This document shows, in pieces, positions 1-64,000 of a stretch of 64,000 nucleotides of DNA; positions within the stretch are counted from its first letter, which is position 1; each line of letters opens with the position of its first letter. The position numbers and the translations under genes are program-made. Source of the DNA: an uncultured Candidatus Saccharibacteria bacterium. GTDB lineage: Bacteria; Patescibacteriota; Minisyncoccia; Phycocordibacterales; CAYSCM01. The stretch is from assembly GCA_964429815.1 (NCBI GenBank), contig CAYSCM010000003.1, positions 1 through 64,000 of the forward strand, given 5' to 3'. The notes below the pieces were generated by a model that was not told the DNA's origin, did not search any database, and saw only the letters and a program-made list of their open reading frames with translations.

Positions 1-62
1 TTAGTTGGTAGAGCGCCTCATTTGCAATGAGGAGGTCAGGAGTTCGAATCTCCTCGGGTCCA
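1..62 (+). tRNA. tRNA-Ala (anticodon TGC), 5' part cut by window edge
   Basis: D-loop/stem fragment GTTGGTAGAGCGC, anticodon stem-loop CCTCA/TTTGCAA/TGAGG (anticodon UGC), T-arm AGGAG-TTCGAAT-CTCCT, acceptor 3' strand CGGGTCC with U at position 70 (G3:U70 Ala identity). No encoded CCA. Confidence 0.8.
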
Positions 63-125
63 CATCGAAAATTTTCCTTTGTTCATCTACCTATTTAGAA
101 CTGCCAAGGTTGATATTCGAACATT

Positions 126-563
126 ATGCAGGAGCAACTCAAAAAAATTGGCAACAAGACGCTCTGTCCCATTGCGGTGATTGTGAGGAATGGAAAGATG
201 CTGATGGGTCATAGGCATTACACACCTGACAAATGGAAGAAAATTTCTGTTTGGACTGTGCCTGGCGGAAGATGCGATGATGGAGAAAAAGTTGAAGACA
301 CACTTCGTCGCGAAGTACAGGAAGAAACAGGAATAACGGATTTACAAATCTTGGAGTTTTTAGGTGAAGTCTCAGGCGCAAAGGAAGGCGACATTGTTCC
401 AATCTTTGCTTGCAATACCAGTGAGGAGCCGACGCTAATGGAACCGGAGAAGTTTTCTGAATGGAGATGGATTGATTTTGGTACATACAAGAGTGGCGGG
501 CTGGGTATATTCAATCCAAAAGCGCGAAAAGTCATAATCGCTTATATTTCAAGGCTTCAATAG
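126..563 (+). CDS. NUDIX hydrolase (AT-rich gene)
   Basis: ORF track 145 aa. Perfect Nudix box G-x5-E-x7-REVxEExGI: GRCDDGEKVEDTLRREVQEETGI. GC about 42% versus about 58% for the rest of the window. Confidence 0.85.
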   Translation: MQEQLKKIGNKTLCPIAVIVRNGKMLMGHRHYTPDKWKKISVWTVPGGRCDDGEKVEDTLRREVQEETGITDLQILEFLGEVSGAKEGDIVPIFACNTSEEPTLMEPEKFSEWRWIDFGTYKSGGLGIFNPKARKVIIAYISRLQ

Positions 564-801
564 TTGCATTTCTTTCTGAAGTTCTGCCCATAGCTTCAAC
601 TCGGATATTAAGGAGTTCCAACTAAATCCGATGCAGTGCATCAAATTTTTCTTTGTCGTTTGATTTTTCCACGTAAATCGTTATCCACAGTTTTTTGCGA
701 AAGTTTCAAAAACGCATTGCAAACAGCGCCACAGTTTCTATACTCACGGGAGAACTGTTGTCGCCCTTATCCGAAGGGCACTTACACGAGGAGAGTGGGC
801 G

Positions 802-1284
802 ATGACCCAACAACCCGAAGCACGTGCCGCTGAAACGGAGCCTCCCAGTAATCGCTCGTCTGAGACGATCGGCCTGGAGCGCGCGAAGCTCAAAATGGTT
901 GCCGGCGCATTCCGCAATCCGGAGAACTCAGACCTTGCGCACTATCCGCACAGGGCAAGCGTTCGTCAGCGGATACGGCGTACGCTCATATCGTTGGTAC
1001 AGCGAAGCGGCCTCTCGCCACTCTCGGTGACCTTCGTTGACTACGGCAAGGATTCCGGTCCTGGCGTCATCATTCCGCTTGCGGAATCGACGCTTGTGAT
1101 CGGTGGATGGCCGAAATCGCAGGATCGCTCTCTCGATTTTTTCGTGCACTTCTGCGAGCGTGAAGGAAGCAACGATCACAAGGTCGTGAGGGTGATCGAC
1201 CTGATCGGGAAGTGGCTCCGTGCCTCCGTTGACTACTCCTGGCATAACCCAAATGGGAAGGCGCTCACGATCATCACCGTTTAG
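802..1284 (+). CDS. hypothetical protein
   Basis: 160-aa ORF with the window's GC-rich codon bias, followed by a rho-independent terminator. No recognisable motif. Confidence 0.5.
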   Translation: MTQQPEARAAETEPPSNRSSETIGLERAKLKMVAGAFRNPENSDLAHYPHRASVRQRIRRTLISLVQRSGLSPLSVTFVDYGKDSGPGVIIPLAESTLVIGGWPKSQDRSLDFFVHFCEREGSNDHKVVRVIDLIGKWLRASVDYSWHNPNGKALTIITV

Positions 1285-1320
1285 CCGCGGTCTTAGATTA
1301 GGAGATCTAGCCGAGGCCGC

Positions 1321-1350
1321 CGCGCGAATCGAAAGATTCGCGCGGCTTTT
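1321..1350 (+). terminator. rho-independent terminator
   Basis: CGCGCGAATC-GAAA-GATTCGCGCG hairpin followed by GCTTTT. Confidence 0.7.
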
Positions 1351-1360
1351 CATTGTGCTG

Positions 1361-1431
1361 TCGGGGTGCCGAGAATCGAACTCGGATCGCACGAACCCGA
1401 ATCGTGCATACTACCGTTGTACTACACCCCG
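1361..1431 (-). tRNA. tRNA-Pro (anticodon CGG)
   Basis: Reverse complement gives a cloverleaf: CGGGGTG acceptor, anticodon stem CACGA/TCGTG with loop TTCGGGT (anticodon CGG, G37), T-arm CGAGTTCGATTCTCG. No encoded CCA. Confidence 0.8.
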
Positions 1432-1451
1432 TTGTCTGCTTTGTGAGCAGG

Positions 1452-1524
1452 TGCGCCCTATAGGACTCGAACCTATGACCTCTCCCGTGTGAAGGGAATG
1501 CTCTACCAACTGAGCTAAGAGCGC
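1452..1524 (-). tRNA. tRNA-Val (anticodon CAC)
   Basis: Reverse complement GCGCTCTTAGCTCAGTTGGTAGAGCATTCCCTTCACACGGGAGAGGTCATAGGTTCGAGTCCTATAGGGCGCA. Anticodon loop TTCACAC, canonical D-loop and T-loop GGTTCGAGTCC. Confidence 0.85.
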
Positions 1525-1690
1525 GGCGCCTTCAAATATAGCCACAACTTGTCGAAACACCAAACGCCCTTGCCCTTTGGTGAAGAACGTGCTATGATCC
1601 CGAAATCGTATGGGTTTTCTCGTTTGGTCTGCTGCTTGCGTAGCGTGACAGAGAAGGTCGTCCAACGACTTTAGAAAGACACTACCAAGC

Positions 1691-1993
1691 ATGGCAAAGA
1701 AATTGTATGTCGGTGGTTTGCCGTACTCTACAACGGACGGCGAACTTCGCGATGCTTTTGCTAAAGCAGGTGCCGTTGAGTCGGCTGTCGTCATCATGGA
1801 CAAGATGACTGGTCGCTCAAAGGGCTTCGGTTTCGTCGAAATGGCCTCAGATGATGATGCCAGCAAGGCCATTGATATGTTCAATGGTTCTGATTTCGGC
1901 GGCCGCAAACTCACGGTTTCGGAGGCGCGTCCTATGACGGAGCGCCCACCGCGACGCGAGGGAGGCTTTGGCGGCGGCATGAGGAGCTTCTAA
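1691..1993 (+). CDS. RRM-type RNA-binding protein (glycine-rich C-terminus)
   Basis: RNP2 LYVGGL and RNP1 KGFGFVEM motifs, RGG/GGF-rich tail, 100 aa. Confidence 0.85.
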   Translation: MAKKLYVGGLPYSTTDGELRDAFAKAGAVESAVVIMDKMTGRSKGFGFVEMASDDDASKAIDMFNGSDFGGRKLTVSEARPMTERPPRREGGFGGGMRSF

Positions 1994-2007
1994 TCCTCTC
2001 CGCACCG

Positions 2008-2040
2008 AAAACCCCGCACCAAGGTGCGGGGTTTTCGTTT
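2008..2040 (+). terminator. rho-independent terminator
   Basis: AAAACCCCGCACC-AAG-GTGCGGGGTTTT followed by CGTTTT. Confidence 0.8.
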
Positions 2041-2076
2041 TACCGGCTCAGTGATAGCATCATTTTTGTTCAACTG

Positions 2077-2147
2077 GGGCCTATAGTTCAGTGGCAAAAC
2101 GCCGCATTCGCATTGCGGAGGCGGGGGTTCGATTCCCCCTAGGTCCA
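2077..2147 (+). tRNA. tRNA-Ala (anticodon CGC)
   Basis: GGGCCTA acceptor pairing with TAGGTCC (G3:U70), anticodon stem CCGCA/TGCGG with loop TTCGCAT, T-arm GGGGGTTCGATTCCCCC. No encoded CCA. Abuts the ATG of the next gene. Confidence 0.85.
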
Positions 2148-2149
2148 CT

Positions 2150-2830
2150 ATGAAAGTGCTTATTGTTGGTCGCGAGAAGGAAAGTGCGGAAAAACTTTTC
2201 TCCATGCACAACGAATTCATGCTTGTTTCGGCTAATCCCGAAATGGTAGTGAGCTTTGGCGGAGACGGGACGCTCATGGAAGCGGAGTTCCTGTATCCCG
2301 GCGTACCTAAGCTCTATTTAAAAAATAGCCGAATAGGGAAGTTGGCCCATAATCACACCAATGAAGATATCGTCGCGGCTGTAGCTGCAGGAAACTATAC
2401 AGTCGAAGAGCACTTCAAGCTCGAAGCTAGCGCAAAAAGAGAGGTGCTTCTCGGACTCAACGACATCATCGTCCACAATGCTGATCCGCGGCACGGCATC
2501 CGCTACACGGTGGCGATCGACAGGAAGCAGTTGGGGCACGAAATCATCGGGGACGGGGTCGTCTTCGCGACCCCACTCGGCTCTACCGGCTACTATCGCT
2601 CTATCACCGACAGCAATTTCGAGCAGGGGATAGGGCTCGCGTTCAACAACTCGACCGAGCAGCGCGACCACATCGTCTTACGAGAAGATCGAACGATAGA
2701 AGTGCGCATCACACGCGGCCCAGCTATGTGCTACGCCGACAATCAGAAAAAATTTATCGAACTTCGCGAAGGCGAGGGAATCAAGGTCGCGCGTTCCTCG
2801 CAGTCAGCAAAACTTATTAAGGTCGAGTAG
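2150..2830 (+). CDS. nadK: NAD(+) kinase
   Basis: GGDGT motif (SFGGDGTLM) and the conserved D-x-x-ATPLGSTGY region, 226 aa. Confidence 0.8.
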   Translation: MKVLIVGREKESAEKLFSMHNEFMLVSANPEMVVSFGGDGTLMEAEFLYPGVPKLYLKNSRIGKLAHNHTNEDIVAAVAAGNYTVEEHFKLEASAKREVLLGLNDIIVHNADPRHGIRYTVAIDRKQLGHEIIGDGVVFATPLGSTGYYRSITDSNFEQGIGLAFNNSTEQRDHIVLREDRTIEVRITRGPAMCYADNQKKFIELREGEGIKVARSSQSAKLIKVE

Positions 2831-2866
2831 GTTCTTTGTACTATCGCGATGCGCTACACTGGGTGA

Positions 2867-3571
2867 ATGAACTCAGTGGCATTAGGAACAGCGGCAGTAG
2901 CGGGCCTGGTCTCGTTCTTATCTCCCTGTGTACTCCCCATCATTCCTGGGTTTCTCGCCTACCTTGCCGGCGCCAGCACGAAAGGGGAGGCGAGGCGGCT
3001 CGACATATTCCTCAACAGCCTTCTCTTTGTCCTCGGCTTCTCGCTTGTTTTCGCACTCCTTGGAGTTCTCCTCAATTCGATCTTGGCAGGCGCGGCGCCA
3101 GCAGTAAACGCCTGGCTTGCGCGCATCGGCGGGCTTATCATCATTTTTTTTGGCCTTTACCTCACGCGGCTTATCCGCATTCCATTCCTTGAGCGCGACT
3201 ATCAGTTCAAAGTCTCCACCCGTTTCAAATCAAGCTATATCACCTCGCTCCTCTTCGGTGCTGCGTTCGCGGCGGGCTGGACTCCCTGCGTCGGCGCGGT
3301 CCTGGGGAGTATTCTCACGCTCGCCGCGGTAAATCCCGGTTCAGCCTTCGCGCTTCTCTTTTCCTACTCCCTGGGGCTTGGGGTGCCCTTCCTTCTCGTA
3401 GGCGCGTTTACTGCCTCAGCCGATAGAGCGATAGCGCGTCTCGGCAAAGCAATCGTCTATCTGAATATCGTCTTTGGAGCTCTCCTCATTGTCATTGGAA
3501 TTTTCGCATTTACGCAAAACCTCACCCTACTATTTAATCTTTCTCTTCTTAATTCGCTTCTTCTTCGATGA
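2867..3571 (+). CDS. ccdA: cytochrome c-type biogenesis / thiol-disulfide transporter CcdA (DsbD transmembrane domain family)
   Basis: Polytopic membrane protein with the conserved LSPCVLP motif and a second Cys-containing TM (WTPCVGAVLG). Translationally overlaps the next gene (ATGA). Confidence 0.8.
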   Translation: MNSVALGTAAVAGLVSFLSPCVLPIIPGFLAYLAGASTKGEARRLDIFLNSLLFVLGFSLVFALLGVLLNSILAGAAPAVNAWLARIGGLIIIFFGLYLTRLIRIPFLERDYQFKVSTRFKSSYITSLLFGAAFAAGWTPCVGAVLGSILTLAAVNPGSAFALLFSYSLGLGVPFLLVGAFTASADRAIARLGKAIVYLNIVFGALLIVIGIFAFTQNLTLLFNLSLLNSLLLR

Positions 3572-4683
3572 TCTTCACGTGGCGCACAACCGTCTTGCTC
3601 ATAGTGGTTGCGACAATAGCCGGAGCAATACTTCTGCTTGAGCAGGCTAAACCCATGGAGGGAAGCGGTAAGCGAGTGACACTCGCGACGACGACGGACA
3701 AGGTCGCAACGTACCCACCCGCGGTTGAATTCTCCAACCCGACCGGCTTCATCAACAGCCCCTCGCCGGAGGGAAGCGACAAGCCGTTTACGCTCAAAAG
3801 CCTCATCGGCAAGAAGGTCATCCTTGTCGATTTCTGGACCTACAGCTGCATCAACTGCATTCGGACCCTCCCGTATCTCACAGGCTGGTACGAGCGCTAC
3901 CATGACAAGGGGCTCGAGATAGTCGGCGTCCATACCCCCGAGTTTGGTTTTGAAAAAGTGTACGCGAACGTGCTCGCCGCCGTACGGAAATTCGGCATAG
4001 CGTATCCGGTCGTGCTCGACAGCGATTATGGCACCTGGAGCGCATACGGAAATCAATACTGGCCGCACGAATACCTCATCGACATTGATGGCTACATTGT
4101 CGAGGACCATGTCGGGGAAGGTGGGTACGCGCAGACGGAGGAGGAAATACAGAAACTTCTTGCCGAGCGGGCGCGGCGCCTTGGCGAGGTCGTCGCGGTG
4201 TCCGGGCCGACGCTCTCTCCGAGTAAGGCGGAGCCGGCCGGACAGCATCCGCTCTCGCCCGAAACATACTTTGGCGCCGGCCGAAACGAATTTTTCGGCA
4301 ACGGTACGCAGGGAGTGGAAGGCACACAGATGTTGACTATTCCCGCCGCTACGGAGCCGGAAGAGTTCTACCTGTCGGGGAGTTGGAATTTTACCAAGGA
4401 GTATGCAAAAAATCTTACGTCAGCGCGCATCAGATACGCCTATCAGGGCGATAATTTATTTTTCGTGGCAAGCTCGGAGCGGGGCGTCACGATAAAAATT
4501 TTGCGTGACGGCAAACCGCTCTCCGCGGATATTCGCGGCGAAGATGTAGATGCCGACTCAACCGCTCACATTAAGGAAAATCGCCTTTACCGCCTCATCG
4601 AGGATAAAATGTGGGGGCAGCATACGATCGACATCCAAGTAGAGTCGCCAGGTCTCCAAGCATTTACCTTTACCTTCGGGTAA
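3568..4683 (+). CDS. TlpA/ResA-like thioredoxin-fold thiol-disulfide oxidoreductase with long C-terminal extension
   Basis: N-terminal TM anchor and a redoxin fold with CxxC (WTYSCINCIRTLP), 371 aa. About 180 aa of extra C-terminal domain of unknown fold. Confidence 0.75.
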   Translation: MIFTWRTTVLLIVVATIAGAILLLEQAKPMEGSGKRVTLATTTDKVATYPPAVEFSNPTGFINSPSPEGSDKPFTLKSLIGKKVILVDFWTYSCINCIRTLPYLTGWYERYHDKGLEIVGVHTPEFGFEKVYANVLAAVRKFGIAYPVVLDSDYGTWSAYGNQYWPHEYLIDIDGYIVEDHVGEGGYAQTEEEIQKLLAERARRLGEVVAVSGPTLSPSKAEPAGQHPLSPETYFGAGRNEFFGNGTQGVEGTQMLTIPAATEPEEFYLSGSWNFTKEYAKNLTSARIRYAYQGDNLFFVASSERGVTIKILRDGKPLSADIRGEDVDADSTAHIKENRLYRLIEDKMWGQHTIDIQVESPGLQAFTFTFG

Positions 4684-4708
4684 TTTCGTGGAAAAATAGC
4701 GCACGTTC

Positions 4709-4781
4709 GGGCCCATAGCTCAGCTGGTAGAGCGCTCCCATGGCATGGGAGAGGTCAGGGGTTCAAGTCCCCTTGGGTCCA
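4709..4781 (+). tRNA. tRNA-Ala (anticodon GGC)
   Basis: GGGCCCA acceptor pairing with TGGGTCC (G3:U70), anticodon stem CTCCC/GGGAG with loop ATGGCAT, T-arm GGGGTTCAAGTCCCC. Confidence 0.85.
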
Positions 4782-4819
4782 CCCGCATAACCTGGTAGGC
4801 AACATTCCACGTCTTGAAA

Positions 4820-4848
4820 AAAGCCGCCCGTAAGGCGGCTTTTGTGGT
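4820..4848. terminator. bidirectional rho-independent terminator
   Basis: AAAAAAGCCGCC-CGTAA-GGCGGCTTTTGT. It is T/A-flanked on both strands and sits between the + strand tRNA and the stop of a - strand small ORF. Confidence 0.75.
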
Positions 4849-4870
4849 GCTCGGGACGCGTGTCTCATCA

Positions 4871-5086
4871 CTAAAGGCTTTTTGGCGCGAGCTTCGATAT
4901 TGCCCAGGGCACAAATGCCGACAGAAAGAAAGGTGCGGATACCAAGAGAGGTATCAATCCGTGGTGTTTGTCGCCGAGATCTTTCAGGGCCGCAACGATG
5001 GTCGGCAAATAGGCGATTGCTACTAGGAGCAAAATGAACCAGCAGGTAAGAAGAGAACGTACTGTCCAGAGCTTTATGTATTTGCC
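4871..5086 (-). CDS. small two-TM membrane protein (hypothetical)
   Basis: ORF 4871..5107 (-). Likely start at MGKYIKLW, preceded by GGAGGA at Shine-Dalgarno distance. Two hydrophobic helices. The terminator lies immediately downstream on the - strand. Confidence 0.55.
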   Translation of the reverse strand, partial: GKYIKLWTVRSLLTCWFILLLVAIAYLPTIVAALKDLGDKHHGLIPLLVSAPFFLSAFVPWAISKLAPKSL

Positions 5087-5256
5087 CATTTCGTCCTCCA
5101 TTCGCATTCAACTGTGGGTAGTAAGGCATATCTGGATAATTTTGCCAACCAGGCATTATGCGACGTCGTGCAAAAAACTCGCCTCAGTCGCAAAATATGC
5201 GACTATGGAGTCGAACATTCGTTTTAACCCAATAGTTCGAATTCCGTCCGGAAACG

Positions 5257-5303
5257 GTCCACATAGCACAAAACCTGCCCTGCGGCAGGTTTTGTGCTAT
5301 GTG
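5257..5303. repeat. long perfect inverted repeat (about 20-bp stem hairpin)
   Basis: CCACATAGCACAAAACCTGCC-CTGC-GGCAGGTTTTGTGCTATGTGG in an ORF-poor 280-bp spacer. Confidence 0.7.
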
Positions 5304-5399
5304 GAAGCCGGAGCATGTCGCAAAGCGACGCGAGGCGGGGTCGAGAACACTTAGCGCGTAGCGCTTAGCAACCTAGGCCAAATCTCCTTGGGTCTGCAA

Positions 5400-5431
5400 A
5401 AGAAAGCGAGCCGCAGAGCGGCTCGCGTTTA
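5400..5431 (-). terminator. rho-independent terminator for the - strand gene 5435..6193
   Basis: On the - strand: AAACGCGAGCCGC-TCTG-CGGCTCGCTTTCTTTT directly after the stop codon. Confidence 0.75.
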
Positions 5432-5434
5432 GAG

Positions 5435-6193
5435 CTAGAGGGTAGTATCACTCCCTCCGAAATCCGGAAACACAAAGAGAATCCGGGCATCAAGCGCCGC
5501 GATCTCGCTGATGAAGGCGCGCCACGCACGGACCTGAGCGACGGCCCACGGCTCCTCCGCAAGCTCCTGCCACTCGCGTGAACCCGCACTTTCCATTTCG
5601 CTTAGCCACTCCCCTACGGTGGTTGCCTCAGACCAGACGAAAGGAGCGCCACGGATGGGGTGGTACTCTTTTCGAATGAAGTGGCGGAATCTGCGCGTCG
5701 GAAGCGCGATGCGCGCATTGTGCACTTCACGCATGTCCGTTTGGTAGTTCATCCAGAGCTCAGGTTTCTCAAAAAGCACGACATACTCTTCGCCACCACG
5801 TAGGCGTCCGTACGATGCCCCTTGTTCTTGCCACGTCCAGAGGGCGCGATCATCCTTGGGGCCGATGAGAACGAAGCGCGGAGCGAAGTTCCTCTTGCAG
5901 GGTTTTTCAAAGAGTTCGCAAAGCTTCTTGAAGAGATAGCTGAACGCACAGATACCCGCTCGCTCTTTTTGGGAATGATGGATGTGTGCGTACTCTTTTT
6001 CTGTCAGCTTGGCAAAGCGCGTGATGTAACCGAAGGAGATCGTCTCGTCCGCTCTCCACAGCGTGTAGTGCCTTTGCACTGCGGAGACTTTTTTTGCCTC
6101 CGGATTTTGAAGGATGCCGCGGCGGGACCGGGTCGCTTTAACAGCAGCGAACCGGTGCGGCTTAAGCACGACAAGTCCGGCATTAAAACCCAT
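5435..6193 (-). CDS. hypothetical protein (co-directional with folB)
   Basis: 252-aa ORF with good GC-rich codon bias. No motif I can confidently assign; ThyX-like RH..S considered and rejected. Confidence 0.55.
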   Translation of the reverse strand: MGFNAGLVVLKPHRFAAVKATRSRRGILQNPEAKKVSAVQRHYTLWRADETISFGYITRFAKLTEKEYAHIHHSQKERAGICAFSYLFKKLCELFEKPCKRNFAPRFVLIGPKDDRALWTWQEQGASYGRLRGGEEYVVLFEKPELWMNYQTDMREVHNARIALPTRRFRHFIRKEYHPIRGAPFVWSEATTVGEWLSEMESAGSREWQELAEEPWAVAQVRAWRAFISEIAALDARILFVFPDFGGSDTTL

Positions 6194-6246
6194 GAGAGTT
6201 CTCCTTATGTGTTTTGAGCTAGTGACAAAGAACTAGGCACGCCGTG

Positions 6247-6600
6247 CTAGTGCGTCTGTGAGCGCGCGATGACGACGCCGGGGGTGCCATTGCCCCAGAC
6301 GTCGGGCTTTGCGATGGTGACAGCGCATGCGACAACACGTGTGTCAGCAAGGATCGCTGTTGCTATAGTGTGGCCGATCTTTTCGATGAGGTAGGTATGC
6401 TCTCCCTCGACGATAGATCGGATGAGGTCGCGGACTGCCTTGTAATTTACGGTATCCACAAGTGAATCGCTCTCTGCTGCCTTTCTGGTGTCGACTTCCA
6501 TCCGTACGCTGATGGAAAAGCGCTGGGACGTTGTTCTTTCCTCAGGATTCACGCCGTGACGGCCGGCAAAAACCAGCTCATCGATAAAAATGGTATCCAT
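6247..6600 (-). CDS. folB: 7,8-dihydroneopterin aldolase
   Basis: 117 aa, typical FolB length. N-terminal MDTIFIDEL..GRHGV..EE and central KAAESD..VDTVNY match the FolB tunnel-fold consensus (E. coli FolB MDIVFIEQL...KAAKSDDVADCLSY). Confidence 0.8.
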   Translation of the reverse strand: MDTIFIDELVFAGRHGVNPEERTTSQRFSISVRMEVDTRKAAESDSLVDTVNYKAVRDLIRSIVEGEHTYLIEKIGHTIATAILADTRVVACAVTIAKPDVWGNGTPGVVIARSQTH

Positions 6601-6699
6601 AACTCGTGCACTAAACGAATAATCGAGTTATGGATTCGCTAGATCATGGAAGCGATTTAGATCCCTAGCATATCACAGCAGAAGGGCGCTTGGTATACT

Positions 6700-7119
6700 T
6701 TGACCATGGACCCGGAAGGGGGAGGTATCGTGGAAAAAGAGGTGCGGCGTCCGTTCCCGACGTATTTTGCGCGGCATTACTACGGCGACGTTGTGCGGTC
6801 ACTGTTCCTTGCCGCAGGGGTCATACTTATTCTCGGGGCCGCCTTTGGAGAAGGGCCGCTGACGCCACTATGGACTACCCTTACCGCACTTGCCCTGGCG
6901 CTGTTCGCCGGCATCACGAATCCACGGCGGCGCTCAATAGCAATAGTCGATCTTCTTATCGCGATCGGTGGACTTTTGATATTTGCATATTCTGCCCTCG
7001 CTTTGTACCAAGGCGGCGCGGACACGATCTCCATCTTCGAGCGCTCGGTGCTTGCTCTATTGTTTTTCTTTGCGCTTTACTACAGCGCCAGAGCGCTTCG
7101 CGGCAGTGTGTCGGGTTGA
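6700..7119 (+). CDS. hypothetical membrane protein (4 predicted TM)
   Basis: Hydrophobic helices (LFLAAGVILILGAAF, LTALALALFAGI, LLIAIGGLLIFAY, LALLFFFALYY), 139 aa. Confidence 0.55.
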   Translation: MTMDPEGGGIVEKEVRRPFPTYFARHYYGDVVRSLFLAAGVILILGAAFGEGPLTPLWTTLTALALALFAGITNPRRRSIAIVDLLIAIGGLLIFAYSALALYQGGADTISIFERSVLALLFFFALYYSARALRGSVSG

Positions 7120-7226
7120 CAGGAATTGTTGCGGTAATCGCTAGGGCGGCGCTTCGTCTTTATACACAGGCCGGGACCGGCTTCTGGGGCACAATAGTCC
7201 CAGTTATTACAAATTAACCTGAAAGT

Positions 7227-7910
7227 ATGCCCATAGCCATTATAATCGCGCTCTTGCTCGCCGGAGGGATTTCCGTCGGGGCCCAGAGCGCAACACCCGG
7301 TTCGCTCCTCTATCCGGTGAAGACCGGCATCAATGAACAAATCGAGCAGGCGCTCGCATTCTCGACCGAAGGGAAGGCAGGCGTCCACGCGGAGCTCGCC
7401 GGACATCGTCTGGAGGAAATGGAAGAGGTCTCAGCGCAGGAGAATGTCAACCCGGACGTCATTGCGAGACTCAAGGCGCAGTTTGAAGATCAGGCCAAGC
7501 AATTCGATGAGATTGTCGCTCGACTGAAAGCGCAAGGTAACGACACCGCCGCGGCGCACGTCTCGGCTGCGTTCAATGATGTAATCGCGACGCACGAGGC
7601 TCTTATCGCCAAGCTGACCGCCGAGGCATCGACGACCAGCTCGATCGGCGACTCCGTGAAAGTGGACCTCGACGACGTCCTCGAGTCGCTCAGGGAACAC
7701 AAGGCTCATAATGAGGAAATGCGCGCCAGTTCGTCCGAAGAGACAGACATGAATTCCGATGATTCCTCGTCGGACGGGAACGACGAGACTGGCGACTCCA
7801 CCGACGGTACGGAAGATATCCACATGCGGACCGGCACCTCGGTCAATTCGGAGCATGCCACAAGCGGCATACGGATCGATACAGAGGGAGCGGGACACGT
7901 CGGCATTTAG
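7227..7910 (+). CDS. secreted acidic protein, DUF5667-like
   Basis: Signal peptide, then the PGSLLYPVK motif typical of the CPR-enriched DUF5667 family, a coiled-coil middle region, and a D/S/E-rich acidic tail. Confidence 0.6.
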   Translation: MPIAIIIALLLAGGISVGAQSATPGSLLYPVKTGINEQIEQALAFSTEGKAGVHAELAGHRLEEMEEVSAQENVNPDVIARLKAQFEDQAKQFDEIVARLKAQGNDTAAAHVSAAFNDVIATHEALIAKLTAEASTTSSIGDSVKVDLDDVLESLREHKAHNEEMRASSSEETDMNSDDSSSDGNDETGDSTDGTEDIHMRTGTSVNSEHATSGIRIDTEGAGHVGI

Positions 7911-7920
7911 GGGTATTTTT

Positions 7921-7957
7921 TGAACCGACCGGCATCTTCGTGCCGGTCGGTTTCGTT
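7921..7957 (+). terminator. rho-independent terminator
   Basis: GAACCGACCGGCA-TCTTCG-TGCCGGTCGGTTTCGTTTCC. Confidence 0.8.
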
Positions 7958-7996
7958 TCCACACAGTGACGCTTCTCCACGGCGCCCCATGATACG

Positions 7997-8503
7997 ATGA
8001 AAAGAATGGAAGGACTTCTGTACCTCGTAGAGCGTCTGGGAGTTGCATTGACCTTCGCCGCGTCGGTGTTTTACATAGCATTTTATTTTTCCTCTATCCG
8101 CGACGGGGTTATCGACGCGACCGAGCGTCGTTTCATGCACATCGGCTACCAGTTGCTTAGGATAGGGATGGGTTTTATCGTCACGACTTCCCTCATCGCT
8201 CTTTTGCGCGCCCTTATTGGCGGGAGCCACCTCAGCGACTTGTTCTGGTTCTTACTCTTCCTTCTTGCGGTCATGCTCGGCAACGAGGTTCTCCTCGCCC
8301 TTCACCGCGAGCCCAACTGGCTCTCCCCCTTCCTTCAGGCCTCATCCTGGTACGCCTACTTCACGGCCTATACGCTTATGCCGACCTCTTCGTTCCTGAC
8401 ACTTGTCGTCTACTATCTGGTCTGGCTCCTCGTCGCGCTCGTCGCATTCAATCTCATCAAGGCACGTATTGCTACGCAAGCGCTACCTCCGACTATCACG
8501 TAA
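7997..8503 (+). CDS. hypothetical membrane protein (4–5 TM)
   Basis: 168 aa, very hydrophobic. Overlaps the next gene start. Confidence 0.55.
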
Positions 8504-9081
8504 TGGCTTCTAAAAAAGTACTGGTGATTCTTGGACATCCCGACAGCGACTCGCTCTCCGGGCATTATGCCGATCGGTATGAAAAAGGGGCGCGGCTCGC
8601 CGGCCATGAGGTCGTGCGGGTAAATCTCGCCGACCTCAGGTTCAATCCCATACTTCACAGAGGCTACAAGGTGATCCAGGAGCTCGAGCCCGATCTTCAC
8701 CGCTTGCAGGAAAAGATAAAATGGTGCGATACGTTTTTCCTCATTTATCCAAACTGGTGGGGGACCATGCCAGCACTTCTTAAGGGCATGTTCGACCGCG
8801 TATGGCTTCCGGGTTTCGCATTCCGCTTTCACAAGACAGGTCTCGGATGGGATAAACTCCTCGACGGGAGGCGCGCTCGGGTCGTTATTCTCACCGGGAC
8901 GCACCCGTGGCTCATTCACCTCATGTTTGGCGACTTCACCAATGAGGTGTGCCGGGTCATATTAGGCTTCAGCGGCTTTAGGGTACGTCTCTCGACATTT
9001 GGCCCCTCCGAAAGGGTGTCCGCCGCGAAGCATGAGCACTGGGCGCAAAAGATCGAGCGGCTTGGTCGACGTGCGATATAG
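8503..9081 (+). CDS. flavodoxin-like fold NAD(P)H dehydrogenase (quinone)/FMN reductase family
   Basis: N-terminal [16 protein letters not shown] and [22 protein letters not shown] match the Flavodoxin_2 / NQO-type family. Confidence 0.75.
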
Positions 9082-9119
9082 ATTGCAAACTCGTATAAAA
9101 AGCTTTTAAATCAACGGCC

Positions 9120-10217
9120 ATGTCGCTCTCGATCGGCATCGTCGGTCTCCCCAACGTCGGCAAATCGACCCTTTTTAACGCGCTTACGCGAAAAGGTGTC
9201 CTTATCGCGAACTACCCCTTTGCCACCATCGACCCTTCAGTTGGCGTCGTTATGGTCCCAGATCCACGCCTCGAAAAACTTTCCCACCTTAGCGGCTCAA
9301 AGAAGACCATTCCTGCCGCGATCGAATTTGTCGACATCGCCGGGCTCGTACGAGGCGCCTCCGAGGGCGAGGGGTTGGGGAATCAGTTCCTAGCCAACAT
9401 TCGCGAGGTTGATGCCATTGCTGAGCTTGTGCGCATCTTCGACGATCCGGATATCACCCACGTCCATGGGGAAGTGGACCCTCTCTCCGACATCGAAGTC
9501 ATAAACGCCGAACTCGCGCTTGCCGACCTTCAAACCGTCGAGAGACGCCGCGGCGGTATTTTGCGCGAGATAAAACGGGCAGAAAAAGGAGCACTCGAGG
9601 AGGATGCGCTTCTTGTCCGTCTCGAGCAGGCATTGCGCACCGGAAAGCTTGCCGCAGACGTCGACACAAACGAGAAAGAAAGCGCATTTCTAAAGTCGCT
9701 TCACCTCCTCACCGCAAAGCCGATCCTCTACGTGCTCAACAAAAAATCCGGGGGAAATAATCTTGACGAGCTCAATGATGGCCGGTTCGAACGCCTGCGA
9801 GCGCACCTTGAGAGGGAGGGCGCCCTGTGGGTAGTAGTCGATGCCAACGTCGAGCACGAACTCTCCGATATCGCGACCAGCGACAAAGCCGGATTCCGCC
9901 AAGAGTTCGGCGTTCACGAGGACGGCATTGATAATCTTATTCGTGCGGCCTACGAGCTCTTGGGACTTATGAGCTATTTCACGACTGGTGAAGAAGAGAC
10001 TCGTGCCTGGACCGTGAAGCGCGGGTCGACCGCTCCGCAGGCGGGTGCGGCCATCCATACGGATTTCAAAACGAAATTCATCAAGGCGGAAGTCGTTCCG
10101 TACGAAAAGCTCATGGAGGCCGGTTCCTTCGCCAAAGCGCGCGAAAAAGGCTGGGTACGCACGGAGGGAAGGGAGTACGTCGTGCACGATGGAGATGTGA
10201 TCGAGTTTAAAATTTAG
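9120..10217 (+). CDS. ychF: ribosome-binding ATPase YchF (Obg family GTPase)
   Basis: G1 [16 protein letters not shown]-terminal domain ([11 protein letters not shown]), 365 aa. Confidence 0.9.
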
Positions 10218-10219
10218 GG

Positions 10220-10680
10220 AGTTGTGTCCTAATGTTGAAAAACTAACGCTAGACAATCGATATTCTCGTATGTCTAGTTGTCAGGAGTGGCGATCGGTGT
10301 GGACTCACGCGCAGTCTAAGGTAGCCTTTGGGCTGGTTCGCCGCGCGGTTCACACCGCGCAGCGTCGCAGCTGCAAGGCTGCCCCCAGTTCTCTCGCGAC
10401 CCTTGGCGGGATGTGAGGAAAGAATAACGCAGCGCGACGATGTAACCTCGAGGACGCATCGTCACACGTGGATGGAGTCCCGATTCTAGCCTCACGGCGA
10501 AAGATCTGAGGGTTCTCTCTGCGAGCTGGCAGTCGTCAATGACGGGCGACGCAATCTTCTAGAACGCTATTCCCAGCGTTCGGGCCCTCAAAGCCCAGCG
10601 CGCCTCACTCCCCGGTCGTACCGCCGGCCTCAAACCGGCATACGGGCCCTTCGCACTCACTGCGAAGGGCCCTTTTACGT
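10220..10680 (+). ncRNA. candidate structured non-coding RNA (class unknown), ending in an intrinsic terminator
   Basis: About 460 nt with no ORF over 64 aa in any frame. High GC with many local hairpins (GCGCGG-TTCACA-CCGCGC, GACGATG...CATCGTC, GTCG...CGAC). Strong terminator at the 3' end. No RNase P (P4) or tmRNA signature found by eye. Confidence 0.4.
10645..10680 (+). terminator. rho-independent terminator
   Basis: GGGCCCTTCGCA-CTCACT-GCGAAGGGCCCTTTTACG. Confidence 0.8.
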
Positions 10681-10785
10681 TCCGATGCTTTTTGTGAGAT
10701 ACGATACAAATAAGTGGAAAGTGGAGAGGACACCAAAAGAGTAGCGGGGTATACTAAGGTGGACATTTAGCCATAACCTTTTTCT

Positions 10786-11289
10786 ATGGCAGGAATAACA
10801 AAAAATATCTGGATTCTTATCGGAGTGCTTGTCGTTGTCGCAATAGCGCTCGCGTGGGCGTTCGGTTCGGGGAATGGCACGGCAGTGCCCCTCTCCACTG
10901 AACAAACGACCGCAGGGCAGCAATCAGCCTCATCGCAAACATCTCCGACACAAGCGACCACTCAAAAGACGGGAGCCAATACCGCAGGTACAGTCACGGG
11001 CCGGATCGGTACCATGATCACTTACACCAGTAAAGGCTTTTCGCCGGCCTACCTTGAGATAAAAGTGGGTAAGGTGATCACGTTCATCAATAAGAGCAGT
11101 GGGGCGATGCGGGTCATTTCGACCCAGGTGCCGCTCATCGATGGGCTGCCAAACCCGGGCTTTGACGAAGGAAATCCCGTCGGATTAAACGGGACCTACA
11201 CCTTCAACCTCTCCGCTCCCGGAGAGTGGCACTACAAAAGTTTCTACAGGCCTGATTTTACGGGCGTCATCGTAGTCACGTCACAATAA
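10786..11289 (+). CDS. secreted cupredoxin-like fold protein (no copper ligand set)
   Basis: Signal/TM anchor and S/T/Q-rich linker. C-terminal beta-rich domain resembling plastocyanin-like domains (EIKVGKVITFINKSSGAMRV...GEWHYKS) but lacking the Cys and Met ligands. Confidence 0.5.
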   Translation: MAGITKNIWILIGVLVVVAIALAWAFGSGNGTAVPLSTEQTTAGQQSASSQTSPTQATTQKTGANTAGTVTGRIGTMITYTSKGFSPAYLEIKVGKVITFINKSSGAMRVISTQVPLIDGLPNPGFDEGNPVGLNGTYTFNLSAPGEWHYKSFYRPDFTGVIVVTSQ

Positions 11290-11307
11290 ATCGGGTACGA
11301 TAGGCAC

Positions 11308-12258
11308 ATGAATCCCGAGGTCAAGCCACGCATGACCCCCAAGGATTTTTTCCTTTGGGTCGGCGCCATGGTCACGCTCTACGGCAGCGTCGTTGCGTTC
11401 ATTGCGCTCCTCTTTCAGTACATCGATTATGCCTATCCAGATAACCTACAGGCGTACATCGACCCCTACTCGGGTGCCATTCGCATTTCGATGGCCTCCC
11501 TCATCGTTCTTTTCCCGATATTCCTCCTCCTCATGCGGCTCATTCGTCGAAGTGTCGTCGTCGACCCCACCCGGGTCGATATATGGATACGCCGATGGGC
11601 CCTCTACCTCACGCTTTTCATAGCGGGAGTGACGCTCGCTATTGACCTTATCACCCTTATCAATACGTTCCTCGGCGGGGATCTTACGACACGGTTTGTA
11701 CTCAAGGTCGTCGTCGTATTTCTTGTCATCGGTGCAGGGTTCCTCCATTTCCTCTCAGACTTGTGGGGCTACTGGAACCGCTACCCGTCGCGTGCCCGTT
11801 CCGTCGGTTACGCGGCCGTCATTGCCATTATTGCTGCTATCGTCGGAGGGTTCCTTATCATCGGCTCTCCAAGCTCGCAACGATACATGCGTTTTGATGC
11901 GCAGAAGGTAAGTGACCTCCAGAGCATTCAGTGGCAGATCGTCTCATATTGGCAGCAGAAGCAAAAGTTGCCCGGGAAACTCAGCGACCTCGAGGACCCC
12001 ATCCAAGGTTTTATAGTTCCCAAGGACCCCCAGGGTAGCGTGCAGTACGCCTACACCTCGACCGGCCCGCTGTCGTTTACTCTCTGCGCATTGTTTAATC
12101 GCGCCAATGCGACTGGTCAGGGGGTTTCAACCGAACCGGCGCGCTCCCCCTCCGTGGGTATTGATGAAAATTGGGCGCACACTGCAGGCAAGGTATGTTT
12201 TGAGCGCACGATCGATCCTGAGCGTTATCCACCGTTTCAAAAAACAAAAGCTTTTTAG
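11308..12258 (+). CDS. hypothetical membrane protein (5–6 TM and C-terminal soluble domain)
   Basis: 316 aa with multiple hydrophobic helices. The C-terminal about 110 aa are hydrophilic. Confidence 0.55.
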   Translation: MNPEVKPRMTPKDFFLWVGAMVTLYGSVVAFIALLFQYIDYAYPDNLQAYIDPYSGAIRISMASLIVLFPIFLLLMRLIRRSVVVDPTRVDIWIRRWALYLTLFIAGVTLAIDLITLINTFLGGDLTTRFVLKVVVVFLVIGAGFLHFLSDLWGYWNRYPSRARSVGYAAVIAIIAAIVGGFLIIGSPSSQRYMRFDAQKVSDLQSIQWQIVSYWQQKQKLPGKLSDLEDPIQGFIVPKDPQGSVQYAYTSTGPLSFTLCALFNRANATGQGVSTEPARSPSVGIDENWAHTAGKVCFERTIDPERYPPFQKTKAF

Positions 12259-12261
12259 AGA

Positions 12262-12292
12262 AACACCCCGGATTATCTCCGGGGTGTATTTT
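12262..12292. terminator. bidirectional terminator
   Basis: AACACCCCGGA-GATAATC-TCCGGGGTGTATTTTG between convergent genes. Confidence 0.75.
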
Positions 12293-12584
12293 GAAGGTCT
12301 AGCCAACCGTTCCACCAGCTTATTCCCACCAGGACTATTGCTAAAGCGATCAGCATCAGTGGAGTAAGCCACAGATTTAGAAAGAAAAGAACGACGCCTA
12401 TTGCCGCCGAAGTCACAGCAAACGCAATAAATGGCGTGTGCTCCCTCGCCTCGACGAACAGGGTTATCGATAGCTGGAAGATGAGATAAATCAAGAAGGT
12501 AAGCACATAGTCTTGCCAGATGACAGCACTCATCGAAACCTCCTTAATCGACCCACCAAATTCGATGCTAGCAATAAGTTGCAT
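12273..12584 (-). CDS. small membrane protein (hypothetical)
   Basis: 103-aa ORF with three hydrophobic helices. True start may be the internal MSAVIW (about 12533). Confidence 0.5.
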   Translation of the reverse strand: MQLIASIEFGGSIKEVSMSAVIWQDYVLTFLIYLIFQLSITLFVEAREHTPFIAFAVTSAAIGVVLFFLNLWLTPLMLIALAIVLVGISWWNGWLDLQNTPRR

Positions 12585-12626
12585 TTTTGCAAGGCTGTGG
12601 CCTTATGCTACGCTTTGAAAATCGTT

Positions 12627-15515
12627 ATGGAAAAGTACGACCCCGCAGGGATAGAAAAAAAATGGCAAGACCGCTGGGACGAGGAGCAACTCTATAAAAC
12701 GCCGGAAAAACCTGGCAAGGATAAATATTACACACTCGTTATGTACCCCTATCCCTCGGGAGACGGGCTCCATGTCGGGCACGTCGAGAGCTACACCGCG
12801 GCGGACATCGTCGCGCGATACACTCGCATGAAGGGAAAAAAAGTGCTCAACCCGATGGGATGGGATGCGTTCGGGCTACCCGCGGAGAACTACGCAATTA
12901 AGACAAAGATCCATCCACGGATAACTACAGAAAAAGCCATCGAGAATTTCCGCCGGCAGATTAAATCCCTCGGCCTCTCCTATGACTGGAGTCGTGAGAT
13001 CGGCACGCACACTCCCGAGTACTACAAGTGGACGCAATGGTTTTTCCTGCTTCTCTATAAAAAAGGTCTTGCGGAGCGCAAATATGCAAAGGTCAACTGG
13101 TGCCCTAAGGACCAGACCGTACTCGCGAATGAGCAGGTCGTTGACGGACACTGCGAGCGCTGCGGGACAGCGGTAATTCAAAGGGATCTTGAGCAATGGT
13201 TTTTCAAAATCACAAAATACGCGGAAGAACTTCTTGCCGATCTGGATCTTATTGATTGGCCGGAGTCCACTAAGGCTGTCCAGCGTCATTGGATAGGTAA
13301 ATCGGAGGGAGCAGAGATTGACTTCGAATTGAAATTTCTCAAAAATCCCGCTGATAATGAACGCCGCGACCCAGAGGGGAAGAAGGCTCACCTTAGCGTT
13401 TTCACCACACGTCCTGATACCCTCTACGGGGCGACCTACCTCGTGCTCTCTCCGGAGCATTTGTGGGTTACGCTCGCGACCGATGATCAGCACGACGCAC
13501 TCCTTAATGCAGATGAGGTCAAAAAATATGTCGAAGAGAGCGCCAAAAAAACCGAGCTTGAGCGTACAGGCCTCAATAAAGATAAAACTGGCGTAAAAAT
13601 CGAGGGAGTTGTTGCCATCAATCCTGCGACGAAAGAAGAAATCCCCATTTTTGTGTCTGATTTCGTACTTGCACAGTACGGCACCGGAGCCCTTATGGCC
13701 GTACCGGCTCACGACGAGCGCGACTTTGAGTTTGCGCAAAAGTTTAATCTGCCGATTCGCTATGTGGTAAAACCGCAGCGCGTCGATTACAAAAATCCGC
13801 ATCGGAGCAGGAAGGAGATGACGCGACGCAACATTATCATTGGCATTGTGCGCGATCCGAAAGCAGAAAAATACCTGGTTCTCAAGTGGCGTAAGCAGCC
13901 GTGGACCACCTTTATCACGGGCGGAGTTGAAGAAGGGGAGGATATTGTAGAAGCGGCGAAGCGCGAAATCACCGAAGAAACCGGGTACAAGAATCTAAAG
14001 CTTGTCCGCGTGCTCGGTGGACCGACCGAGGCGCACTTTTTTGCGGCGCACAAGGATGTCAATCGCATCACGGAAGCGAATCCCATTCTTTTTGAAATTG
14101 AAAATGAGGAACGGATTCCTCTCGGCGCCGAAGATGTCGATCAGTACGATATGGCGTGGCTTACGCTCTCTCAACTTAAAGCTGCAGGGCTTCAGCATGC
14201 CGAGTCGGATATTATTCTTAGTCGCCTTGAGACCGGCATTGATGTATATACGGGTCCAGGTATTCTCATCAACTCTGGCACGTTTAATGGAAAGGAAAAC
14301 GAGTCTTCAAAAAAAGCGATTGTAGCCTCTGTTAAAGGCCATCTAAAAACCACGTATCGCCTTCGTGATTGGCTGGTATCCCGCCAGCGTTATTGGGGTG
14401 CCCCTATCCCCATCATCTACTGCGAGAAATGTGGTATGCAGCCGGTCCCCGAGAAGGATTTGCCGGTGCTCCTCCCCGACGATGTCGATTTCATGCCGAC
14501 CGGCGAGTCACCGCTTGCGCGCTCGAAAAGTTTCCATGACGTGACATGTCCTAAGTGCAAAGGCTCGGCGCGACGTGAATCGGATACCATGGACACGTTT
14601 GTCTGCTCGAGTTGGTATTACTTCCGATTTGCCGATCCGCATAACCATAAAGAGTTCGCTTCGAAAGGTGAAATAAAAAAATGGCTCCCGGTCGATCTCT
14701 ATGTTGGTGGGGCGGAGCACACCGTACTGCATCTGCTCTATTCGCGCTTTTTTACCAAAGCGTTGCGAGACTTTCACTATGTGAATTTTCCCGAGCCGTT
14801 TCTCAAGCTGCGCCATCAGGGCATTATTCTCGCTGAGGATGGACGCAAGATGAGCAAGTCGCTTGGCAACGTGGTGAATCCCGATGACATCGTCGCGCGC
14901 TTTGGTGCCGATTCGATGCGCCTCCATGAGATGTTTTTGGGACCTCTCGAAATAGAAAAGCCCTGGAGCACCAAAAATATTATCGGGGTGCGACGTTTTA
15001 TTGAGCGTGTTTGGAAGCTCCGTGAGAGCGTTACCCCAACAGGAAAGCTCTCTAAGGCTGTCGATGTGGAGCTCAACCGCACCATTAAGAAGGTGGGTGA
15101 AGATATTGAAGGGTTTAAGTTCAATACGGCAGTGAGTCAACTTATGATCCTCACGAATGCACTTGAGACCGAGCGGCAAATACCGGTTTTGGCCTACAAG
15201 AATCTCTTGCGTATTCTTGCGCCTTTTGCTCCCCACGTGACTGAAGAACTCTGGGAGAGTTTCGGCGAAGGAGAGTCGATACACAAAGAAAATTGGCCCC
15301 CCTTCGATAAGGGAAAACTGGTGAGCGACACGCTAACCATCGCAGTGTTGGTATCGGGAAAGGTTCGGGCGACACTAGCTGTCCCGGTTGGAGCAGCTGA
15401 GCCAGAGATCGAGTCCCTAGCGAGAAAGCTACCCGAGCTCGGGAAGTGGATGGGCGGTAGGATACCTAAACGGGTGATCCACGTGCCCGGAAAGCTTGTC
15501 AATTTCGTCCTGTAG
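12627..15515 (+). CDS. leuS: leucyl-tRNA synthetase with a NUDIX hydrolase domain inserted in the CP1/editing region
   Basis: Start at MEKYDPAGIEKKWQ (the track ORF opens at 12513, but homology begins here). HVGH, editing-domain TTRPDTLYGATY and GTGALMAVPAHDERDFEFA, Zn-knuckle CEKCG...CPKCKG, KMSKS. Between ...NLPIRYVVKP and GILINSGTFNG, about 160 extra aa carry a perfect Nudix box GGVEEGEDIVEAAKREITEETGY. Confidence 0.9.
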   Translation: MEKYDPAGIEKKWQDRWDEEQLYKTPEKPGKDKYYTLVMYPYPSGDGLHVGHVESYTAADIVARYTRMKGKKVLNPMGWDAFGLPAENYAIKTKIHPRITTEKAIENFRRQIKSLGLSYDWSREIGTHTPEYYKWTQWFFLLLYKKGLAERKYAKVNWCPKDQTVLANEQVVDGHCERCGTAVIQRDLEQWFFKITKYAEELLADLDLIDWPESTKAVQRHWIGKSEGAEIDFELKFLKNPADNERRDPEGKKAHLSVFTTRPDTLYGATYLVLSPEHLWVTLATDDQHDALLNADEVKKYVEESAKKTELERTGLNKDKTGVKIEGVVAINPATKEEIPIFVSDFVLAQYGTGALMAVPAHDERDFEFAQKFNLPIRYVVKPQRVDYKNPHRSRKEMTRRNIIIGIVRDPKAEKYLVLKWRKQPWTTFITGGVEEGEDIVEAAKREITEETGYKNLKLVRVLGGPTEAHFFAAHKDVNRITEANPILFEIENEERIPLGAEDVDQYDMAWLTLSQLKAAGLQHAESDIILSRLETGIDVYTGPGILINSGTFNGKENESSKKAIVASVKGHLKTTYRLRDWLVSRQRYWGAPIPIIYCEKCGMQPVPEKDLPVLLPDDVDFMPTGESPLARSKSFHDVTCPKCKGSARRESDTMDTFVCSSWYYFRFADPHNHKEFASKGEIKKWLPVDLYVGGAEHTVLHLLYSRFFTKALRDFHYVNFPEPFLKLRHQGIILAEDGRKMSKSLGNVVNPDDIVARFGADSMRLHEMFLGPLEIEKPWSTKNIIGVRRFIERVWKLRESVTPTGKLSKAVDVELNRTIKKVGEDIEGFKFNTAVSQLMILTNALETERQIPVLAYKNLLRILAPFAPHVTEELWESFGEGESIHKENWPPFDKGKLVSDTLTIAVLVSGKVRATLAVPVGAAEPEIESLARKLPELGKWMGGRIPKRVIHVPGKLVNFVL

Positions 15516-15585
15516 CGAGGAGCTTGACGGGGCGTCTCGATAGTGATAAAAATTATCCGATAGATTTAAAGAGCTGGGAAGAGCT

Positions 15586-16611
15586 ATGCAAATGAGCCTC
15601 AAACCGAAAATCGTCGTTAAGCGCCTCCTGGCGGCGCTTCCGGAGCGCGCTCGAGACGTTCTTATCGGCCGCTACGGTCTGGGGCCCGATGCGTCGCGTA
15701 TGACTCTCGAGGCAATAGGGGAAAAATACGACATCACGAGGGAGCGTGTGCGCCAGATAGAAAATTACGCCATCGCGACCATAAAAAAGTCCGAAACGTT
15801 CAAGAAGGAGGGGACTGCATTTTCCGAACTCCATGCAGTGATCGATGGCATGGGAGCCATCGTGCCGGAGGATGAGCTTCTCGAAAATCTCTCGAAAGAC
15901 GAGAGCACTCGCAACCACCTCCTCCTTCTTTTGGTCCTTGGTGACCAATTCAAGCGTCTCAAAGAGGACGAGGAATGCGAAACCTGCTGGGTTATCGACC
16001 CCGAGCTCGAGCGGCGCGTGCGCGGCTCCATGCGAAAAATCTACGAAAAACTCGCCGATGACGAGCTTATTCCCGAAGGGCAGCTCATTGACTCCTTCCT
16101 CAACGAAATGAAGGACCTCAACCAGAAATACAAGGACCAGGAGGTCGTAAAACGTTGGCTTTCGACCAGTAAAAAGATCGGCCGCAACCCCTTGGGCGAA
16201 TGGGGCCGTTCTCACTCGCCTAACGTGAAAGTGAAGGGCATGCGTGACTACGCGTATCTTGCCATCAAGCGCCACGGCTCCCCGATGCACTTTCGGGAAG
16301 TTGCCAAGGCCATCGAGCGGCTTTTTGGAAAGCGCGCGCACGAGGCAACCACTCACAATGAGCTCATCAAAGATCAGCGTTTCGTCCTCGTCGGCAGAGG
16401 TCTTTATGCGCTCAAGGAGTGGGGCTACAGCGCCGGCGTCGTGAAAGATGTCATCCGCGACGTACTCAAGAAATTCGGGCCTCTCTCTCGCGAAGAGGTC
16501 ATCGACAGGGTCAAAAAGGAGCGCTACGTCAAGGACAATACTATCGTCGTCAACCTTCAAGACCCGGCGACCTTCCGAAAGACCAAGGACGGCAAATACG
16601 CACTGGCTTAA
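15586..16611 (+). CDS. sigma-70 region-4 domain / HARE-HTH domain fusion protein (minimal sigma-like factor)
   Basis: N-terminal residues about 10–70 match sigma-70 region 4.1/4.2 (ERARDVLIGRYGL...MTLEAIGEKYDITRERVRQIENYAIATIKK). C-terminal winged-HTH of HARE type (YAYLAIKRHGSPMHFREVAKAI...QRFVLVGRGLYALKEWGY). No region 2. Terminator follows. Confidence 0.75.
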   Translation: MQMSLKPKIVVKRLLAALPERARDVLIGRYGLGPDASRMTLEAIGEKYDITRERVRQIENYAIATIKKSETFKKEGTAFSELHAVIDGMGAIVPEDELLENLSKDESTRNHLLLLLVLGDQFKRLKEDEECETCWVIDPELERRVRGSMRKIYEKLADDELIPEGQLIDSFLNEMKDLNQKYKDQEVVKRWLSTSKKIGRNPLGEWGRSHSPNVKVKGMRDYAYLAIKRHGSPMHFREVAKAIERLFGKRAHEATTHNELIKDQRFVLVGRGLYALKEWGYSAGVVKDVIRDVLKKFGPLSREEVIDRVKKERYVKDNTIVVNLQDPATFRKTKDGKYALA

Positions 16612-16640
16612 AAGAGACCGCAATAGGTCTCTTTTTTGAT
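16612..16640 (+). terminator. rho-independent terminator
   Basis: AAAAGAGACC-GCAAT-AGGTCTCTTTTTTGAT. Confidence 0.8.
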
Positions 16641-16657
16641 ATGATGAGCACATCCAC

Positions 16658-17965
16658 ATGCATGCTCTTATCGAATGGGTTAACGACAACCTTGGCATAA
16701 AAAGTTTTTATGCTGCGATTACGGTAGGCCTGCTACTGTTTGGGATTCTTCTTTTTATTTATCCCACGGCGATCATTATGGGACTCCAGTTTCTCATTGC
16801 GATCGCGCCCATTTGGCTTCCGTTTTTTGTCCTTCGCATCGGCTGGCACCTGTGGATGAACTATACACGTTCACGCTACATTTCAACGCTACGCTGGACT
16901 CTGTTAGAGATAAAACTTCCTCGTGAGGTCACCAAGTCCCCAAAAGCAATGGAAGCGGTGATCGAAGGATTCCACCTAGGGCCCGGAGAATCTACTTGGA
17001 TCAATCGATATCTTGAAGGGAGAGTTCGACCGTGGTGGTCCCTGGAGCTCGTCTCAACGGAGGGGAAGATTCACTTCTACATCCGGACGCAGGCTTTCTT
17101 TGCACCCCGCATTAAAAGCCAGATATTCGCCCAGTATCCTGAAGTGGAAATCGTCGAAGTAGAGGACTACACATGCTCCATCGAGTTTGACACGAGCGTG
17201 TGGAGCAGTTGGGGCTGTGATTTTCGCCTATCGGCCAAGGGAGGCAATGCCTTACCGCTTCGCTCCTATGTCGACTACGGGCTCGACAAAGACCCTAAAG
17301 AGGAGCATAAGGTCGACCCGCTCGCGCATCTTCTCGAAGTTTTTGGCGCCATCGGGCCCGGGGAGCACATGTGGATGCAGATCCTACTTCGTCAAAATAG
17401 GGACGAACTGCATGTTCCGGGTACCTTGGCGGAAAAACAGGGCATTCGCGACAAAGCCAAGGAGCTTATTGAGAAGATGAAAAAAGAAGCGACGCCAACG
17501 GTCGATGGAAAATCGACCGGGTACGTCAGTTTTACGCCGGGTCAAACCGAGATCGTGAAGGCGATCGAGCGGAAGATGGAGAAGCACCTTTTTGACGCAG
17601 GCATCCGCTTCATCTACCTGGCCGAGAAATCGCGTTTCTCACCGGTCCATATCTTCGCCGGCGCGAACGCGTTCAAGCAATTCAGCTCGCCGACGCTCAA
17701 TAGCCTTTCACCGACCCGGGGCGATGCTGAGTTCAATTACTCGTGGCAGGATTGGTTTGGTTACCACGATTTCGTCAAGCGCGAACACTTTGATTCCTAC
17801 ATCCGACGTGCGTTCTTCCACTATCCCTACAAGCGGGAGCCGTCGATTCTTTCGACCGAAGAGCTCGCGACCATCTATCATCTTCCGAGCGCTACCATTC
17901 AGACCCCCACCGTCGAACGCATTCCCTCGCGTCGAGGTGAAGCTCCCTTTAATCTCCCTGTATAG
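16658..17965 (+). CDS. hypothetical membrane-anchored protein (2 N-terminal TM and about 350-aa soluble domain)
   Basis: 435 aa. No Walker motif and no recognisable family. Confidence 0.55.
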   Translation: MHALIEWVNDNLGIKSFYAAITVGLLLFGILLFIYPTAIIMGLQFLIAIAPIWLPFFVLRIGWHLWMNYTRSRYISTLRWTLLEIKLPREVTKSPKAMEAVIEGFHLGPGESTWINRYLEGRVRPWWSLELVSTEGKIHFYIRTQAFFAPRIKSQIFAQYPEVEIVEVEDYTCSIEFDTSVWSSWGCDFRLSAKGGNALPLRSYVDYGLDKDPKEEHKVDPLAHLLEVFGAIGPGEHMWMQILLRQNRDELHVPGTLAEKQGIRDKAKELIEKMKKEATPTVDGKSTGYVSFTPGQTEIVKAIERKMEKHLFDAGIRFIYLAEKSRFSPVHIFAGANAFKQFSSPTLNSLSPTRGDAEFNYSWQDWFGYHDFVKREHFDSYIRRAFFHYPYKREPSILSTEELATIYHLPSATIQTPTVERIPSRRGEAPFNLPV

Positions 17966-17967
17966 TT

Positions 17968-19005
17968 ATGTTTTCTCGCATTTCTGCCGCGGCATCGGGT
18001 TCGTTTCGTGTTGCCGTGAATGCGTGTGGAAAAGTAATCTCGCATTCGGGTGCGCTGCTACATCGACGTATAGCGCTCTGGGGGAGTGCGCTTGCAGCAT
18101 TTCTGCTTCTGAGTCTCTGGCAAGGAGCTCTTGCCTCTCCGGCTCAATTTCCGACGAATATGCTTGTGAAGATCAAGAAGGGAGAAACTCTCTCTGAAGT
18201 CGCCGGCGAATTCGAGCAACTCCATATCGTACGCTCGACACTTGCGTTCAAAACGTTGCTGGTAATGCTCGGTGGAGAACGCGGGGTCATCGCGGGTTCC
18301 TACGTTTTCCATGAACCAGCGACTTCCTTCACCATCGCGCGCCTCGTCACTTCGGGAGCGTACGGTTTGGAGCTCAGACGAGTGACCATTCCCGAGGGTC
18401 TGAACAACACGGAGGTGGCGGCTGTGCTCAAGAGTGCGTTCATCGATTTTGACGACGCGAGTTTCCTTATTGATGCAAAACCGTACGAGGGATATCTATT
18501 TCCAGATACGTACTTTTTCTATGAGGATGTAACGCCGACACAGGTGATCACCGCGATGCGCAGCAACTTTGATGAGCATCTAAAGGGACTTTCCCCGGAT
18601 ATTGCCGCATTTGGCCGACCCCTTTCACAGATCATCATCATGGCTTCGCTCGTAGAGGAGGAGGCACGGACCCCCGAGGTACGCAAAACCATAGCCGGCA
18701 TTCTCTGGAAAAGACTCGACAAGAAGATGCCGCTTCAGGTAGACGCCGTTTTTACCTATCTCCTCGGCAAATCGGGCCTCACACTTACGTCGGAGGACCT
18801 TACGACGAACTCGCCGTACAACACCTATACGCACGCCGGTTTCCCGCCCGGACCCATCGCAAATCCGGGCTCCGAAGCAATTTCCGACGCGCTCCACCCG
18901 ATAGCCACGCCGTACTACTTTTATATCACCGATAGAGCTGGGCTCATGCACTACGCGACTACGTACGCACAGCACAAAGCCAACATTGCTGCCTACCTTC
19001 GATGA
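17968..19005 (+). CDS. mltG: endolytic murein transglycosylase MltG (YceG family)
   Basis: N-terminal anchor, conserved SPYNTYTHAGFPPGPIANPG and C-terminal YYFYI motif of YceG/MltG. Confidence 0.85.
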   Translation: MFSRISAAASGSFRVAVNACGKVISHSGALLHRRIALWGSALAAFLLLSLWQGALASPAQFPTNMLVKIKKGETLSEVAGEFEQLHIVRSTLAFKTLLVMLGGERGVIAGSYVFHEPATSFTIARLVTSGAYGLELRRVTIPEGLNNTEVAAVLKSAFIDFDDASFLIDAKPYEGYLFPDTYFFYEDVTPTQVITAMRSNFDEHLKGLSPDIAAFGRPLSQIIIMASLVEEEARTPEVRKTIAGILWKRLDKKMPLQVDAVFTYLLGKSGLTLTSEDLTTNSPYNTYTHAGFPPGPIANPGSEAISDALHPIATPYYFYITDRAGLMHYATTYAQHKANIAAYLR

Positions 19006-19039
19006 TTGCTATCAGGCATCGTTTTGCTAAGGTTGGCGA

Positions 19040-20113
19040 ATGAGCGAGGGGAGGGGTGCGAGCGTATTCGTCGCAATGTCGGGTGGGGTCGATTCGTCGC
19101 TTTCGGCCGCGCTCCTTGTCGAGCAGGGCTACGAAGTGACCGGCGTTTTTTTGCGCGGGTGGGAGCCTGAGGGGATGCCTTGCTCGCAAATCGACGATAG
19201 AGCCGATGCCATCCGAGTGGCAGCGAAACTCGGTGTCCCCTTCATAACCCTCGATGTCTCGGAGCTCTACAAGCGGCAGGTCATAGATGAAATGCTCGAC
19301 GGCTACGCTCGTGGCGAGACTCCGAATCCGGACGTTCTTTGCAACAAGCACATCAAGTTCGGCGCCTTTTTCAATGAAGCGGTCGCTCGCGGCGCCGCGT
19401 ATGTCGCAACTGGGCACTACGCACGTGTTATCGAAAGGGCTGGAACGTTCGAGCTCCATGCCGGCATGGATGCGAACAAGGACCAGAGCTATTTCCTTTG
19501 GACGCTCACGAAGCGGGAGCTCTCGCGGACGCTTTTTCCCGTTGGAGAATTCACGAAGACTCAAGTTCGGACGATGGCGGCCGCACGGGGACTTCCGACA
19601 GCGGCGAAGAAAGATAGTCAAGGTCTCTGCTTTCTAGGCTCTATCGATGTAAAGGAATTTCTTTCGCGCGAACTTGGATTGCGCAGCGGAGTGGTGCTTG
19701 ACGAGCGAGGCAGGGCCATCGGCGAGCATCCCGGAGCGCATCTCTTTACCGTTGGGGAGCGGCACGGTTTTGGGAGTCCGCGTGCTTCCGGCGCGCGCGA
19801 GCCTCTCTATGTTATTCGAAAAAATACTACAGAAAACACCCTCACCGCCGCGCCGGCAGAGGCTCTGCATCTTCGAGCAAGGGGGAGATTGCGCGACATC
19901 AACTGGATCGCGCCGGAGCCGCCGGCCACGGGGGCTACCTTAGCGGGACGGTTCCGCTATAGGCAGCCACTTTCAATGTTCCTCATTGAGCGAGAGGGTG
20001 AGATCATACGCGTAAGCTCACGAGAGCTCCTATCACATGGGTTGCCTATCGGCCAATCGCTGGTGCTGTACGAGGGAGAGCGCTGCCTTGGCGGAGGGAT
20101 ACTTGCCCCGTAG
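19040..20113 (+). CDS. mnmA: tRNA-specific 2-thiouridylase MnmA
   Basis: PP-loop SGGVDSS, catalytic Cys in CNKHIKFG, ATGHYAR motif, 357 aa. Confidence 0.9.
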   Translation: MSEGRGASVFVAMSGGVDSSLSAALLVEQGYEVTGVFLRGWEPEGMPCSQIDDRADAIRVAAKLGVPFITLDVSELYKRQVIDEMLDGYARGETPNPDVLCNKHIKFGAFFNEAVARGAAYVATGHYARVIERAGTFELHAGMDANKDQSYFLWTLTKRELSRTLFPVGEFTKTQVRTMAAARGLPTAAKKDSQGLCFLGSIDVKEFLSRELGLRSGVVLDERGRAIGEHPGAHLFTVGERHGFGSPRASGAREPLYVIRKNTTENTLTAAPAEALHLRARGRLRDINWIAPEPPATGATLAGRFRYRQPLSMFLIEREGEIIRVSSRELLSHGLPIGQSLVLYEGERCLGGGILAP

Positions 20114-20165
20114 TGTGGAGAAACTACACAGAGTCGATGTGAAAGGGGCTATACTGTAGGTACCC

Positions 20166-20615
20166 ATGATCCTCAATCGGTTAGTGCCGATCCTTCTTGC
20201 CGTCGTTCTGATACTGGTGTTTGCATACGTCGCACTCGGTGCGGTCTACGGCGTCAATTGTCCATGGCAGTTTTGTAAATCTCCGGCTCTATCGACTCAG
20301 GCGACTCAGGGTGCCCAGGCGGTGGCGCTTAAGTACTATCATGTAGATGGAAATTACCACGTGCTCGGGAAAGTCGATGCGCTGCCCCCGTGCACGTGGC
20401 TTTACACAAACACCATGGGCGGGCTGACCGACCCTCTGATCATCGCCCTTCGTACGCAAAGTGCCACATCGGGCTGCAAAGAGCACGTGACGGTGCAGAC
20501 CTTTTATGTCGAGGCGGATAGGAGCGGCGAGGTACCCATACGGGTGACGCTCAATGATTCCCCCGTGCCCGCCGCTCTCCAGCAGGTGGAAAGCGAATCG
20601 AGCCTTTCCTTTTAG
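20166..20615 (+). CDS. hypothetical secreted/membrane-anchored protein with 4 Cys
   Basis: N-terminal hydrophobic anchor, 149 aa. No family assigned. Confidence 0.5.
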   Translation: MILNRLVPILLAVVLILVFAYVALGAVYGVNCPWQFCKSPALSTQATQGAQAVALKYYHVDGNYHVLGKVDALPPCTWLYTNTMGGLTDPLIIALRTQSATSGCKEHVTVQTFYVEADRSGEVPIRVTLNDSPVPAALQQVESESSLSF

Positions 20616-20617
20616 TC

Positions 20618-21472
20618 ATGGCGCATGCAAGTATCCTCATCGAGAAGGAGGATGGTTCCCGCGAGCCTTTTGTCGTAGAAAAGTTGCGCACCTCGCTGCA
20701 TAAAGCGGGGGCGAACGGGCGTACGGTCGACAACATCGCCGCTCACATCGAGCGGGAACTTCGCTCCGGAATGCGCAGCGTCGATATCTACAAGCACGCG
20801 TTCGAGATATTACGGAAATCCGAACTCATCGCAGCGAGCCGCTACTCGATGAAGCGTGCCGTCTTCGAGTTGGGGCCGACCGGATTTCCGTTCGAGGATT
20901 TTCTTGCGGAAATATTCCGCGCCAAGGGTTGGGACGTTCATACACGACAACTTATGCGCGGCGCGTGCGTCACGCACGAGGTCGATCTCATCGCTCGGAA
21001 CGGCGATGTAGTGGTCGGCGGCGAGGCGAAATTCCATAACGACCTTGGCATCAAGAGCGATCTTAAAGTAGCGCTCTATGTCGAAAGCCGATTTCAGGAT
21101 CTCAGGGAGAGACCGATCCAACTTTTTGAAGGAAAAGCACTTGCGGAGTATTGGCTCATCACCAACACTAAGTTCACGAGCGAAGCGGTCGAGTACGGCC
21201 GATGCCGGGGTATGACCCTCATCTCATGGAACTATCCCTCTCAGGGAAACCTACAAGCGCTGATCGAAGAAACCGCCATTTTCCCTGTCACCGCGCTCTC
21301 ACAGATCTCGCGCACCGATCGGATGAGATTGGTTAAAGAAGGGCTGGTACTGTGCCGTGACATCTTGCGCCGCCCCGAACGGCTTGCGGAGCTTGGCTAC
21401 AAGAAAGGAAAGGCCGAGGCCATCATTGGGGAGGCGCGCTCATTGTGCGACATCACTCACCAGGTACAATGA
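20618..21472 (+). CDS. ATP-cone domain fused to PD-(D/E)XK (Mrr-like) nuclease domain protein
   Basis: N-terminal ATP-cone-like segment (ILIEKEDGSREPFVVEKLRTSLHKAG, as in NrdR/RNR). Central D...E-x-K core (HEVDLIARNGDVVVGGEAK) typical of restriction-endonuclease-like folds. Confidence 0.6.
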   Translation: MAHASILIEKEDGSREPFVVEKLRTSLHKAGANGRTVDNIAAHIERELRSGMRSVDIYKHAFEILRKSELIAASRYSMKRAVFELGPTGFPFEDFLAEIFRAKGWDVHTRQLMRGACVTHEVDLIARNGDVVVGGEAKFHNDLGIKSDLKVALYVESRFQDLRERPIQLFEGKALAEYWLITNTKFTSEAVEYGRCRGMTLISWNYPSQGNLQALIEETAIFPVTALSQISRTDRMRLVKEGLVLCRDILRRPERLAELGYKKGKAEAIIGEARSLCDITHQVQ

Positions 21473-21475
21473 GCG

Positions 21476-22004
21476 TATGAAGGTGACTCGCGAGGTCTAT
21501 ATCGGCTTTAGCGCAGGTGTGCTGATCGGCGCCCTGGTGATGTACGCAGCTCTTTCTTTTCGGGGCACTCTGACGAACACGTCGTCATCATCAGGCCCTT
21601 CAGCCTCAACCAAAGCGACCGACACGCTGGCGCACAATGCGCTCGATAGTGCTGGTCTTGGCGGGGAGGACAGAGGATATGCGCTCCGCACATTCGATCA
21701 GCCAGCGGGGGAGCATGTTAGCGTCTCCTACCGCCTGCCGGAGGAGGCTTGGATCGCCATACGCGAAGACAACAATGGCGCGTCGGGGCGTATTCTTGGG
21801 GCACGATTGTTTGCGGCAGGAAGCGGGAGCGGAGAGATTCCGTTGCTTCGCCCCACGGTCCCCGGTTCCACTTACCAAGCGCTACTCTATCGAGATAACG
21901 GGAATCGGCAGTTTGAGTATCACGTCGACCTCCTGATCATGAGCGCTGTAAACGCTCCGATAGAAAGCACCTTTCAGGTAAACGGCGGCAGTGCCGGCAG
22001 GTAA
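21476..22004 (+). CDS. hypothetical membrane-anchored protein
   Basis: Start at MKVTREVY just after the previous stop (the track ORF 21357.. is an upstream extension). Single TM and periplasmic domain. Confidence 0.5.
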
Positions 22005-22470
22005 TATGCCGTTGGACCCCAACATTCTCGTATTCGGAAAGCTGCTTCTCGCGACGGTGTTGGGACTTCTCCTTGGCATAGAACGCACCGTCGCCCACAA
22101 GAGCGCGGGTATGCGCACCTACGCGCTCGTGACGCTCGGCTCGGCGCTTTTCGTGTCGATCGGGGAGCTTCTCAACGCGTTATACCTTCAATTGCCCGCC
22201 TTTAATCCCGCATTCATCGCCGGGAACGTTATCGTCGGCATCGGCTTCATCGGCACCGGGCTCGCCATGATGCATCGAGATAGCAGCGTGAATGCCGGCG
22301 TTACGACCATCGCAGGCATCTGGGTTTCGGCAGGCGTTGGCATTGCGGTCGGGCTTGGTTTCTATGAAGTGGCCATCTTTACGACCTTTCTTACGCTTTT
22401 CATTTTCACGGTCATCTGGTTCCTGGAACATCGCTACATCCGCCATGACGGTGACAGCTATCGGCCATAG
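21991..22470 (+). CDS. MgtC/SapB family membrane protein
   Basis: Residues in LGIERTVAHKSAGMRTYALVTLGSALF and the downstream Gly-rich TM segments match the MgtC family. Start may be MPLDPN at 22006. Confidence 0.75.
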   Translation: MPAGNMPLDPNILVFGKLLLATVLGLLLGIERTVAHKSAGMRTYALVTLGSALFVSIGELLNALYLQLPAFNPAFIAGNVIVGIGFIGTGLAMMHRDSSVNAGVTTIAGIWVSAGVGIAVGLGFYEVAIFTTFLTLFIFTVIWFLEHRYIRHDGDSYRP

Positions 22471-22516
22471 AAGGCACTTGTGGCAGGCGATTTTTCCGTT
22501 GTGCTAAACTAACCCG

Positions 22517-23341
22517 ATGGGTTTTGGCGGCAGGTACAAGGTGCGCTCCAGAGTGTATGAGCCTGGAGGAAAAACGCCGTACCGGATAAGCCGCTCCAAG
22601 ATCGACCTCTTCCAAGAGTGTCCGCGCTGTTTTTGGCTCGACCAGCGCTTTGGTGTGGGGCGTCCGGATATGCCCGCATTCTCCCTCAACGTCGCAGTCG
22701 ACGAGCTTCTCAAGCGCGAATTTGATGTTCATCGCGTCAATGGTACGCCACATCCCCTCATGAAGGCGTATGGACTCGATGCAGTGCCTTTTTCTCACAC
22801 AAAGCTCGAGCTGTGGCGCGACGCGCTTCGAAACGGCATTGAATATCTCCATCCTGAGACCAATCTTTCTGTGCGTGGCGGCATCGATGACGTGTGGGTA
22901 ACGCCCCAAAACGAGCTCCTCATCGTCGACTACAAAGCAACCAGCAAACGCAAGGAGATCGAGCTCTACGACCACTACAAACGGCAGGTTGAGGTATACC
23001 AGTGGCTCTTCCGCAAGAACGGGTTCAAGGTCTCCGATACTGCCTACTTCGTCTATGTCAACGGTAACGCAGGTGCGCCCGCGTTTGATGGGAAACTCGA
23101 GTTCGATGCAGAGCTTATTGCACATAAGGGCGACGACTCCTGGATCGAGGGGACGCTTCGAAAAATCAAAGATGTCCTAGAGGGCGACGACATTCCTGCG
23201 GTCGGAGAATGTGATTACTGTCCGTATCGGGAGGCGGCCGGAAAGACCCTATATGCTAAAATGAAAAAGCCTAAGAAATTACCAGGATCTAAAATGATAA
23301 AGCATGAAAAGGCCTCTGAGTCGACCGGTAGTCTCTTCTAA
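22517..23341 (+). CDS. PD-(D/E)XK nuclease, Cas4/RecB-nuclease-like with 4-Cys cluster
   Basis: N-terminal CPRCFWLD and C-terminal GECDYCPY cysteines. Catalytic IDDVW...LIVDYKATS (D...D/E-Y-K). Stand-alone; no cas genes nearby. Confidence 0.65.
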   Translation: MGFGGRYKVRSRVYEPGGKTPYRISRSKIDLFQECPRCFWLDQRFGVGRPDMPAFSLNVAVDELLKREFDVHRVNGTPHPLMKAYGLDAVPFSHTKLELWRDALRNGIEYLHPETNLSVRGGIDDVWVTPQNELLIVDYKATSKRKEIELYDHYKRQVEVYQWLFRKNGFKVSDTAYFVYVNGNAGAPAFDGKLEFDAELIAHKGDDSWIEGTLRKIKDVLEGDDIPAVGECDYCPYREAAGKTLYAKMKKPKKLPGSKMIKHEKASESTGSLF

Positions 23342-23654
23342 CAAAACTCTCAACACTGATTTTGCGCGACACGTGTTTGCCATTGTCGCAAAAATCCCAA
23401 AGGGCAGAACCATGACCTACGGACAGGTCGCAGAGGCGGCTGGACGCCCAGGCGCTTCGCGGGCAGTGGGAAACATTCTTTCGACCAATTGGGATCCGGA
23501 GATCCCTTGTCATCGCGTCATTCGCGCCGACGGTAAAATGGGCGGCTACAATCGCGGCACCGAGCGAAAAAAGGAGATACTAACGGATGAACGTCGAGGA
23601 GTGGTGCAAGCCTCCGTAAGGCTCGCTCATCAATCGAAGAACTTTATAAGGTAG
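23304..23654 (+). CDS. methylated-DNA-[protein]-cysteine S-methyltransferase DNA-binding domain protein (MGMT/Ogt-like)
   Basis: YGQVAEAAGRPGASRAVG and the active-site PCHRVI motif. The 5' end overlaps the previous gene by about 38 nt. Confidence 0.8.
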   Translation: MKRPLSRPVVSSNKTLNTDFARHVFAIVAKIPKGRTMTYGQVAEAAGRPGASRAVGNILSTNWDPEIPCHRVIRADGKMGGYNRGTERKKEILTDERRGVVQASVRLAHQSKNFIR

Positions 23655-24517
23655 GTGTCGATCGCGCGCTGGGGGAGGTCATAGAAATGGACATTCTCGT
23701 CGCGAAGCTTCTTTGCAAGCTCCAGTCCGACGTAACGCCAGTGCCAGGGCTCATACGCAAAGTAGCCGTTCCCTTTGGGGTATGAGAGTTCAAACCCATA
23801 CTCATAGGCGTGCGCGGAGAGCCAGGCGTAGGCATCGGATTTATCGAAGCCGGAAAGATTCTGCCCAAGTATCTTGGTCGTAAAATCAACTGTCGTTCCA
23901 AGTTGATGCTCGGAGTAACCCTGATCCGCAGAAAAGGAATTAGCTGTGCCAGCGCCGTAGGTGAGTTTGTACCCGGTCTTAAGGGCGGCTTGTTGGCCAA
24001 AAGAGCGATAAGCAGAGAGTACCTGAAGGTTGCTCGTGGCGGCCCGGGCGGCATTGAGGAGGGAGTAAAGGTGTCCGATGACGCCGGTAAGATATTGCTC
24101 CGATTTGTCAGGGCGGTTCAGGTATTGCGTGTCTATGGGCGTGAGGCTCTTCGGGATATAATTTTCGTTCAAAAAATAAACAGCCGAATATTTTTCCAAA
24201 AGCTCTTTGTCGGTGCTGGTGAGCTTGTTGAGCGTATCGACGGTCGTTGACAGGCCTTGTATTTGGCCGGTATAGATCTGAAGTTGCTCGACGCGGGAGG
24301 CAAGCAGGGTCTTAAGGTCGCTGTTTTCAATGTTTGCGGCAGAAAGCTGCTCTGCAAGCTGCTGCGAGTCGCGGGTGAGGCTTTGATTGATAACAAGCTC
24401 AGCTTGGTAGAGCGCGTGGTAGCGGTAGAGGCCGTATCCAATAGCGCCAAGCGCGATGATAAAGACCACTACAACGGCACGCGTCCTGGTTCCGGTGAGC
24501 ATCTTGCCGCTGAGCAT
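23630..24517 (-). CDS. D-alanyl-D-alanine carboxypeptidase, peptidase M15B (VanY-like)
   Basis: N-terminal anchor, coiled-coil, then SEHQLGTTVDF and EPWHWRYVG zinc-binding motifs of VanY/M15. Confidence 0.8.
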   Translation of the reverse strand: MLSGKMLTGTRTRAVVVVFIIALGAIGYGLYRYHALYQAELVINQSLTRDSQQLAEQLSAANIENSDLKTLLASRVEQLQIYTGQIQGLSTTVDTLNKLTSTDKELLEKYSAVYFLNENYIPKSLTPIDTQYLNRPDKSEQYLTGVIGHLYSLLNAARAATSNLQVLSAYRSFGQQAALKTGYKLTYGAGTANSFSADQGYSEHQLGTTVDFTTKILGQNLSGFDKSDAYAWLSAHAYEYGFELSYPKGNGYFAYEPWHWRYVGLELAKKLRDENVHFYDLPQRAIDTYLIKFFD

Positions 24518-24539
24518 TGAAAAAATTGTATCAAGTAAG

Positions 24540-25217
24540 TCAGCGCCAATCTATGGGTTCGCGTCCGTGCTTCTCGAGATAGTCATTAGCTTCCTTGAAA
24601 TGGTTATTCCCGAAAAACCCCTTGTGCGCGGAGAGTGGGGAGGGGTGGGCGGATTTGAGCACCAGGTGTTTCTCCCAGTCGATAAGGGCTTCCTTCTTGC
24701 CAGCAAACGCTCCCCAGAGCATAAAAACCACATTCACGCTGGCAGCTGAAATTGCTCGAATGACAGCATCGGTGAACAGGTGCCAGCCGTAGTCGGCATG
24801 AGAGTTGGCCTCACCGGCGCGCACCGAAAGCGAAGCGTTGAGGAGAAGCACTCCCTGCCTTGCCCAGCGTGTAAGATCCGGGCTTCGCTCACAGGCAATG
24901 CCGAACTCCGCCTCGATTTCTTTGAACATGTTTTGAAGTGAGGGAGGAATTGTGTTTTTCTCAAAGCTTGAAAACGCCAGACCATCGGCGACACCGGGGG
25001 TGTGATAGGGGTCTTGGCCGAGAATAACCACTTTGATGTCTTCAGGCTTACACAGCTCAAATGCACGGAAAATGCGGCTCGGGTGGGGAAATACTTTTTC
25101 GGCTAAATACTCTGCCCGAACACGCTCACTGAGCTCCTGAAAGTAGGGTTTGCCGAATTCCTCCGTAAGAAGTTTTCGCCACTCCGGCGCGATTTTTACA
25201 TTCGGAGCGGCTCCCAT
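24540..25217 (-). CDS. ung: uracil-DNA glycosylase (family 1)
   Basis: Water-activating GQDPYH motif and HPSPLS DNA-intercalation loop, 225 aa. Confidence 0.9.
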   Translation of the reverse strand: MGAAPNVKIAPEWRKLLTEEFGKPYFQELSERVRAEYLAEKVFPHPSRIFRAFELCKPEDIKVVILGQDPYHTPGVADGLAFSSFEKNTIPPSLQNMFKEIEAEFGIACERSPDLTRWARQGVLLLNASLSVRAGEANSHADYGWHLFTDAVIRAISAASVNVVFMLWGAFAGKKEALIDWEKHLVLKSAHPSPLSAHKGFFGNNHFKEANDYLEKHGREPIDWR

Positions 25218-25271
25218 GGAGGTAGTCTAGCAGGCTTTCTCGCTACTGCGTGGGAAGGTATACTCCTTGCC

Positions 25272-26576
25272 ATGAAGGCGAAGCGGAAACTCCCTGAGGG
25301 CATCGATTTTGTACAGCAGAAGGGCGGTGTCCGCGAATACCGGCTCGTCAGCAATGATTTGCGCATTCTCCACCGGGAAGAGAAAACAGCCCCTGTCGTC
25401 ATGGTGATGGTTACGTTTCATGTGGGTTCCCGCAACGAGGCGGCTGGCCATACCGGCGCGACCCATATCCTTGAGCATCTCCTTTTTAAGGGCTCAAAAA
25501 AGTTCAACAGAAAGAACGGAAAGCTTTCCGATATATTGCTCTCGCGTATTGGCGCAAAACTAAACGCGACGACCTGGATGGACCGCACCAACTACTGGGA
25601 GGTCGTGGCAAAAGAGCATGCTGATCTCGCGCTTGCGATAGAGGCCGATCGCCTGCGCGGGGCTCTCTTTTCGGCGGATGATCTTAAATCCGAAATGACC
25701 GTGGTGCGCAATGAGTTCGAGCGCGGCAAGAACGATCCAATGCAAATCCTTGATGAAGAGCTTTGGGCGACCGCTTTTCATGCCCATCCATACCATCATC
25801 CAACGATTGGTTGGAAAAGCGACATCGAAAATGTTCCTGTGGGGCGGCTACGTGAGTTCTACGACACGTTCTATTGGCCCAACAATGCGACGCTTACGCT
25901 TTTGGGAGATATAAGCGAAGACAGGGCCCTCCGGCTGAGCAAAAAATATTTTGGCAGCATACCAAAGGCGCCCCATAACATTCCGCAGGTATATACGGTC
26001 GAGCCACCTCAGGAAGGACCGCGGTTCGTGGAGATAAGGCGAGAAGGGCAGACGACGAATCTCATAGGGATTGCGCACAAAATCCCCAAAGGCTTGAGCG
26101 CCGACACTTATCCACTCCAAGTGCTCTCGAAAATACTCGCAGGCGGAAAAGGAAGTCGTTTGTACAAGATGCTTGTCGATAAAGGTCTCGCGTCGGAGGT
26201 TTTTGTATTTGATTTTGCTTTTCACGATCCCGGGCTCTACATAACCTACGCGTACCTCACGCGCGGCGCGAAGCACGAAGATGCGCAGCGGATCATCGAA
26301 AAGGAATTTGAAGCGATCGCCAAAGCTGGTCCGACTAACACAGAAGTTGAGCGAGCGAAGCAACAGCTATTGGTGGAGCTTTCATTTCTCCGCGATGGTA
26401 TTTACCAGGAGGGTAGCGTGCTTAACGAAGCGATAGCGATGGGCGACTGGACATTTTTCGCCACTTTTTTTAATCAGGTGAAGAGTGTGACCCGAGGGAA
26501 GGTACAAAGGGCCGCCGCAAAATATCTGGTTGCGACCGCACAAACCACAGGGCATTTTATCGGAACAGGCGTATAG
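25272..26576 (+). CDS. peptidase M16 (insulinase/pitrilysin family), catalytic subunit
   Basis: Inverted zinc motif HxxEH (GATHILEHLLFKG) plus the downstream E...E region. Confidence 0.85.
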   Translation: MKAKRKLPEGIDFVQQKGGVREYRLVSNDLRILHREEKTAPVVMVMVTFHVGSRNEAAGHTGATHILEHLLFKGSKKFNRKNGKLSDILLSRIGAKLNATTWMDRTNYWEVVAKEHADLALAIEADRLRGALFSADDLKSEMTVVRNEFERGKNDPMQILDEELWATAFHAHPYHHPTIGWKSDIENVPVGRLREFYDTFYWPNNATLTLLGDISEDRALRLSKKYFGSIPKAPHNIPQVYTVEPPQEGPRFVEIRREGQTTNLIGIAHKIPKGLSADTYPLQVLSKILAGGKGSRLYKMLVDKGLASEVFVFDFAFHDPGLYITYAYLTRGAKHEDAQRIIEKEFEAIAKAGPTNTEVERAKQQLLVELSFLRDGIYQEGSVLNEAIAMGDWTFFATFFNQVKSVTRGKVQRAAAKYLVATAQTTGHFIGTGV

Positions 26577-26577
26577 C

Positions 26578-27855
26578 ATGAGAGCACTCCATCCAAAAAT
26601 CCATACGGTCAAAATCGGAAAAGGCGTGAAGCTCTTTGTCGCGCCTGGAGGCCTCACCGGCGTTACCTACACGCTGGGCAGCGTCGACCTTGGAGATGCG
26701 GTAAGCCCTCGCCAGTATGCTCTCTCGACCCTCGCGGCCATGCTCTTCGATGAGGGAACCAGACGTCGAAGCAAAAAAGAAATTCATGATTTCCTGGACG
26801 ATCGAGGTGCCCGGATCGATTTCAGCCGCGAAGGACGCCACCTCGTCTTCTCCGTGCGAGCGCTTCGCAAAAACATCCCGGAACTTTACGTTCTCGTGGG
26901 CGAGATGCTACGTGAGCCGCTTTTCGCGAAGGCAGAATTTGAGATTGCTAAAAAACGGTTCATGACGGTACTGCATCAGGATAAAGAGAACACCGGAAGT
27001 ATGGCGAGGATCGCATTTTGGAAATCGGTGTATCCAAAAACGCATCCGAATTTCGCCTACTTTCCTGAAGAAATGCTTGCGGTGGTCAGATCGCTAACGC
27101 GGAAAGATCTCGTCGCATTTTGGCAGCACGCAGTCGGCACCGGGGAGCTTCTCCTTGTGTGCGTTGGCGACACAACGGTGCATGGTGCGGCCTCTGCTGC
27201 GACGAAAGCGTTCCATTTTTGGCAAGGTTTGCGCCTTGATGAGTTCAAAACAGATTCGGCGTTCGAAGCGCGCCCTCAAACAAAAGAAGTGGAGTTACTG
27301 CACAAGACAAGTATCGATATAATCCTTGGTTCACGGCTCGGCATCCGGAGATCCCATAAAGATTTTTATACTCTCGCGGTCCTCATGGGTGCGCTCGGAT
27401 CGGATTTTTCCGCCCGTCTGTTCCAGGAAGTTCGCGAAAAACGCGGCTTAACCTACGGTATATATGCGACCCTTGGCGGTTTCGTAGACAACGTGGATGG
27501 ACATTGGAACATCTGGGCAACATTTGCGCCGTCGCTTCTTAACAAAGGTCGGAAAGCGATCGCGGACGTTCTTAACGAGCTCGTGACGAAAGGGCTTACC
27601 CCGAAAGAAGTCCGCGAAGCCAAACAAAAGATGATCGGGCGTTACCTTATTGATTTGGCGGTTCCCACTAAGTTCGCGCACGCGATTCTCTCGCTTCTCC
27701 ACAACGAGGGGCATGACCTGTCACAGTTAAGCGCATGGAGAGACAAGATTCAGAGTGTGACGAATGTCGACGTTGCTCGAGCGATCAAAAAATACATTCA
27801 TCCCGACAAACTCTCAGTTGCAATGGCGGGCACGTTCCCGAAGCGGAAAAAATAG
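26578..27855 (+). CDS. peptidase M16 family, non-catalytic partner
   Basis: Adjacent paralogous M16-fold ORF lacking HxxEH. Start at MRALHPK (the track ORF 26530.. is an upstream extension). Confidence 0.75.
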   Translation: MRALHPKIHTVKIGKGVKLFVAPGGLTGVTYTLGSVDLGDAVSPRQYALSTLAAMLFDEGTRRRSKKEIHDFLDDRGARIDFSREGRHLVFSVRALRKNIPELYVLVGEMLREPLFAKAEFEIAKKRFMTVLHQDKENTGSMARIAFWKSVYPKTHPNFAYFPEEMLAVVRSLTRKDLVAFWQHAVGTGELLLVCVGDTTVHGAASAATKAFHFWQGLRLDEFKTDSAFEARPQTKEVELLHKTSIDIILGSRLGIRRSHKDFYTLAVLMGALGSDFSARLFQEVREKRGLTYGIYATLGGFVDNVDGHWNIWATFAPSLLNKGRKAIADVLNELVTKGLTPKEVREAKQKMIGRYLIDLAVPTKFAHAILSLLHNEGHDLSQLSAWRDKIQSVTNVDVARAIKKYIHPDKLSVAMAGTFPKRKK

Positions 27856-27870
27856 CGTACTATCGAGCGT

Positions 27871-29724
27871 ATGACGATTTCCGAGGTACGAAGCAGATAC
27901 CTCGAGTTTTTCAAAAGGCGGGGGCATACGGTGATCCCGTCGGCTTCGTTGCGCCCGGAAAACGATTCGACGACCCTCTTTACGGGCTCTGGTATGCAAC
28001 CGCTCTTGCCGTATCTTCTGGGATCTCCGCACCCACAAGGGAAGCGTCTTGTCGACTCTCAAAAATGCTTTCGCTCGATGGACATCGAGGAAGTCGGAGA
28101 CAATCGTCACACAACATTTTTTGAAATGCTTGGCAATTGGTCGCTCGGCGATTATTTCAAACAAGAGCAAATTCCGTGGTTCTTTGAATTTCTTACTGAA
28201 GAAATCCGGCTTGATCCAAAAAATCTTTACGTGACAGTTTTTGCTGGTGACGAGAAAAACAACATTCCCCGTGATGATGAGGCAATGGGGATTTGGAAAA
28301 AGTTGTTCAAAGGGAAGGGAATCGAGGCAAAGGATGTCGTTATAGGCGCTGAGATCAACGGGTATGAAAAGGGAATGCAGGGCGGGCGCATTTTCTACTA
28401 TGACGCGAAGAAAAACTGGTGGAGCCGCTCCGGAGTGCCGGAGAACATGCCCGCAGGTGAGCCGGGGGGCCCAGATTCAGAAGTTTTTTATGACTTTGGA
28501 GGGCTACACAACGAAAAATTTGGGAAACATTGCCATCCTAACTGCGATTGCGGACGGTTTCTCGAGATAGGGAACTCGGTCTTTATGGAGTACTTAAAAA
28601 ATCTTGACGGCACGTTCAGCAAACTTCCCCAGAAAAACGTCGACTTCGGCGGCGGGCTCGAACGCATAGCCGCTGTCTCCCAGAACGAACCGGATGTTTT
28701 CAAGGCAGGATATGCAGAGATCCTAAAATCCGTCGCGCTTCTATCGGATAGAGCATACGAAGGGCACCAACGCCAGTTCCGCATCATTGCAGATCATCTG
28801 AAAGCAGCAGTTTTCCTCATTGCGACAGGCGTGCTGCCAAGCAACGCTGAGGCCGGATATGTTGTGAGACGACTTTTGCGTCGTGCGATACGCTACGCGG
28901 ACCAGCTGGGAGTTGCTGTTAACAGTCTGCATCGTCTTGTCGTTAGCATTACAACGCAATATGCCAAAATTTACCCTGAGCTCCAGCAGGAGGGGCGGGT
29001 TATAGAGGAAGTCATCCAGAAAGAAGAACGACAGTTTCGCGCAACCCTCGGGCTCGGAATGCGAATGTTCGACAAACTGAAGGGAAAAAAAATTTCAGGC
29101 CCCGACGCGTTCAAGCTGTTTTCCACGTATGGATTCCCACTCGAGCTGACCACGGAAGTCGCCCGGGAACGAGGCCTAGACGTTGATGAGGACAGCTTCC
29201 GCGTTGAAATGAAAAAGCACCAAGATTTCTCTCGAGCCCGCTCCGAACAGAAATTTAGAGGAGGTCTTGCGGACCACTCCGAAATGTCGGTGAGATACCA
29301 TACTGCTACCCACCTCTTGCACCAGGCGCTACGTGATGTTTTGGGACACGGAGCTCTCCAAAAGGGAAGTAATATCACTCCTGAGCGGCTTCGGTTTGAC
29401 TTTGCCTATCCGCGGAAAATGACTGATGAGGAAAAAAGGAAAGTTGAGGATATCGTGAACGCTCGTATTGCTGAAGCACTTCCCGTTTCTTACGAGGATA
29501 TTCCGTTGGAAGAGGCACAAAAGCGAGGTGCGATCGGTCTTTTTGAAGAAAAGTACGCAGACAAGGTGCGGGTCTATAAAGTGGGCAAGTATTCGCTTGA
29601 GTTTTGTGGGGGGCCGCATGTGACGAACACCGCGAAGCTTAGCGTCGACGGTAAAAGGTTTCGCATCGAGAAAGAGGAGGCGATATCCGCAGGAGTGCGG
29701 CGTATCAGAGCTGTGTTTGCGTAA
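27871..29724 (+). CDS. alaS: alanyl-tRNA synthetase, short form lacking C-Ala domain
   Basis: Class II catalytic core (FTGSGMQP, GNWSLGDYFK), tRNA-recognition and editing domain (HTATHLLHQALRDVLG...CGGPHV), 617 aa. It ends about 250 aa earlier than canonical bacterial AlaRS. Confidence 0.9.
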   Translation: MTISEVRSRYLEFFKRRGHTVIPSASLRPENDSTTLFTGSGMQPLLPYLLGSPHPQGKRLVDSQKCFRSMDIEEVGDNRHTTFFEMLGNWSLGDYFKQEQIPWFFEFLTEEIRLDPKNLYVTVFAGDEKNNIPRDDEAMGIWKKLFKGKGIEAKDVVIGAEINGYEKGMQGGRIFYYDAKKNWWSRSGVPENMPAGEPGGPDSEVFYDFGGLHNEKFGKHCHPNCDCGRFLEIGNSVFMEYLKNLDGTFSKLPQKNVDFGGGLERIAAVSQNEPDVFKAGYAEILKSVALLSDRAYEGHQRQFRIIADHLKAAVFLIATGVLPSNAEAGYVVRRLLRRAIRYADQLGVAVNSLHRLVVSITTQYAKIYPELQQEGRVIEEVIQKEERQFRATLGLGMRMFDKLKGKKISGPDAFKLFSTYGFPLELTTEVARERGLDVDEDSFRVEMKKHQDFSRARSEQKFRGGLADHSEMSVRYHTATHLLHQALRDVLGHGALQKGSNITPERLRFDFAYPRKMTDEEKRKVEDIVNARIAEALPVSYEDIPLEEAQKRGAIGLFEEKYADKVRVYKVGKYSLEFCGGPHVTNTAKLSVDGKRFRIEKEEAISAGVRRIRAVFA

Positions 29725-29744
29725 GTACAGGCTATACTTAGCGT

Positions 29745-30950
29745 ATGAGCTTGTTATCCCCGCTGCGAAAAGCTGTCAGTGGAGGTCCGGTCGCGCTCCT
29801 TGAGATAGGGAGCGGCTCCGTTGGAGCTCTTTATTTCACGCGCGGGGATGACGCAAAACACGTTCCTAGGTCAGTTTTTTTCGCGAAGCGCTACCCCATG
29901 CCGCTCCAAGAGAGCCTCGATTTTCGACGCTTCGCCAAGGCGATGGAGGATTCTCTCAACGCTGCGACCAAGGAACTCTCCGAAAGCCCCGCGATCAAGA
30001 AAAATGGGCGTCCGCATGAAGTGCACGTCGTATTCGGCGCTCCCTGGTACCTGTCGCGCTCAAAAGTGACCTCGATGGGTCAACCACGTCCGTTTATGGT
30101 CACCGATTCCATGCTCGCCGCCGTCAATAAGGCAGCTGTCGACGACTTTTTAGCCTCCGGCGAGGTAACGACCGGGGAGCAAATCGAGCATGCACCAAAG
30201 CTTGTTGAGCATATGCCGGTCCAAGTGCTTCTCAATGGATACCCCACTTCCCGGCCTGCAGGGAAAAGAGTCACGACGTTTTCGGTCGCGATGTTTGAAA
30301 GCGTCGTATCGTCGAGAGTATTTCAGACCGTCTCCACCGTCGTCTATCACGCGCTTGGGCGCACCCCCTTGTTCCACAGCGCGTCGCTTGCGTACTACAA
30401 AACCATCGGGAGCATTTTCACGGAACCAGACAACTACCTTATTGCCACAGTCGAACAGGAGGTGACCGAGGTATCGCTTGTCGAGGGTGATGTCCTCCGC
30501 GAGACGGTATCTTCCCCCCTTGGTACCAATCATCTTTTGCGTGCGCTCACGACGGAGCGCAAGACTGTCCCGGAGGAGGCATTATCCTTGTACCTCCTAG
30601 CTACTTCGATGCAAGCTCGCTCAGGAGAGGATAAAACGCTTGAAGCGCATCTCGAAAAAGCTCGCGTTAAAGCACTCTCATCGTTCGCCCAAACATGTAA
30701 TACGCTTGCAAATCTGAAACCCTTGCCGTCGAAACTCTATCTCCTTGCCGAGCCGCAGTTCGGTGCCTGGTTCGCACAGGTGTTCGCGGACAGCAGCTGC
30801 GCACAGTACACCAGTCTCGGTGATCCGTTCCAGGTCGCGCTTTTGACGAAGGATGCCATTGCGAACGCGGTCGGCGCGGAGATAAACCAGTTTCCCGATG
30901 CGCAACTAGGACTTGAAGCGCTCTACGTATCCCGCTTTGGCGCTCAGTAA
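29745..30950 (+). CDS. hypothetical protein, possibly actin-like ATPase fold (PilM/FtsA-like)
   Basis: N-terminal LLEIGSGSVGALYF resembles the phosphate-1 loop of the actin/HSP70 superfamily. The rest is only loosely similar. Confidence 0.4.
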   Translation: MSLLSPLRKAVSGGPVALLEIGSGSVGALYFTRGDDAKHVPRSVFFAKRYPMPLQESLDFRRFAKAMEDSLNAATKELSESPAIKKNGRPHEVHVVFGAPWYLSRSKVTSMGQPRPFMVTDSMLAAVNKAAVDDFLASGEVTTGEQIEHAPKLVEHMPVQVLLNGYPTSRPAGKRVTTFSVAMFESVVSSRVFQTVSTVVYHALGRTPLFHSASLAYYKTIGSIFTEPDNYLIATVEQEVTEVSLVEGDVLRETVSSPLGTNHLLRALTTERKTVPEEALSLYLLATSMQARSGEDKTLEAHLEKARVKALSSFAQTCNTLANLKPLPSKLYLLAEPQFGAWFAQVFADSSCAQYTSLGDPFQVALLTKDAIANAVGAEINQFPDAQLGLEALYVSRFGAQ

Positions 30951-30994
30951 TCCACTTTTTATCTTGGATTACGGCGCGCTATACTGAAACTGAT

Positions 30995-32314
30995 ATGGCA
31001 AAACAGCCGCTTCAGGATATTCTTCCGCCACGCCGACCACGCAAACGCCTCGCCGAGGTAATGCAGACAATAAGTCCCCAGACATCGCGTCCCTCGCCAC
31101 CCCCACCCCCTCTGCCTCCCCCTCCAACGCAGCCGCAATCAATGGTGTCGGAAACACCACCCGAACCTTCTGGACGTCGATTGGTGCCGAGCGCGAGGGT
31201 GCTCATTGCAGGGGGGGTCGGTCTTATTCTTCTCACCATTGGATTTTCTTACCTATTCGGTGGTGCGACGGTGCGCGTCTCTGCCCACGTACAGCCGGTC
31301 AAAGTGGACGCACTTTCGTTTCAGGCAAAGAAGGACGCCTCCACTGGCCTCTCGTTCGAGGTCGAGACTGTCGAGCGTAGCGGAGTCCGACAGGTCACGC
31401 CGACGGGGGAGGAAAATGTTTCGATAAAAGCGACCGGGCGTATCGTCGTATACAACAATTATGCAACCCAAGGTCAGCGCCTTATCAAAAATACGCGATT
31501 CGAGACCGGAAGCGGCCTCATCTACCGCATCCCGGAATCGATAACGGTCCCAGGAATCCACAAAGAGAATGGGCAAAACGTTCCTGGATCCATCGAGGTG
31601 GACGTCGTAGCCGATCAGCCCGGGGATCCGTATAACATCAGTCTCTCGGATTTCACTATCCCCGGTTTTAAAGGAACCCCGCAGTACGACAAGTTTTATG
31701 CACGCAGCAAAACACCCATAACTGGAGGCTTTGTCGGCAAACGCCCTGTCGTTCCAACAGCCGACCTTGTTCAAATACGCACCGATCTCGAGAAGGAATT
31801 GCGAGGACAGCTTCTGACGCAAGCTCAGGCGCAAAAACCTGCAGGATATCTTCTCTACGAAAGCGGAGCGACCGCCACTTTTGAGCTTCAGCCAACGACG
31901 GAAAGCAACGGTCAGGCAGTGGTGACCGAAAAAGCGACCCTTTCGGCAATCATTCTTCGAGCCGAAGCGTTCGCTTCGACGATCGCGAAGGGAACCGTCG
32001 CCCAGTATGAGGACGAGCCGGTCCAGCTTGACAATCCAGAAGAGCTGACGGTCGTTTTTACCGGAGCAAGCAATCCCCTGGAGGAGTCTGTCACAGGCAC
32101 CATCTCGGGCAATGCACGTATTCGCTACACCTTTGACCCAGCGGCCCTCCAACAAAATCTCGCCGGGAAAGCCAAAGAGGCCCTCAGCACGTTGGTAAAC
32201 AACGACCCAGCCTTTAAAAATGCGATATCCAAGGCGACTGTCTCCATACGGCCTTTTTGGAAGGGACACTTTCCGGTAAACCCCAAGGGCATACGCATCA
32301 TAACGGAGAATTAG
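30995..32314 (+). CDS. proline-rich single-pass membrane protein (hypothetical)
   Basis: N-terminal PPPPPLPPPPTQP tract, one TM (LIAGGVGLILLTIGFSYLF), 330-aa extracytoplasmic domain. Confidence 0.5.
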   Translation: MAKQPLQDILPPRRPRKRLAEVMQTISPQTSRPSPPPPPLPPPPTQPQSMVSETPPEPSGRRLVPSARVLIAGGVGLILLTIGFSYLFGGATVRVSAHVQPVKVDALSFQAKKDASTGLSFEVETVERSGVRQVTPTGEENVSIKATGRIVVYNNYATQGQRLIKNTRFETGSGLIYRIPESITVPGIHKENGQNVPGSIEVDVVADQPGDPYNISLSDFTIPGFKGTPQYDKFYARSKTPITGGFVGKRPVVPTADLVQIRTDLEKELRGQLLTQAQAQKPAGYLLYESGATATFELQPTTESNGQAVVTEKATLSAIILRAEAFASTIAKGTVAQYEDEPVQLDNPEELTVVFTGASNPLEESVTGTISGNARIRYTFDPAALQQNLAGKAKEALSTLVNNDPAFKNAISKATVSIRPFWKGHFPVNPKGIRIITEN

Positions 32315-32361
32315 CCGCCGACACTGCAATGTTTGACGAAAATAGGAGGTCCTGATACAGT

Positions 32362-32598
32362 GTGGTCTATTCGCAAAGGATGGACGCTGATAAGAAGTTA
32401 CAGCCTGAAGTAGAAGGGCAGGTCGTTGAGGCTCTGCCCAATACGCTGTTTCGGGTGCAACTCCAGGGCGGTGAGCTTCTGTTGGCCTATCTTGCGGGGA
32501 AGATGCGTATGAACCGTATACGTGTCCTCGTCGGCGATAAAGTGACGGTGCTTCTCGACCCCTACGGGGGGAAGGGACGTATTGTCCGTCGCCATTAA
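32362..32598 (+). CDS. infA: translation initiation factor IF-1
   Basis: S1-like fold matching IF-1 ([12 protein letters not shown]...[32 protein letters not shown]). GTG at 32362 follows AGGAGG; the ATG at 32380 gives the canonical 72 aa. Confidence 0.9.
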
Positions 32599-32654
32599 CC
32601 CGTCGCGTTTATACATAAAACTGCCCTGCGGTTTTCGTGCTGTTTGGAAAACAT

Positions 32655-32771
32655 ATGAAAGTACGAGCTTCGATCAAGAAACGATGCAACAATTGCCGTC
32701 TCGTAAAAAGACGCGGCAAGTGGTACGTCACGTGCACGAGCGAGGCTCGGCACAAGCAGCGCCAGGGATAG
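32655..32771 (+). CDS. rpmJ: 50S ribosomal protein L36
   Basis: 38-codon ORF missed by the 60-aa cutoff, [38 protein letters not shown]. Zinc-ribbon C-x2-C-x12-C-x4-H and canonical position between infA and rpsM. Confidence 0.85.
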
Positions 32772-32798
32772 ACCACAAGCATAATCGATTGAGTCACG

Positions 32799-33182
32799 AT
32801 GCGTATTGCAGGTATCACTATTCCCGATAACAAGAGAATGCCGTTTGCCCTCACGGCGGTTTATGGCATTGGCCGAAGCCGAGCACTGAGCGTCCTTCGA
32901 CAAGCGAACATTGATGGTGTGAAAAAAGCCAAAGACCTTTCTGCCGATGAGGAGAACCGTATCCGCAAGATCATAGAGGATTCTTTCAAAATAGAGGGCG
33001 AGCTCAAGCGAGAAATCTCCGGAAACATCAAGCGGCTTAAGGATATCAAGGCCTACCGTGGGGTGCGCCACAGCCGTCGCCTGCCGGTCCGTGGTCAGCG
33101 GACGAAGACCAACTCGCGCACAGTCCGCGGTAACGTCCGCAAAACGATGGCTAGTGGCCGTCGCACCGTTGAGAAAACATAA
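32799..33182 (+). CDS. rpsM: 30S ribosomal protein S13
   Basis: MRIAGITIPDNKR...YGIG...GVRHSRRLPVRGQRTKTN, 127 aa. Confidence 0.95.
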   Translation: MRIAGITIPDNKRMPFALTAVYGIGRSRALSVLRQANIDGVKKAKDLSADEENRIRKIIEDSFKIEGELKREISGNIKRLKDIKAYRGVRHSRRLPVRGQRTKTNSRTVRGNVRKTMASGRRTVEKT

Positions 33183-33189
33183 CGTTACT

Positions 33190-33624
33190 ATGGGAAAAAA
33201 GCGCGTAGCACGAAAAGCGGGCGGGGAAGTCGATGCAGGCAAAAAGTCGCGAGCTCTTTCGCGTGGGTCCCGAAAAAAGATAGATGCCGGTATTCTCAAT
33301 ATCGAAGCGACCTACAACAACACGAAGGTCCTCCTCGCCGACAAGGCTGGTAATACTGTGATGTGGTCTACCTCGGGCGCTCTTGGGTTTAAGGGTGCGA
33401 AAAAAGGTACGCCGTTCGCGGCCGCCAAGGTCGGCGAGCTCATCGGGGAGAAAGCGGCCGCACTTGGGGTCAAAGAAGTCGACGTTGTCATCAAGGGGGT
33501 CGGCGCGGGCCGCGAATCCGCTATGCGCGCGTTCGTCGGGAAAGGCATTAACGTGGGGTCCATTCAGGACCGTACCCCTGTTCCGCACAACGGCCCCAAA
33601 CCTCCTAAGCCACGCCGCGTCTAA
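33190..33624 (+). CDS. rpsK: 30S ribosomal protein S11
   Basis: Start MGKKRVARK. Conserved GALGFKGAKKGTPFAA and VKGVGAGRESA. The track ORF 33058.. is an upstream extension. Confidence 0.95.
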   Translation: MGKKRVARKAGGEVDAGKKSRALSRGSRKKIDAGILNIEATYNNTKVLLADKAGNTVMWSTSGALGFKGAKKGTPFAAAKVGELIGEKAAALGVKEVDVVIKGVGAGRESAMRAFVGKGINVGSIQDRTPVPHNGPKPPKPRRV

Positions 33625-33625
33625 C

Positions 33626-34240
33626 ATGAAAATAGGACCACGATATAAAATCGCAAAACGATTGGGGGCCGGCGTCTTCGAGAAGACTCAAACCCAGAAA
33701 TTCGCGCTCTCAGCCGAGCGCCGAGCGCGTTCGCGCGGCGGCAAGCACCCGCGCAGTTTCACCGACTATGGCCGCCAGCTCATCGAGAAGCAGAAAGTCC
33801 GCTTCACCTATGGCATCACCGAGGGTCAGCTTGCCCGCTACGTTAACACGGCCGCGCAGAAGCGTGGCGCAGAAACCATTGCCGAGCTTCATCGTACGCT
33901 CGAGCGGCGCCTCGACAACGTTGTTTATCGCATGGGTATCGCACCGACCCGCCGAGGCGCTCGTCAGATGGTCGCTCACGGTCACATTCAGGTGGCGGGG
34001 AAGCGCGTGACGATCCCCTCCTACCAGGTCTCGCAAGGGGAGATCGTTTCCGTTCGCAAGGGAAGTCAGTCGTCGCCGCTTTTCGTCGCCCATGCGGAAC
34101 GCATGGCGCAGGTGCAGGCGCCAAACTGGCTTACGTTTGACGCAGGGAAACTTGAAGGCGCAGTGGTGGGCGAGCCTGTCTATGAGGCCGGCACCAGCAA
34201 TCTCGACTACGCCTCGGTAATGGAATTCTATAGCCGTTAA
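33626..34240 (+). CDS. rpsD: 30S ribosomal protein S4
   Basis: Start MKIGPRYKIAKRLG. S4 domain (RLDNVVYRMG...ARQMVAHGHIQVAGKRV). Confidence 0.95.
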   Translation: MKIGPRYKIAKRLGAGVFEKTQTQKFALSAERRARSRGGKHPRSFTDYGRQLIEKQKVRFTYGITEGQLARYVNTAAQKRGAETIAELHRTLERRLDNVVYRMGIAPTRRGARQMVAHGHIQVAGKRVTIPSYQVSQGEIVSVRKGSQSSPLFVAHAERMAQVQAPNWLTFDAGKLEGAVVGEPVYEAGTSNLDYASVMEFYSR

Positions 34241-34271
34241 TTTTTTATAAATTTATTCACTTTATTTTACT

Positions 34272-35222
34272 ATGGAATACAACGTTGCACTTCCCAGCAA
34301 GCCGCGCATCGTCGACGAATCGGGCTTTTCTGGCTCATACGAGATCGATGGGCTCTATCCCGGCTACGGCCATACGCTCGGCAATAGCCTTCGCCGCATC
34401 ATCTTATCGTCTCTCCCCGGGGCAGCTATAACCGCAGTAAAGATCGAAGGCGTACCGCACGAGTTTTCGACCATTGAAGGCGTTAAGGAAGACGTCATCA
34501 CGCTCCTCCTTAACCTAAAAAAGATCCGGATTTCGATGACGACGGACGACCCCCAGACCATTACGCTTAAGGTTAAGGGCCCCGTAAGGATCACCGCCGC
34601 CGATCTCACCGTGCCCGGCCAGGTCACTATTCTCAACCCGGCGCAACATCTCGCCGAGATAACTGGTAAGGCCGCGCTCGAACTCGAAGCAACCGTTGAA
34701 CGAGGCCTTGGCTACGTCGCGAAGGAGGTGCTTCGCAAAGAAAAGGTCGATATCGGTGCCATTTCCCTTGACGCCATCTTTACCCCTATCCGTCGCGTCA
34801 ATTACGAGGTGGAAAACATGCGCGTGGGCGACCGGACTGACTTCAATCGACTGAGGATCTTCATCGAGACCGACGGCACTATAACGCCAAAAGAAGCCCT
34901 TGAGAAATCAATCGAAATCATGATCAATCAACTTCGCTCCATCGTTGGCTTCAAGGAGGAGATCATCGAGTCCCCAGTCTCCGCCTCGGAGGAGATTATG
35001 AATGCCGACAAACCGGTCGATACCGAGTATCTAAAGACCCGCATTGAATCACTCGACCTCTCGGCGCGCACCGTGAACGCCCTCACGAATGCCAACATCC
35101 GCACCGTGGGCGGCCTTGCCCGCAAGCGCGAAGATGACATTCTCGAGATCGAAGGTATCGGCGAGAAAGGTCTCCAGGAAATACGCCGAGCACTTTCGAA
35201 TTTTGGAATCACCCTTAAGTAA
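34272..35222 (+). CDS. rpoA: DNA-directed RNA polymerase subunit alpha
   Basis: N-terminal dimerisation domain (GYGHTLGNSLRRILLSS) and C-terminal domain with helix-hairpin-helix (ARTVNALTNANIRTVGGL). Confidence 0.95.
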   Translation: MEYNVALPSKPRIVDESGFSGSYEIDGLYPGYGHTLGNSLRRIILSSLPGAAITAVKIEGVPHEFSTIEGVKEDVITLLLNLKKIRISMTTDDPQTITLKVKGPVRITAADLTVPGQVTILNPAQHLAEITGKAALELEATVERGLGYVAKEVLRKEKVDIGAISLDAIFTPIRRVNYEVENMRVGDRTDFNRLRIFIETDGTITPKEALEKSIEIMINQLRSIVGFKEEIIESPVSASEEIMNADKPVDTEYLKTRIESLDLSARTVNALTNANIRTVGGLARKREDDILEIEGIGEKGLQEIRRALSNFGITLK

Positions 35223-35227
35223 TCTTT

Positions 35228-35581
35228 ATGCGGCACCACGATCGAAATCGAAAATTGGGACGACGCGACAGCTCACGCCGCGCCCTCCTTCGTTCGCTCG
35301 CGGTATCGCTTATTGAGCACGGCAAAATTACCACGACGGAAGCAAAAGCGAAGGAACTTAGGCCATTCGTGGAGCGCTTGGTGACTCATGGCAAATCTGG
35401 TACGCTTGCATCGCGGCGTCTCACGATCTCTCGGCTTGGAGGCAACGAGAAAGCGACCAAAAAGCTTTTTGAGAGCGTTGCCAAGAAATACGAGGGCCGC
35501 GCGGGTGGTTACACCCGCATCCTGAAGCTGGGAAGCCGCGGAAACGACGCGGCGCCGATGGCGGTCATCGAGTTCGTATAA
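35228..35581 (+). CDS. rplQ: 50S ribosomal protein L17
   Basis: MRHHDRNRKLGR...GKITTTEAKAKELRPFVERL, 117 aa. Confidence 0.95.
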   Translation: MRHHDRNRKLGRRDSSRRALLRSLAVSLIEHGKITTTEAKAKELRPFVERLVTHGKSGTLASRRLTISRLGGNEKATKKLFESVAKKYEGRAGGYTRILKLGSRGNDAAPMAVIEFV

Positions 35582-35584
35582 GCC

Positions 35585-35929
35585 ATGGAAATTATCATTA
35601 ACGCACAGGGGAAAAGGCTCGGGCGTATCGCCTCAGAGGCGGCCCATAAACTCATGGGTAAACATGAGGCGTCTTTCAGTAAACATGCGCCAGTTCCGCA
35701 CCAGGTCAAGGTCATAAACGCCGGCAGGCTCTCTATTTCTGAGAAAGCGCCGAAGCAAAAAACCTACCAGCGTTACAGCGGGTACCCGGGAGGTCTCAAG
35801 ACGCTCACTATGCGCGAATTGGTTGAAAAAAAGGGCTATCCCGAAGTGGTGCGCCTTGCGGTCTACGGCATGCTCCCGCGCAATCGCCAGCGCCCGCTCG
35901 CCATGAAGCGCCTCACGGTCGAGAACTAA
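35585..35929 (+). CDS. rplM: 50S ribosomal protein L13
   Basis: Conserved GKRLGRIAS, YSGYPGG and VYGMLP motifs. 114 aa is short for L13 (usually about 140). Confidence 0.85.
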   Translation: MEIIINAQGKRLGRIASEAAHKLMGKHEASFSKHAPVPHQVKVINAGRLSISEKAPKQKTYQRYSGYPGGLKTLTMRELVEKKGYPEVVRLAVYGMLPRNRQRPLAMKRLTVEN

Positions 35930-35930
35930 T

Positions 35931-36329
35931 ATGACTGACGCAAAATACATCGAAGGAATCGGCCGACGCAAGACCTCTATCGCACGAGTGCGCATTACCC
36001 CCGCAGGAAAGATTAGTGTCGATATCAATGAAAAAGATCTAGCGAACTATTTCCCGGTAAAAGAACTCCAGCATGCGGCTCTTTCACCGATTGAACTTGC
36101 CGCTATTCCACAGAAATTTAAAGTAACCGTTAAGCTTATGGGCGGCGGTATTTCTTCCCAGGCGGAAGCGATGCGTCATGGTGTGGCTCGCGCTCTTGTC
36201 GCCTATGATCCGCAGCTTCGCAAGCTTCTAAAATCCGCCGGTTTCCTCAAACGCGATCCCCGCGCGAAAGAGCGCCGCAAGTTCGGCCTCAAGAAGGCCC
36301 GCCGTGCGCCGCAGTGGTCAAAACGCTAG
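35931..36329 (+). CDS. rpsI: 30S ribosomal protein S9
   Basis: GGG(I/L)SSQAEA...RALV...LRK.G.L.RD.R.KERKK.G...AR...Q.SKR C-terminus. Confidence 0.95.
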   Translation: MTDAKYIEGIGRRKTSIARVRITPAGKISVDINEKDLANYFPVKELQHAALSPIELAAIPQKFKVTVKLMGGGISSQAEAMRHGVARALVAYDPQLRKLLKSAGFLKRDPRAKERRKFGLKKARRAPQWSKR

Positions 36330-36423
36330 CACACAAAGGCTCCTGTCGGTGCCTTTTGTACGCATTGAGAAAAACGTAGCGTTAAGGGGTAGAAATACCC
36401 ACTCTTGCGAGTGGGTATTGCTT

Positions 36424-36750
36424 TCAACTTCCCGAGAGCAAGAATCCTTTGCCAAGCTTCCCATAGGAGTCTGCCGTGGCTGCGCCTTTACGGTAATGGG
36501 GGTAGTCCCACGATGGACCGTCGAGTCTTATGGTGACTTCCACGTGCTCGCCCTTGCCTCGTGAATCAGCTTCAAGGTGCGTCTTGAATGCGTAGGCGAA
36601 TAAAAAGGCGTCGCCAAGCTGTCGCACACCCGTAAATCGGCGTGCAGCAGCTCTGCTGTCGCGTATCTCGAGGTGGGCAAATGCCGAATCTGGCCGGAGC
36701 GTGTAGGCATGGCACACGACCGTAAGTTCCACGTGACGGGTTTTAGACAT
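36424..36750 (-). CDS. hypothetical small protein
   Basis: ORF 36424..36804 (-), likely start MSKTRHVEL. About 108 aa with no confident family; T-fold or YjbQ families considered but unsupported. Confidence 0.4.
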   Translation of the reverse strand: MSKTRHVELTVVCHAYTLRPDSAFAHLEIRDSRAAARRFTGVRQLGDAFLFAYAFKTHLEADSRGKGEHVEVTIRLDGPSWDYPHYRKGAATADSYGKLGKGFLLSGS

Positions 36751-36831
36751 GAATGCTCCTTTCTCTATCCGCACGCACGGTAGCAAAAAGAAAAAATTTG
36801 ACAAGCTTGAATTTTCATCTAGTATTTCTCC

Positions 36832-37365
36832 ATGCCAGATGGGGAAGACGACGTCGTTTTTGACGAAGACGCCTTGCCTGCCGACAATCTCAAGAGACTC
36901 CGCGAAAGGCTGAAGAAAGCGGTGGAAGAGAAGCAGGACTATTTAAATGGTTGGCAGCGGGCGAAAGCCGATTTCGTCAATTTCAAGCGCGACGCCGATG
37001 CCCGAGTGGCAGATTCGCGCCGCTTTGGTGCAGCCGAGGTGATCGAGGAACTTATCCCGCTTCTCGATCAATTTGACATGGCCGCGGCGGCGCCAGGCTG
37101 GAAGGAAGCGCCTGAGGGCTTCCGGAGGGGGATGGAGGGTATACGCCGGGGTCTTCACAAGCTTCTCGAAAATAACGGTGTGGCTTCCTTTAGCCCGACG
37201 GGCGAGTCTTTTAATCCACAGCGACATGAATCTCTCGGCAAAATTGAGGTAGAACGTGAAAGCGAAGATCATACAGTAATGAAGACTCTACAACCTGGCT
37301 ACGAGCAACATGGTAAAATACTTCGTCCGGCAAAGGTCCAGATAGGAGAATACCGCAGCAAATAA
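36832..37365 (+). CDS. grpE: nucleotide exchange factor GrpE
   Basis: Coiled-coil N-terminus (YLNGWQRAKADFVNFKRD). C-terminal beta domain ending in the conserved GY...G..LRPAKV. Confidence 0.9.
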   Translation: MPDGEDDVVFDEDALPADNLKRLRERLKKAVEEKQDYLNGWQRAKADFVNFKRDADARVADSRRFGAAEVIEELIPLLDQFDMAAAAPGWKEAPEGFRRGMEGIRRGLHKLLENNGVASFSPTGESFNPQRHESLGKIEVERESEDHTVMKTLQPGYEQHGKILRPAKVQIGEYRSK

Positions 37366-37381
37366 ATCGTAATAAAATTAT

Positions 37382-39256
37382 ATGGCAAAAATATTGGGAA
37401 TAGATCTCGGAACCACCAACTCGGCGATGGCTATCGTTGAAGGAGGGGAACCGCGTGTTTTGGAAAATAGCGAGGGAGCCCGTACGACCCCGTCGGTGGT
37501 AGCACTATCGAAGACCAGAGAGCGCCTCGCGGGGCTTTTGGCAAAACGCCAAGGCGTGACCAATCCCAAAAATACCGTCTATCAGATAAAGCGTTTTATA
37601 GGGCATAATTTTGACGAGCCTGGTGTCGCCAAAGACCGCGAGAGTGTCCCTTTTGAGACCCGCAAATCCCAAAATGGCGGTCTCGAAGTAAAGATGGGGG
37701 AAGAGTGGTATCGCCCGGAAGAAATTTCGGCGATGATTCTCCAAAAGCTCAAGGCTGATGCTGAGGCGCGCCTTGGCGAGAAAATCACAGAGGCTGTCAT
37801 CACTGTCCCGGCGTACTTTAATGACTCTCAGCGTCAGGCGACCAAGGATGCGGGAAAGATAGCGGGACTTGAGGTAAAGCGCATCATCAACGAGCCAACC
37901 GCCGCAGCTCTCGCCTATGGATTCAACCGCAAGAAAGACGAAAAAATCGTCGTGTTTGATTTCGGGGGCGGGACTTTCGATATCTCCGTCCTTGAGGTCG
38001 GAAATGATGTCATCGAGGTCAAATCGACCGACGGCGACGCACATCTCGGCGGCAAAGACCTCGACCAGAAGATCATCAATTGGCTCGCCGATGAATTCAA
38101 AAGAGAAAGCGGCATCGACGTGCGCACTGACGCCCTCGCGCGGCAACGCCTCGACGAGGCGGCGGAGAAGGCTAAAATCGAGCTCTCGACGGCACTCGAA
38201 ACAGAGGTAAACATTCCCTTTTTGACCTCCGATGCCTCCGGTCCACGTCATCTCCTTATTAAACTGACACGAGCGAAGCTCGAGGAGCTTTCTGCAGAAT
38301 TCGTTGACCGCGCCATGACCATCACGAAGCGCGCGATGGATGCCTCTGCGTTTAAGCTTCCCGATATCAATGAAGTCATTCTGGTAGGAGGCCAGACCCG
38401 AATGCCTGCGCTCCAAAAGGCTGTCGAAGCATTTTTTGGGAAAAAACCGCACATGGGCGTCAATCCCGATGAAGTCGTGGCCATCGGTGCGGCCATTCAG
38501 GGAGGGATTCTCCAGGGTGAAGTCAAGGATGTTCTTCTGCTCGATGTCATCCCTCTTTCTCTTGGCATTGAGACGCTTGGAGGTGTTGCGACCAAACTCA
38601 TCGAGCGCAACACCACCATTCCGACCAGCCGTTCGCAGACCTTTTCAACTGCAGCGGACAACCAAACCTCAGTAGAGATCCATATCGTTCAGGGAGAGCG
38701 AGCGATGGCTGCGGACAACAAATCGCTCGGACGATTTATCCTGGACGGGATTCCACCAGCTCCGCGCGGTACGCCCCAGGTAGAAGTCGGTTTCGATGTA
38801 GATGCAAACGGTATTCTCAGTGTTAAGGCAAAGGATAAGACGAGCGGCAAAGAGCAGTCCATCCGGATAGAAGCGCGCTCGAGTCTCTCAGAGCAAGATA
38901 TCGAGCGCATGAAAAAAGACGCTGAATCGCACGCTGCCGATGACGAAAAGAAAAAAGTGCTCGTGGAGGCGCGCAATATCGCCGATCAGCTTATCTACAC
39001 GTCCGAAAAGGCCCTTAAGGATGCAGGCGATAAGGTTCCGATAAGCATACGACAAGAAATCGAGGGCAAAGTAGGCGATCTTCGTAAAGTGAAAGACGCA
39101 CCGGAGGTCGCTGCCATAAGATCGGCTTCAGAGGCTCTGTCACAGAGTCTTGGGAAAATAGGGGAGGCCATGAAAAGCGCCGAAGGTAGGGAAAGGCCTG
39201 GCTCTGAAGGAGAGGCTCGGGACGCAGACTTCAAAGACAAACCCGATAATTCCTAA
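37382..39256 (+). CDS. dnaK: chaperone DnaK (Hsp70)
   Basis: [18 protein letters not shown], substrate-binding domain, 624 aa. Terminator follows. Confidence 0.97.
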
Positions 39257-39257
39257 G

Positions 39258-39286
39258 TAAAACCCCGCACGGCGGGGTTTTACGTC
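39258..39286 (+). terminator. rho-independent terminator
   Basis: AAAACCCCGC-ACGGC-GGGGTTTTACG. Confidence 0.8.
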
Positions 39287-39540
39287 AGAGAAGGCCGAGC
39301 GAGTGGCCGAACCGCATGAGCGGCTGCATGATCGACAAAAGAAGTCGATGCCGCAGGTGCGTCGCGATGCGTTCGTAACGATCGGGATCCACACACCTGC
39401 ACTCCTTGAGGATCGCAAACGGCTTCTCACGTTTGTGCTCTCGAAGAGCCGGGCCAAGCGGGGGGCCGTGAGGTCGGTGAGATGATAACATGAGACACTC
39501 CCGCCTTTACTTTCTTCTTCCAAGCTCTATGATACCAAGT

Positions 39541-40596
39541 ATGAGCAAGGACTACTACCACATACTGGGCGTAGAAAAGGGCGCCTCGAAAGAGGAGATC
39601 AAAAAAGCGTTCCACAAGCTCGCGCACAAATATCACCCCGACAAGGGAAGCGGCGATGATGCCAAGTTTAAAGAAATAAGTGAAGCCTACGCCATACTCT
39701 CAGATGACAAGAAGCGGGCCCAGTACGACGCGTACGGCTCTGTGGGAGGCCAAGGTGGGGCCGGGTTCGATTTCTCCGGGTTCCAAGGCTTTGGCGGGCA
39801 GGGGTTTGAGGGCATGGAGTTCGATTTGGGAGATATTTTTAGCGACTTTTTCGGCGGACGGTCCGCGCGGGAGCGCAGAGGGCGTGACATTTCGATAGAC
39901 ATGGCGGTACCTTTTCGGGATTCGATTTTTGGCACGACTCGCAAGGTTCTTTTGACCAAGACCTCTGTCTGCGACCTGTGCGGCGGCTCCGGCGCCAGGA
40001 AGGGTTCCGCCTTGGTTTCTTGCACGACCTGCAACGGCAAGGGCACTATCCGTGAGACCAAAGCGTCCGTGCTTGGGACTTTTTCAACTACGTCGACCTG
40101 CCGTACCTGCAATGGACGCGGAGAGCTCCCAAAAGAAAAATGCGAACGCTGCCATGGGGCAGGTGTGCGTCGCAAGGAAGAGGAGTTTACCATCGTCATT
40201 CCGACCGGCATCGACGACGGCGAAATGATCCGCCTTTCGGGAGCGGGCGAGGCGCTTGTGAGCGGAACCCCAGGGGATCTTTACGTGAAGGTTCACGTGG
40301 AACCCGATCGCCGCTTTCGTAAGGACGGGCAGAATATCCACATGAGACTCCCCATCAAGCTCACGGAGGCACTTCTTGGCGGCAAGCATGACGTGGTCAC
40401 GCTCGACGGCGTTATTACCGTCACCATTCCTTCGGGGATAGGAAGCGGGGAGCTATTACGCGTGCGCGGAAAAGGGGTCCCGTCGGGGAAAAATCGCCGC
40501 GGAGACCTTCTCATAGAGGTGTCTGTTCCCATGCCGGGAAAGCTTCCCCGCAAGGCAGTCGAGCTGATAGAGAAGCTGCGCGACGAGGGGTTGTAG
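39541..40596 (+). CDS. dnaJ: chaperone DnaJ
   Basis: J-domain with HPD (YYHILGV...KYHPDK), G/F-rich linker, four CxxCxGxG zinc-finger repeats, C-terminal domains. Confidence 0.95.
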
Positions 40597-40700
40597 GCGA
40601 GACTGCGGCGCTTTGTGGGTAACTTCATTGCAACTTTTGCTTTTTTGTGTTGTTATTCTAAGCGGTACGTTCCGCAACAACCAAAGCAAGGGGTTCAGCA

Positions 40701-41453
40701 ATGACCACACTTCTTTTCCATCACGAGGGCCTCCTCGATGAGGGGGTCCTTCGGGCCGCCGCCGTGCGGCAAGTCGAAGGCTCACGTCTCATCAGTGCAG
40801 CTGCAACCGGCGATCGGAAGGCGATAAGCGCTCTTCACCGCGGCTTCTGGCCGTTCGTGAAGGGTTTCGAAGAAGTGATCGACAAGCGCGGCCGGGAACT
40901 CATTCAGCAGCGCAAGTCGCTCGCCGAGAAGTTTGGACACGAGGTGACACGCGATACGCTTTCTTCGCTCGCGCGTGCCCTCCGGCACATGAAAGCCGAG
41001 GAAGGCTCTCACGCTGCGACCTGGGCTGCCGATGCTCAGAGTCTCAAGATCAAAGACCTCAGCGGTCCGATCGCCGAGGGCGTTCAAGAGCTTCTCGACA
41101 GCGCCTCCAATTCGCAGCTATGGCGCCACTACTCCGTACTTGCGGGGACGGAGTATACCGCGGAAGGACTTTCCGCGCGCCTCTCCCGTCGCTCGCCTGC
41201 ATTCGTGTCGGTTTTTCCAATCAAAAAGTGGCTGTGGGGTGAGGTCCACCTCTCTCCGCACGACCACGGGCCCTCGCATCGGCAGATCGATGAAGATCTG
41301 GCGCGTGCACTGTGTGGTTTTGGCAACGATGAGGAGAGGAAATCGAAACTCGAGGGTGCTATCCTCGAGACCATCACCCTCTTCGGAAAGGCCGCAGACG
41401 ACGTCTACGACCTGTATCTGAAGCCTCGGCCGCGCCTGCGGCTTGCTGCTTGA
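40701..41453 (+). CDS. heme-oxygenase-like fold protein (TenA/PqqC-like family), function unknown
   Basis: All-helical 250-aa protein. GFWPFVKGFEEVI and EEGSHAATWAAD resemble the TenA/PqqC/iron-containing redox enzyme family. Low certainty. Confidence 0.45.
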   Translation: MTTLLFHHEGLLDEGVLRAAAVRQVEGSRLISAAATGDRKAISALHRGFWPFVKGFEEVIDKRGRELIQQRKSLAEKFGHEVTRDTLSSLARALRHMKAEEGSHAATWAADAQSLKIKDLSGPIAEGVQELLDSASNSQLWRHYSVLAGTEYTAEGLSARLSRRSPAFVSVFPIKKWLWGEVHLSPHDHGPSHRQIDEDLARALCGFGNDEERKSKLEGAILETITLFGKAADDVYDLYLKPRPRLRLAA

Positions 41454-41541
41454 GATCTCCTTGCTGAACTCCGCCACGGCCAATGCACTCTGCGTTGGCC
41501 GTTTCTTTTTTGTCTGATAGCCGCGGTACACTTATTCCTAT

Positions 41542-43173
41542 ATGGATCTTCGGGAGATTCTCTTGCTGGTGTTTGGACCAATAAATCTTGTTTTTGCGAC
41601 GCTTGTCTATGTCCACAGCAACAAACGAGCAGTGGTTGCTTTCTACGCCCTCATATCCGTTTTTGCGAGCCTCTGGTCCTTTGCGACCCTCCTCACTGGA
41701 ATACCAAACCTTCCGCTCCGTTTCTTTTCCTATGCTCTCCACGCGCACTATATTTTTGGATACTTAGCGTACCTTTCCTTTTTTTGGTTCGCCCTCTACT
41801 ATCCGCATCGATCTGCCCGGTCACTCCTTTTCCCTCTACTCTTAACCGCCGCTACCTTTGTATTTTTGGCACTCATACCGACCTCGTCCCTCATATACCA
41901 GAGTATTCACTCGGGGAAGGGGATTGCTGATCGTATCGCCTTTAATTTACCTGGTTACGCGGCATTTATTGTCATGCTTTCAGGCGTTTTTTTTGCTGGC
42001 TTACTTATTCTTCTAAGAAAATTTACTCGCACCACCAGGGAGGAGCGGTACCGAGAGTTCGACCCGTATCAAATTTATTTTGCCATTCTGGCGAATTTCA
42101 TCGCCGGGGTGCTGGGGATTACGTTTAATTTGCTTTTTCCGCTATACGGCGATTTCTCGCTTTTTTATGTTAATCCGATTCTTGTGACGTTTGCTCTCAC
42201 TGCCATCGGCATTTACAACCTTCTCAAGTACAACCTCTTCAACGTGAAGGTTATCTTGACAGAGCTCTTTACCATTGCCATCTGGGTAATTTTTTTCCTG
42301 CGTATTGCTATCGCTCCCAGCGCACAAGAGCGAATTGCCAATATAGTTCTCCTTCTCGCGACCATCGTATTTGGTATTTTCCTCATCCGCAGCGTTCTTA
42401 AAGAGGTTCACGCACGCGAAGAGATCGAGCGACTCGCCAAAGACCTCGAAAAAGCAAACGCGCGTTTGCGTGAGCTCGATAAGCTAAAGAGCGAGTTCGT
42501 TTCTATTGCCTCTCATCAATTGCGGAGCCCTATTACGGCCATCCGCGGTTATGCTTCGCTCCTTTTGGAGGGATCCTTCGGCGCTGTTCCCGCTGGGATT
42601 AAGGAAGCGCTGGAGCGTATAGCTGAATCAAGCAAAAATATGGCACTATCGGTCGAAGATTTTCTTAATGTTTCTCGTATCGAGCAAGGAAGGATGAAGT
42701 ACGAGATGAGCGAGTTTGATATGCGCGAAATGGTGGGGGAGGTCGTTGAAGAGCTTCGTCCCGTCATAGAGCAGAAGGGGCTTTCGATCGCCATCAAGCA
42801 AGATCAGGGAACGCACAAGGTGTTAGCGGACCCCGGAAAGATCAAGCAGGTCATCGGAAATCTCATAGATAATTCCGTCAAATATACGCCGAGGGGCTCC
42901 ATCAGCATTGCTGTAGGTGCAGACAACCGGCGCGCCATGGTAATAACGTCTATCTCCGATACGGGGGTAGGTATGTCCAAGGCGACCCTCGGTAAGTTGT
43001 TCGATAAATTCACTCGCGCGGAAAACGCAAACGAGGTGAACGTTATGGGTACCGGGCTCGGGCTTTACGTTGCAAAGCAAATGGTCGAGGCGCATCGCGG
43101 CCGCATCATTGCAACTTCGCCCGGAGAGGGGAAGGGTTCGACCTTTACGGTGGAACTCCCTGCGAAGGGCTAG
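41542..43173 (+). CDS. sensor histidine kinase with polytopic (about 8 TM) sensor domain
   Basis: N-terminal about 290 aa hydrophobic. HisKA H-box SHQLRSPITAIRGY. HATPase N, G1, G2 boxes (GNLIDNSVKYT, DTGVGM, GTGLGLYV). Confidence 0.9.
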   Translation: MDLREILLLVFGPINLVFATLVYVHSNKRAVVAFYALISVFASLWSFATLLTGIPNLPLRFFSYALHAHYIFGYLAYLSFFWFALYYPHRSARSLLFPLLLTAATFVFLALIPTSSLIYQSIHSGKGIADRIAFNLPGYAAFIVMLSGVFFAGLLILLRKFTRTTREERYREFDPYQIYFAILANFIAGVLGITFNLLFPLYGDFSLFYVNPILVTFALTAIGIYNLLKYNLFNVKVILTELFTIAIWVIFFLRIAIAPSAQERIANIVLLLATIVFGIFLIRSVLKEVHAREEIERLAKDLEKANARLRELDKLKSEFVSIASHQLRSPITAIRGYASLLLEGSFGAVPAGIKEALERIAESSKNMALSVEDFLNVSRIEQGRMKYEMSEFDMREMVGEVVEELRPVIEQKGLSIAIKQDQGTHKVLADPGKIKQVIGNLIDNSVKYTPRGSISIAVGADNRRAMVITSISDTGVGMSKATLGKLFDKFTRAENANEVNVMGTGLGLYVAKQMVEAHRGRIIATSPGEGKGSTFTVELPAKG

Positions 43174-43210
43174 CTTCTCGAAAAACCCTTATTTTGCTAG
43201 ACTTTTTCTC

Positions 43211-44155
43211 ATGGCAGTAAAAGAGCGTGCCTTTACTGGTCTCAAACCAACCGGCAACCTCCATTTAGGTAACTATTTTGGCACCCTCAAGCAGGTTCTT
43301 GATACCTATTTGCATTACGAGACATTTTTGTGTGTTGTCGATTACCATGCACTTACAACCGTACGCGACTCATCGGCCTTACAGCGGGACATTGTAGATA
43401 TGGCCCGTGATTATCTTGCCGCGGGTATTGATCCCGAAAAAGCAATCATCTTCCAGCAATCCCAAGTATCAGAGCACACCGAATTGGCGTGGGTTCTTGA
43501 CTGTATCACTCCCGTATCGATGTTACAGTTGGCTCACGCTTACAAAGACGCCATTGCAAACGGCAAGGATGCTGATACAGGTCTTTTCACATACCCGGTA
43601 CTCATGACGGCCGATATAGTCCTTTACGATACCGATGTGGTTCCAGTTGGGGAAGATCAGCGCCAGCACGTGGAGTATGCACGAGACATTGCTGGAAAGT
43701 TTAACCGCACCTTTGGAGAAACATTTAAGGAGCCGCGAGAGCAGATTTTAAAATCAGTAGCTGTTGTCCCGGGTACAGACGGTAGGAAAATGAGTAAAAG
43801 TTATAAAAATACTATTTACATTTCAGCTACCAAAGATCAAATTGCAGAGTCCGTAATGAGTATTATTACAGATTCAAAAGGTGATCGTCCTGAAAATGTG
43901 TATGCCATACATAATCTTTTTAAATCTGAGAAGGAACTGGCCCCCATATACGAAAGCAATCGTGGCAACTATCAGGCATTGAAAAAGGTGCTTATCGAGG
44001 ACATTGATGAGTATTTTGCACCCTTCAGGGAGCGACGGAACGCCATTACCGATACCGAAGTAAAAAAGGTGCTAGCCACGGGCTCAGAGAAAGCACGGGC
44101 AATTGCATCGGCAAAAATGAAAACGGTTCGCGAACGCATCGGCGTAGCGCTATAG
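43211..44155 (+). CDS. trpS: tryptophanyl-tRNA synthetase
   Basis: Class I HIGH variant (TGNLHLGNY) and KMSKS, GEDQRQH motif, about 315 aa. The track ORF 43070.. is an upstream extension. Confidence 0.9.
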   Translation: MAVKERAFTGLKPTGNLHLGNYFGTLKQVLDTYLHYETFLCVVDYHALTTVRDSSALQRDIVDMARDYLAAGIDPEKAIIFQQSQVSEHTELAWVLDCITPVSMLQLAHAYKDAIANGKDADTGLFTYPVLMTADIVLYDTDVVPVGEDQRQHVEYARDIAGKFNRTFGETFKEPREQILKSVAVVPGTDGRKMSKSYKNTIYISATKDQIAESVMSIITDSKGDRPENVYAIHNLFKSEKELAPIYESNRGNYQALKKVLIEDIDEYFAPFRERRNAITDTEVKKVLATGSEKARAIASAKMKTVRERIGVAL

Positions 44156-44158
44156 AAT

Positions 44159-45439
44159 ATGGCACGAACGCTTATACAAAACCTCAAAGAACGCGCAGGG
44201 CAGGAGGTAACCATCGCTGGGTGGATCGATGTACGTCGGGATCAGGGGAAAATGATTTTTTTTAATTTTCGTGACCGCTCTGGGAAAGTACAAGGAGTTG
44301 TGCTCCCGAAAAGCGCGGCGATGGAGGTGGCAAAGGACATTCGCAACGAATTTGTCGTTGAGGCAACTGGGCGTGTAAACATGCGTCCCGAGAAAAATAT
44401 TAATCCTGAGGTGCCAAACGGCGATATCGAGCTTGAGGTTCAGGGTTTAATTCTTCTCTCAAAGGCCGAGGTTCCTTTCGAGCTTAACGCGGACGTGAAT
44501 ATTGATACCTACCTTGATCATCAGCCCTATACGCTACGCAGTGAGAAAGCAAGGCGCGTTTTCAAACTTCAAGAACTCATTATCGAGGGATTCCGGGAAG
44601 GAATGCGGAGGCAAGATTTCACTGAATTTCAGGCACCAGCCCTTGCGGGAGCTGATGCGGAGGGCGGCGCAGCGGCCTTTGAAGTGTCGTACTACTACGA
44701 CCGCAAAGCCTACCTGGCAACGTCACCGCAACTCTATAAGCAAATAATGGTCGGCGTGTTCGAGAGAGCTTTTGCGACTCCAAAGGTATTTCGTGGTGAA
44801 AAGCACGCAACGACGCGGCATCTTTCCGAGTATAGCTCTATGGATTTTGAAATGGGCTTTATAAAGGATCACACCGAGGTCATGGCAGCTCTTGAGAACA
44901 CCATGCGACACATCGTTCATAAATCCGGCCTCCCGGTGATGCTTCCGACTGCTTTTCCCATACTCAAGTTACGAGAGGCCCAAAAGATTCTGGGAGTATC
45001 CATGGAGGCACCCGATCTTGAGCCAGAACACGAGCGCGCTCTGTGTGAATGGGCCTCCAAAGAACATGGCTCCGACTTTATTTTTGTCACGCACTATCCG
45101 ATGAGTAAGCGTCCCTTCTATACCTACGAGGACGAGAGTGACCCTGGTTACTCAAAAAGTTTTGATCTACTATTTCGTGGCCTTGAAATCTCTACAGGCG
45201 GACAACGTATCCACCACTACGATGAGTTGATTGAGAAGGTGAGGGCACGGGGCCTCGATCCAGAGAAATTTGGCTTTTACCTGGAAGCCTTTAGGGTTGG
45301 CATGCCCCCTCATGGTGGTTCTGCTACAGGTCTTGAGCGCTTAACGGCGCGAATGCTTAATCTTCCAAACGTCAAAGAAGCGACGCTCTTTCCGCGCGAT
45401 CTTACAAGAATCGACCGCCTCCTCTCACAGGGGGAGTAG
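44159..45439 (+). CDS. aspS: aspartyl-tRNA synthetase, short archaeal/eukaryal-type (probably non-discriminating)
   Basis: OB-fold N-terminus. Class II motifs: QSPQ-type LATSPQLYKQ, motif 3 GMPPHGGSATGLERL. 426 aa without the bacterial GAD insertion. Confidence 0.8.
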   Translation: MARTLIQNLKERAGQEVTIAGWIDVRRDQGKMIFFNFRDRSGKVQGVVLPKSAAMEVAKDIRNEFVVEATGRVNMRPEKNINPEVPNGDIELEVQGLILLSKAEVPFELNADVNIDTYLDHQPYTLRSEKARRVFKLQELIIEGFREGMRRQDFTEFQAPALAGADAEGGAAAFEVSYYYDRKAYLATSPQLYKQIMVGVFERAFATPKVFRGEKHATTRHLSEYSSMDFEMGFIKDHTEVMAALENTMRHIVHKSGLPVMLPTAFPILKLREAQKILGVSMEAPDLEPEHERALCEWASKEHGSDFIFVTHYPMSKRPFYTYEDESDPGYSKSFDLLFRGLEISTGGQRIHHYDELIEKVRARGLDPEKFGFYLEAFRVGMPPHGGSATGLERLTARMLNLPNVKEATLFPRDLTRIDRLLSQGE

Positions 45440-45440
45440 T

Positions 45441-46163
45441 ATGGCCTTTGTTGCAAAAACCTCGAGCTTCGAAGGACCCCTTGACTTGCTCCTTTCGCTC
45501 ATAGAAAAGCGAAAACTTCTTATCAATGAGATCTCGCTTGCCAAGGTCGCAGATGATTTTATCGTCTACGTCCAGTCCCATCGGGAATTTCCACTCGGTG
45601 AAACCGCACACTTCATTCTTATCGCGTCGACTCTTCTCCTCATAAAATCAAAATCGCTTCTTCCGAACCTCGAGCTTTCTGTGGAGGAATCCGCCGATGT
45701 CGCCTCGCTTGAGAAGCGCCTGCGCGCTTATCAGCGCATCAAAGAGCTTAGCCATGCCATCGCGACTCGATACGGAGCAAAGCCGCTCTACCCGCGCACG
45801 GTGTATCTCGACAGGGCGGTCGTTTTCGCACCCGACCGTCGCACCTCCGGAACATTCATGCTCGAGAGCGTCCGCAACGTTCTCAAGGCGCTCCCAGTGC
45901 TCGTCGAACTTCCCAAAGCTATTGTTAAAAAAGTCGTGAGTCTTGAGGAGATGATAGAGCGGCTTGGAAAACGTATTTCGGATTCACTCCAGCTTTCTTT
46001 CAGGGAATTTGCCGAAGTGGGGAAGGTTGAAAAAGTGAATGTCATCGTGAGCTTCCTTGCCTTGCTTGAACTCGTCAAGCAGGGGACGATCTCGGTCTTG
46101 CAGGATGAGCATTTCGAAGACATAGCCATCGCGTCGGGAGTGGTCGGGACGCCAAAATATTGA
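45441..46163 (+). CDS. scpA: segregation and condensation protein A
   Basis: N-terminal FEGPLDLLLSLIEKRKLLINEISLAKVADDF signature of ScpA (kleisin), 240 aa. Confidence 0.85.
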   Translation: MAFVAKTSSFEGPLDLLLSLIEKRKLLINEISLAKVADDFIVYVQSHREFPLGETAHFILIASTLLLIKSKSLLPNLELSVEESADVASLEKRLRAYQRIKELSHAIATRYGAKPLYPRTVYLDRAVVFAPDRRTSGTFMLESVRNVLKALPVLVELPKAIVKKVVSLEEMIERLGKRISDSLQLSFREFAEVGKVEKVNVIVSFLALLELVKQGTISVLQDEHFEDIAIASGVVGTPKY

Positions 46164-46184
46164 TACATAAACGAAAAGGGGCGC

Positions 46185-46463
46185 CTAGTGATGCGCCCCT
46201 CTCATCACCTTTTCCATTTCCTTGAAGAGGCGGATTTCCTCGCCCGGGCTCGGAGTGTTGGAGCTGGTGATCGACGAGCGGTATGCCCGTCGTGTGCGAA
46301 AGCTTATAACTTTTGCCGGAACTGCCCGTCGACGAGCAGTTTTTCTTTTGCGCGCCATGGCAACTCTCCATTCATCTCGTTCTAACATATCATATTTCAA
46401 GGGTTTGTCAATAAGACGCTGTGCAAAACTCGCCTTAATTGCTAGAATTTCGAGCGATGACAC
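46185..46463 (-). CDS. possible small basic protein (hypothetical) antisense-oriented between scpA and scpB
   Basis: 92-codon - strand ORF ending in a K/R-rich tail. A stem-loop plus T-tract (AGGGGCGC...GCGCCCCTTTTCGTTT on the - strand) lies immediately after its stop. Overlaps the scpB start by a few nt. May be spurious. Confidence 0.3.
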   Translation of the reverse strand: MSSLEILAIKASFAQRLIDKPLKYDMLERDEWRVAMARKRKTARRRAVPAKVISFRTRRAYRSSITSSNTPSPGEEIRLFKEMEKVMRGAHH

Positions 46464-47026
46464 TCGAGGCGAAAATCGAGGCTGTGTTGTTTTTCAAGGG
46501 GGGACCCGTTTCTCGGGTTTTTTTGGCAAGACAACTTTCCACAGACCTATCGGCGATAGATGCCGCAGTTGAGGCCCTTGTAGCTTCTCTGAAAGGACGC
46601 GGGATATTGCTTGTGCGCAAGGACGACGAAATCGAACTGCGCACTGCCCCGGGAGCGAGCGCCCTCATCGAAAAAATACAGCGAGAGGAGCTTGAGCGTG
46701 ATTTGTCGAAAGCTTCTCTCGAGACGCTCTCTATCATCCTTTACCGCAGCCCCATCACGCGAGCCGATATTGATTTTATTCGCGGCGTTAATTCGACGTT
46801 CATTCTCCGTTCGCTCCTGGTGCGCGGTCTTATTGAGCGTGTATCCGATCCTAAGGATGAGCGAAAATTTTTATACCGTCCGACCTTTGACCTTCTCTCA
46901 CATCTCGGCATATCGAGCGTACAGGACCTCCCTGAGTATCAAGCCGTCATATCTGAGTTCGAAAATTTCGAGGCAAAAGCTCAGGCGCTTAATTCTGCAC
47001 ACGATGAGAGTGAAGAAGATAAATAA
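46457..47026 (+). CDS. scpB: segregation and condensation protein B
   Basis: Start MTLEAKIEAVLFF. Two winged-helix ScpB repeats (LETLSIILYRSPITRADIDFIRGVN). Confidence 0.85.
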   Translation: MTLEAKIEAVLFFKGGPVSRVFLARQLSTDLSAIDAAVEALVASLKGRGILLVRKDDEIELRTAPGASALIEKIQREELERDLSKASLETLSIILYRSPITRADIDFIRGVNSTFILRSLLVRGLIERVSDPKDERKFLYRPTFDLLSHLGISSVQDLPEYQAVISEFENFEAKAQALNSAHDESEEDK

Positions 47027-47954
47027 TGTATCGATAGTGACCGTCTCGTTTGTCGTCCTAGGTATGCTCCTGTTTAGTTTCGCATTCATTCATGTGCGGA
47101 TAACAATGCCCGCCCGTCCGGCTCATTCCGATGGTGCATCGGTTACAGCTCCGCAAGCAACCTCCACATCGATGCTCGGTAATGTCGATATAGATGCAAA
47201 GGCGGCGTACGTTTTCGATCTCCAAAGCGGGATGGTTTTGTACGCAAAGAATGAAACGGCCCAATTGCCCCTCGCATCGCTCACCAAGCTCATGAGCTCC
47301 TTGGTCGTTTCTTCGATGCTCTCACCACAGGCGCTCACATCGATTTCTCACCAAAATGTTTCCTTAGAAGGAGGATACGGCCTTAAGGAAGGAGAAGCCT
47401 ATCGCGTCCGCGATCTTCTTTCGTACTCCCTCACTGCTTCATCGAATAGCGCCATGCAGGCGCTCGCCAACGCGGCGCTTTCGCAGCAGCATGACGCTCA
47501 AATGTTTATCGATCTTATGAACGCGCGCGCGAAGAAATTAGGCCTCGCGCAGACATACTTTATGAATGAAACCGGCCTCGACCCTAGCGCGACCGTGAGC
47601 GGCGGCTATGGTTCAGCCCGTGATATCGCTCTTCTTCTCTCGGATATTCTGCTTCACAACGGAGCGCTCCTTGAGTCGACGACCAAGGAAACAGTGACTA
47701 TCGAGGGCAATGCCGCCGGAACCCCGGTCTCGCACACCGCAAAAAACACTGATGAGGTGCTCGGCGCTATCCCAGGGCTTATCGGGGGGAAGACCGGCTA
47801 TACCGATCTTGCGGGCGGCAACCTCGCTGTTGCGTTCGATGTTGGGCTTCATCATCCGGTGGTAGCAGTGGTGCTAGGCTCGTCCCAAGATGGGCGTTTT
47901 ACGGACATGCTTAAAATAGTTCAGTCGATCAACGCCTACATTTCTCACAATTAG
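47004..47954 (+). CDS. D-alanyl-D-alanine carboxypeptidase (PBP5/DacA-like, peptidase S11)
   Basis: Start MRVKKIN (the track ORF 46611.. is an upstream extension). Signal anchor. SxxK (ASLTKLM), SxN (SSN), KTG (GKTGYT) motifs. Confidence 0.85.
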   Translation: MRVKKINNVSIVTVSFVVLGMLLFSFAFIHVRITMPARPAHSDGASVTAPQATSTSMLGNVDIDAKAAYVFDLQSGMVLYAKNETAQLPLASLTKLMSSLVVSSMLSPQALTSISHQNVSLEGGYGLKEGEAYRVRDLLSYSLTASSNSAMQALANAALSQQHDAQMFIDLMNARAKKLGLAQTYFMNETGLDPSATVSGGYGSARDIALLLSDILLHNGALLESTTKETVTIEGNAAGTPVSHTAKNTDEVLGAIPGLIGGKTGYTDLAGGNLAVAFDVGLHHPVVAVVLGSSQDGRFTDMLKIVQSINAYISHN

Positions 47955-47956
47955 CC

Positions 47957-49045
47957 ATGTTCCAACTCGCCGATATCGTCAAAGTCATTACCCCGACCGC
48001 ACTTGCGTTCTTTATCGGAGTAAGCCTCACGCCGCTTCTTACGCACTATCTCTATAAGCACAAGGCGTGGAAAAAAAAGGCAGGAAAGCTTGCGATCGAC
48101 GGCACGGTCGCAGCCGTCTTCAGTGAGCTTCACAAGGACAAGGAGGTCGGGACGCCGCGAATGGGCGGCATTGTCGTGTGGGGAAGTGCCGTCATCGTCA
48201 TTGTCGGTTTCTATCTTCTAGCTATCGCGTTTCCTTCGACAAGTTTTACCAAACTGAGTTTTCTGAGCCGAAACCAGACGTGGCTGCCGCTTTTCAGCCT
48301 TATTTCCGGAGCCCTTGTTGGTTTTATCGACGATCTTCTCGAAATACGAGGGAGTCGTGACTATCGCGCTGGAGGGCTTTCGTTGCGCAAACGGCTTCTC
48401 ATTGTGGGTGCGATTTCTGCCGGGGTCGGCTGGTGGCTCTACATTAAACTCGGCATTGCGACGCTAGCGCTCCCATTCCTTCCGGACGTGCACGTCGGCG
48501 CTTTTATAGTCCCTGTGTACATGTTCGTCGCCCTTTCGATTTACAGCAGTGGAATAATAGACGGCATCGATGGACTTTCCGCTGGAGTTTTTGCGGCTAT
48601 CTTTTCCGCCTATGCCGGTATCGCGTTTTTCAATAATCAGCTTGATCTTGCGGCTTTTTCGGCCATGTTGGTCGGATCACTTCTCGCTTTCTTGTGGTTT
48701 AACATTCCGCCTGCGCGCTTCTATATGACCGAAACCGGCATGATGGCTCTTACGCTTACCCTTGCGACCATTGCGTTCCTCACGGACACCCTTGGCGGCG
48801 GGGTGGGGGTAGCAGTCCTTCCCATCATCGGATTTCCCCTCGTCGTCACCGTGTTGTCGGTGGTACTTCAAATGGCATCGAAAAAGTTTCGCGGAAAAAA
48901 ACTATTCCTCGTTTCTCCCATTCACCATCACTTTGAGGCCATCGGCTGGCCTTCCCACAAGGTGACCATGCGTTATTGGGTCATCTCCATTATTTTCGCG
49001 TTTCTCGGGATGGTGCTCTCTCTTATTGGCAAGCCGCTCCTATGA
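47957..49045 (+). CDS. mraY: phospho-N-acetylmuramoyl-pentapeptide transferase
   Basis: 10-TM protein with conserved GTPRMGGI and the DD/HHH motifs of the MraY/WecA family (FIDDLL, PIHHHF). Confidence 0.95.
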   Translation: MFQLADIVKVITPTALAFFIGVSLTPLLTHYLYKHKAWKKKAGKLAIDGTVAAVFSELHKDKEVGTPRMGGIVVWGSAVIVIVGFYLLAIAFPSTSFTKLSFLSRNQTWLPLFSLISGALVGFIDDLLEIRGSRDYRAGGLSLRKRLLIVGAISAGVGWWLYIKLGIATLALPFLPDVHVGAFIVPVYMFVALSIYSSGIIDGIDGLSAGVFAAIFSAYAGIAFFNNQLDLAAFSAMLVGSLLAFLWFNIPPARFYMTETGMMALTLTLATIAFLTDTLGGGVGVAVLPIIGFPLVVTVLSVVLQMASKKFRGKKLFLVSPIHHHFEAIGWPSHKVTMRYWVISIIFAFLGMVLSLIGKPLL

Positions 49046-50136
49046 CGAAGCGTCTCGACACGACGTTTCTTCTTACAACGATCGTCCTTCTTACCGGGGG
49101 GTTTTTTATTTTTATGTCCGCTTCGCTAGGTCTTCTGACACGCGATGGCGCAAGCTTTTCTTCCGTCGCCGCGAGCCAAATCCTGCTCGGTGCAGGCGTG
49201 GGCGCGCTGGGGATGTTCGGGCTTTCTCGCATTCATTACAAGAATTTTAGGCGATTTGCGCTGCCGTTTTTCATCGTTGCCTGTCTAATCTCTGTTCTCG
49301 TGTTCGTGCCGGGGATCGGTGCAAAATTCGGCGGTGCACACTCCTGGATACTCCTTGGCCCCATCTCGTTCCAACCGGCAGAACTTTTAAAGTTTGCCTA
49401 CATTGTCGTTCTTTCCGCGTTCCTTGCTAATCCCGACAGAGGCCAGCGAGAGCAGTTTTATAAATTCGCGATCTTCAGCGGTATAACCCTAGTCGCAATA
49501 CTCCTCCTTGCCCTTGAGCCAAACATCGGGACCGCCATGGTGTTGGCGCTCGCGGGAGTTTCGGTACTTTTTGCATCGGGTGCCAGCATGCGCTACATCG
49601 CGCTTATGGGAATCACCGTCATTACTATTCTCATTGTGTACGTTTCTATATTTTCCCATGCGTTTGCGCGCATAAAGACCTACCTTGACCCATCCGCCGA
49701 TCCTCAAGGTTCCGGATATCAGATACAGCAGGCGCTTATCGCCGTTGGTTCCGGAGAGCTCTTTGGTCGAGGATTCGGACAGAGCTTGCAAAAATTCAAC
49801 CACCTGCCGGAGCCGATAGGGGACTCTATATTCGCGGTATTCGCGGAAGAATTTGGATTTGTCGGCTCTTTGGTACTTTTGGTGCTGTTTGTTCTTTTTG
49901 CACTTCGCGGTTTTCGCATTGCGGCACGCGCTCCCGATCGCTTTGGGGCCCTTCTGGTGGTTGGATTCATTTCTCTTATACTCGTGCAATCGCTTACCAA
50001 TATTGCGGCGGTGCTTGGGGTGCTTCCACTCACCGGGCTTCCGCTTATTTTCATAAGCCACGGCGGTTCGGCGCTCCTCTTCGCGCTTCTTGAGGTAGGT
50101 GTTATACTCTCAGTTTCCCGTTTTGCCAAGGTTTAA
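49042..50136 (+). CDS. ftsW: SEDS-family peptidoglycan glycosyltransferase FtsW/RodA
   Basis: Start MTKRLDTTFLL overlapping the mraY stop (ATGA). Conserved PAELLKFAYIV, GYQIQQALIA..GSG, and the PLTG.PLPFISHGGSA C-terminal motif. Confidence 0.9.
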   Translation: MTKRLDTTFLLTTIVLLTGGFFIFMSASLGLLTRDGASFSSVAASQILLGAGVGALGMFGLSRIHYKNFRRFALPFFIVACLISVLVFVPGIGAKFGGAHSWILLGPISFQPAELLKFAYIVVLSAFLANPDRGQREQFYKFAIFSGITLVAILLLALEPNIGTAMVLALAGVSVLFASGASMRYIALMGITVITILIVYVSIFSHAFARIKTYLDPSADPQGSGYQIQQALIAVGSGELFGRGFGQSLQKFNHLPEPIGDSIFAVFAEEFGFVGSLVLLVLFVLFALRGFRIAARAPDRFGALLVVGFISLILVQSLTNIAAVLGVLPLTGLPLIFISHGGSALLFALLEVGVILSVSRFAKV

Positions 50137-50171
50137 GCCCTGAAACCCGCAATTGGTGCTATACTTTTTGC

Positions 50172-51302
50172 ATGAAGATAGTGCTTACGGGCGGAGGAAC
50201 GGGGGGGCACTTTTATCCTCTGATAGCGGTCGCTGAGGAGATAAATCGCATCGCCACGGAGCGGAAAATCCTCCCTCCACAGCTTTACTACATCGCCCCA
50301 ACTCCCTACGATGAGCGGCTCCTGTTCGAGAACAACATAGAATTTCGTCACTCGCCGGCAGGGAAACTGCGCCGCTACTTCTCTTTCCTCAACGTCATCG
50401 ACCTCGTGAAGACTCTCATCGGGGTCAGTAAAGCTCTCCTGCAGCTTTTTTCCATATTTCCGGACGTCATTTTCAGCAAAGGCGGCTACAGCAGTTTTCC
50501 CACAGTGACCGCTGGACATATACTTGGCATTCCTGTTGTCGTTCACGAGTCCGATGCAAAGCCAGGTCGAGCCAACCTTCTGGCCGGAAAACGTGCACAG
50601 TCAATTGCCCTCTCTTATCCCGAAGCCGCAGACTATTTTCCGAAAGACAAAATTGCATTGGTTGGCAATCCGGTGCGCAGAGCTTTGCGCACACCGCTCA
50701 CCGAAGGGGCCCGAGAATTTTTAAAACTTGAGGAACAAGCGCCCGTCATACTCATTCTTGGAGGCTCGCAGGGAGCATCGCGAATAAACGACATCATTTT
50801 AGAAGCCTTGCCGGAGCTGGTACAAAGATTTCAGGTGATTCATCAGACAGGTGAGGCTCTCTTTGAATCTGTGTCGCAAACAGCTTCCGTCATTCTTGAT
50901 AAAAACTCTAATGCGTCCCGGTATCATTTGTTTGCGTACCTTAACGAACTAGCATTGCGTATGAGCGGGGGTGTCGCGTCGCTCATCATCACCCGCGCCG
51001 GTTCCGGGAGCCTTTTCGAGATAGCGGGATGGGGGAAGCCCTCCATCGTTATTCCCATCCCAGAGGAGGTGAGCCATGATCAGCGTAGCAACGCGTATTC
51101 ATACGCCAGGAACGGAGCGGCGACCGTGATCGAAGAGAAAAACCTGGCACCCCACCTTCTTCTTTCCGAAATAAACCGCATCATGGATGATGCGAAACTC
51201 CAGAAGGACATGGGTGAAGCCGCTCTTGCGTTTGCACGCCCTGACGCAGCGACCAAGATTGCTGAAGAACTTATACGCATTGCGCTTTTGCATGAGAGAT
51301 AA
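50172..51302 (+). CDS. murG: undecaprenyldiphospho-muramoylpentapeptide beta-N-acetylglucosaminyltransferase
   Basis: GGGTGGHFYP N-terminal motif and C-terminal GT-B domain (ITRAGSGSLFEI). Confidence 0.9.
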   Translation: MKIVLTGGGTGGHFYPLIAVAEEINRIATERKILPPQLYYIAPTPYDERLLFENNIEFRHSPAGKLRRYFSFLNVIDLVKTLIGVSKALLQLFSIFPDVIFSKGGYSSFPTVTAGHILGIPVVVHESDAKPGRANLLAGKRAQSIALSYPEAADYFPKDKIALVGNPVRRALRTPLTEGAREFLKLEEQAPVILILGGSQGASRINDIILEALPELVQRFQVIHQTGEALFESVSQTASVILDKNSNASRYHLFAYLNELALRMSGGVASLIITRAGSGSLFEIAGWGKPSIVIPIPEEVSHDQRSNAYSYARNGAATVIEEKNLAPHLLLSEINRIMDDAKLQKDMGEAALAFARPDAATKIAEELIRIALLHER

Positions 51303-51307
51303 TCATT

Positions 51308-52657
51308 ATGTTCGGAATTTTCGGAGACAGAAGGAAAGACGTAGTCACCCGATACGCACCCAGCCCTACCGGTAAACAGCACGTGGGTGGCATTCGAACG
51401 GCGCTCTACAACTACCTCTACGCCCGCCAGCATGGTGGTACCTACATCTTACGCTCCGAGGACACAGACAAGGCGCGTTCGAACAAAGAATACGAGGATT
51501 ATTTTTTAGAGCTCTTTTCCTGGCTTGGACTCGAGCATGACGCTTTTTATCGCCAATCAGACCGAACGGCAATCTACGCACGACATCTCGATGCGCTTAT
51601 CAAAAAGGGGAGCGCCTACGTCTCCTTTGAAGAGCCTCGGGAGCCGAAAGGTCGAGCGCGCGTGATTCGTTTCAAAAATCCAAGTAAGAAAATAACTTTT
51701 GTGGACGTGGTGTTGGGGGAGGTCACGTTCGATACTACCGAACTCGGTGATTTTGTAATAGCGCGGAGTTTTGAGGAGCCACTTTATCATTTTACAGTCG
51801 TCGTCGATGATTTTGAGATGGGCGTTACCCACGTTATCCGCGGCCAGGAACACCTTTCTAACACTCCTCGCCAAATTCTCCTTCAGGAGGCCATCGGGGC
51901 AGGGCGCCCCGTCTACGCTCATGCGTCTGTCATTCTCAATGAAGAACGGGAAAAAATGAGCAAGCGCGATCCTCTGGTGCGCCCTGCGCTTGAATACCGG
52001 GATGAAGGCTACCTTCCTGAGGCGCTTCTCAATTTTATGGCTTTTCTCGGCTGGAACCCGGGTGGAGAGAGGGAAGTGATGAGCCTTACCGATCTCGTAA
52101 GGGCTTTTAGCTTGGAGCGTCTTCACAAGCACGGAGCCGTTTTCAATCCTGAGAAGCTTTTGTGGTTCAATCGTGAACATATGCTGCGACTTTCCGACCA
52201 AGAGTTTGATGCCGCTCTGGTGCCATTTCTCGACGCTCATTCATTTGAACTTTCACGCTATCGAAAACTCATTCGCGAACGTTCCTCGACGTTCAAGGAA
52301 GCCGCGGATTTTCTTCGTTCCGGAGAATTTTCATACTTAGTTGAGCGTCCTACGGTAGAGGCAGCAAAGCTTCCTTGGAAAAACGACGGCGCTTCGGTCG
52401 TACGGAAGCATTTGGATGTTGTGCTGTCCATGGTAATAGCACTCGATGCGCGTCCGACTGTAGATCGGGCGAAGTCCCTCATCTTCCCGTACGCCGATAG
52501 AGAGGGGAGGGGGAGCGTGCTATGGCCACTTCGATATGCGCTGTCCGGCCGGGAAAAATCCCCGGACCCCTTTGAGCTTATTGCCCTGCTTGGCCGTGAC
52601 GAGTCCCGAGCGCGCATTGAGCTAGCGCTAACAGCGCTTGCGGCACCTACGAAATGA
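51308..52657 (+). CDS. gltX: glutamyl-tRNA synthetase
   Basis: TRYAPSPTGKQHVGG (HIGH-class), RSEDTD, KMSKR. No Zn-binding Cys cluster. Confidence 0.9.
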   Translation: MFGIFGDRRKDVVTRYAPSPTGKQHVGGIRTALYNYLYARQHGGTYILRSEDTDKARSNKEYEDYFLELFSWLGLEHDAFYRQSDRTAIYARHLDALIKKGSAYVSFEEPREPKGRARVIRFKNPSKKITFVDVVLGEVTFDTTELGDFVIARSFEEPLYHFTVVVDDFEMGVTHVIRGQEHLSNTPRQILLQEAIGAGRPVYAHASVILNEEREKMSKRDPLVRPALEYRDEGYLPEALLNFMAFLGWNPGGEREVMSLTDLVRAFSLERLHKHGAVFNPEKLLWFNREHMLRLSDQEFDAALVPFLDAHSFELSRYRKLIRERSSTFKEAADFLRSGEFSYLVERPTVEAAKLPWKNDGASVVRKHLDVVLSMVIALDARPTVDRAKSLIFPYADREGRGSVLWPLRYALSGREKSPDPFELIALLGRDESRARIELALTALAAPTK

Positions 52658-53931
52658 TGCGCTTGCGGCCAGTCTTTTTATTCCTTGCCCTGACCGTTTT
52701 TTTCGTTGCTGCTCCGGCCCTGCGGGCGCAGGATACCGATGCCCTTCAAAAGCAAATTGATGAGCACAACGCCCAAATTCAAGCCCTCGAGCAAGAAATA
52801 TCGGGATATCAGCAACAATTGGATGCGACCACGAAGGACCGCCAAACACTTCAAGGCGCCATAAAACAACTCGACCTAAGCAGACAGAAGCTTTCTGCTT
52901 CAATCACGGTGACCCAAAACAAAATAGATACCGACGATCTCGAGATACGCCAGCTGGCACTTCAAATCACAGATAAGAGCTCGCGTATTTCAGCCAACAG
53001 TGCCGCGATCGCAGAAGGACTTCGAGAAGTACAAGAAATCGACGGGGGGAGCCTTCTGGAGCAGATTCTTGATTCGCAAAAACTTTCGGACCTGTGGGAC
53101 CACGTGTCGACGCTCTCCACGTTTCAAGGAGCAGTTCGTGCCAAGACAGAGGAACTCAAGGCCCTCAAGAGCGATCTCGAGGATACAAAGCATCGCACCG
53201 AGGGGAAACGTGCGGAACTTATCGTGCTGCGCGCCCAGCTAGCCGATCAGCGCAGAGCGCTCGACGCCAACCGGGCCGATAAAAACAAGCTCCTCGCTGA
53301 GACCAAAAACAAGGAATCAGAATATCAAAAGCTCATCGCACAGAAGCAGACTCTAAAAGCACAATTTGAAGCCGAACTCTCCAGTATTGAATCGAAGCTC
53401 AAACAAACCGTCGACCCTGCTTCGCTGCCACGCTACGGTTCGGGGGTTCTTTCATGGCCGCTCGATAAAGTGCGTATAACACAGTATTTCGGCAATACGC
53501 CCTTTGCCACCGCTAACCCGCAAGTGTATGGAGGAAAAGGGCATAACGGCATCGACCTTGGAGCTCCACCGGGCACGCTTGTCAAAGCTGCCCTTTCGGG
53601 AACCGTGCTCGGCACGGGAGATACTGACCTTACATGTCCCAATGCTTCCTACGGTCGCTGGATCCTCATACGCCACAATAATGGCCTTACTACTCTCTAT
53701 GCACACCTTTCCGTTATTACCGCCGCGGCCGGCCAGTCCGTCGCAACGGGACAGATAATCGGTTACTCAGGAAGCACGGGATACGCTACCGGACCGCACC
53801 TTCACTTCACTGTCTACGCTTCTGACGTCGTCACTATAAGCACCTTCCCCAGCACGAGCTGTAAAGGACGCGTGTACACCATGCCGATCTCCCCCGCGGA
53901 CGGTTACCTTAATCCGCTCTCCTATCTATAG
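52654..53931 (+). CDS. peptidase M23 family murein endopeptidase with N-terminal coiled-coil (EnvC-like)
   Basis: Signal peptide, about 250-aa coiled-coil. C-terminal LytM/M23 domain with HNGIDL, HLHFTV zinc ligands. Confidence 0.85.
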   Translation: MMRLRPVFLFLALTVFFVAAPALRAQDTDALQKQIDEHNAQIQALEQEISGYQQQLDATTKDRQTLQGAIKQLDLSRQKLSASITVTQNKIDTDDLEIRQLALQITDKSSRISANSAAIAEGLREVQEIDGGSLLEQILDSQKLSDLWDHVSTLSTFQGAVRAKTEELKALKSDLEDTKHRTEGKRAELIVLRAQLADQRRALDANRADKNKLLAETKNKESEYQKLIAQKQTLKAQFEAELSSIESKLKQTVDPASLPRYGSGVLSWPLDKVRITQYFGNTPFATANPQVYGGKGHNGIDLGAPPGTLVKAALSGTVLGTGDTDLTCPNASYGRWILIRHNNGLTTLYAHLSVITAAAGQSVATGQIIGYSGSTGYATGPHLHFTVYASDVVTISTFPSTSCKGRVYTMPISPADGYLNPLSYL

Positions 53932-54025
53932 CGTAGCACTGTGCGTATCACGCTCGCTCAGAGTTCCTGGAGCGCTACAATAGGGGAGAGGTCGATTTTA
54001 TACGCCAACGATACTTCCTTTAGAT

Positions 54026-54244
54026 ATGATGAAAGGACACAGAGGTCTTCACATGGTGACGTTCACACTCGTCATCATCGGCGCCCTCAACTGGGGTGTG
54101 TATGCGCTTACCGGTTGGGAAATCGGCCAGATCTTCGGAGGCATGAACGCCTCGGTCTCGCAGATCATCTACATCCTCGTCGGGCTATCCGCCGTCTATG
54201 AGGTGTTGATGCACAAGAAGCATTGCCGGATGTGCAATCCATAG
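54026..54244 (+). CDS. DUF378 family small membrane protein
   Basis: Conserved IGALNWG motif, two TM, ends in CRMC, 72 aa. Confidence 0.7.
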   Translation: MMKGHRGLHMVTFTLVIIGALNWGVYALTGWEIGQIFGGMNASVSQIIYILVGLSAVYEVLMHKKHCRMCNP

Positions 54245-54417
54245 ACTTTTCTCAAAAAATCCCGGAGCGTTGGCCTGGGATTTTTTGTTGGCACCCCCGG
54301 TGCGTCCGGTTCCCCGGCTCTTGATAGTAAGCGTCGCAAAAGATATATTGTGCGACGCTTATCTATTTTCTCACGAACCTGTGAGGCTGCATCTGGAATA
54401 CCCTGCCCTATACATCC

Positions 54418-54475
54418 TTATGTCTCTCTACCCGCAAACACAAAAAGCGCCGATGGGGGCGCTTTTTGTGTTTGC
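54418..54475. terminator. long bidirectional hairpin terminator
   Basis: CCGCAAACACAAAAAGCGCC-GATGGG-GGCGCTTTTTGTGTTTGCGG (about 20-bp stem) between convergent genes. Confidence 0.8.
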
Positions 54476-54480
54476 GGAGC

Positions 54481-55044
54481 TTACCTGGCGGCAACTTCCG
54501 CTTTGGGACCCCAACATTTCTTGGATGAGACCCATGGATCGGAACCTTGCTTCTCGTAGAGCCTTCGGGCGTATACGAGATTGTCCGTAAGCTTTTCAAG
54601 ATCCAAACCGAGCTTGGTGGCTATGTCTTTGTGGTATCGCTCGTTGATCTGCATGACACCAACGTCGTTTGAGTCTATTTCGCCTCGAATAACGAGGCCA
54701 TTTTTATCGTACTGGCGCATGTGCGATTCGCATCGCGCGATGTCGACCATGATCGGTATATCCGTGAAGTAGGCCTCGACGAGTTGCTCGACGCCCACAT
54801 TAGAAGCCGTCGCGCCCGGAGCGACCGTCGCTTGCGCGATGGCCGCGCTTGAGTTCCCGAGTGACCCCGAGAGCGCGATGGCGATAATTGCAAGAATGAT
54901 AAGCCTTTTCTCTAGTGTTCTAAGTTCCCTCCAGATTCCAGCGACTAAATCGGATTCTGGCGCGATCAGGTGCCTGATCGATTTGGAGCTCAGACGCTTT
55001 AAGCGTCGGCTAAACAAAAATCCCGCGCACGCGAGATTGCGCAA
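54481..55044 (-). CDS. lytic transglycosylase domain protein (SLT-like)
   Basis: Signal/TM anchor. Catalytic E in ARCESH and the GVMQIN motif characteristic of family-1 lytic transglycosylases. Confidence 0.75.
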   Translation of the reverse strand: MRNLACAGFLFSRRLKRLSSKSIRHLIAPESDLVAGIWRELRTLEKRLIILAIIAIALSGSLGNSSAAIAQATVAPGATASNVGVEQLVEAYFTDIPIMVDIARCESHMRQYDKNGLVIRGEIDSNDVGVMQINERYHKDIATKLGLDLEKLTDNLVYARRLYEKQGSDPWVSSKKCWGPKAEVAAR

Positions 55045-55200
55045 ATACTAGCATGGAATTATCTTGCTGTCAATACAGCCCAATGAATTTTAGGGTATGT
55101 CAAATACCTTAAAAGGGCTCTGTATAGGCGTTAACTTCCTAATCTTCATAATTCATCTTGCGCGGCTAGCGCCGCCTTCATCGCCCCTCCATATCTTCTG

Positions 55201-55271
55201 TCGGGCTGCCGGGAATTGAACCCGGGTCACATCCACCCCATGGATGCATACTACCGTTGTACTACAGCCCG
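55201..55271 (-). tRNA. tRNA-Pro (anticodon GGG)
   Basis: Reverse complement CGGGCTGTAGTACAACGGTAGTATGCATCCATGGGGTGGATGTGACCCGGGTTCAATTCCCGGCAGCCCGA. Anticodon loop ATGGGGT. Near-identical body to the tRNA-Pro at 1361. Confidence 0.85.
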
Positions 55272-55368
55272 TTATCTAAAACCGTGCCATTGTATGTCAG
55301 CTCTTACTTCCCCGCTAGCGGTAAGTGAGGGAAGTATATTTCGGTACTTTTAACTCTTCCGTGGCGCC

Positions 55369-55959
55369 TCACACGAGCCATGGGATATCGAACTGCACAA
55401 ATTCTGGTAGCAACTTTTTATCGTACAGGAGTCTCGAAATGACTTCGGCGTGCGATAGCGCTCCGGTAAGAGCATTGTGTGGTGAGGGTTCCGCCGGAAT
55501 GCCCACATAGTTTAGGACCGTATCGAGGTCAAGCGCGCTGCGTCGATTCACGCTCGGAATATTGAGGTTTCGCTTTATCATGTGCATGTAGCAGAGAGTG
55601 TGGGTGTCTACGGTGCGGTAGGCATAGGGCCATTCGATATGCATCCGTCCCGCTGCAGCCTTAAGAAAGTCGCGATCAAAAGAGACGTTCTGGCCGGCAA
55701 GCGTATGTTCGGTCGTCTCGTTTCCCCAGGCGATAAAAGCTTTGATAAGTTCTCCTTCGGGCTTCTTAGCAAGATCGGTTATTTCCTCTCTGGAAAAGCC
55801 GTTGACCTCAAGGGCCTCTGGCATAACGTGCGCTCCGTCCCAAATCCTGCACTCGTCGTAAAACTGATTCGTCGGGTCGTCAAAATCAAGCGCTCCTACG
55901 GAGACGATGGAGTGCTTGTGGTATTCCGTGCCGGACGCTTCGACATCGACAACTATCAT
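55369..55959 (-). CDS. DEDDh-family 3'-5' exonuclease (DnaQ/RNase T-like)
   Basis: Exo I VVDVEASG, Exo II D in FDRDFL, Exo III HNALTGALSHAE (H-x4-D type). Confidence 0.85.
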   Translation of the reverse strand: MIVVDVEASGTEYHKHSIVSVGALDFDDPTNQFYDECRIWDGAHVMPEALEVNGFSREEITDLAKKPEGELIKAFIAWGNETTEHTLAGQNVSFDRDFLKAAAGRMHIEWPYAYRTVDTHTLCYMHMIKRNLNIPSVNRRSALDLDTVLNYVGIPAEPSPHNALTGALSHAEVISRLLYDKKLLPEFVQFDIPWLV

Positions 55960-55976
55960 GTGCTCCAGTATCGCAA

Positions 55977-56348
55977 CTATTGAAGCCCGTTACAATGTGC
56001 CGCCGGCAGGTAGCCGGCTTTTCGGGCCTCCTGCGCCGATGGGAACGAGACCCTGTTTGACTCTGAAATGCCCTTAGCACCGGAACAATCCGGATAAAAG
56101 TAGCGTGTACCATTTTTGGAGGCAACCACGGCCCCACCTCCAAGTGCCGTTAAACCCTCCGCGGCGGCGGGCAACGTGCGTTCGTAATTCTCTGGATATG
56201 AAATAGAGAGGCTTGGTTTTCCCATTTCGAGAACGGATAGTCTGCCGAGGCAAAACGATGCGATACCCACGAGGACGATAAGGGTCGGTACTAAAAACTC
56301 TTTGAGGTGTAAACGCTTGAGTTTTTCCGCAACCTCAAGTATAGTCAT
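55977..56348 (-). CDS. membrane-anchored Ada-type zinc-binding domain protein
   Basis: One TM, then [37 protein letters not shown], matching the Ada_Zn_binding pattern (F..CRPSC....ENVSF....EA..AG.RPCK.C). Confidence 0.65.
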
Positions 56349-56640
56349 GGCTCAAGCATACACTGATATGGCAAGTAAAAAAGCGGGCGGGACAGCTAAA
56401 AATCTACGCGATTCGAAACCAAAATACCTTGGCGTGAAGCTCTATGAAGGGCAGCTCGCCCAGCCTGGGGCTGTTATTATTCGCCAGCGCGGGACCGAAT
56501 TTTCTCCTGGCAAGGGCGTCGGCATAGGAAAAGATCACACGCTGTATTCTCTGGTTGATGGTAAAGTTTCCTTCCGCACCAAGCGTAAAATATCCTTTAA
56601 CGGAAAGACAAAAAAGCAGAACGTAGTTGACGTTAAGTAG
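56347..56640 (+). CDS. rpmA: 50S ribosomal protein L27
   Basis: [15 protein letters not shown]...GVK..GGQ...G.IIVRQRGT.F.PG..VG.GKDHTLY. The first ATG adds 7 aa (MAQAYTD) before the canonical MASKK; the second ATG is at 56368. Confidence 0.9.
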
Positions 56641-56641
56641 C

Positions 56642-56676
56642 AAAAGAGACCCCGCAGGGGGTTTTTGCTTTTGCTA
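56642..56676 (+). terminator. rho-independent terminator
   Basis: AAAAGAGACCCCGCA-GGG-GGTTTTTGCTTTTG. Confidence 0.8.
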
Positions 56677-56896
56677 ATGGTAATTATTTTTTTATAGCAA
56701 ATGCATAATGCGAGGGGTTACTACTGCAGGAACTGATCAAGAATAGGTCTTGAACACTTCCTGCTTGCAGGAGGTGTCACATGACCAAGGAAAGCGGCTC
56801 TCGCTGCGCATATTGCTGAGGAAGCCATCGAAAGCAATAACCGCTACGGCGAATACCGCTAACCACTGGACCCCCGAAGCAATCACGGGGGTCTTC

Positions 56897-57340
56897 TTAT
56901 TTTGCTTCAATTAAAAGCTCAAATGAGACCTTGCCCTTCCCTGCCTCAACAACAACCGTCTGCTTCCCGACACTCTTTACCGGCTCGTCGAGCTTGATCA
57001 TGTTGGGAACTATATCCACGCGGAGTTCTTTTTTAAGCGTCTCCGCAATTTCCTTTTGGTGAATACCTTTGAAGAGGTGTCCCTTCTCGTTTGCCTGAAC
57101 GACTATGGTGACTGTTTTCCCTGAGAGAGCTTCTAAATTTTTATGTAAGATATTGAGATCCACCTCCTTCATTTCCGCAAGCTCTTTCTGCCTGATGAGG
57201 AGGTCCCTGACGCGCGACTCGGTCGCTTCCTGGGCTAGCCCCTTGGGTATGAGAAGGTTACGGGCATAGCCATCAGAAACGTTTTTGACGTCCCATTTCT
57301 TCCCTGCTCTGGGAACATCTTTAAGGAAAATGATTTTCAT
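56897..57340 (-). CDS. rplI: 50S ribosomal protein L9
   Basis: MKIIFLKDV..GKKWDVKNVSDGYARNLLIPKGLA N-domain, 147 aa. Confidence 0.95.
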   Translation of the reverse strand: MKIIFLKDVPRAGKKWDVKNVSDGYARNLLIPKGLAQEATESRVRDLLIRQKELAEMKEVDLNILHKNLEALSGKTVTIVVQANEKGHLFKGIHQKEIAETLKKELRVDIVPNMIKLDEPVKSVGKQTVVVEAGKGKVSFELLIEAK

Positions 57341-57341
57341 G

Positions 57342-58616
57342 TTATTGAGGAATCGGCGTTGGAAAATTTTGCACGCGGATCGTAAACGAAGATTTAAGTA
57401 TTCCGACCGCCTTTTCTAACTGCGGGTCCTTGCCGGCCTTAACGTCCGCGTCGGTTACCTTTATCTCGACGTCCGGTGAAAGACCACCGTTGCTGATGGA
57501 GCGGCCGTTGGGGGTAAGCCAGCGCGCGATGGTGACCTTGAGCGAAGCCTCCGGCGTGATGTCGACGAGCTCTTGGACTGAACCTTTGCCGAAGGTTCGA
57601 GTGCCGACCAGTGTCGCTCGGTGATATTCCTGCATGGCGCCGGCAAAAATTTCGGAAGCCGATGCCGAGCCCTGGTCGACGAGAAGAACCATTTTCAGGT
57701 TGTCGTTGAAGACCTGGTAGCCGCGGGTGCGATGGAGAAGCTCCTCCTTTCCAGGACCATAATTTTCTCGCACGACCACCTTGCCGGGCGGTAGGAAGAA
57801 GCTCGCTGCGTCGACGGCAGCTTCGAGGTAGCCGCCGGGGTTGCCTCGTAGGTCGATGACGAGCTTATCCGTATTGGCGGCGATGAACTCCCGTAAGGCG
57901 TTGCGGAAAAGTTGGGGCGAGTTAGCGGAAAATTGATAGAACCGGATGACAAAAATGCCATCGTCGCGCTTTTGCGTGTCGATAGTGGGGACTTGAATGA
58001 CGTCACGAGTGACGGTCACCTCGAAAGGCGCGCTCTTCCCTTCCCGAGCAAGGGTAAGTTTTACCGTGGTGCCTACCTCCCCGCGGATAAGGGAAACCGC
58101 TTTATCGACTGACATGCCCTCGGTGGTCGATGCACCTATGGCGAGGATGACGTCGCCCGACTTGATGCCGGCATGCTCCGCCGGGGAGCCTTTAAGCGGC
58201 GCGATGACCGTGATAGCGCCGTTTCGTTGTCCTATTTCCATGCCGGCCCCGCCGAAGGAACCGCTAATATTTTCCTGGAAAATCTTGTTTTCCTGGGGAG
58301 GAAGGAAGACGGTGTAGGGGTCGCCGAGCGACGAAGCAAGCCCCTCAATGGCCCCCCAGAGCATCTGCTGCTGCGATATCACCTTAGTGGTCGTCGCGGG
58401 CACGAACTTTTCGTTGAGGACGCCCCATGCCTTCCACAGTGGAGAGACATCGACCCCCGCGGGGACGTTGCCGCCGGAGCTGCTCAATACGGGGAGCGCC
58501 GACGCAGGTGCATTGTCGCGAATGACGTAGCCGATGGCAAAGAAAAGAGCGGCTATCACGATGTAGCCGACAATTCCCCGACTGCGCCCTTCCGGACGCG
58601 TGCTCTCCCCGTCCAT
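57342..58616 (-). CDS. ctpA: carboxy-terminal processing protease (peptidase S41)
   Basis: TM anchor, PDZ domain (GIKSGDVILAIG), catalytic Ser in DLRGNPGG...S/K dyad region (VLLVDQGSASASEIFAGA). Confidence 0.9.
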   Translation of the reverse strand: MDGESTRPEGRSRGIVGYIVIAALFFAIGYVIRDNAPASALPVLSSSGGNVPAGVDVSPLWKAWGVLNEKFVPATTTKVISQQQMLWGAIEGLASSLGDPYTVFLPPQENKIFQENISGSFGGAGMEIGQRNGAITVIAPLKGSPAEHAGIKSGDVILAIGASTTEGMSVDKAVSLIRGEVGTTVKLTLAREGKSAPFEVTVTRDVIQVPTIDTQKRDDGIFVIRFYQFSANSPQLFRNALREFIAANTDKLVIDLRGNPGGYLEAAVDAASFFLPPGKVVVRENYGPGKEELLHRTRGYQVFNDNLKMVLLVDQGSASASEIFAGAMQEYHRATLVGTRTFGKGSVQELVDITPEASLKVTIARWLTPNGRSISNGGLSPDVEIKVTDADVKAGKDPQLEKAVGILKSSFTIRVQNFPTPIPQ

Positions 58617-58717
58617 ACGAATCTAATTATCGCAAACCAAGACGTCCCCCGCAAATGCCGTTGCGGTTCCGTGATGCGCGCGCGAGTGTTAAACTTGCTA
58701 ACATCGCCTCTACTCGT

Positions 58718-60190
58718 ATGTGGCCATTTACGTCACGACAACGCCCACTGACCGCACCGCTTTTTTTGTTCAACACGCTCTCCGGCGAACTGGAGACTTT
58801 CGTGCCGCGCGGCAGGGTCGTAAAAATGTACAATTGCGGTCCCACCGTCTATGACTACCAGCACATCGGCAACATGCGCCCGTACGTTTTTGCCGATACG
58901 CTGCGGCGCGCTCTTGAGCTTAACGGCTACAAGGTAAAACAAGTCATAAACCTAACTGATGTAGGACATCTCACGGGCGAGAATGAGGGTAATCCGGACG
59001 TCGGTGAAGACAAAGTCGAAAAGAAAGCCCGCGAGGAAGGAGAGACCGTGGAGACCATCGTCTCTCGCGTCACCAAGGCTTATTACGAGGACCTCGACCG
59101 GCTCAACATCGATCGCCACAAGATCATTTTTGCTCGTGCAACCGACCATATCCGGGAGCAGATAGCCCTCGTCAAGACGCTAGAGGAAAAGGGCCATACC
59201 TACCAAATCGCGGATGGCATTTATTTCGATACCAGTAAATTCCGCAGTTATGGAAAGCTTGGCAACATTGATATCGAAGGACTTAAAGAGGGCGCCCGTG
59301 TCGAAAAAGTGCCGGGTAAGCGCCGTCCTACCGACTTTGCGCTCTGGAAGTTCTCTCCAAAAAAAGGGATCCGCCAGCAAGAATGGGGCTCGCCCTGGGG
59401 AGTCGGCTTTCCCGGGTGGCATCTCGAGTGCTCTGCCATTGCGATGAGCCTTCTCGGACAGCAGATCGACATACACACCGGCGGCATTGACCACATTCCC
59501 ATCCATCACAACAACGAGATAGCCGAAGCGGAGTGTGCGACCGGTAAGCAGTTTTCACGCTACTGGCTGCACAACGCGTTTATTACCGTCGAGGGAAAGA
59601 AGATCGCAAAATCCGTCGGCAATACCATTTATGTTCGCAACATCATTGACCGCGGGCTCTCTCCCCTTTCGTTGCGTCTCTGGTTCCTTGGCGGCCACTA
59701 CCGTTCTCCTATGAATTTCACCTGGGAGGCTCTCGAGGGCTCTCAGACGGCGCTAGTGCGGCTCCACCGGCACTTTGTCGAGGAACTTGGTGCGAAGGTT
59801 GGTTCGATAAGTAAGAAATACGGGGAGGAATTCCGTCTTGCTATCAATAACGATCTCGATACTCCTAAGGCGCTAGCCATCCTCTGGGAAGTGGTGAAGG
59901 ATGCATCTCTCTCTAAAGAAGACAAGCGCGCGACTCTCCTTTCTTTCGATAGAGCCTTGGGCCTTGGCCTGTCGGAGACGAATGAGAAGCTATTGGCCAT
60001 GCTTGCGGGCAAGGAACACCGGCTGGTTATTGCCGAAATCCCTGCCGACATAGTGGAGTTGAGTGCACGGCGGGAAAAGGCTCGAACTGCAGGCGATTTT
60101 GCGGAAGCAGACCGTATCCGAGCGGAAGCCGCGAGGCAGGGGTACCAGATCGAAGACACGCCTCTCGGCCCGCGGTTTAAGAAGATATAA
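58718..60190 (+). CDS. cysS: cysteinyl-tRNA synthetase
   Basis: Class I core: CGPTVYDYQHIGN (HIGH variant), zinc ligands C...CH..H (WHLECSAIA), KIAKS (KMSKS variant). Start probably MWPF (the track ORF opens at 58655). Confidence 0.9.
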   Translation: MWPFTSRQRPLTAPLFLFNTLSGELETFVPRGRVVKMYNCGPTVYDYQHIGNMRPYVFADTLRRALELNGYKVKQVINLTDVGHLTGENEGNPDVGEDKVEKKAREEGETVETIVSRVTKAYYEDLDRLNIDRHKIIFARATDHIREQIALVKTLEEKGHTYQIADGIYFDTSKFRSYGKLGNIDIEGLKEGARVEKVPGKRRPTDFALWKFSPKKGIRQQEWGSPWGVGFPGWHLECSAIAMSLLGQQIDIHTGGIDHIPIHHNNEIAEAECATGKQFSRYWLHNAFITVEGKKIAKSVGNTIYVRNIIDRGLSPLSLRLWFLGGHYRSPMNFTWEALEGSQTALVRLHRHFVEELGAKVGSISKKYGEEFRLAINNDLDTPKALAILWEVVKDASLSKEDKRATLLSFDRALGLGLSETNEKLLAMLAGKEHRLVIAEIPADIVELSARREKARTAGDFAEADRIRAEAARQGYQIEDTPLGPRFKKI

Positions 60191-60235
60191 CCCCTCTTCC
60201 ACAGGTTAAAAACACTTTACCCTCTTGCGGAATGA

Positions 60236-61663
60236 GTGCCTGTTTCTCCAGAGTGGTACACTTCCCGTATGGCTGCTAGAGGCAACCCCGCTGCACTGCG
60301 CATCCCACCGCAAAATCTTGAGTCCGAGAAAGCACTTCTCGGCTCCATCATGCTTCGCCCGGAGGGCATGCATGAGATCATCGACCTTGTTTCATCGGAA
60401 TCCTTCTATGCGGAGCGGCACCGTATCATCTTCCGCGCCATGTTTGAGCTCATGGGCGCGAGCTCTCCTATCGATCAGCTCTCCGTCTCAACACACCTCA
60501 CCGAGCGAAAACAACTCGAACAGGCCGGCGGCAAAAGTTATCTTCTCGAGCTCGTAAACTCCACTCCTTCCGCAAGTAATCTCAAGTACTACGCGCAAGT
60601 CGTGCATCGCAAAGCGATGATGCGGAATCTCCTGGAAGCCGCCGACTACATCAATGAGCTTGGCTACAATGAGGTTGAAGATCTCGAAGAACTACTCGAT
60701 AAGGCAGAGAAGAAAGTCTACGAGGTCACGAGCTCCCCGTCGTTCCATAAGTTTGTCTCGATTGCTGATACGCTTGGCGGCGCGTGGGAGCGTATTGAAA
60801 ATTTAAGCCACAACAAGGACGAGCTTCGTGGTATCAGAAGTGGTTATCGTGACCTCGACAATCTTTTAGCCGGCTTTCAAAAATCTGATCTTATTATTCT
60901 CGCCGCACGCCCAAGCATGGGAAAGACCGCCCTGGCTCTTGATATTGCCCGACAAACAGCAACCCTATATAAGAATCCCGTCGGTATCTTTTCCCTTGAA
61001 ATGAGCTCTCAGCAACTTGTCGACCGCATGCTTGCTGCAGAAGCCCGTGTCGATGCCTGGAAACTCCGCACCGGGAAACTTTCGACCGATGACGAGTTTA
61101 ATAAACTGCGCGACTCTCTCGATCGCCTCTCACAGGCCCCTATTTTTATCGACGATCAACCGGGGAGTAATATTCTCAAAATGCGTTCGGTAGCGCGTCG
61201 CATGAAGCGTGAACACGGCCTCGCCCTTCTCATAGTCGACTACCTGCAACTTATGGTCCCGACCGGTGCTCGAGCTTCGGATTCCCTTGTGCAGCAGGTC
61301 ACGGAAATTTCTCGCTCGCTCAAGACACTCGCCCGAGAGCTCGATGTACCGGTTCTTGCGCTCTCTCAGCTTTCGCGCGAAATCGAAAAGCGTCGTGGCA
61401 AACCCCGTCTCTCAGACCTTCGTGATTCAGGCTCCATCGAGCAGGACGCGGACGTGGTCATGTTTATTCATCGCGATGACAAAATGAACGAAAACTCCGA
61501 CCGTCCCAACATCGCTGAAATCCTTGTCGAAAAACACCGCAATGGTCCGACCGGCCGAATCGAGCTTTATTTCGACGAGAAGAAAACCACCTTCCTGCCG
61601 ATTGAGCGCTCCTCTTTAGCCGATTTTGAAACCGCCTCTCCCGGAGCTTCAGAGGACTTTTAG
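60236..61663 (+). CDS. dnaB: replicative DNA helicase DnaB
   Basis: N-terminal domain (PPQNLESEKALLGSIM), Walker A GARPSMGKT, RecA-like motifs H1a to H4 (SLEMS, IVDYLQL, LSQLSR). Probable start at the internal MAARGNP (about 60269). No intein. Confidence 0.95.
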   Translation: MPVSPEWYTSRMAARGNPAALRIPPQNLESEKALLGSIMLRPEGMHEIIDLVSSESFYAERHRIIFRAMFELMGASSPIDQLSVSTHLTERKQLEQAGGKSYLLELVNSTPSASNLKYYAQVVHRKAMMRNLLEAADYINELGYNEVEDLEELLDKAEKKVYEVTSSPSFHKFVSIADTLGGAWERIENLSHNKDELRGIRSGYRDLDNLLAGFQKSDLIILAARPSMGKTALALDIARQTATLYKNPVGIFSLEMSSQQLVDRMLAAEARVDAWKLRTGKLSTDDEFNKLRDSLDRLSQAPIFIDDQPGSNILKMRSVARRMKREHGLALLIVDYLQLMVPTGARASDSLVQQVTEISRSLKTLARELDVPVLALSQLSREIEKRRGKPRLSDLRDSGSIEQDADVVMFIHRDDKMNENSDRPNIAEILVEKHRNGPTGRIELYFDEKKTTFLPIERSSLADFETASPGASEDF

Positions 61664-61665
61664 AT

Positions 61666-62277
61666 ATGAATACCATCGCTAACCTTGCGGAACTTTTCCG
61701 CAAGTTCCCCGGAATAGGTCCGAGACAAGCGAAACGATTTGTTTATTTTTTGCTTACCCAAAGCGACTCATACCGACGCGAGCTTGCGGAGCATATCGTC
61801 AACCTTAAAAAAGAAGTTACCATCTGCCCCCGCTGCTTCCGCTATTTCACCAAGGTCGGCGCCACGACGCACTGCTCCGTTTGTACCAATGCGGGGCGGG
61901 ATCAGACTCTTCTCATGCTTGTCGAAAAGGATGTGGACCTCGAGAGTGTCGAGAAAAGCAAGCTCTATAGCGGCCTCTATTTCGTGCTTGGGGGTGTAGT
62001 CCCTATTCTCGAGAAAGAGCCGGAAAAACGTATTCGCATTCAAGAGCTCGAAAAACGCATCGCGAAGGAAGATGGCTCTATTAAGGAAATTATTTTTGCT
62101 CTCTCGGTGAACCCTGACGGAGACAATACCCACGACTACCTTGTTGAGCGCCTCACTCCCCTGTCCAAGGAATACGGGTTCAAACTCTCATCGCTTGGCC
62201 GTGGTCTCTCGACCGGTAGTGAGCTGGAATATTCTGACTCTGAGACAATAAAAAACGCCTTGCGGAATCGACAATGA
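61666..62277 (+). CDS. recR: recombination protein RecR
   Basis: HhH (FPGIGPRQAKRF), C4 zinc finger (CPRCFRY...CSVC), Toprim domain, 203 aa. Confidence 0.9.
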   Translation: MNTIANLAELFRKFPGIGPRQAKRFVYFLLTQSDSYRRELAEHIVNLKKEVTICPRCFRYFTKVGATTHCSVCTNAGRDQTLLMLVEKDVDLESVEKSKLYSGLYFVLGGVVPILEKEPEKRIRIQELEKRIAKEDGSIKEIIFALSVNPDGDNTHDYLVERLTPLSKEYGFKLSSLGRGLSTGSELEYSDSETIKNALRNRQ

Positions 62278-62570
62278 AGTTGAACATAGAATTTCTTGCT
62301 GACTCAGATGCATTTGACTACTCAAATGGCATATCGGAATACCGAGCTGCTTGTCGTGGAAAGAAGCGTACGAGTAGCGAAGAGAACCACAAACTTCTGT
62401 TTCTTGTTTTGTATGACTTGCTGACCCACCTCTATGGCACAGAAACCGCGGATCAAGCAGTCGCCACAGACAAGACGTATGGGGCCCAATATGTAAATGC
62501 CTGGGAATGGGCGCTTTCAATTTCGAAAGATGAGAGGAGAAAAAGATTTGACGAAATTCTAGCTAACTAA
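62274..62570 (+). CDS. hypothetical protein (AT-rich small ORF coupled to recR by ATGA overlap)
   Basis: 98 aa with GC clearly lower than neighbours and no motif. A bidirectional terminator follows. Confidence 0.45.
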   Translation: MKLNIEFLADSDAFDYSNGISEYRAACRGKKRTSSEENHKLLFLVLYDLLTHLYGTETADQAVATDKTYGAQYVNAWEWALSISKDERRKRFDEILAN

Positions 62571-62600
62571 AGCCTGCCATTCGGCGGGCTTTAGTTAGGA
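62570..62600. terminator. bidirectional terminator
   Basis: TAAAGCCTGCC-ATTC-GGCGGGCTTTAGTT between convergent ORFs. Confidence 0.7.
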
Positions 62601-62912
62601 GATTTTATCGATCTTTACTTCAAAGTAGGGCTGGCGGTGGCCGCGCTTCTTAAAGTATCGGCTCTTTGCCTTGTACTTGATGACGGTCACTTTCGGGGCT
62701 CGTGCGGCGCTTACCAGCTTCCCGGTTACCTTGGCACCAGAGACGTTAGGGTTGCCGATTTTGGCCTCATTGCCGCCTGCAACAAGGAGAACGTTCTCAA
62801 AGGTAAGGGTATCCCCCGCCTTGTGGTTTCCTTTCATCTTCTCGATCTTAAGGGTATCCCCCTCAGAAACGAGGTATTGCTTGCCGCCGGTTGCTATCAC
62901 TGCAAATTTCAT
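62595..62912 (-). CDS. rplU: 50S ribosomal protein L21
   Basis: MKFAVIATGGKQY.V.EGD.L.IEK...G....F..VLL...G......G.P.V.GAKV.......R..KV.V.KYK.K.RY.KK.GHRQ.YT.V.I..I, 105 aa. Confidence 0.9.
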   Translation of the reverse strand: MKFAVIATGGKQYLVSEGDTLKIEKMKGNHKAGDTLTFENVLLVAGGNEAKIGNPNVSGAKVTGKLVSAARAPKVTVIKYKAKSRYFKKRGHRQPYFEVKIDKIS

Positions 62913-63038
62913 AGATGCCCCATACTAGCCAAAATGGCTAATTTTGCAAGAAGCGGAGGCAGATAATTGAACAATTAACAAAGTATGGTATAGTTCGCGT
63001 AGGTGGTGGCAATATCTTTCTAAAGAAAGGAGTACCGA

Positions 63039-63410
63039 ATGCCAGCGCGAACACTAGAAGAACGGGTGGCTTCGCTGGAAAGCCGGGTGGGCGAACTTGA
63101 GGGACGCGATGAGTTCTTCATCTCTCAACTCCAAGGAATTCACCTGGAAGTTCAAGGTCTGCGTCAAGACTACGAGCTACGGACGAACATTCTTAGCGCG
63201 AGGATGAGGGGTGTTGAGGCTCGACTTAATCAAGTTGAAATCCGGCTCTCACAACTCCCGACACGTGACGAGTTTGAGCAACGACTCTCGCAACTTCCGA
63301 CACGTGATGAGTTCGAGCAACGACTCTCACAGCTCCCGACACGTGAGGAAATGACGCAAATCGTCCGGGATGCTCTGATAGCGAGACCCAAAAGGCCGAA
63401 AGCTCCGTAA
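63039..63410 (+). CDS. coiled-coil protein with tandem 13-aa repeats (hypothetical)
   Basis: Heptad-like N-terminus, then three tandem RLSQLPTRDEFEQ units. Terminator follows. Confidence 0.55.
   Translation: MPARTLEERVASLESRVGELEGRDEFFISQLQGIHLEVQGLRQDYELRTNILSARMRGVEARLNQVEIRLSQLPTRDEFEQRLSQLPTRDEFEQRLSQLPTREEMTQIVRDALIARPKRPKAP
63245..63355 (+). repeat. 39-nt tandem direct repeat (about 2.8 copies) inside the coiled-coil ORF
   Basis: CTCTCACAACTCCCGACACGTGACGAGTTTGAGCAACGA repeated with a few synonymous/third-position changes. Confidence 0.75.
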
Positions 63411-63417
63411 CGTTACC

Positions 63418-63456
63418 CTGTGAAGCTCCGCGATCGCGGAGCTTCTTCTTTTTTAG
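63418..63456 (+). terminator. rho-independent terminator
   Basis: GAAGCTCCGCGATCGCGGAGCTTCTTCTTTTTTAG. Confidence 0.8.
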
Positions 63457-63468
63457 TTATAGCTAGTC

Positions 63469-64000
63469 CTAGTCCCGCTCGTTAGGTTTCGCCAATTCTA
63501 ATGTCTCAAAACCCGCCGAAGCGCCAGCGATTTTGAGTACGTCCTTATCGATTTTCTTGAGCTCCTTTCCCGCTGCGTTGTAATGATTCACCGTCGTCGA
63601 AAGCGCATTTCCCACTTTTACATAATAGTCTTCGTAGGCCTTGAGATGCTTTCCCAAGTCCTCAACTTTTGTAATGATCTGTGAAGCCTTCTCTTCAATC
63701 TGCATCGCCTTAAGTCCCTGGAGCACCGTCTGCAGATACGCCAAGAACGACGTTGGAGAGACAATAATGACTCTCTTCTGCTGGAACGCATATTCGATAA
63801 GGTCACGTGTGTTTACTTTTACTGATCCGACCTGTGCCACAAGTAGGTCGTAATAGATAGCCTCATGCGGAATAAACATAAACGCAAAATCAAGCGTTCC
63901 CTCAGAGGGTTTTACGTACTTGCTTGTCTCATCAATACGGCTTTTCAGGTCAGCTTTAAAAGCCTTTTCAAGTCGCTCGCGTTCTACCGGATCCCGCTCT
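63469..64000 (-). CDS. rmuC: DNA recombination protein RmuC (C-terminal part; N-terminus beyond window)
   Basis: Conserved RmuC C-terminal region (DFAFMFIPHEAIYYDLL...VIIVSPTSFLAYLQTV). The ORF is open to the window edge. Confidence 0.75.
   Translation of the reverse strand, partial: ERDPVERERLEKAFKADLKSRIDETSKYVKPSEGTLDFAFMFIPHEAIYYDLLVAQVGSVKVNTRDLIEYAFQQKRVIIVSPTSFLAYLQTVLQGLKAMQIEEKASQIITKVEDLGKHLKAYEDYYVKVGNALSTTVNHYNAAGKELKKIDKDVLKIAGASAGFETLELAKPNERD

Follow-up and report, generated by a model that had tools for sequence, protein, structure and literature searches.

The leucyl-tRNA synthetase (LeuRS) gene in the window, which is the whole 64,000-nt stretch of DNA that was analysed and comes from a small-genome bacterium of the CPR/Patescibacteria type, raises the question of whether a second enzyme is lodged inside the proofreading domain of an essential synthetase and what such an enzyme would do there. 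The prevailing view is that it is mainly in eukaryotes that aminoacyl-tRNA synthetases gain new functions by taking up additional domains. The sequence-only reading had proposed that a Nudix hydrolase domain is inserted in frame into the CP1 editing region of this LeuRS, and the host gene, the insert and their relatives were therefore analysed.

The leuS gene and its two active sites

The leuS gene (12627..15515 on the + strand, stop codon included) encodes a bacterial-type LeuRS of 962 aa. It lies inside an open reading frame at 12513-15515 (+), and the ATG at 12627 is the real start, as in the gene call on an independent assembly. The TIGR00396 model (leuS_bact) matched the protein with 1000.8 bits in two stretches flanking the insert, compared with a curated equivalog cut-off of 548.4 bits. 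The full-length AF2 model had a pLDDT of 89.1, and Foldseek superposed it with a TMt of 0.84 on E. coli LeuRS (4aq7) and 0.81 on 2bte.

The signatures of the synthetic site are the HVGH (HIGH) motif at aa 49-52 (12771..12782, +), whose H49, G51 and H52 are kept in 119-120 of 121 orthologues, and the KMSKS loop at aa 741-745 (14847..14861, +), whose K741, M742, S743 and K744 are kept in 117-119. The N-terminal five-sixths of the CP1 editing domain (aa 220-383; 13284..13775, +; PF13603) holds the T-rich motif TTRPDT at aa 260-265 (13404-13421, +) and, at aa 358-366 (13698-13724, +), the motif AVPAHDERD, which contains the editing Asp. We take the T-rich motif and the catalytic Asp to be the equivalents of E. 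coli T252 and D345. T260, T261, R262, D264, T265, H362, D363, R365 and D366 were invariant in all 121 orthologues, P263 and E364 being the exceptions within TTRPDT and HDERD. The C-terminal rest of CP1 and the return to the catalytic core follow the insert at aa 540-580 (VYTGPGILINSG ... YRLRDWLVSRQRYWG; 14244..14366, +), as placed by alignment to T. thermophilus LeuRS.

Compared with the bacterial LeuRS of E. coli (4AQ7) and T. thermophilus (1H3N/2BYT), the protein shows all domains in unchanged order, from a Rossmann core that bears HIGH and KMSKS through CP1, which contains the T-rich motif and the catalytic Asp, to the anticodon-binding and C-terminal domains, with 35-39% identity and a TMt of 0.81-0.84. 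The colinearity with canonical bacterial LeuRS noticed by the sequence-only reading was borne out, as was every other point of its structural interpretation that could be tested. With the synthetic and editing sites intact, the host is predicted to be a fully functional bacterial-type LeuRS.

The nested Nudix domain

The insert spans aa 384-539 (13776..14243, +) and consists of an N-terminal linker, an alpha/beta/alpha Nudix core and two C-terminal helices. The Pfam NUDIX family (PF00293) scored 57.0 bits at aa 403-524 of the whole protein and 61.0 bits on the segment 13776-14256 alone, well above the gathering score of 21.1 bits, and the coordinates and residue range proposed earlier (about 384-545) were right within a few residues. 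The PF13603 match (184 bits) extended over LeuRS aa 220-402, corresponding to profile positions 1-160 of 185, and the insert therefore lies inside CP1. In the alignment, LeuRS aa 383-539 replace a 12-residue loop of the T. thermophilus enzyme, residues 364-375, with a Nudix domain of about 157 residues; the segment at aa 540-580 aligns from T. thermophilus residue 376 on, right after the replaced loop. In the close homologues without the insert, P0031 and P0038, the insertion point is spanned by no more than 8-15 residues. Counted along the sequence, the editing Asp precedes the insertion loop by 17-28 residues, which falls short of showing a graft onto the editing site itself, as the sequence-only reading had put it. 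The junctions read ...VVKP|QRVD... and ...DVYTG|PGIL.... Among solved LeuRS structures, no enzyme domain is nested in CP1. The architecture thus has three levels of nesting, with the Nudix domain within CP1 and CP1 within the Rossmann fold.

The Nudix box that had been called textbook, GGVEEGEDIVEAAKREITEETGY (aa 432-454; 13920..13988, +), matches GX5EX7REUXEEXGU at every specified position of the translation. Among the 121 orthologues, G432 (99%), E447 (99%), E450 (97%), E451 (99%) and G453 (97%) are nearly constant, and E438 (77%) and R446 (79%) vary more. The variation is partly concerted: in one variant of the box, E438Q occurs together with R446M/A/T, and E447, E450 and E451 are retained even there. 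The box residues G-E-R-E-E-E-G are complete in 348 of the 390 site-B copies of the LeuRS-nested Nudix domain. The domain as a whole is only about 40% identical across orthologues that keep the three catalytic Glu and both box Gly at 97-99%, and a pseudo-enzyme was rejected on this conservation.

Downstream of the box, a subfamily-specific motif, K476-x-x-N479-R480 (14052..14066, +), provides candidate substrate-binding residues. K476 occurs in 493 of the 509 instances of the Nudix domain, and N479 and R480 are found in 95% and 90% of the 121 orthologues, respectively; in the Bacilli group the motif reads K-Y-F. Together with R401, W421/W426 and W511, these three residues form the signature of the LeuRS-associated subfamily.

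The AF2 model of the insert alone had a pLDDT of 95.5, and values of about 87-95 were obtained for the insert within the full-length model. The predicted fold is an alpha/beta/alpha sandwich with the Nudix box on a loop-helix-loop. In the two least saturated pairs, the Nudix part had dN/dS values of 0.14 and 0.115, compared with 0.05 for the remainder of LeuRS. The nested domain is therefore real and folded, its metal-binding and catalytic residues are conserved, and it is under purifying selection. Judged from its sequence, it is a complete Nudix pyrophosphohydrolase nested in a surface loop of CP1 and apparently active.

Distribution and evolution of the insert

The earlier reading had also held that the insert is neither a misassembly nor an intein. 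An identical 962-aa leuS gene was called on an independent Logan contig (SRR12313482_1682, 98 kb), and hundreds of homologues carry the insert, so that a chimera is excluded. The frame is open through the insert and the GC content is unbroken there. An intein was rejected because the Pfam scan of LeuRS contained no Hint/intein family. The unusual length of the gene is all that would speak for an assembly chimera, an intein or another mobile insertion without function in the protein; with the same junctions in hundreds of orthologues and with purifying selection on the domain, this reading is already refuted and its probability is practically nil.

Among the 120 best-matching LeuRS, which are 45-61% identical, PF00293 was found in 117. 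A full HMMER scan with the insert matched 444 clusters formed at 50% identity, almost all of which are LeuRS, and a word-indexed search with the insert alone returned three proteins only. With an alignment narrowed to 8 sequences, 80 GTDB species loci with a LeuRS-nested Nudix domain were found. Inheritance of the architecture extends over Patescibacteria and one group of MAGs of gut Bacilli. An acquisition of the Bacilli-labelled LeuRS from CPR was considered; their body identities, 45-52% in a comparison made without outgroup sequences, fall in the range of deep CPR splits. The trait is lineage-wide and already present, unremarked, in public databases. The proposal that the architecture is undescribed was supported, as searches of 7.7 M papers and preprints found no description of a Nudix domain in LeuRS. 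It needs the qualification that the arrangement is not peculiar to this genome, and PF00293 is precomputed on these LeuRS entries.

In relatives, a single LeuRS can have as many as three Nudix copies, the extra sites being the start of CP1 and a position near the leucine-specific region, and Ser_hydrolase/alpha-beta hydrolase, Ham1 and HAD domains are nested at other surface sites. With as many as five added modules, these proteins grow to lengths of up to 1,735 aa. The AlaRS, GluRS, CysRS and class II Asx-type synthetase encoded in the window are compact and without extra domains.

The history of the insert differs from that of its host. Three LeuRS that are as close as any to the present one (65% body identity) lack the Nudix insert, and sequence identity in the Nudix domain hardly follows that in the host (Mantel r 0.16); P0008, the closest neighbour by its host part, has 66.6% identity in the body and just 32.5% in the Nudix domain. 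Free-standing members of the subfamily, 160-180 aa long, are 45-62% identical to particular nested copies, and the nested inserts interleave with these free-standing homologues. The discordant evolution, the absence from three close relatives and the interleaving with free homologues argue for an autonomous tethered pyrophosphohydrolase and not for a part of the editing machinery.

The gene context of the free-standing members is inconsistent: they occur after pth (L053), beside an LMW phosphatase-like gene (L029) and beside an alginate lyase gene (L082). A leuS-nusB-nudix-rnc neighbourhood (L018, L025, L028, L048) was considered as the donor of the insert and rejected, as its downstream Nudix belongs to a different, generic family with weak box-level similarity.

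Substrate class and possible roles

The nearest characterised relatives of the nested domain are ApnA hydrolases and RppH, which makes Ap4A-type substrates the leading guess, drawn from sequence relationships; of the functions suggested by the sequence-only reading, Ap4A hydrolysis agrees best with these relatives. The best profile matches to solved structures were the AvrM14 decapping Nudix (2.9e-8) and the Lupinus Ap4A hydrolase (8.3e-8). The structural neighbours of the insert scored alike across a wide range of Nudix specificities, NudI, MutT-like and ADPRase among them. The top one was the uncharacterised E. faecalis MutT/Nudix protein 2AZW, a free-standing structural-genomics entry that is 14% identical and therefore gives no functional information. 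The NCBIfam equivalogs stayed below their cut-offs: RppH (NF001938) scored 25.3 against 116 bits, MutT (TIGR00586, NF008044) 22.9 against 148 and NudI (NF012016) 20.0 against 95, and the insert was far below the cut-off of the NudE model as well.

At +17/+18 after the box, about 95% of the 509 copies have an aromatic F/Y pair, with Y in 47% and 58%, presumably at the place of the ApnA-hydrolase Tyr. This signature Tyr, 16-18 residues downstream of the Nudix box, was reportedly described by Dunn et al. in 1999. The present protein has Phe-Phe, not Tyr, at the two positions. ADP-ribose pyrophosphatases are marked at a similar distance by a conserved Pro, some 16 residues after the box; no conserved Pro was found at +15 to +17 among the 509 copies, where the columns are H/A/S, H/E/K and F/Y.

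The ApnA hydrolase/RppH/decapping group (Ndx1 1VC8, Rv2985 9CXX, Lupinus 1F3Y, E. coli RppH and AvrM14 8DP8) differs from the nested domain in that its members are free-standing and of low identity, and only the LeuRS-associated subfamily bears the signature of K476/N479/R480, R401, W421/W426 and W511. Ndx1 comes from T. thermophilus, Rv2985 from M. tuberculosis and AvrM14 from flax rust. Two other architectures, NadM-Nudix (NMN adenylyltransferase/Nudix, NF003786) and IleRS with GNAT (NF040702), likewise unite a HIGH-superfamily nucleotidyltransferase and a small accessory enzyme in one polypeptide, and their models gave weak matches below cut-off (16.6 against 397 and 69.8 against 1999 bits). 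In the present LeuRS, the Nudix domain sits within CP1, which is itself an insertion.

The explanation that we favour, with a probability of roughly 55%, is a functional LeuRS carrying an autonomous Nudix enzyme on a permissive platform, most likely one that hydrolyses ApnN-type compounds. The Nudix module would be merely tethered to LeuRS, would not be a component of proofreading and would thus be made in fixed proportion to the synthetase. In this LeuRS lineage, the surface loops of CP1 and elsewhere may form a permissive platform on which small hydrolases of nucleotides and esters are carried. The most likely chemistry, and the weakest step of the proposal, would be that the domain uses Mg2+ to hydrolyse a dinucleoside polyphosphate, for instance Ap4A/ApnN; RNA ends with a 5'-polyphosphate or an Np4 cap would be related substrates, and general (d)NTP house-cleaning would come next. 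Ap4A/ApnN arises in synthetases as a side product of aminoacyl-adenylate and ATP, although LeuRS is not known to be one of the strong Ap4A producers among them. As a counterpoint, the near-exclusive association of the subfamily with LeuRS, which a passive platform leaves unexplained, could mean a LeuRS-specific role. A broader version along these lines is possible and put forward only tentatively: the LeuRS of Patescibacteria and of the reduced-genome gut Bacilli lineage may be an unrecognised modular and multifunctional synthetase, with loops that accept interchangeable hydrolase units (Nudix x1-3, Ham1, HAD, alpha/beta serine hydrolase) in exchange with free genes, and with the CP1 Nudix holding a LeuRS-linked job in Ap4A/Np4N clearance, in RNA 5'-end decapping or processing, or in the destruction of a nucleotide-type inhibitor or signal.

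Among the alternatives, sanitation of the nucleotide pool is rather doubtful. The insert would then be a MutT/NudI-like (d)NTP pyrophosphatase and, together with the relatives' Ham1 (ITP/XTP) and HAD (nucleotidase-like) domains, would make LeuRS a carrier of house-cleaning enzymes in nucleotide-salvaging organisms, the link to LeuRS being co-expression only. The nesting of Ham1 and HAD in the relatives' LeuRS fits this, as do the NudI and MutT-family structures among the top fold matches, the dispensability of the insert in close relatives and the sole whole-domain NCBIfam alignment, which is to MutT (insert aa 16-147), though with an E of only 6e-5. However, MutT and NudI score far below their cut-offs, the best sequence-profile matches are decapping and ApnA enzymes instead of MutT, and LeuRS as the only carrier is left unexplained. 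Moreover, the window already encodes a separate, free-standing generic Nudix protein of 146 aa that is not part of LeuRS (126..563, +; box GRCDDGEKVEDTLRREVQEETGI), and the genome therefore has another Nudix enzyme; it matched the insert profile weakly (E 1.8e-9) and stayed below all NCBIfam cut-offs. A non-catalytic role, with the Nudix fold as a module for tRNA or nucleotide binding, regulation or dimerisation, has precedents in the Nudix-like domains of NrtR and mitoribosomal L46, but is quite unlikely here given the near-constant catalytic Glu and box Gly in a domain of such low overall identity, and given that copies with E438Q and R446M/A/T still keep E447, E450 and E451.

It is very unlikely that the Nudix domain takes part in proofreading, by hydrolysing misactivated aminoacyl-adenylates, the first idea of the sequence-only reading, or by otherwise aiding CP1 editing, despite its place in the editing domain shortly after the catalytic Asp in sequence and the near confinement of the subfamily to LeuRS. 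Nudix enzymes cleave pyrophosphate bonds, and an aminoacyl-AMP has an acyl-phosphate bond and no pyrophosphate, which makes it a chemically unlikely substrate. The hydrolytic site of CP1 is fully conserved, so there is nothing for the Nudix domain to replace. Furthermore, the same domain occurs at other LeuRS sites, is absent from equally close LeuRS with an intact CP1 and evolves discordantly with its host. The discordant and faster evolution, together with gain and loss, multiple copies and exchange with free genes, would suit a conflict or antidote module, in which exchangeable hydrolases break down toxins or signals of nucleotide type that are directed against the synthetase or the cell; aminoacyl-nucleotide antibiotics and alarmones would be examples. 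The curated NCBIfam architecture 'ileS_w_GNAT', an IleRS variant with a built-in N-acetyltransferase, may be an analogue, and it follows from it that synthetases with built-in small-molecule-modifying domains exist; and the solved LeuRS structure 3zgz holds the toxic moiety of agrocin-84, a leucyl-adenylate mimic. Such a role is nevertheless highly improbable, as dN/dS is well under 1, adenylate mimics have no pyrophosphate bond and a defence-type context was not seen around leuS.

Under the favoured reading of a tethered, autonomous Nudix enzyme, an essential bacterial synthetase has a second, apparently active enzyme inside its proofreading domain, conserved across a very large uncultured radiation. 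If it acts on synthetase by-products (Ap4A, Np4-capped RNA), tRNA charging would be linked directly and physically to alarmone and nucleotide metabolism; if it is just tethered house-cleaning, minimal genomes would package maintenance enzymes onto an essential gene. The insertion site marks a permissive position in CP1 for protein engineering. CP1 is also the target of boron-based LeuRS inhibitors, to which the insert is relevant. In the NCBI records, such LeuRS proteins are often named just 'class I tRNA ligase family protein', an annotation downgrade caused by the Nudix insert.

A Nudix domain within the editing domain of LeuRS

The LeuRS is encoded on the forward strand by an open reading frame at 12513-15515, with the true start at the ATG at 12627 and a product of 962 amino acids. 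The identical gene was called on a separately assembled 98-kb Logan contig (run SRR12313482). The motifs HVGH (aa 49), TTRPDT (aa 260), AVPAHDERD (aa 358), and KMSKS (aa 741) were all found, and the protein scored 1000.8 bits against TIGR00396 (leuS_bact, NCBIfam; cut-off 548.4), with the match split into two stretches. In Pfam, the editing domain of LeuRS (PF13603) covered aa 220-402, which correspond to profile positions 1-160 of 185; further matches were to the class I catalytic domain, the anticodon-binding domain, and NUDIX PF00293.

Alignment with the LeuRS of T. thermophilus paired aa 220-382 with 221-363 and aa 540 onward with 376 onward; therefore, approximately 157 residues (aa 383-539) substitute for the 12-residue loop 364-375. 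This loop lies 17-28 residues past the editing Asp (D347 of T. thermophilus, D366 here), well within the editing domain, which we take to span residues 224-417. The two nearest LeuRS proteins lacking the insert, P0031 (809 aa) and P0038 (810 aa), have just 8-15 residues at this position. The architecture is a triple nesting, in which the Rossmann fold contains CP1 and CP1 contains the Nudix domain.

PF00293 matched aa 403-524 of the full-length protein with 57 bits, and a search of nt 13776-14256 gave 61 bits, compared with a gathering score of 21.1. The Nudix box, GGVEEGEDIVEAAKREITEETGY, is located at 13920-13988 (+). The reading frame is open throughout, the GC content is continuous across the insert, and no intein family was detected by the Pfam scan of the LeuRS. 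These profile matches and motifs, together with the open frame, even GC content and lack of an intein family, confirmed what the sequence-only reading had proposed, namely a Nudix domain of about 160 aa inserted without an intein or frame interruption inside CP1 of an otherwise canonical bacterial LeuRS at 13776-14256.

The AF2 model of the insert, for which 38 homologues served as input (37 nested inserts plus P0002, a free-standing Nudix protein), had a mean pLDDT of 95.5 and a pTM of 0.88, and predicted a complete Nudix sandwich, as had been anticipated from the sequence, with two C-terminal helices. The full-length model (pLDDT 89.1, pTM 0.77; insert portion approximately 87-95) gave TMt values of 0.81-0.84 on superposition with the LeuRS of E. 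coli and that of T. thermophilus. Since the motifs of the synthetic and editing sites were also essentially invariant among 121 orthologues, the host LeuRS is undegraded, and every sequence and predicted-fold criterion places it among the bacterial LeuRS.

In the same 121 orthologues, which are approximately 40% identical in the Nudix domain, G432, E447, E450, E451, and G453 were 97-99% conserved, and the subfamily-specific residues R401, W421, W426, K476, N479, R480, and W511 were 88-99% conserved. E438 and R446 were conserved in 77-79% and co-varied to Q plus M/A/T. A set of 509 domain instances included 390 copies inserted at this site (site B), of which 348 retained all seven of the box positions that were compared (G-E-R-E-E-E-G). 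The dN/dS values of the two least saturated gene pairs were 0.14 and 0.115 for the Nudix part versus 0.05 for the remainder, indicating purifying selection that is 2-3 times more relaxed on the nested domain than on its host. The sequence comparisons and models show that the Nudix module is folded and under selection and that its catalytic box is intact, as is the LeuRS that carries it, and all sequence and predicted-fold criteria assign the insert to the Nudix superfamily.

Distribution and evolution of the insert

Among the 120 top-ranking LeuRS homologues, with identities of 45-61%, 117 had PF00293; the source names include Parcubacteria, Paceibacterota, Minisyncoccota, Gracilibacteria, Moranbacteria, Gribaldobacteria, and 'Patescibacteria group'. 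When 1.84 billion representative proteins were scanned in full by HMMER with just the insert as query, 444 clusters were obtained at E<=1e-3. Among the proteins retrieved from the searches, 232 of 269 Nudix-positive proteins were LeuRS, and the other 37, which had no LeuRS flanks, were mostly free-standing proteins of 160-180 aa with a few short fragments. The GTDB species genomes contained 152 loci with a relative of the insert; the 80 that were kept were nearly all LeuRS with Nudix at the same site, including Buchanan-, Taylor-, Berkel-, Magasanik-, Kaiser-, Adler-, and Peribacteria, and a few were free-standing (e.g. L029 and L053). This survey supports the structural reading made from the sequence and indicates that the insert is a lineage-wide trait, not confined to the genome of the window. 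Judging by the nearest homologues and the compact synthetases, the organism of the window probably belongs to the Patescibacteria as well.

A second group of carriers is made up of MAGs from the gut under the labels Bacilli, Erysipelotrichaceae, Mycoplasmatota, or Candidatus Onthocola (loci L052, L059, L061, L065-L068, L070-L073, and L075-L080; proteins P0276-P0395), and has a K-Y-F motif where others have K-N-R. A query with one LeuRS of this group retrieved more than 100 near relatives, all PF00293-positive, including one under the name Candidatus Onthocola (Bacilli incertae sedis). This group could have acquired leuS horizontally or could share it by common descent. Six LeuRS-Nudix loci (L007, L034, L038, L050, L051, and L078) are on contigs labelled Gammaproteobacteria, Methanosarcinales, Woesearchaeota, or Muribaculaceae, the likely explanation being mis-binning or mislabelling of CPR contigs.

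The identities of the host body and the Nudix domain were weakly correlated (Mantel r 0.16, a value reached by 0 of 500 permutations). In P0008, the nearest neighbour by host, identity is 66.6% over the body but 32.5% over the Nudix domain, and three LeuRS proteins approximately 65% identical to that of the window have no Nudix at site B. Nested Nudix types share a mean identity of just 40% among themselves, and free-standing members match certain nested copies at 45-62% identity. The weak correlation, the mismatch of P0008, the insert-less relatives, and the free-standing kin thus argue that the module was lost more than once, was probably also exchanged or replaced more than once, and is not obligatory for LeuRS function.

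As the sequence-only reading had supposed, the architecture appears undescribed: a full-text literature search found no paper on a Nudix domain in LeuRS, no solved LeuRS structure contains a nested enzyme, and NCBIfam has no model for LeuRS-Nudix, unlike an IleRS with a GNAT domain, which it does model. The proteins are already present, unremarked, in public sets, often named just 'class I tRNA ligase family protein'. Both components are well-known families, and their combination would surprise synthetase specialists.

Other modules nested in LeuRS

Relatives also bear modules at other sites on the LeuRS surface. In the numbering of the window's LeuRS, the region at approximately aa 236-255 (the CP1 start) can be occupied by Ham1, by a Ser_hydrolase/alpha-beta hydrolase, or by one or two additional Nudix domains; alpha/beta hydrolase, HAD, or unassigned domains occur at approximately aa 556, 603-607, and 640-650; and Ham1 also occurs at approximately aa 805. 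Modules of Ham1/ITPase (PF01725), HAD phosphatase (PF13419), and Ser_hydrolase/alpha-beta hydrolase (PF06821) were located in P0059 (aa 239-446), P0163 (aa 957-1178), P0130 (aa 651-846), P0009 (aa 238-421), and P0208 (aa 559-749). Nested inserts of 116-264 aa in P0188 (aa 237-360), P0152 (aa 605-735), P0079 (aa 700-815), and P0193 (aa 703-966) had no Pfam match. Five LeuRS proteins of 1,477-1,735 aa (L016, P0023, P0024, P0077, and P0084) have three Nudix domains, two at the CP1 start and one at site B. The largest, L016 (1,735 aa; Taylorbacteria MAG, 3230-8434), has more large inserts, one of them similar to the HAD module of P0130, and the other four additionally have alpha/beta-hydrolase families. 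The Nudix insert is one instance of this broader tendency of LeuRS to host nested hydrolase modules.

The window also encodes AlaRS (617 aa; 27871-29724), a class II Asx/Lys-type synthetase (426 aa; 44159-45439), GluRS (449 aa; 51308-52657), and CysRS (511 aa; 58655-60190), all on the forward strand. All four are compact without added domains, and thus domain accretion is specific to LeuRS here. The AlaRS appears C-terminally short relative to that of E. coli, which has approximately 870 aa.

Predicted activity and genomic context

We infer that the nested Nudix would be an autonomous pyrophosphohydrolase tethered to LeuRS and would stand outside the proofreading mechanism, because aminoacyl-adenylates do not contain the pyrophosphate bond cleaved by Nudix enzymes, the hydrolytic site in CP1 shows full conservation, the module also occurs elsewhere in the protein and in multiple copies, and close relatives manage without it. 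A profile search of PDB sequences with the insert retrieved AvrM14 (2.9e-8) and the Lupinus Ap4A hydrolase (8.3e-8), so that its best characterised relatives belong to the ApnA-hydrolase/RppH/decapping group. An aromatic pair, Phe-Phe in this protein, is located at +17/+18 after the box, in the region where ApnA hydrolases have a Tyr. Since synthetases produce Ap4A from aminoacyl-adenylate and ATP, clearance of Ap4A/Np4N by a module on the synthetase may tentatively be regarded as the most parsimonious specific explanation. Two results weaken this idea: the insert scored similarly to other Nudix specificities, and it fell far below the cut-offs of all NCBIfam equivalog models. Its chief competitor is sanitation of the nucleotide pool, to which the Ham1 and HAD modules co-occurring in relatives lend weight. 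As candidate identities, RppH, MutT, NudI, and ADPRase each disagreed with the insert in their criteria.

In the window, leuS is flanked by genes for a DUF5671 membrane protein (11308-12258, +) and a 341-aa sigma-70 region 4 protein with a faint HARE-HTH match (15586-16611, +), and no Nudix-related or nucleotide-metabolism genes were seen in its surroundings. Separate from LeuRS, a free-standing generic Nudix of 146 aa with the canonical box GRCDDGEKVEDTLRREVQEETGI is encoded at 126-563 (+), bringing the number of Nudix enzymes in the genome to at least two; this protein also scored far below the cut-offs of all NCBIfam equivalogs. At the GTDB locus L053 (3385-3966 and 3947-4468), a free-standing Nudix of the subfamily overlaps the 3' end of a gene that resembles, as judged by eye, one for peptidyl-tRNA hydrolase, and the flanking ORFs resemble, again by eye, HisRS, deformylase, and formyltransferase. 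At this single locus, the Nudix gene would lie in a translation-related neighbourhood.

What the first reader, a model, noticed from the sequence alone, without database searches (positions are those of the whole stretch)
20618..21472. ATP-cone domain fused to a PD-(D/E)XK nuclease core
The N-terminus resembles the ATP-cone (the allosteric ATP/dATP-sensing module of ribonucleotide reductases and NrdR). The centre carries a restriction-endonuclease-like D...(E)xK core (EVDLIARNGDVVVGGEAK). A nuclease gated by nucleotide-pool sensing would be a plausible anti-phage or stress-triggered effector.
Basis: inference. Interest (0 to 1): 0.55.

Follow-up and report, generated by a model that had tools for sequence, protein, structure and literature searches.

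The report
ATP-cone-gated nuclease, core Patescibacteria gene
This gene encodes a nuclease fused to the same ATP/dATP-sensing module that controls ribonucleotide reductase; it belongs to a large, catalogued but never-studied family that looks like a housekeeping nucleic-acid recycling enzyme, not a phage-defence weapon.

Summary

The defence interpretation is not supported. There is no PADLOC hit. The whole window is housekeeping. The gene sits in a deeply conserved block (MnmA upstream in 73/80 Patescibacteria loci). It is absent from 50,697 phage records and 2.9 million viral contigs.

The same architecture is found in thousands of proteins from Patescibacteria, Archaeoglobi/DPANN-type archaea and Bacteroidota/Chlamydiota. 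The PDB entry 1Y88 (AF1548) is an N-terminally truncated version that lost the ATP-cone.

In the Bacteroidota-type clade, 36/60 loci place the gene next to a beta-CASP nuclease. Often an archaeal-type nucleotide/nucleoside phosphorylase, a PRPP synthetase and PPK2 follow. Three of those partner types are microoxia-induced in Bradyrhizobium.

Best reading: an adenine-nucleotide-gated nuclease that feeds nucleic-acid turnover and nucleotide salvage. No biochemistry exists, and the substrate and switch polarity are inferred.

The parts
20618..21472 (+). Whole ORF, 284 aa: ATP-cone + PD-(D/E)XK nuclease + (HhH)2. The start codon lies 2 nt after the stop of the upstream small membrane ORF. The next ORF starts 4 nt after its stop.
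   Evidence: the N-terminus aligns with homologue N-termini
20630..20872 (+). ATP-cone domain (aa ~5-85): a beta-hairpin (7-9/15-17) plus helices 20-29, 34-47, 54-68 and 70-83. Predicted nucleotide-contact residues are I8, K10, E16, K22, Y76 and R80.
20870..20896 (+). Invariant linker / start of nuclease helix alpha1, 'LGPTGFPFE' (aa 85-93). It carries E93, the first acidic residue of the nuclease site.
   Evidence: G86, P87, G89, F92 and E93 invariant across three clades; this segment is missing from the crystallised AF1548
20879..21262 (+). PD-(D/E)XK (Mrr/AF1548-type) nuclease core, aa ~88-215. It includes the motifs CVxHEVD (117-123), ExKFHN (136-141), ARFxD (157-161) and TNTKF (182-186).
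20978..21031 (+). Catalytic segment E121-V-D123 ...
   Evidence: Invariant. It corresponds by alignment and spacing (13 and 2 residues) to the D/E/K predicted for AF1548 in PMC1821046.
21275..21451 (+). C-terminal AF1548-like_C domain (aa ~220-278), a (HhH)2-type helical module. It is presumed to hold the nucleic acid.

Best explanation
The ORF encodes a soluble ~32-kDa enzyme built from three modules: an adenine-nucleotide sensor (ATP-cone), a Mg2+-dependent PD-(D/E)XK endonuclease core, and a sequence-non-specific (HhH)2 nucleic-acid clamp.

Shown here: all three modules are present. Their functional residues are intact and invariant. The architecture is fixed in thousands of proteins from Patescibacteria, archaea and Bacteroidota/Chlamydiota. 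In Patescibacteria it is a vertically inherited chromosomal gene in a housekeeping block.

Inferred: as in RNR and NrdR, ATP versus dATP (or ADP) binding to the cone changes the oligomeric or inter-domain state and so switches the nuclease on or off. The cell uses this to couple bulk nucleic-acid breakdown to its nucleotide and energy status. The substrate could be imported or damaged DNA, or RNA. The products would be finished by other nucleases and channelled into nucleotide salvage and ribose-phosphate catabolism.

My guess for polarity is the RNR one: ATP permissive, dATP inhibitory. That would make the nuclease stop when deoxynucleotides are plentiful. This matters most in Patescibacteria, which live by salvage.
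For: Architecture and residues.

ATP-cone contacts conserved: EcoNrdR V51/K53/E59/K65/F127 map to I8/K10/E16/K22/Y76. The archaeal members keep the canonical KRDG motif.

Fused architecture is the rule. The 150 best cluster representatives are mostly 270-300 aa (range 221-403) and nearly all match the query from about residue 5 to 250-280, down to 33% identity. There are 418 representatives below 1e-30. Nearly all of the 120 listed archaeal hits carry PF03477. There are 7,522 hits for the Bacteroidota-type query.

Housekeeping, vertically inherited context: MnmA upstream in 73/80 loci, MltG in 62/80, AlaRS downstream in 48/80. At least 598 species-level genomes carry it. GC content is like the neighbours.

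Metabolic operons in the sister clade: nuclease -> beta-CASP MBL -> ARCH_P_rylase-type phosphorylase -> PRPP synthetase (-> PPK2) in Pontibacter, Criblamydia and Cyclobacterium. MBL is present in 36/60 metagenomic loci, starting within ~130 bp in 26 of them. The phosphorylase is in 15/40 and PRS in 13/40. The MBL/PRS/phosphorylase trio is microoxia-induced in Bradyrhizobium (PMC6515984).

Lineage overlap: the family occurs in lineage types (CPR bacteria, DPANN-type archaea) for which an archaeal-type AMP/nucleoside pathway has been reported, and that paper names no upstream nuclease (PMC5113843). Whether the particular genomes carrying this gene also encode that pathway was not tested.

Precedent: structural neighbours include ligand-gated PD-(D/E)XK nucleases (Can2, Card1, Cdn1, NucC, Cap4), showing that sensor-plus-nuclease gating works with this fold.
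Against: - No member of the family has been assayed. Nucleotide binding, nuclease activity, substrate (DNA or RNA) and switch polarity are all inferred.
- The salvage operon is seen only in the Bacteroidota/Chlamydiota clade (~35-38% identical to this protein). None of the partner genes lies within 6 kb in 85 Patescibacteria loci, in 4 archaeal loci, or anywhere in this 64-kb window.
- In Patescibacteria the conserved neighbours are uninformative housekeeping genes. The nearest functionally suggestive ones are DNA-repair genes (PDDEXK_1 37/80, MGMT-like 29/80), which favours the repair rival.
- The residue after the key Lys is not Arg in the Patescibacteria and Bacteroidota proteins (K-E/A-D/S-G instead of KRDG), so affinity or specificity may differ.
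- The sequence-level match to NrdR is weak (E=0.15), so residue mapping in the last helix is tentative.
Confidence: 0.45

Rival explanations
1. DNA-repair or recombination endonuclease. On this view it is a structure- or lesion-specific nuclease with a nuclease + (HhH)2 layout like XPF/Hef/Mus81 and a core similar to NucS. Its incision activity would be licensed by the ATP/dATP status, so that cuts are made only when repair synthesis can follow.
Against: The repair genes are part of a long syntenic housekeeping block that also holds aaRS, MltG and MnmA, so adjacency may carry no functional meaning. They are absent next to the archaeal and Bacteroidota homologues, whose partners are metabolic. 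An Hjc gene is present separately in Geoglobus 2 kb away. No ATP-cone is known in any repair nuclease.
Confidence: 0.25
2. Anti-phage / abortive-infection effector. The cone would sense the collapse or distortion of the ATP/dNTP pool caused by infection and unleash the nuclease on phage or host nucleic acid.
For: A sensor domain fused to an Mrr-like nuclease is the standard layout of Can2/Card1/NucC/Cap4 effectors, which are structural neighbours. Nucleotide-pool manipulation is a known theme in defence (own knowledge). The two plasmid-borne copies show the gene can travel.
Against: No PADLOC hit. No defence genes in the window. Syntenic core-gene behaviour in 73/80 Patescibacteria loci. No copies in phages or viral contigs. 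Operon partners are metabolic. Very high sequence conservation (mean column identity 52-55%) is unlike the rapid turnover typical of defence genes.
Confidence: 0.08
3. Ordinary type II/IV (Mrr-like) restriction endonuclease, as several databases name it.
Against: No methyltransferase or specificity partner nearby in any locus examined. No Mrr-type N-terminal winged-helix or SRA DNA-recognition domain. Conserved, syntenic and single-copy. The only DNA-binding module is a non-specific (HhH)2.
Confidence: 0.05
4. Catalytically silent regulator. On this view it is an NrdR-like nucleotide-sensing DNA-binding protein that uses the nuclease fold and the HhH module only to bind DNA.
For: The cone is most similar to that of NrdR. 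JGI names one homologue 'NrdR family'.
Against: All metal-binding and catalytic residues are strictly invariant over three distant clades, which is not expected for a binding-only scaffold. There is no Zn-ribbon. The TIGR00244 score is 16.4 bits against a cutoff of 124.65.
Confidence: 0.05

Closest known systems
AF1548 of Archaeoglobus fulgidus (PDB 1Y88; Pfam Mrr_cat + AF1548-like_C), a structural-genomics 'hypothetical protein'
   Different: The crystallised chain starts at ...VARLLEEHG. A 99%-identical full-length Archaeoglobus ORF has 90 more N-terminal codons encoding an ATP-cone, the GPxGxxFE linker and the first catalytic Glu. The solved structure therefore misses the regulatory half. 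No function was ever assigned beyond a predicted 'restriction endonuclease' (PMC1821046).
NrdR and the ATP-cones of ribonucleotide reductases (NrdA/NrdB/NrdD/NrdJ)
   Different: The output domain is a nuclease instead of a reductase or a Zn-ribbon DNA binder. The Arg after the key Lys is missing in the Patescibacteria and Bacteroidota proteins. Nucleotide binding is untested.
Ligand-gated PD-(D/E)XK nucleases of defence systems (Can2, Card1/VC1899, Cdn1, NucC, Cap4)
   Different: The sensor here is an ATP-cone that reads primary metabolites, not a CARF/SAVED domain reading a dedicated second messenger. There is no cyclase partner, no defence-island context and no PADLOC match. It behaves as a core gene rather than an accessory one.
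XPF/Hef/Mus81 structure-specific endonucleases
   Same: Domain order: PD-(D/E)XK nuclease followed by (HhH)2.
MBL-fold hydrolase / PRPP synthetase / thymidine-phosphorylase-family cluster (bll3115-bll3117) of Bradyrhizobium diazoefficiens
   Same: The same three gene types follow the ATP-cone nuclease in the Pontibacter, Criblamydia and Cyclobacterium operons. The Bradyrhizobium trio is induced in microoxia.
   Different: Whether the Bradyrhizobium cluster has an ATP-cone nuclease next to it was not checked. The cluster itself is biochemically uncharacterised. It is not linked to the gene in Patescibacteria.

Membership tests
ATP-cone (PF03477) | Profile match above the curated threshold | tested here: met
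   30.4 bits against a gathering cutoff of 25.8, E=6e-7, aa 7-58. Most homologues carry a precomputed PF03477 hit.
ATP-cone (PF03477) | Fold: N-terminal beta-hairpin capping a four-helix bundle of ~85-100 aa | tested here: met
ATP-cone (PF03477) | Conserved nucleotide-contact residues (Lys in the hairpin, Glu, Lys in helix 1) | tested here: met
   K10, E16 and K22 align to EcoNrdR K53, E59 and K65. K10 and K22 are invariant and E16 is >=90% conserved. The Arg of 'KRDG' is present only in the archaeal clade.
ATP-cone (PF03477) | Binds ATP/dATP and transmits an allosteric signal | not testable with these tools
   Needs ITC and activity assays.
PD-(D/E)XK nuclease, Mrr_cat/AF1548 type | Profile or sequence match | tested here: met
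   Pfam Mrr_cat is marginal (20.3 vs 21 bits), but 1Y88 gives E=3.9e-28 / 1.9e-44, and many homologues pass Mrr_cat.
PD-(D/E)XK nuclease, Mrr_cat/AF1548 type | alpha-beta-beta-beta-alpha-beta core with E...D...(D/E)xK metal site | tested here: met
PD-(D/E)XK nuclease, Mrr_cat/AF1548 type | Metal-dependent phosphodiester cleavage | not testable with these tools
   No member has been assayed. No paper was found.
AF1548-like_C / (HhH)2 | Profile match and two helix-hairpin-helix units | tested here: met
Known anti-phage defence systems (PADLOC) | Match to a defence-protein model | tested here: not met
   0 families at E<=1.
Known anti-phage defence systems (PADLOC) | Location in a variable defence island, patchy distribution, or association with mobile elements | tested here: not met
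   Housekeeping window. Synteny in 73/80 loci. 0 phage records, 0 IMG/VR contigs, 2 plasmids.
NrdR (TIGR00244) | N-terminal Zn-ribbon plus ATP-cone, ~150 aa | tested here: not met
   16.4 bits against a cutoff of 124.65. Only the cone part aligns. There is no Zn-ribbon.
Mrr-type / type IV restriction enzyme | N-terminal DNA-recognition (winged-helix/SRA) domain, R-M or modification-dependent context | tested here: not met
   The N-terminus is an ATP-cone. No methyltransferase neighbour was seen in any locus inspected.

The most novel reading that the evidence does not exclude
This is the first ATP-cone-controlled nuclease. On this reading it is a nucleotide-pool-gated switch for nucleic-acid recycling. 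It uses the same ATP-on/dATP-off logic as ribonucleotide reductase to decide when DNA or RNA is converted into nucleotides. It would be the missing entry step of the AMP-phosphorylase / pentose-bisphosphate type salvage route in Patescibacteria, DPANN-type archaea and Archaeoglobi. In Bacteroidota and Chlamydiota it would be part of a hypoxia/energy-limitation module.
Probability: 0.3. Interest if true: 0.75.

Novelty: new variant of a known kind. Interest (0 to 1): 0.55.

Why it matters
The ATP-cone is the textbook allosteric switch of ribonucleotide reductase. Its only other studied host is the repressor NrdR.

A third, very large class of ATP-cone proteins exists. It numbers thousands of sequences, and at least 598 species-level genomes carry it in Patescibacteria-type lineages alone. 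In this class the output is a nuclease, and it has never been examined experimentally. The one solved structure (1Y88) was made from a truncated gene model that removed the sensor.

If the cone really gates the nuclease, it would show how cells that depend on salvage (CPR bacteria, DPANN archaea) couple nucleic-acid breakdown to their nucleotide pools. It would also explain a recurrent, microoxia-induced operon in Bacteroidota, Chlamydiota and rhizobia. Finally, it would provide a compact metabolite-gated nuclease for protein engineering. The hypothesis can be tested directly with one recombinant protein and four nucleotides.

Tried and rejected
1. Defence hypothesis. PADLOC gave no hit. The neighbourhood and the whole window are housekeeping. 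Phage, plasmid and IMG/VR searches gave 0, 2 and 0 hits. Rejected as the main reading.

2. Fe-S or Zn cluster from conserved cysteines (C117, C196, C246, C277). C246 and C277 are not conserved in archaeal or some bacterial members, and coordinates of the model are not exposed. Dropped.

3. Literature searches for an ATP-cone/nuclease description found nothing. The founding ATP-cone paper (Aravind, Wolf and Koonin 2000) is not in the library. It may mention such fusions; I could not check.

4. Tn-seq data for a Patescibacterium (PMC10633639). The only 'ATP-cone' hypothetical protein there, SEML1_0737, is a 95-aa stand-alone cone and is non-essential. It is not this family.

5. AFDB50 fold search for taxonomic range was unavailable.

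6. Looked for partner genes (beta-CASP MBL, phosphorylase, PRS, PPK2, phosphoketolase) in the window, in 85 Patescibacteria loci and in 4 archaeal loci. None was found.

7. Looked for paralogues of any of the three domains in the window. None was found.

8. The GOS paper's residue numbers (D38/E51/K53) do not match the PDB chain indices (51/64/66), and the 13-residue offset does not fit the 22-residue tag either. I rely on the identical spacing and on the alignment, not on the numbering.

Full report
OBSERVATION

The window holds an ATG-to-TGA ORF of 284 aa at exactly 20618-21472 on the + strand. Its start codon lies 2 nt after the stop of a small upstream ORF, and the next ORF begins 4 nt after its stop.

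Pfam gives three hits:
- ATP-cone PF03477, aa 7-58, E=6e-7, 30.4 bits against a gathering score of 25.8.
- AF1548-like_C PF22357, aa 222-276, 26.7 bits against 23.9.
- Mrr_cat PF04471, aa 89-203, 20.3 bits against 21, so just under the cutoff.

A search of PDB sequences finds 1Y88, 'hypothetical protein AF1548', with E=3.9e-28 over residues 95-276. A profile of 30 homologues raises this to 1.9e-44.

STRUCTURE

A third domain, a non-specific nucleic-acid-binding module, was missed.

FUNCTIONAL RESIDUES

I aligned 28 sequences from three distant clades, down to 32% identity: Patescibacteria, archaea, and Bacteroidota/Chlamydiota. The strictly invariant positions are K10, G13, K22, Y76, G86, P87, G89, F92, E93, G104, G115, C117, E121, D123, E136, K138, H140, Y154, R158, D161, N183, T184, C196, W204, P207, P223 and T225.

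E93/D123/E136/K138 form a complete PD-(D/E)XK metal site. D123/E136/K138 correspond, by alignment and by spacing, to the three catalytic residues predicted for AF1548 in the GOS paper (PMC1821046).

For the cone, the profile alignment to E. coli NrdR places NrdR V51, K53, E59 and K65 on I8, K10, E16 and K22. It places F127, the residue that excludes ATP from the outer site, on invariant Y76. Published structures and mutants show V51, K53, E59 and K65 contact the nucleotides or are needed for binding (PMC12176259). The archaeal members have the canonical KRDG motif. The Patescibacteria and Bacteroidota proteins have K-x-D/S-G without the Arg. The sequence-level match to NrdR is weak (E=0.15), so the mapping in the last helix is tentative.

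THE FAMILY

The protein is not an oddity.
- A word-indexed search found 4,970 homologues. The best 120 are all 270-307 aa and 45-71% identical. Where named, they come from Patescibacteria and are called 'ATP cone domain-containing protein', 'restriction endonuclease' or 'ATPase'.
- An exhaustive HMMER search of 1.84 billion cluster representatives found 1,112 representatives at E<=1e-3 and 418 at E<=1e-30. The 150 best are mostly 270-300 aa (range 221-403), and nearly all match the query from about residue 5 to 250-280. The fused architecture is therefore the norm.
Of the 80 best, 78 are labelled as Patescibacteria-type lineages or generically as 'bacterium'. Named groups include Kaiserbacteria, Nomurabacteria, Taylorbacteria, Zambryskibacteria, Lloydbacteria, Yonathbacteria, Paceibacteria/Paceibacterota and Minisyncoccia, plus many MAGs labelled 'uncultured Candidatus Saccharibacteria'. 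The two exceptions (L059, L064) are short contigs labelled Bacteroidales and Ferruginibacter.

AF1548 IS TRUNCATED

Searching with the part of AF1548 visible in the PDB alignment returned 978 archaeal homologues. Nearly all are 260-280 aa and carry an ATP-cone. They include a 99%-identical 265-aa Archaeoglobus protein, and proteins of Geoglobus ('Restriction endonuclease/ATP cone domain'), Ferroglobus, Hadesarchaea, Aenigmarchaeota and Nanoarchaeota.

In the Archaeoglobus contig the reading frame runs 90 codons upstream of the '...VARLLEEHG' start of the crystallised chain. That upstream stretch encodes the cone, the GPxGxxFE linker and the first catalytic Glu. The only solved structure of the family thus lacks its regulatory half. 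This probably helped keep it 'hypothetical'.

CONTEXT IN PATESCIBACTERIA

Around the gene the window encodes, in order:
- LeuRS
- a sigma-70-region-4/HARE-HTH protein
- a DUF8128-type protein (so annotated on the homologous loci; no Pfam hit on the window ORF itself)
- MltG/YceG
- MnmA
- a small membrane ORF
- this gene
- a small membrane ORF
- MgtC
- a Cas4/RecB-like PDDEXK_1 nuclease
- an MGMT-like protein
- VanY
- UDG
- two M16 peptidases
- AlaRS

The rest of the window is also housekeeping: ribosomal protein S4, RpoA, GrpE/DnaK/DnaJ, four more aaRS, ScpA, cell-wall genes, DnaB and RecR.

Across 80 genomes, MnmA is immediately upstream in 73, MltG in 62, DUF8128 in 59 and AlaRS downstream in 48, always co-directional. 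PDDEXK_1 is present in 37, MgtC in 34 and MGMT-like in 29. GC content matches the surroundings.

There is no PADLOC hit and no paralogue in the window. No relative was found in 50,697 phage records or in 2.9 million IMG/VR contigs. This is a vertically inherited core gene, not a defence-island gene.

CONTEXT ELSEWHERE

The only two plasmid hits are in Pontibacter (Bacteroidota) and Criblamydia (Chlamydiota). Both head the same operon: ATP-cone nuclease, MBL-fold hydrolase, 'thymidine phosphorylase family' protein, ribose-phosphate pyrophosphokinase. In Criblamydia the operon is flanked by phosphoketolase, glucan phosphorylase and acetate kinase.

A search with the Pontibacter protein found 7,522 homologues with the same architecture, many from Bacteroidota. 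Four chromosomal contexts were inspected:
- Cyclobacterium repeats the operon and adds PPK2 and a P-type ATPase.
- A Saprospiraceae genome has the MBL gene overlapping the nuclease stop.
- A Flavobacterium has a P-type ATPase instead.
- Sporocytophaga has nothing informative.

NCBIfam assigns the partners as follows:
- The MBL protein is a beta-CASP nuclease core (aCPSF1-like / Cas14-like).
- The phosphorylase belongs to the archaeal-type subfamily TIGR02645/PRK04350, above cutoff, and is close to AMP phosphorylase.
- The kinase belongs to the ribose-phosphate diphosphokinase subfamily PRK07199.
- The last partner is a PPK2.

I then examined 80 metagenomic loci of this clade. Among 60 loci with at least 1.5 kb downstream:
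- 36 have the beta-CASP gene, co-directional.
- 26 of those start within about 130 bp.
- 18 have a P-type ATPase.

Among 40 loci with at least 5 kb downstream, 15 have the phosphorylase and 13 the PRPP synthetase.

In Bradyrhizobium diazoefficiens, the cluster bll3115 (MBL-fold hydrolase), bll3116 (ribose-phosphate pyrophosphokinase) and bll3117 (thymidine phosphorylase family) is listed among genes induced under microoxia at both protein and transcript level (PMC6515984).

None of these partners lies near the gene in the 85 Patescibacteria loci, in the 4 archaeal loci or in the window. In three Archaeoglobi the gene directly follows, or overlaps, a membrane channel or transporter gene: an amino-acid permease with a Usp domain, CorA, and MscS. 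I cannot explain this.

MECHANISM

What is shown:
- a sensor of the ATP-cone type with its contact residues
- an intact nuclease site
- a non-specific nucleic-acid-binding module
- a fixed architecture over a huge phylogenetic span
- core-gene behaviour in Patescibacteria
- operonic linkage to nucleic-acid and nucleotide catabolism or salvage enzymes in another clade

What is inferred:
- Adenine nucleotides bind the cone.
- As in RNR and NrdR, binding changes the oligomeric or inter-domain state and so gates cleavage.
- The physiological role is to couple nucleic-acid breakdown to the nucleotide and energy state.

The family occurs in lineage types (CPR bacteria, DPANN-type archaea) for which an archaeal-type AMP/nucleoside pathway feeding central metabolism has been reported. 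The paper describing that pathway in CPR names no nuclease upstream of it (PMC5113843). Whether the genomes that carry this gene also encode that pathway was not tested.

I commit to this salvage/turnover reading with confidence 0.45. RNR-like polarity (ATP permissive, dATP inhibitory) and DNA as the preferred substrate (because of the (HhH)2 module) are low-confidence guesses. The beta-CASP partner with an RNA-metabolising signature keeps RNA open as a substrate.

The main rival (0.25) is a repair or recombination endonuclease licensed by nucleotide status. It is suggested by the repair genes in the Patescibacteria block and by the nuclease + (HhH)2 layout. Defence effector (0.08), plain restriction enzyme (0.05) and silent regulator (0.05) are unlikely, for the reasons given in their entries.

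COMPARISON AND NOVELTY

The gene is a clear member of the AF1548 family and carries a bona fide ATP-cone. Both facts are already visible in automatic annotations, for example 'ATP cone domain/Restriction endonuclease' from JGI.

I found no paper that describes or tests the combination. The founding ATP-cone paper is not in the library and may mention it.

Functionally it would be a new variant of two known kinds: ATP-cone allostery, known for RNR and NrdR, and ligand-gated PD-(D/E)XK nucleases, known with CARF/SAVED sensors in defence. It fails the membership tests for defence systems, NrdR and Mrr-type restriction enzymes.

VERDICT

- Observation: confirmed.
- Interpretation: partly supported. 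The domains and the nucleotide-gated-nuclease idea hold; the anti-phage effector idea does not.
- Interest: 0.55. This is a widespread, well-defined, experimentally untouched ATP-cone output class with a directly testable mechanism. However, it is already catalogued in databases and has no functional data.

Noticed in passing
L089:6001-6798 (Archaeoglobus contig) and PDB 1Y88: The crystallised AF1548 begins at ...VARLLEEHG. The 99%-identical full-length ORF has 90 more N-terminal codons (ATP-cone, linker, first catalytic Glu). The PDB entry and the original gene model therefore appear N-terminally truncated.
   Followed up: yes
window 12513-15515 (+): The leucyl-tRNA synthetase (1000 aa) carries a NUDIX domain (aa 441-562, E=3e-15) inserted right after the editing domain. 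The same insertion is seen in L001. In L004 a Ser_hydrolase domain is present as well.
   Followed up: partly
L086, L087, L089 (Archaeoglobi); window 21991-22470; L094, L093, L091: The gene family is recurrently adjacent to cation or channel genes. In three Archaeoglobi, CorA, MscS or an amino-acid permease with Usp lies directly upstream or overlapping. MgtC is 1-2 genes downstream in 34/80 Patescibacteria loci. P-type cation ATPases occur in 18/60 Bacteroidota-type loci. This is unexplained; it could hint at a Mg2+/ATP homeostasis link or at a dormancy regulon.
   Followed up: partly
L090:2829-6597, L091:8834-12602, L093:7875-13086: There is a conserved module: beta-CASP MBL nuclease, archaeal-type (ARCH_P_rylase) phosphorylase, PRPP synthetase, sometimes PPK2. 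The first three gene types form a microoxia-induced cluster (bll3115-3117) in Bradyrhizobium. The pathway itself seems uncharacterised.
   Followed up: partly
window 22517-23341 (+) and 23304-23654 (+): A Cas4/RecB-like PDDEXK_1 nuclease has Cys motifs at both ends (CPRC...C..C, suggestive of an Fe-S cluster). It overlaps by 38 nt with a short MGMT-type DNA_binding_1 protein. UDG follows on the opposite strand. Together these form a small DNA-repair cluster conserved in many Patescibacteria loci.
   Followed up: no
window 15586-16611 (+): A 341-aa protein combines sigma-70 region 4 with a HARE-HTH domain. It is conserved at this position in 46/80 Patescibacteria loci. A similar protein is annotated 'RpoS' (SEML1_0294) in Southlakia epibionticum.
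   Followed up: no
Southlakia epibionticum SEML1_0737 (PMC10633639 supplement): Saccharibacteria encode a 95-aa stand-alone ATP-cone protein, non-essential in Tn-seq. This is another ATP-cone outside RNR and NrdR with unknown function.
   Followed up: partly
L059 and L064: Two short contigs labelled Bacteroidales and Ferruginibacter MAGs carry a Patescibacteria-type copy (40-41% identity to the query). They are possibly mis-binned contigs.
   Followed up: no
window 20166-20615 (+) and 21477-22004 (+): The two small ORFs flanking the gene have N-terminal hydrophobic segments and no Pfam match. The upstream one has no detectable homologue in the 80 related loci. The downstream one is found in 16/80, and in L004 the equivalent gene is DUF7282.
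   Followed up: no
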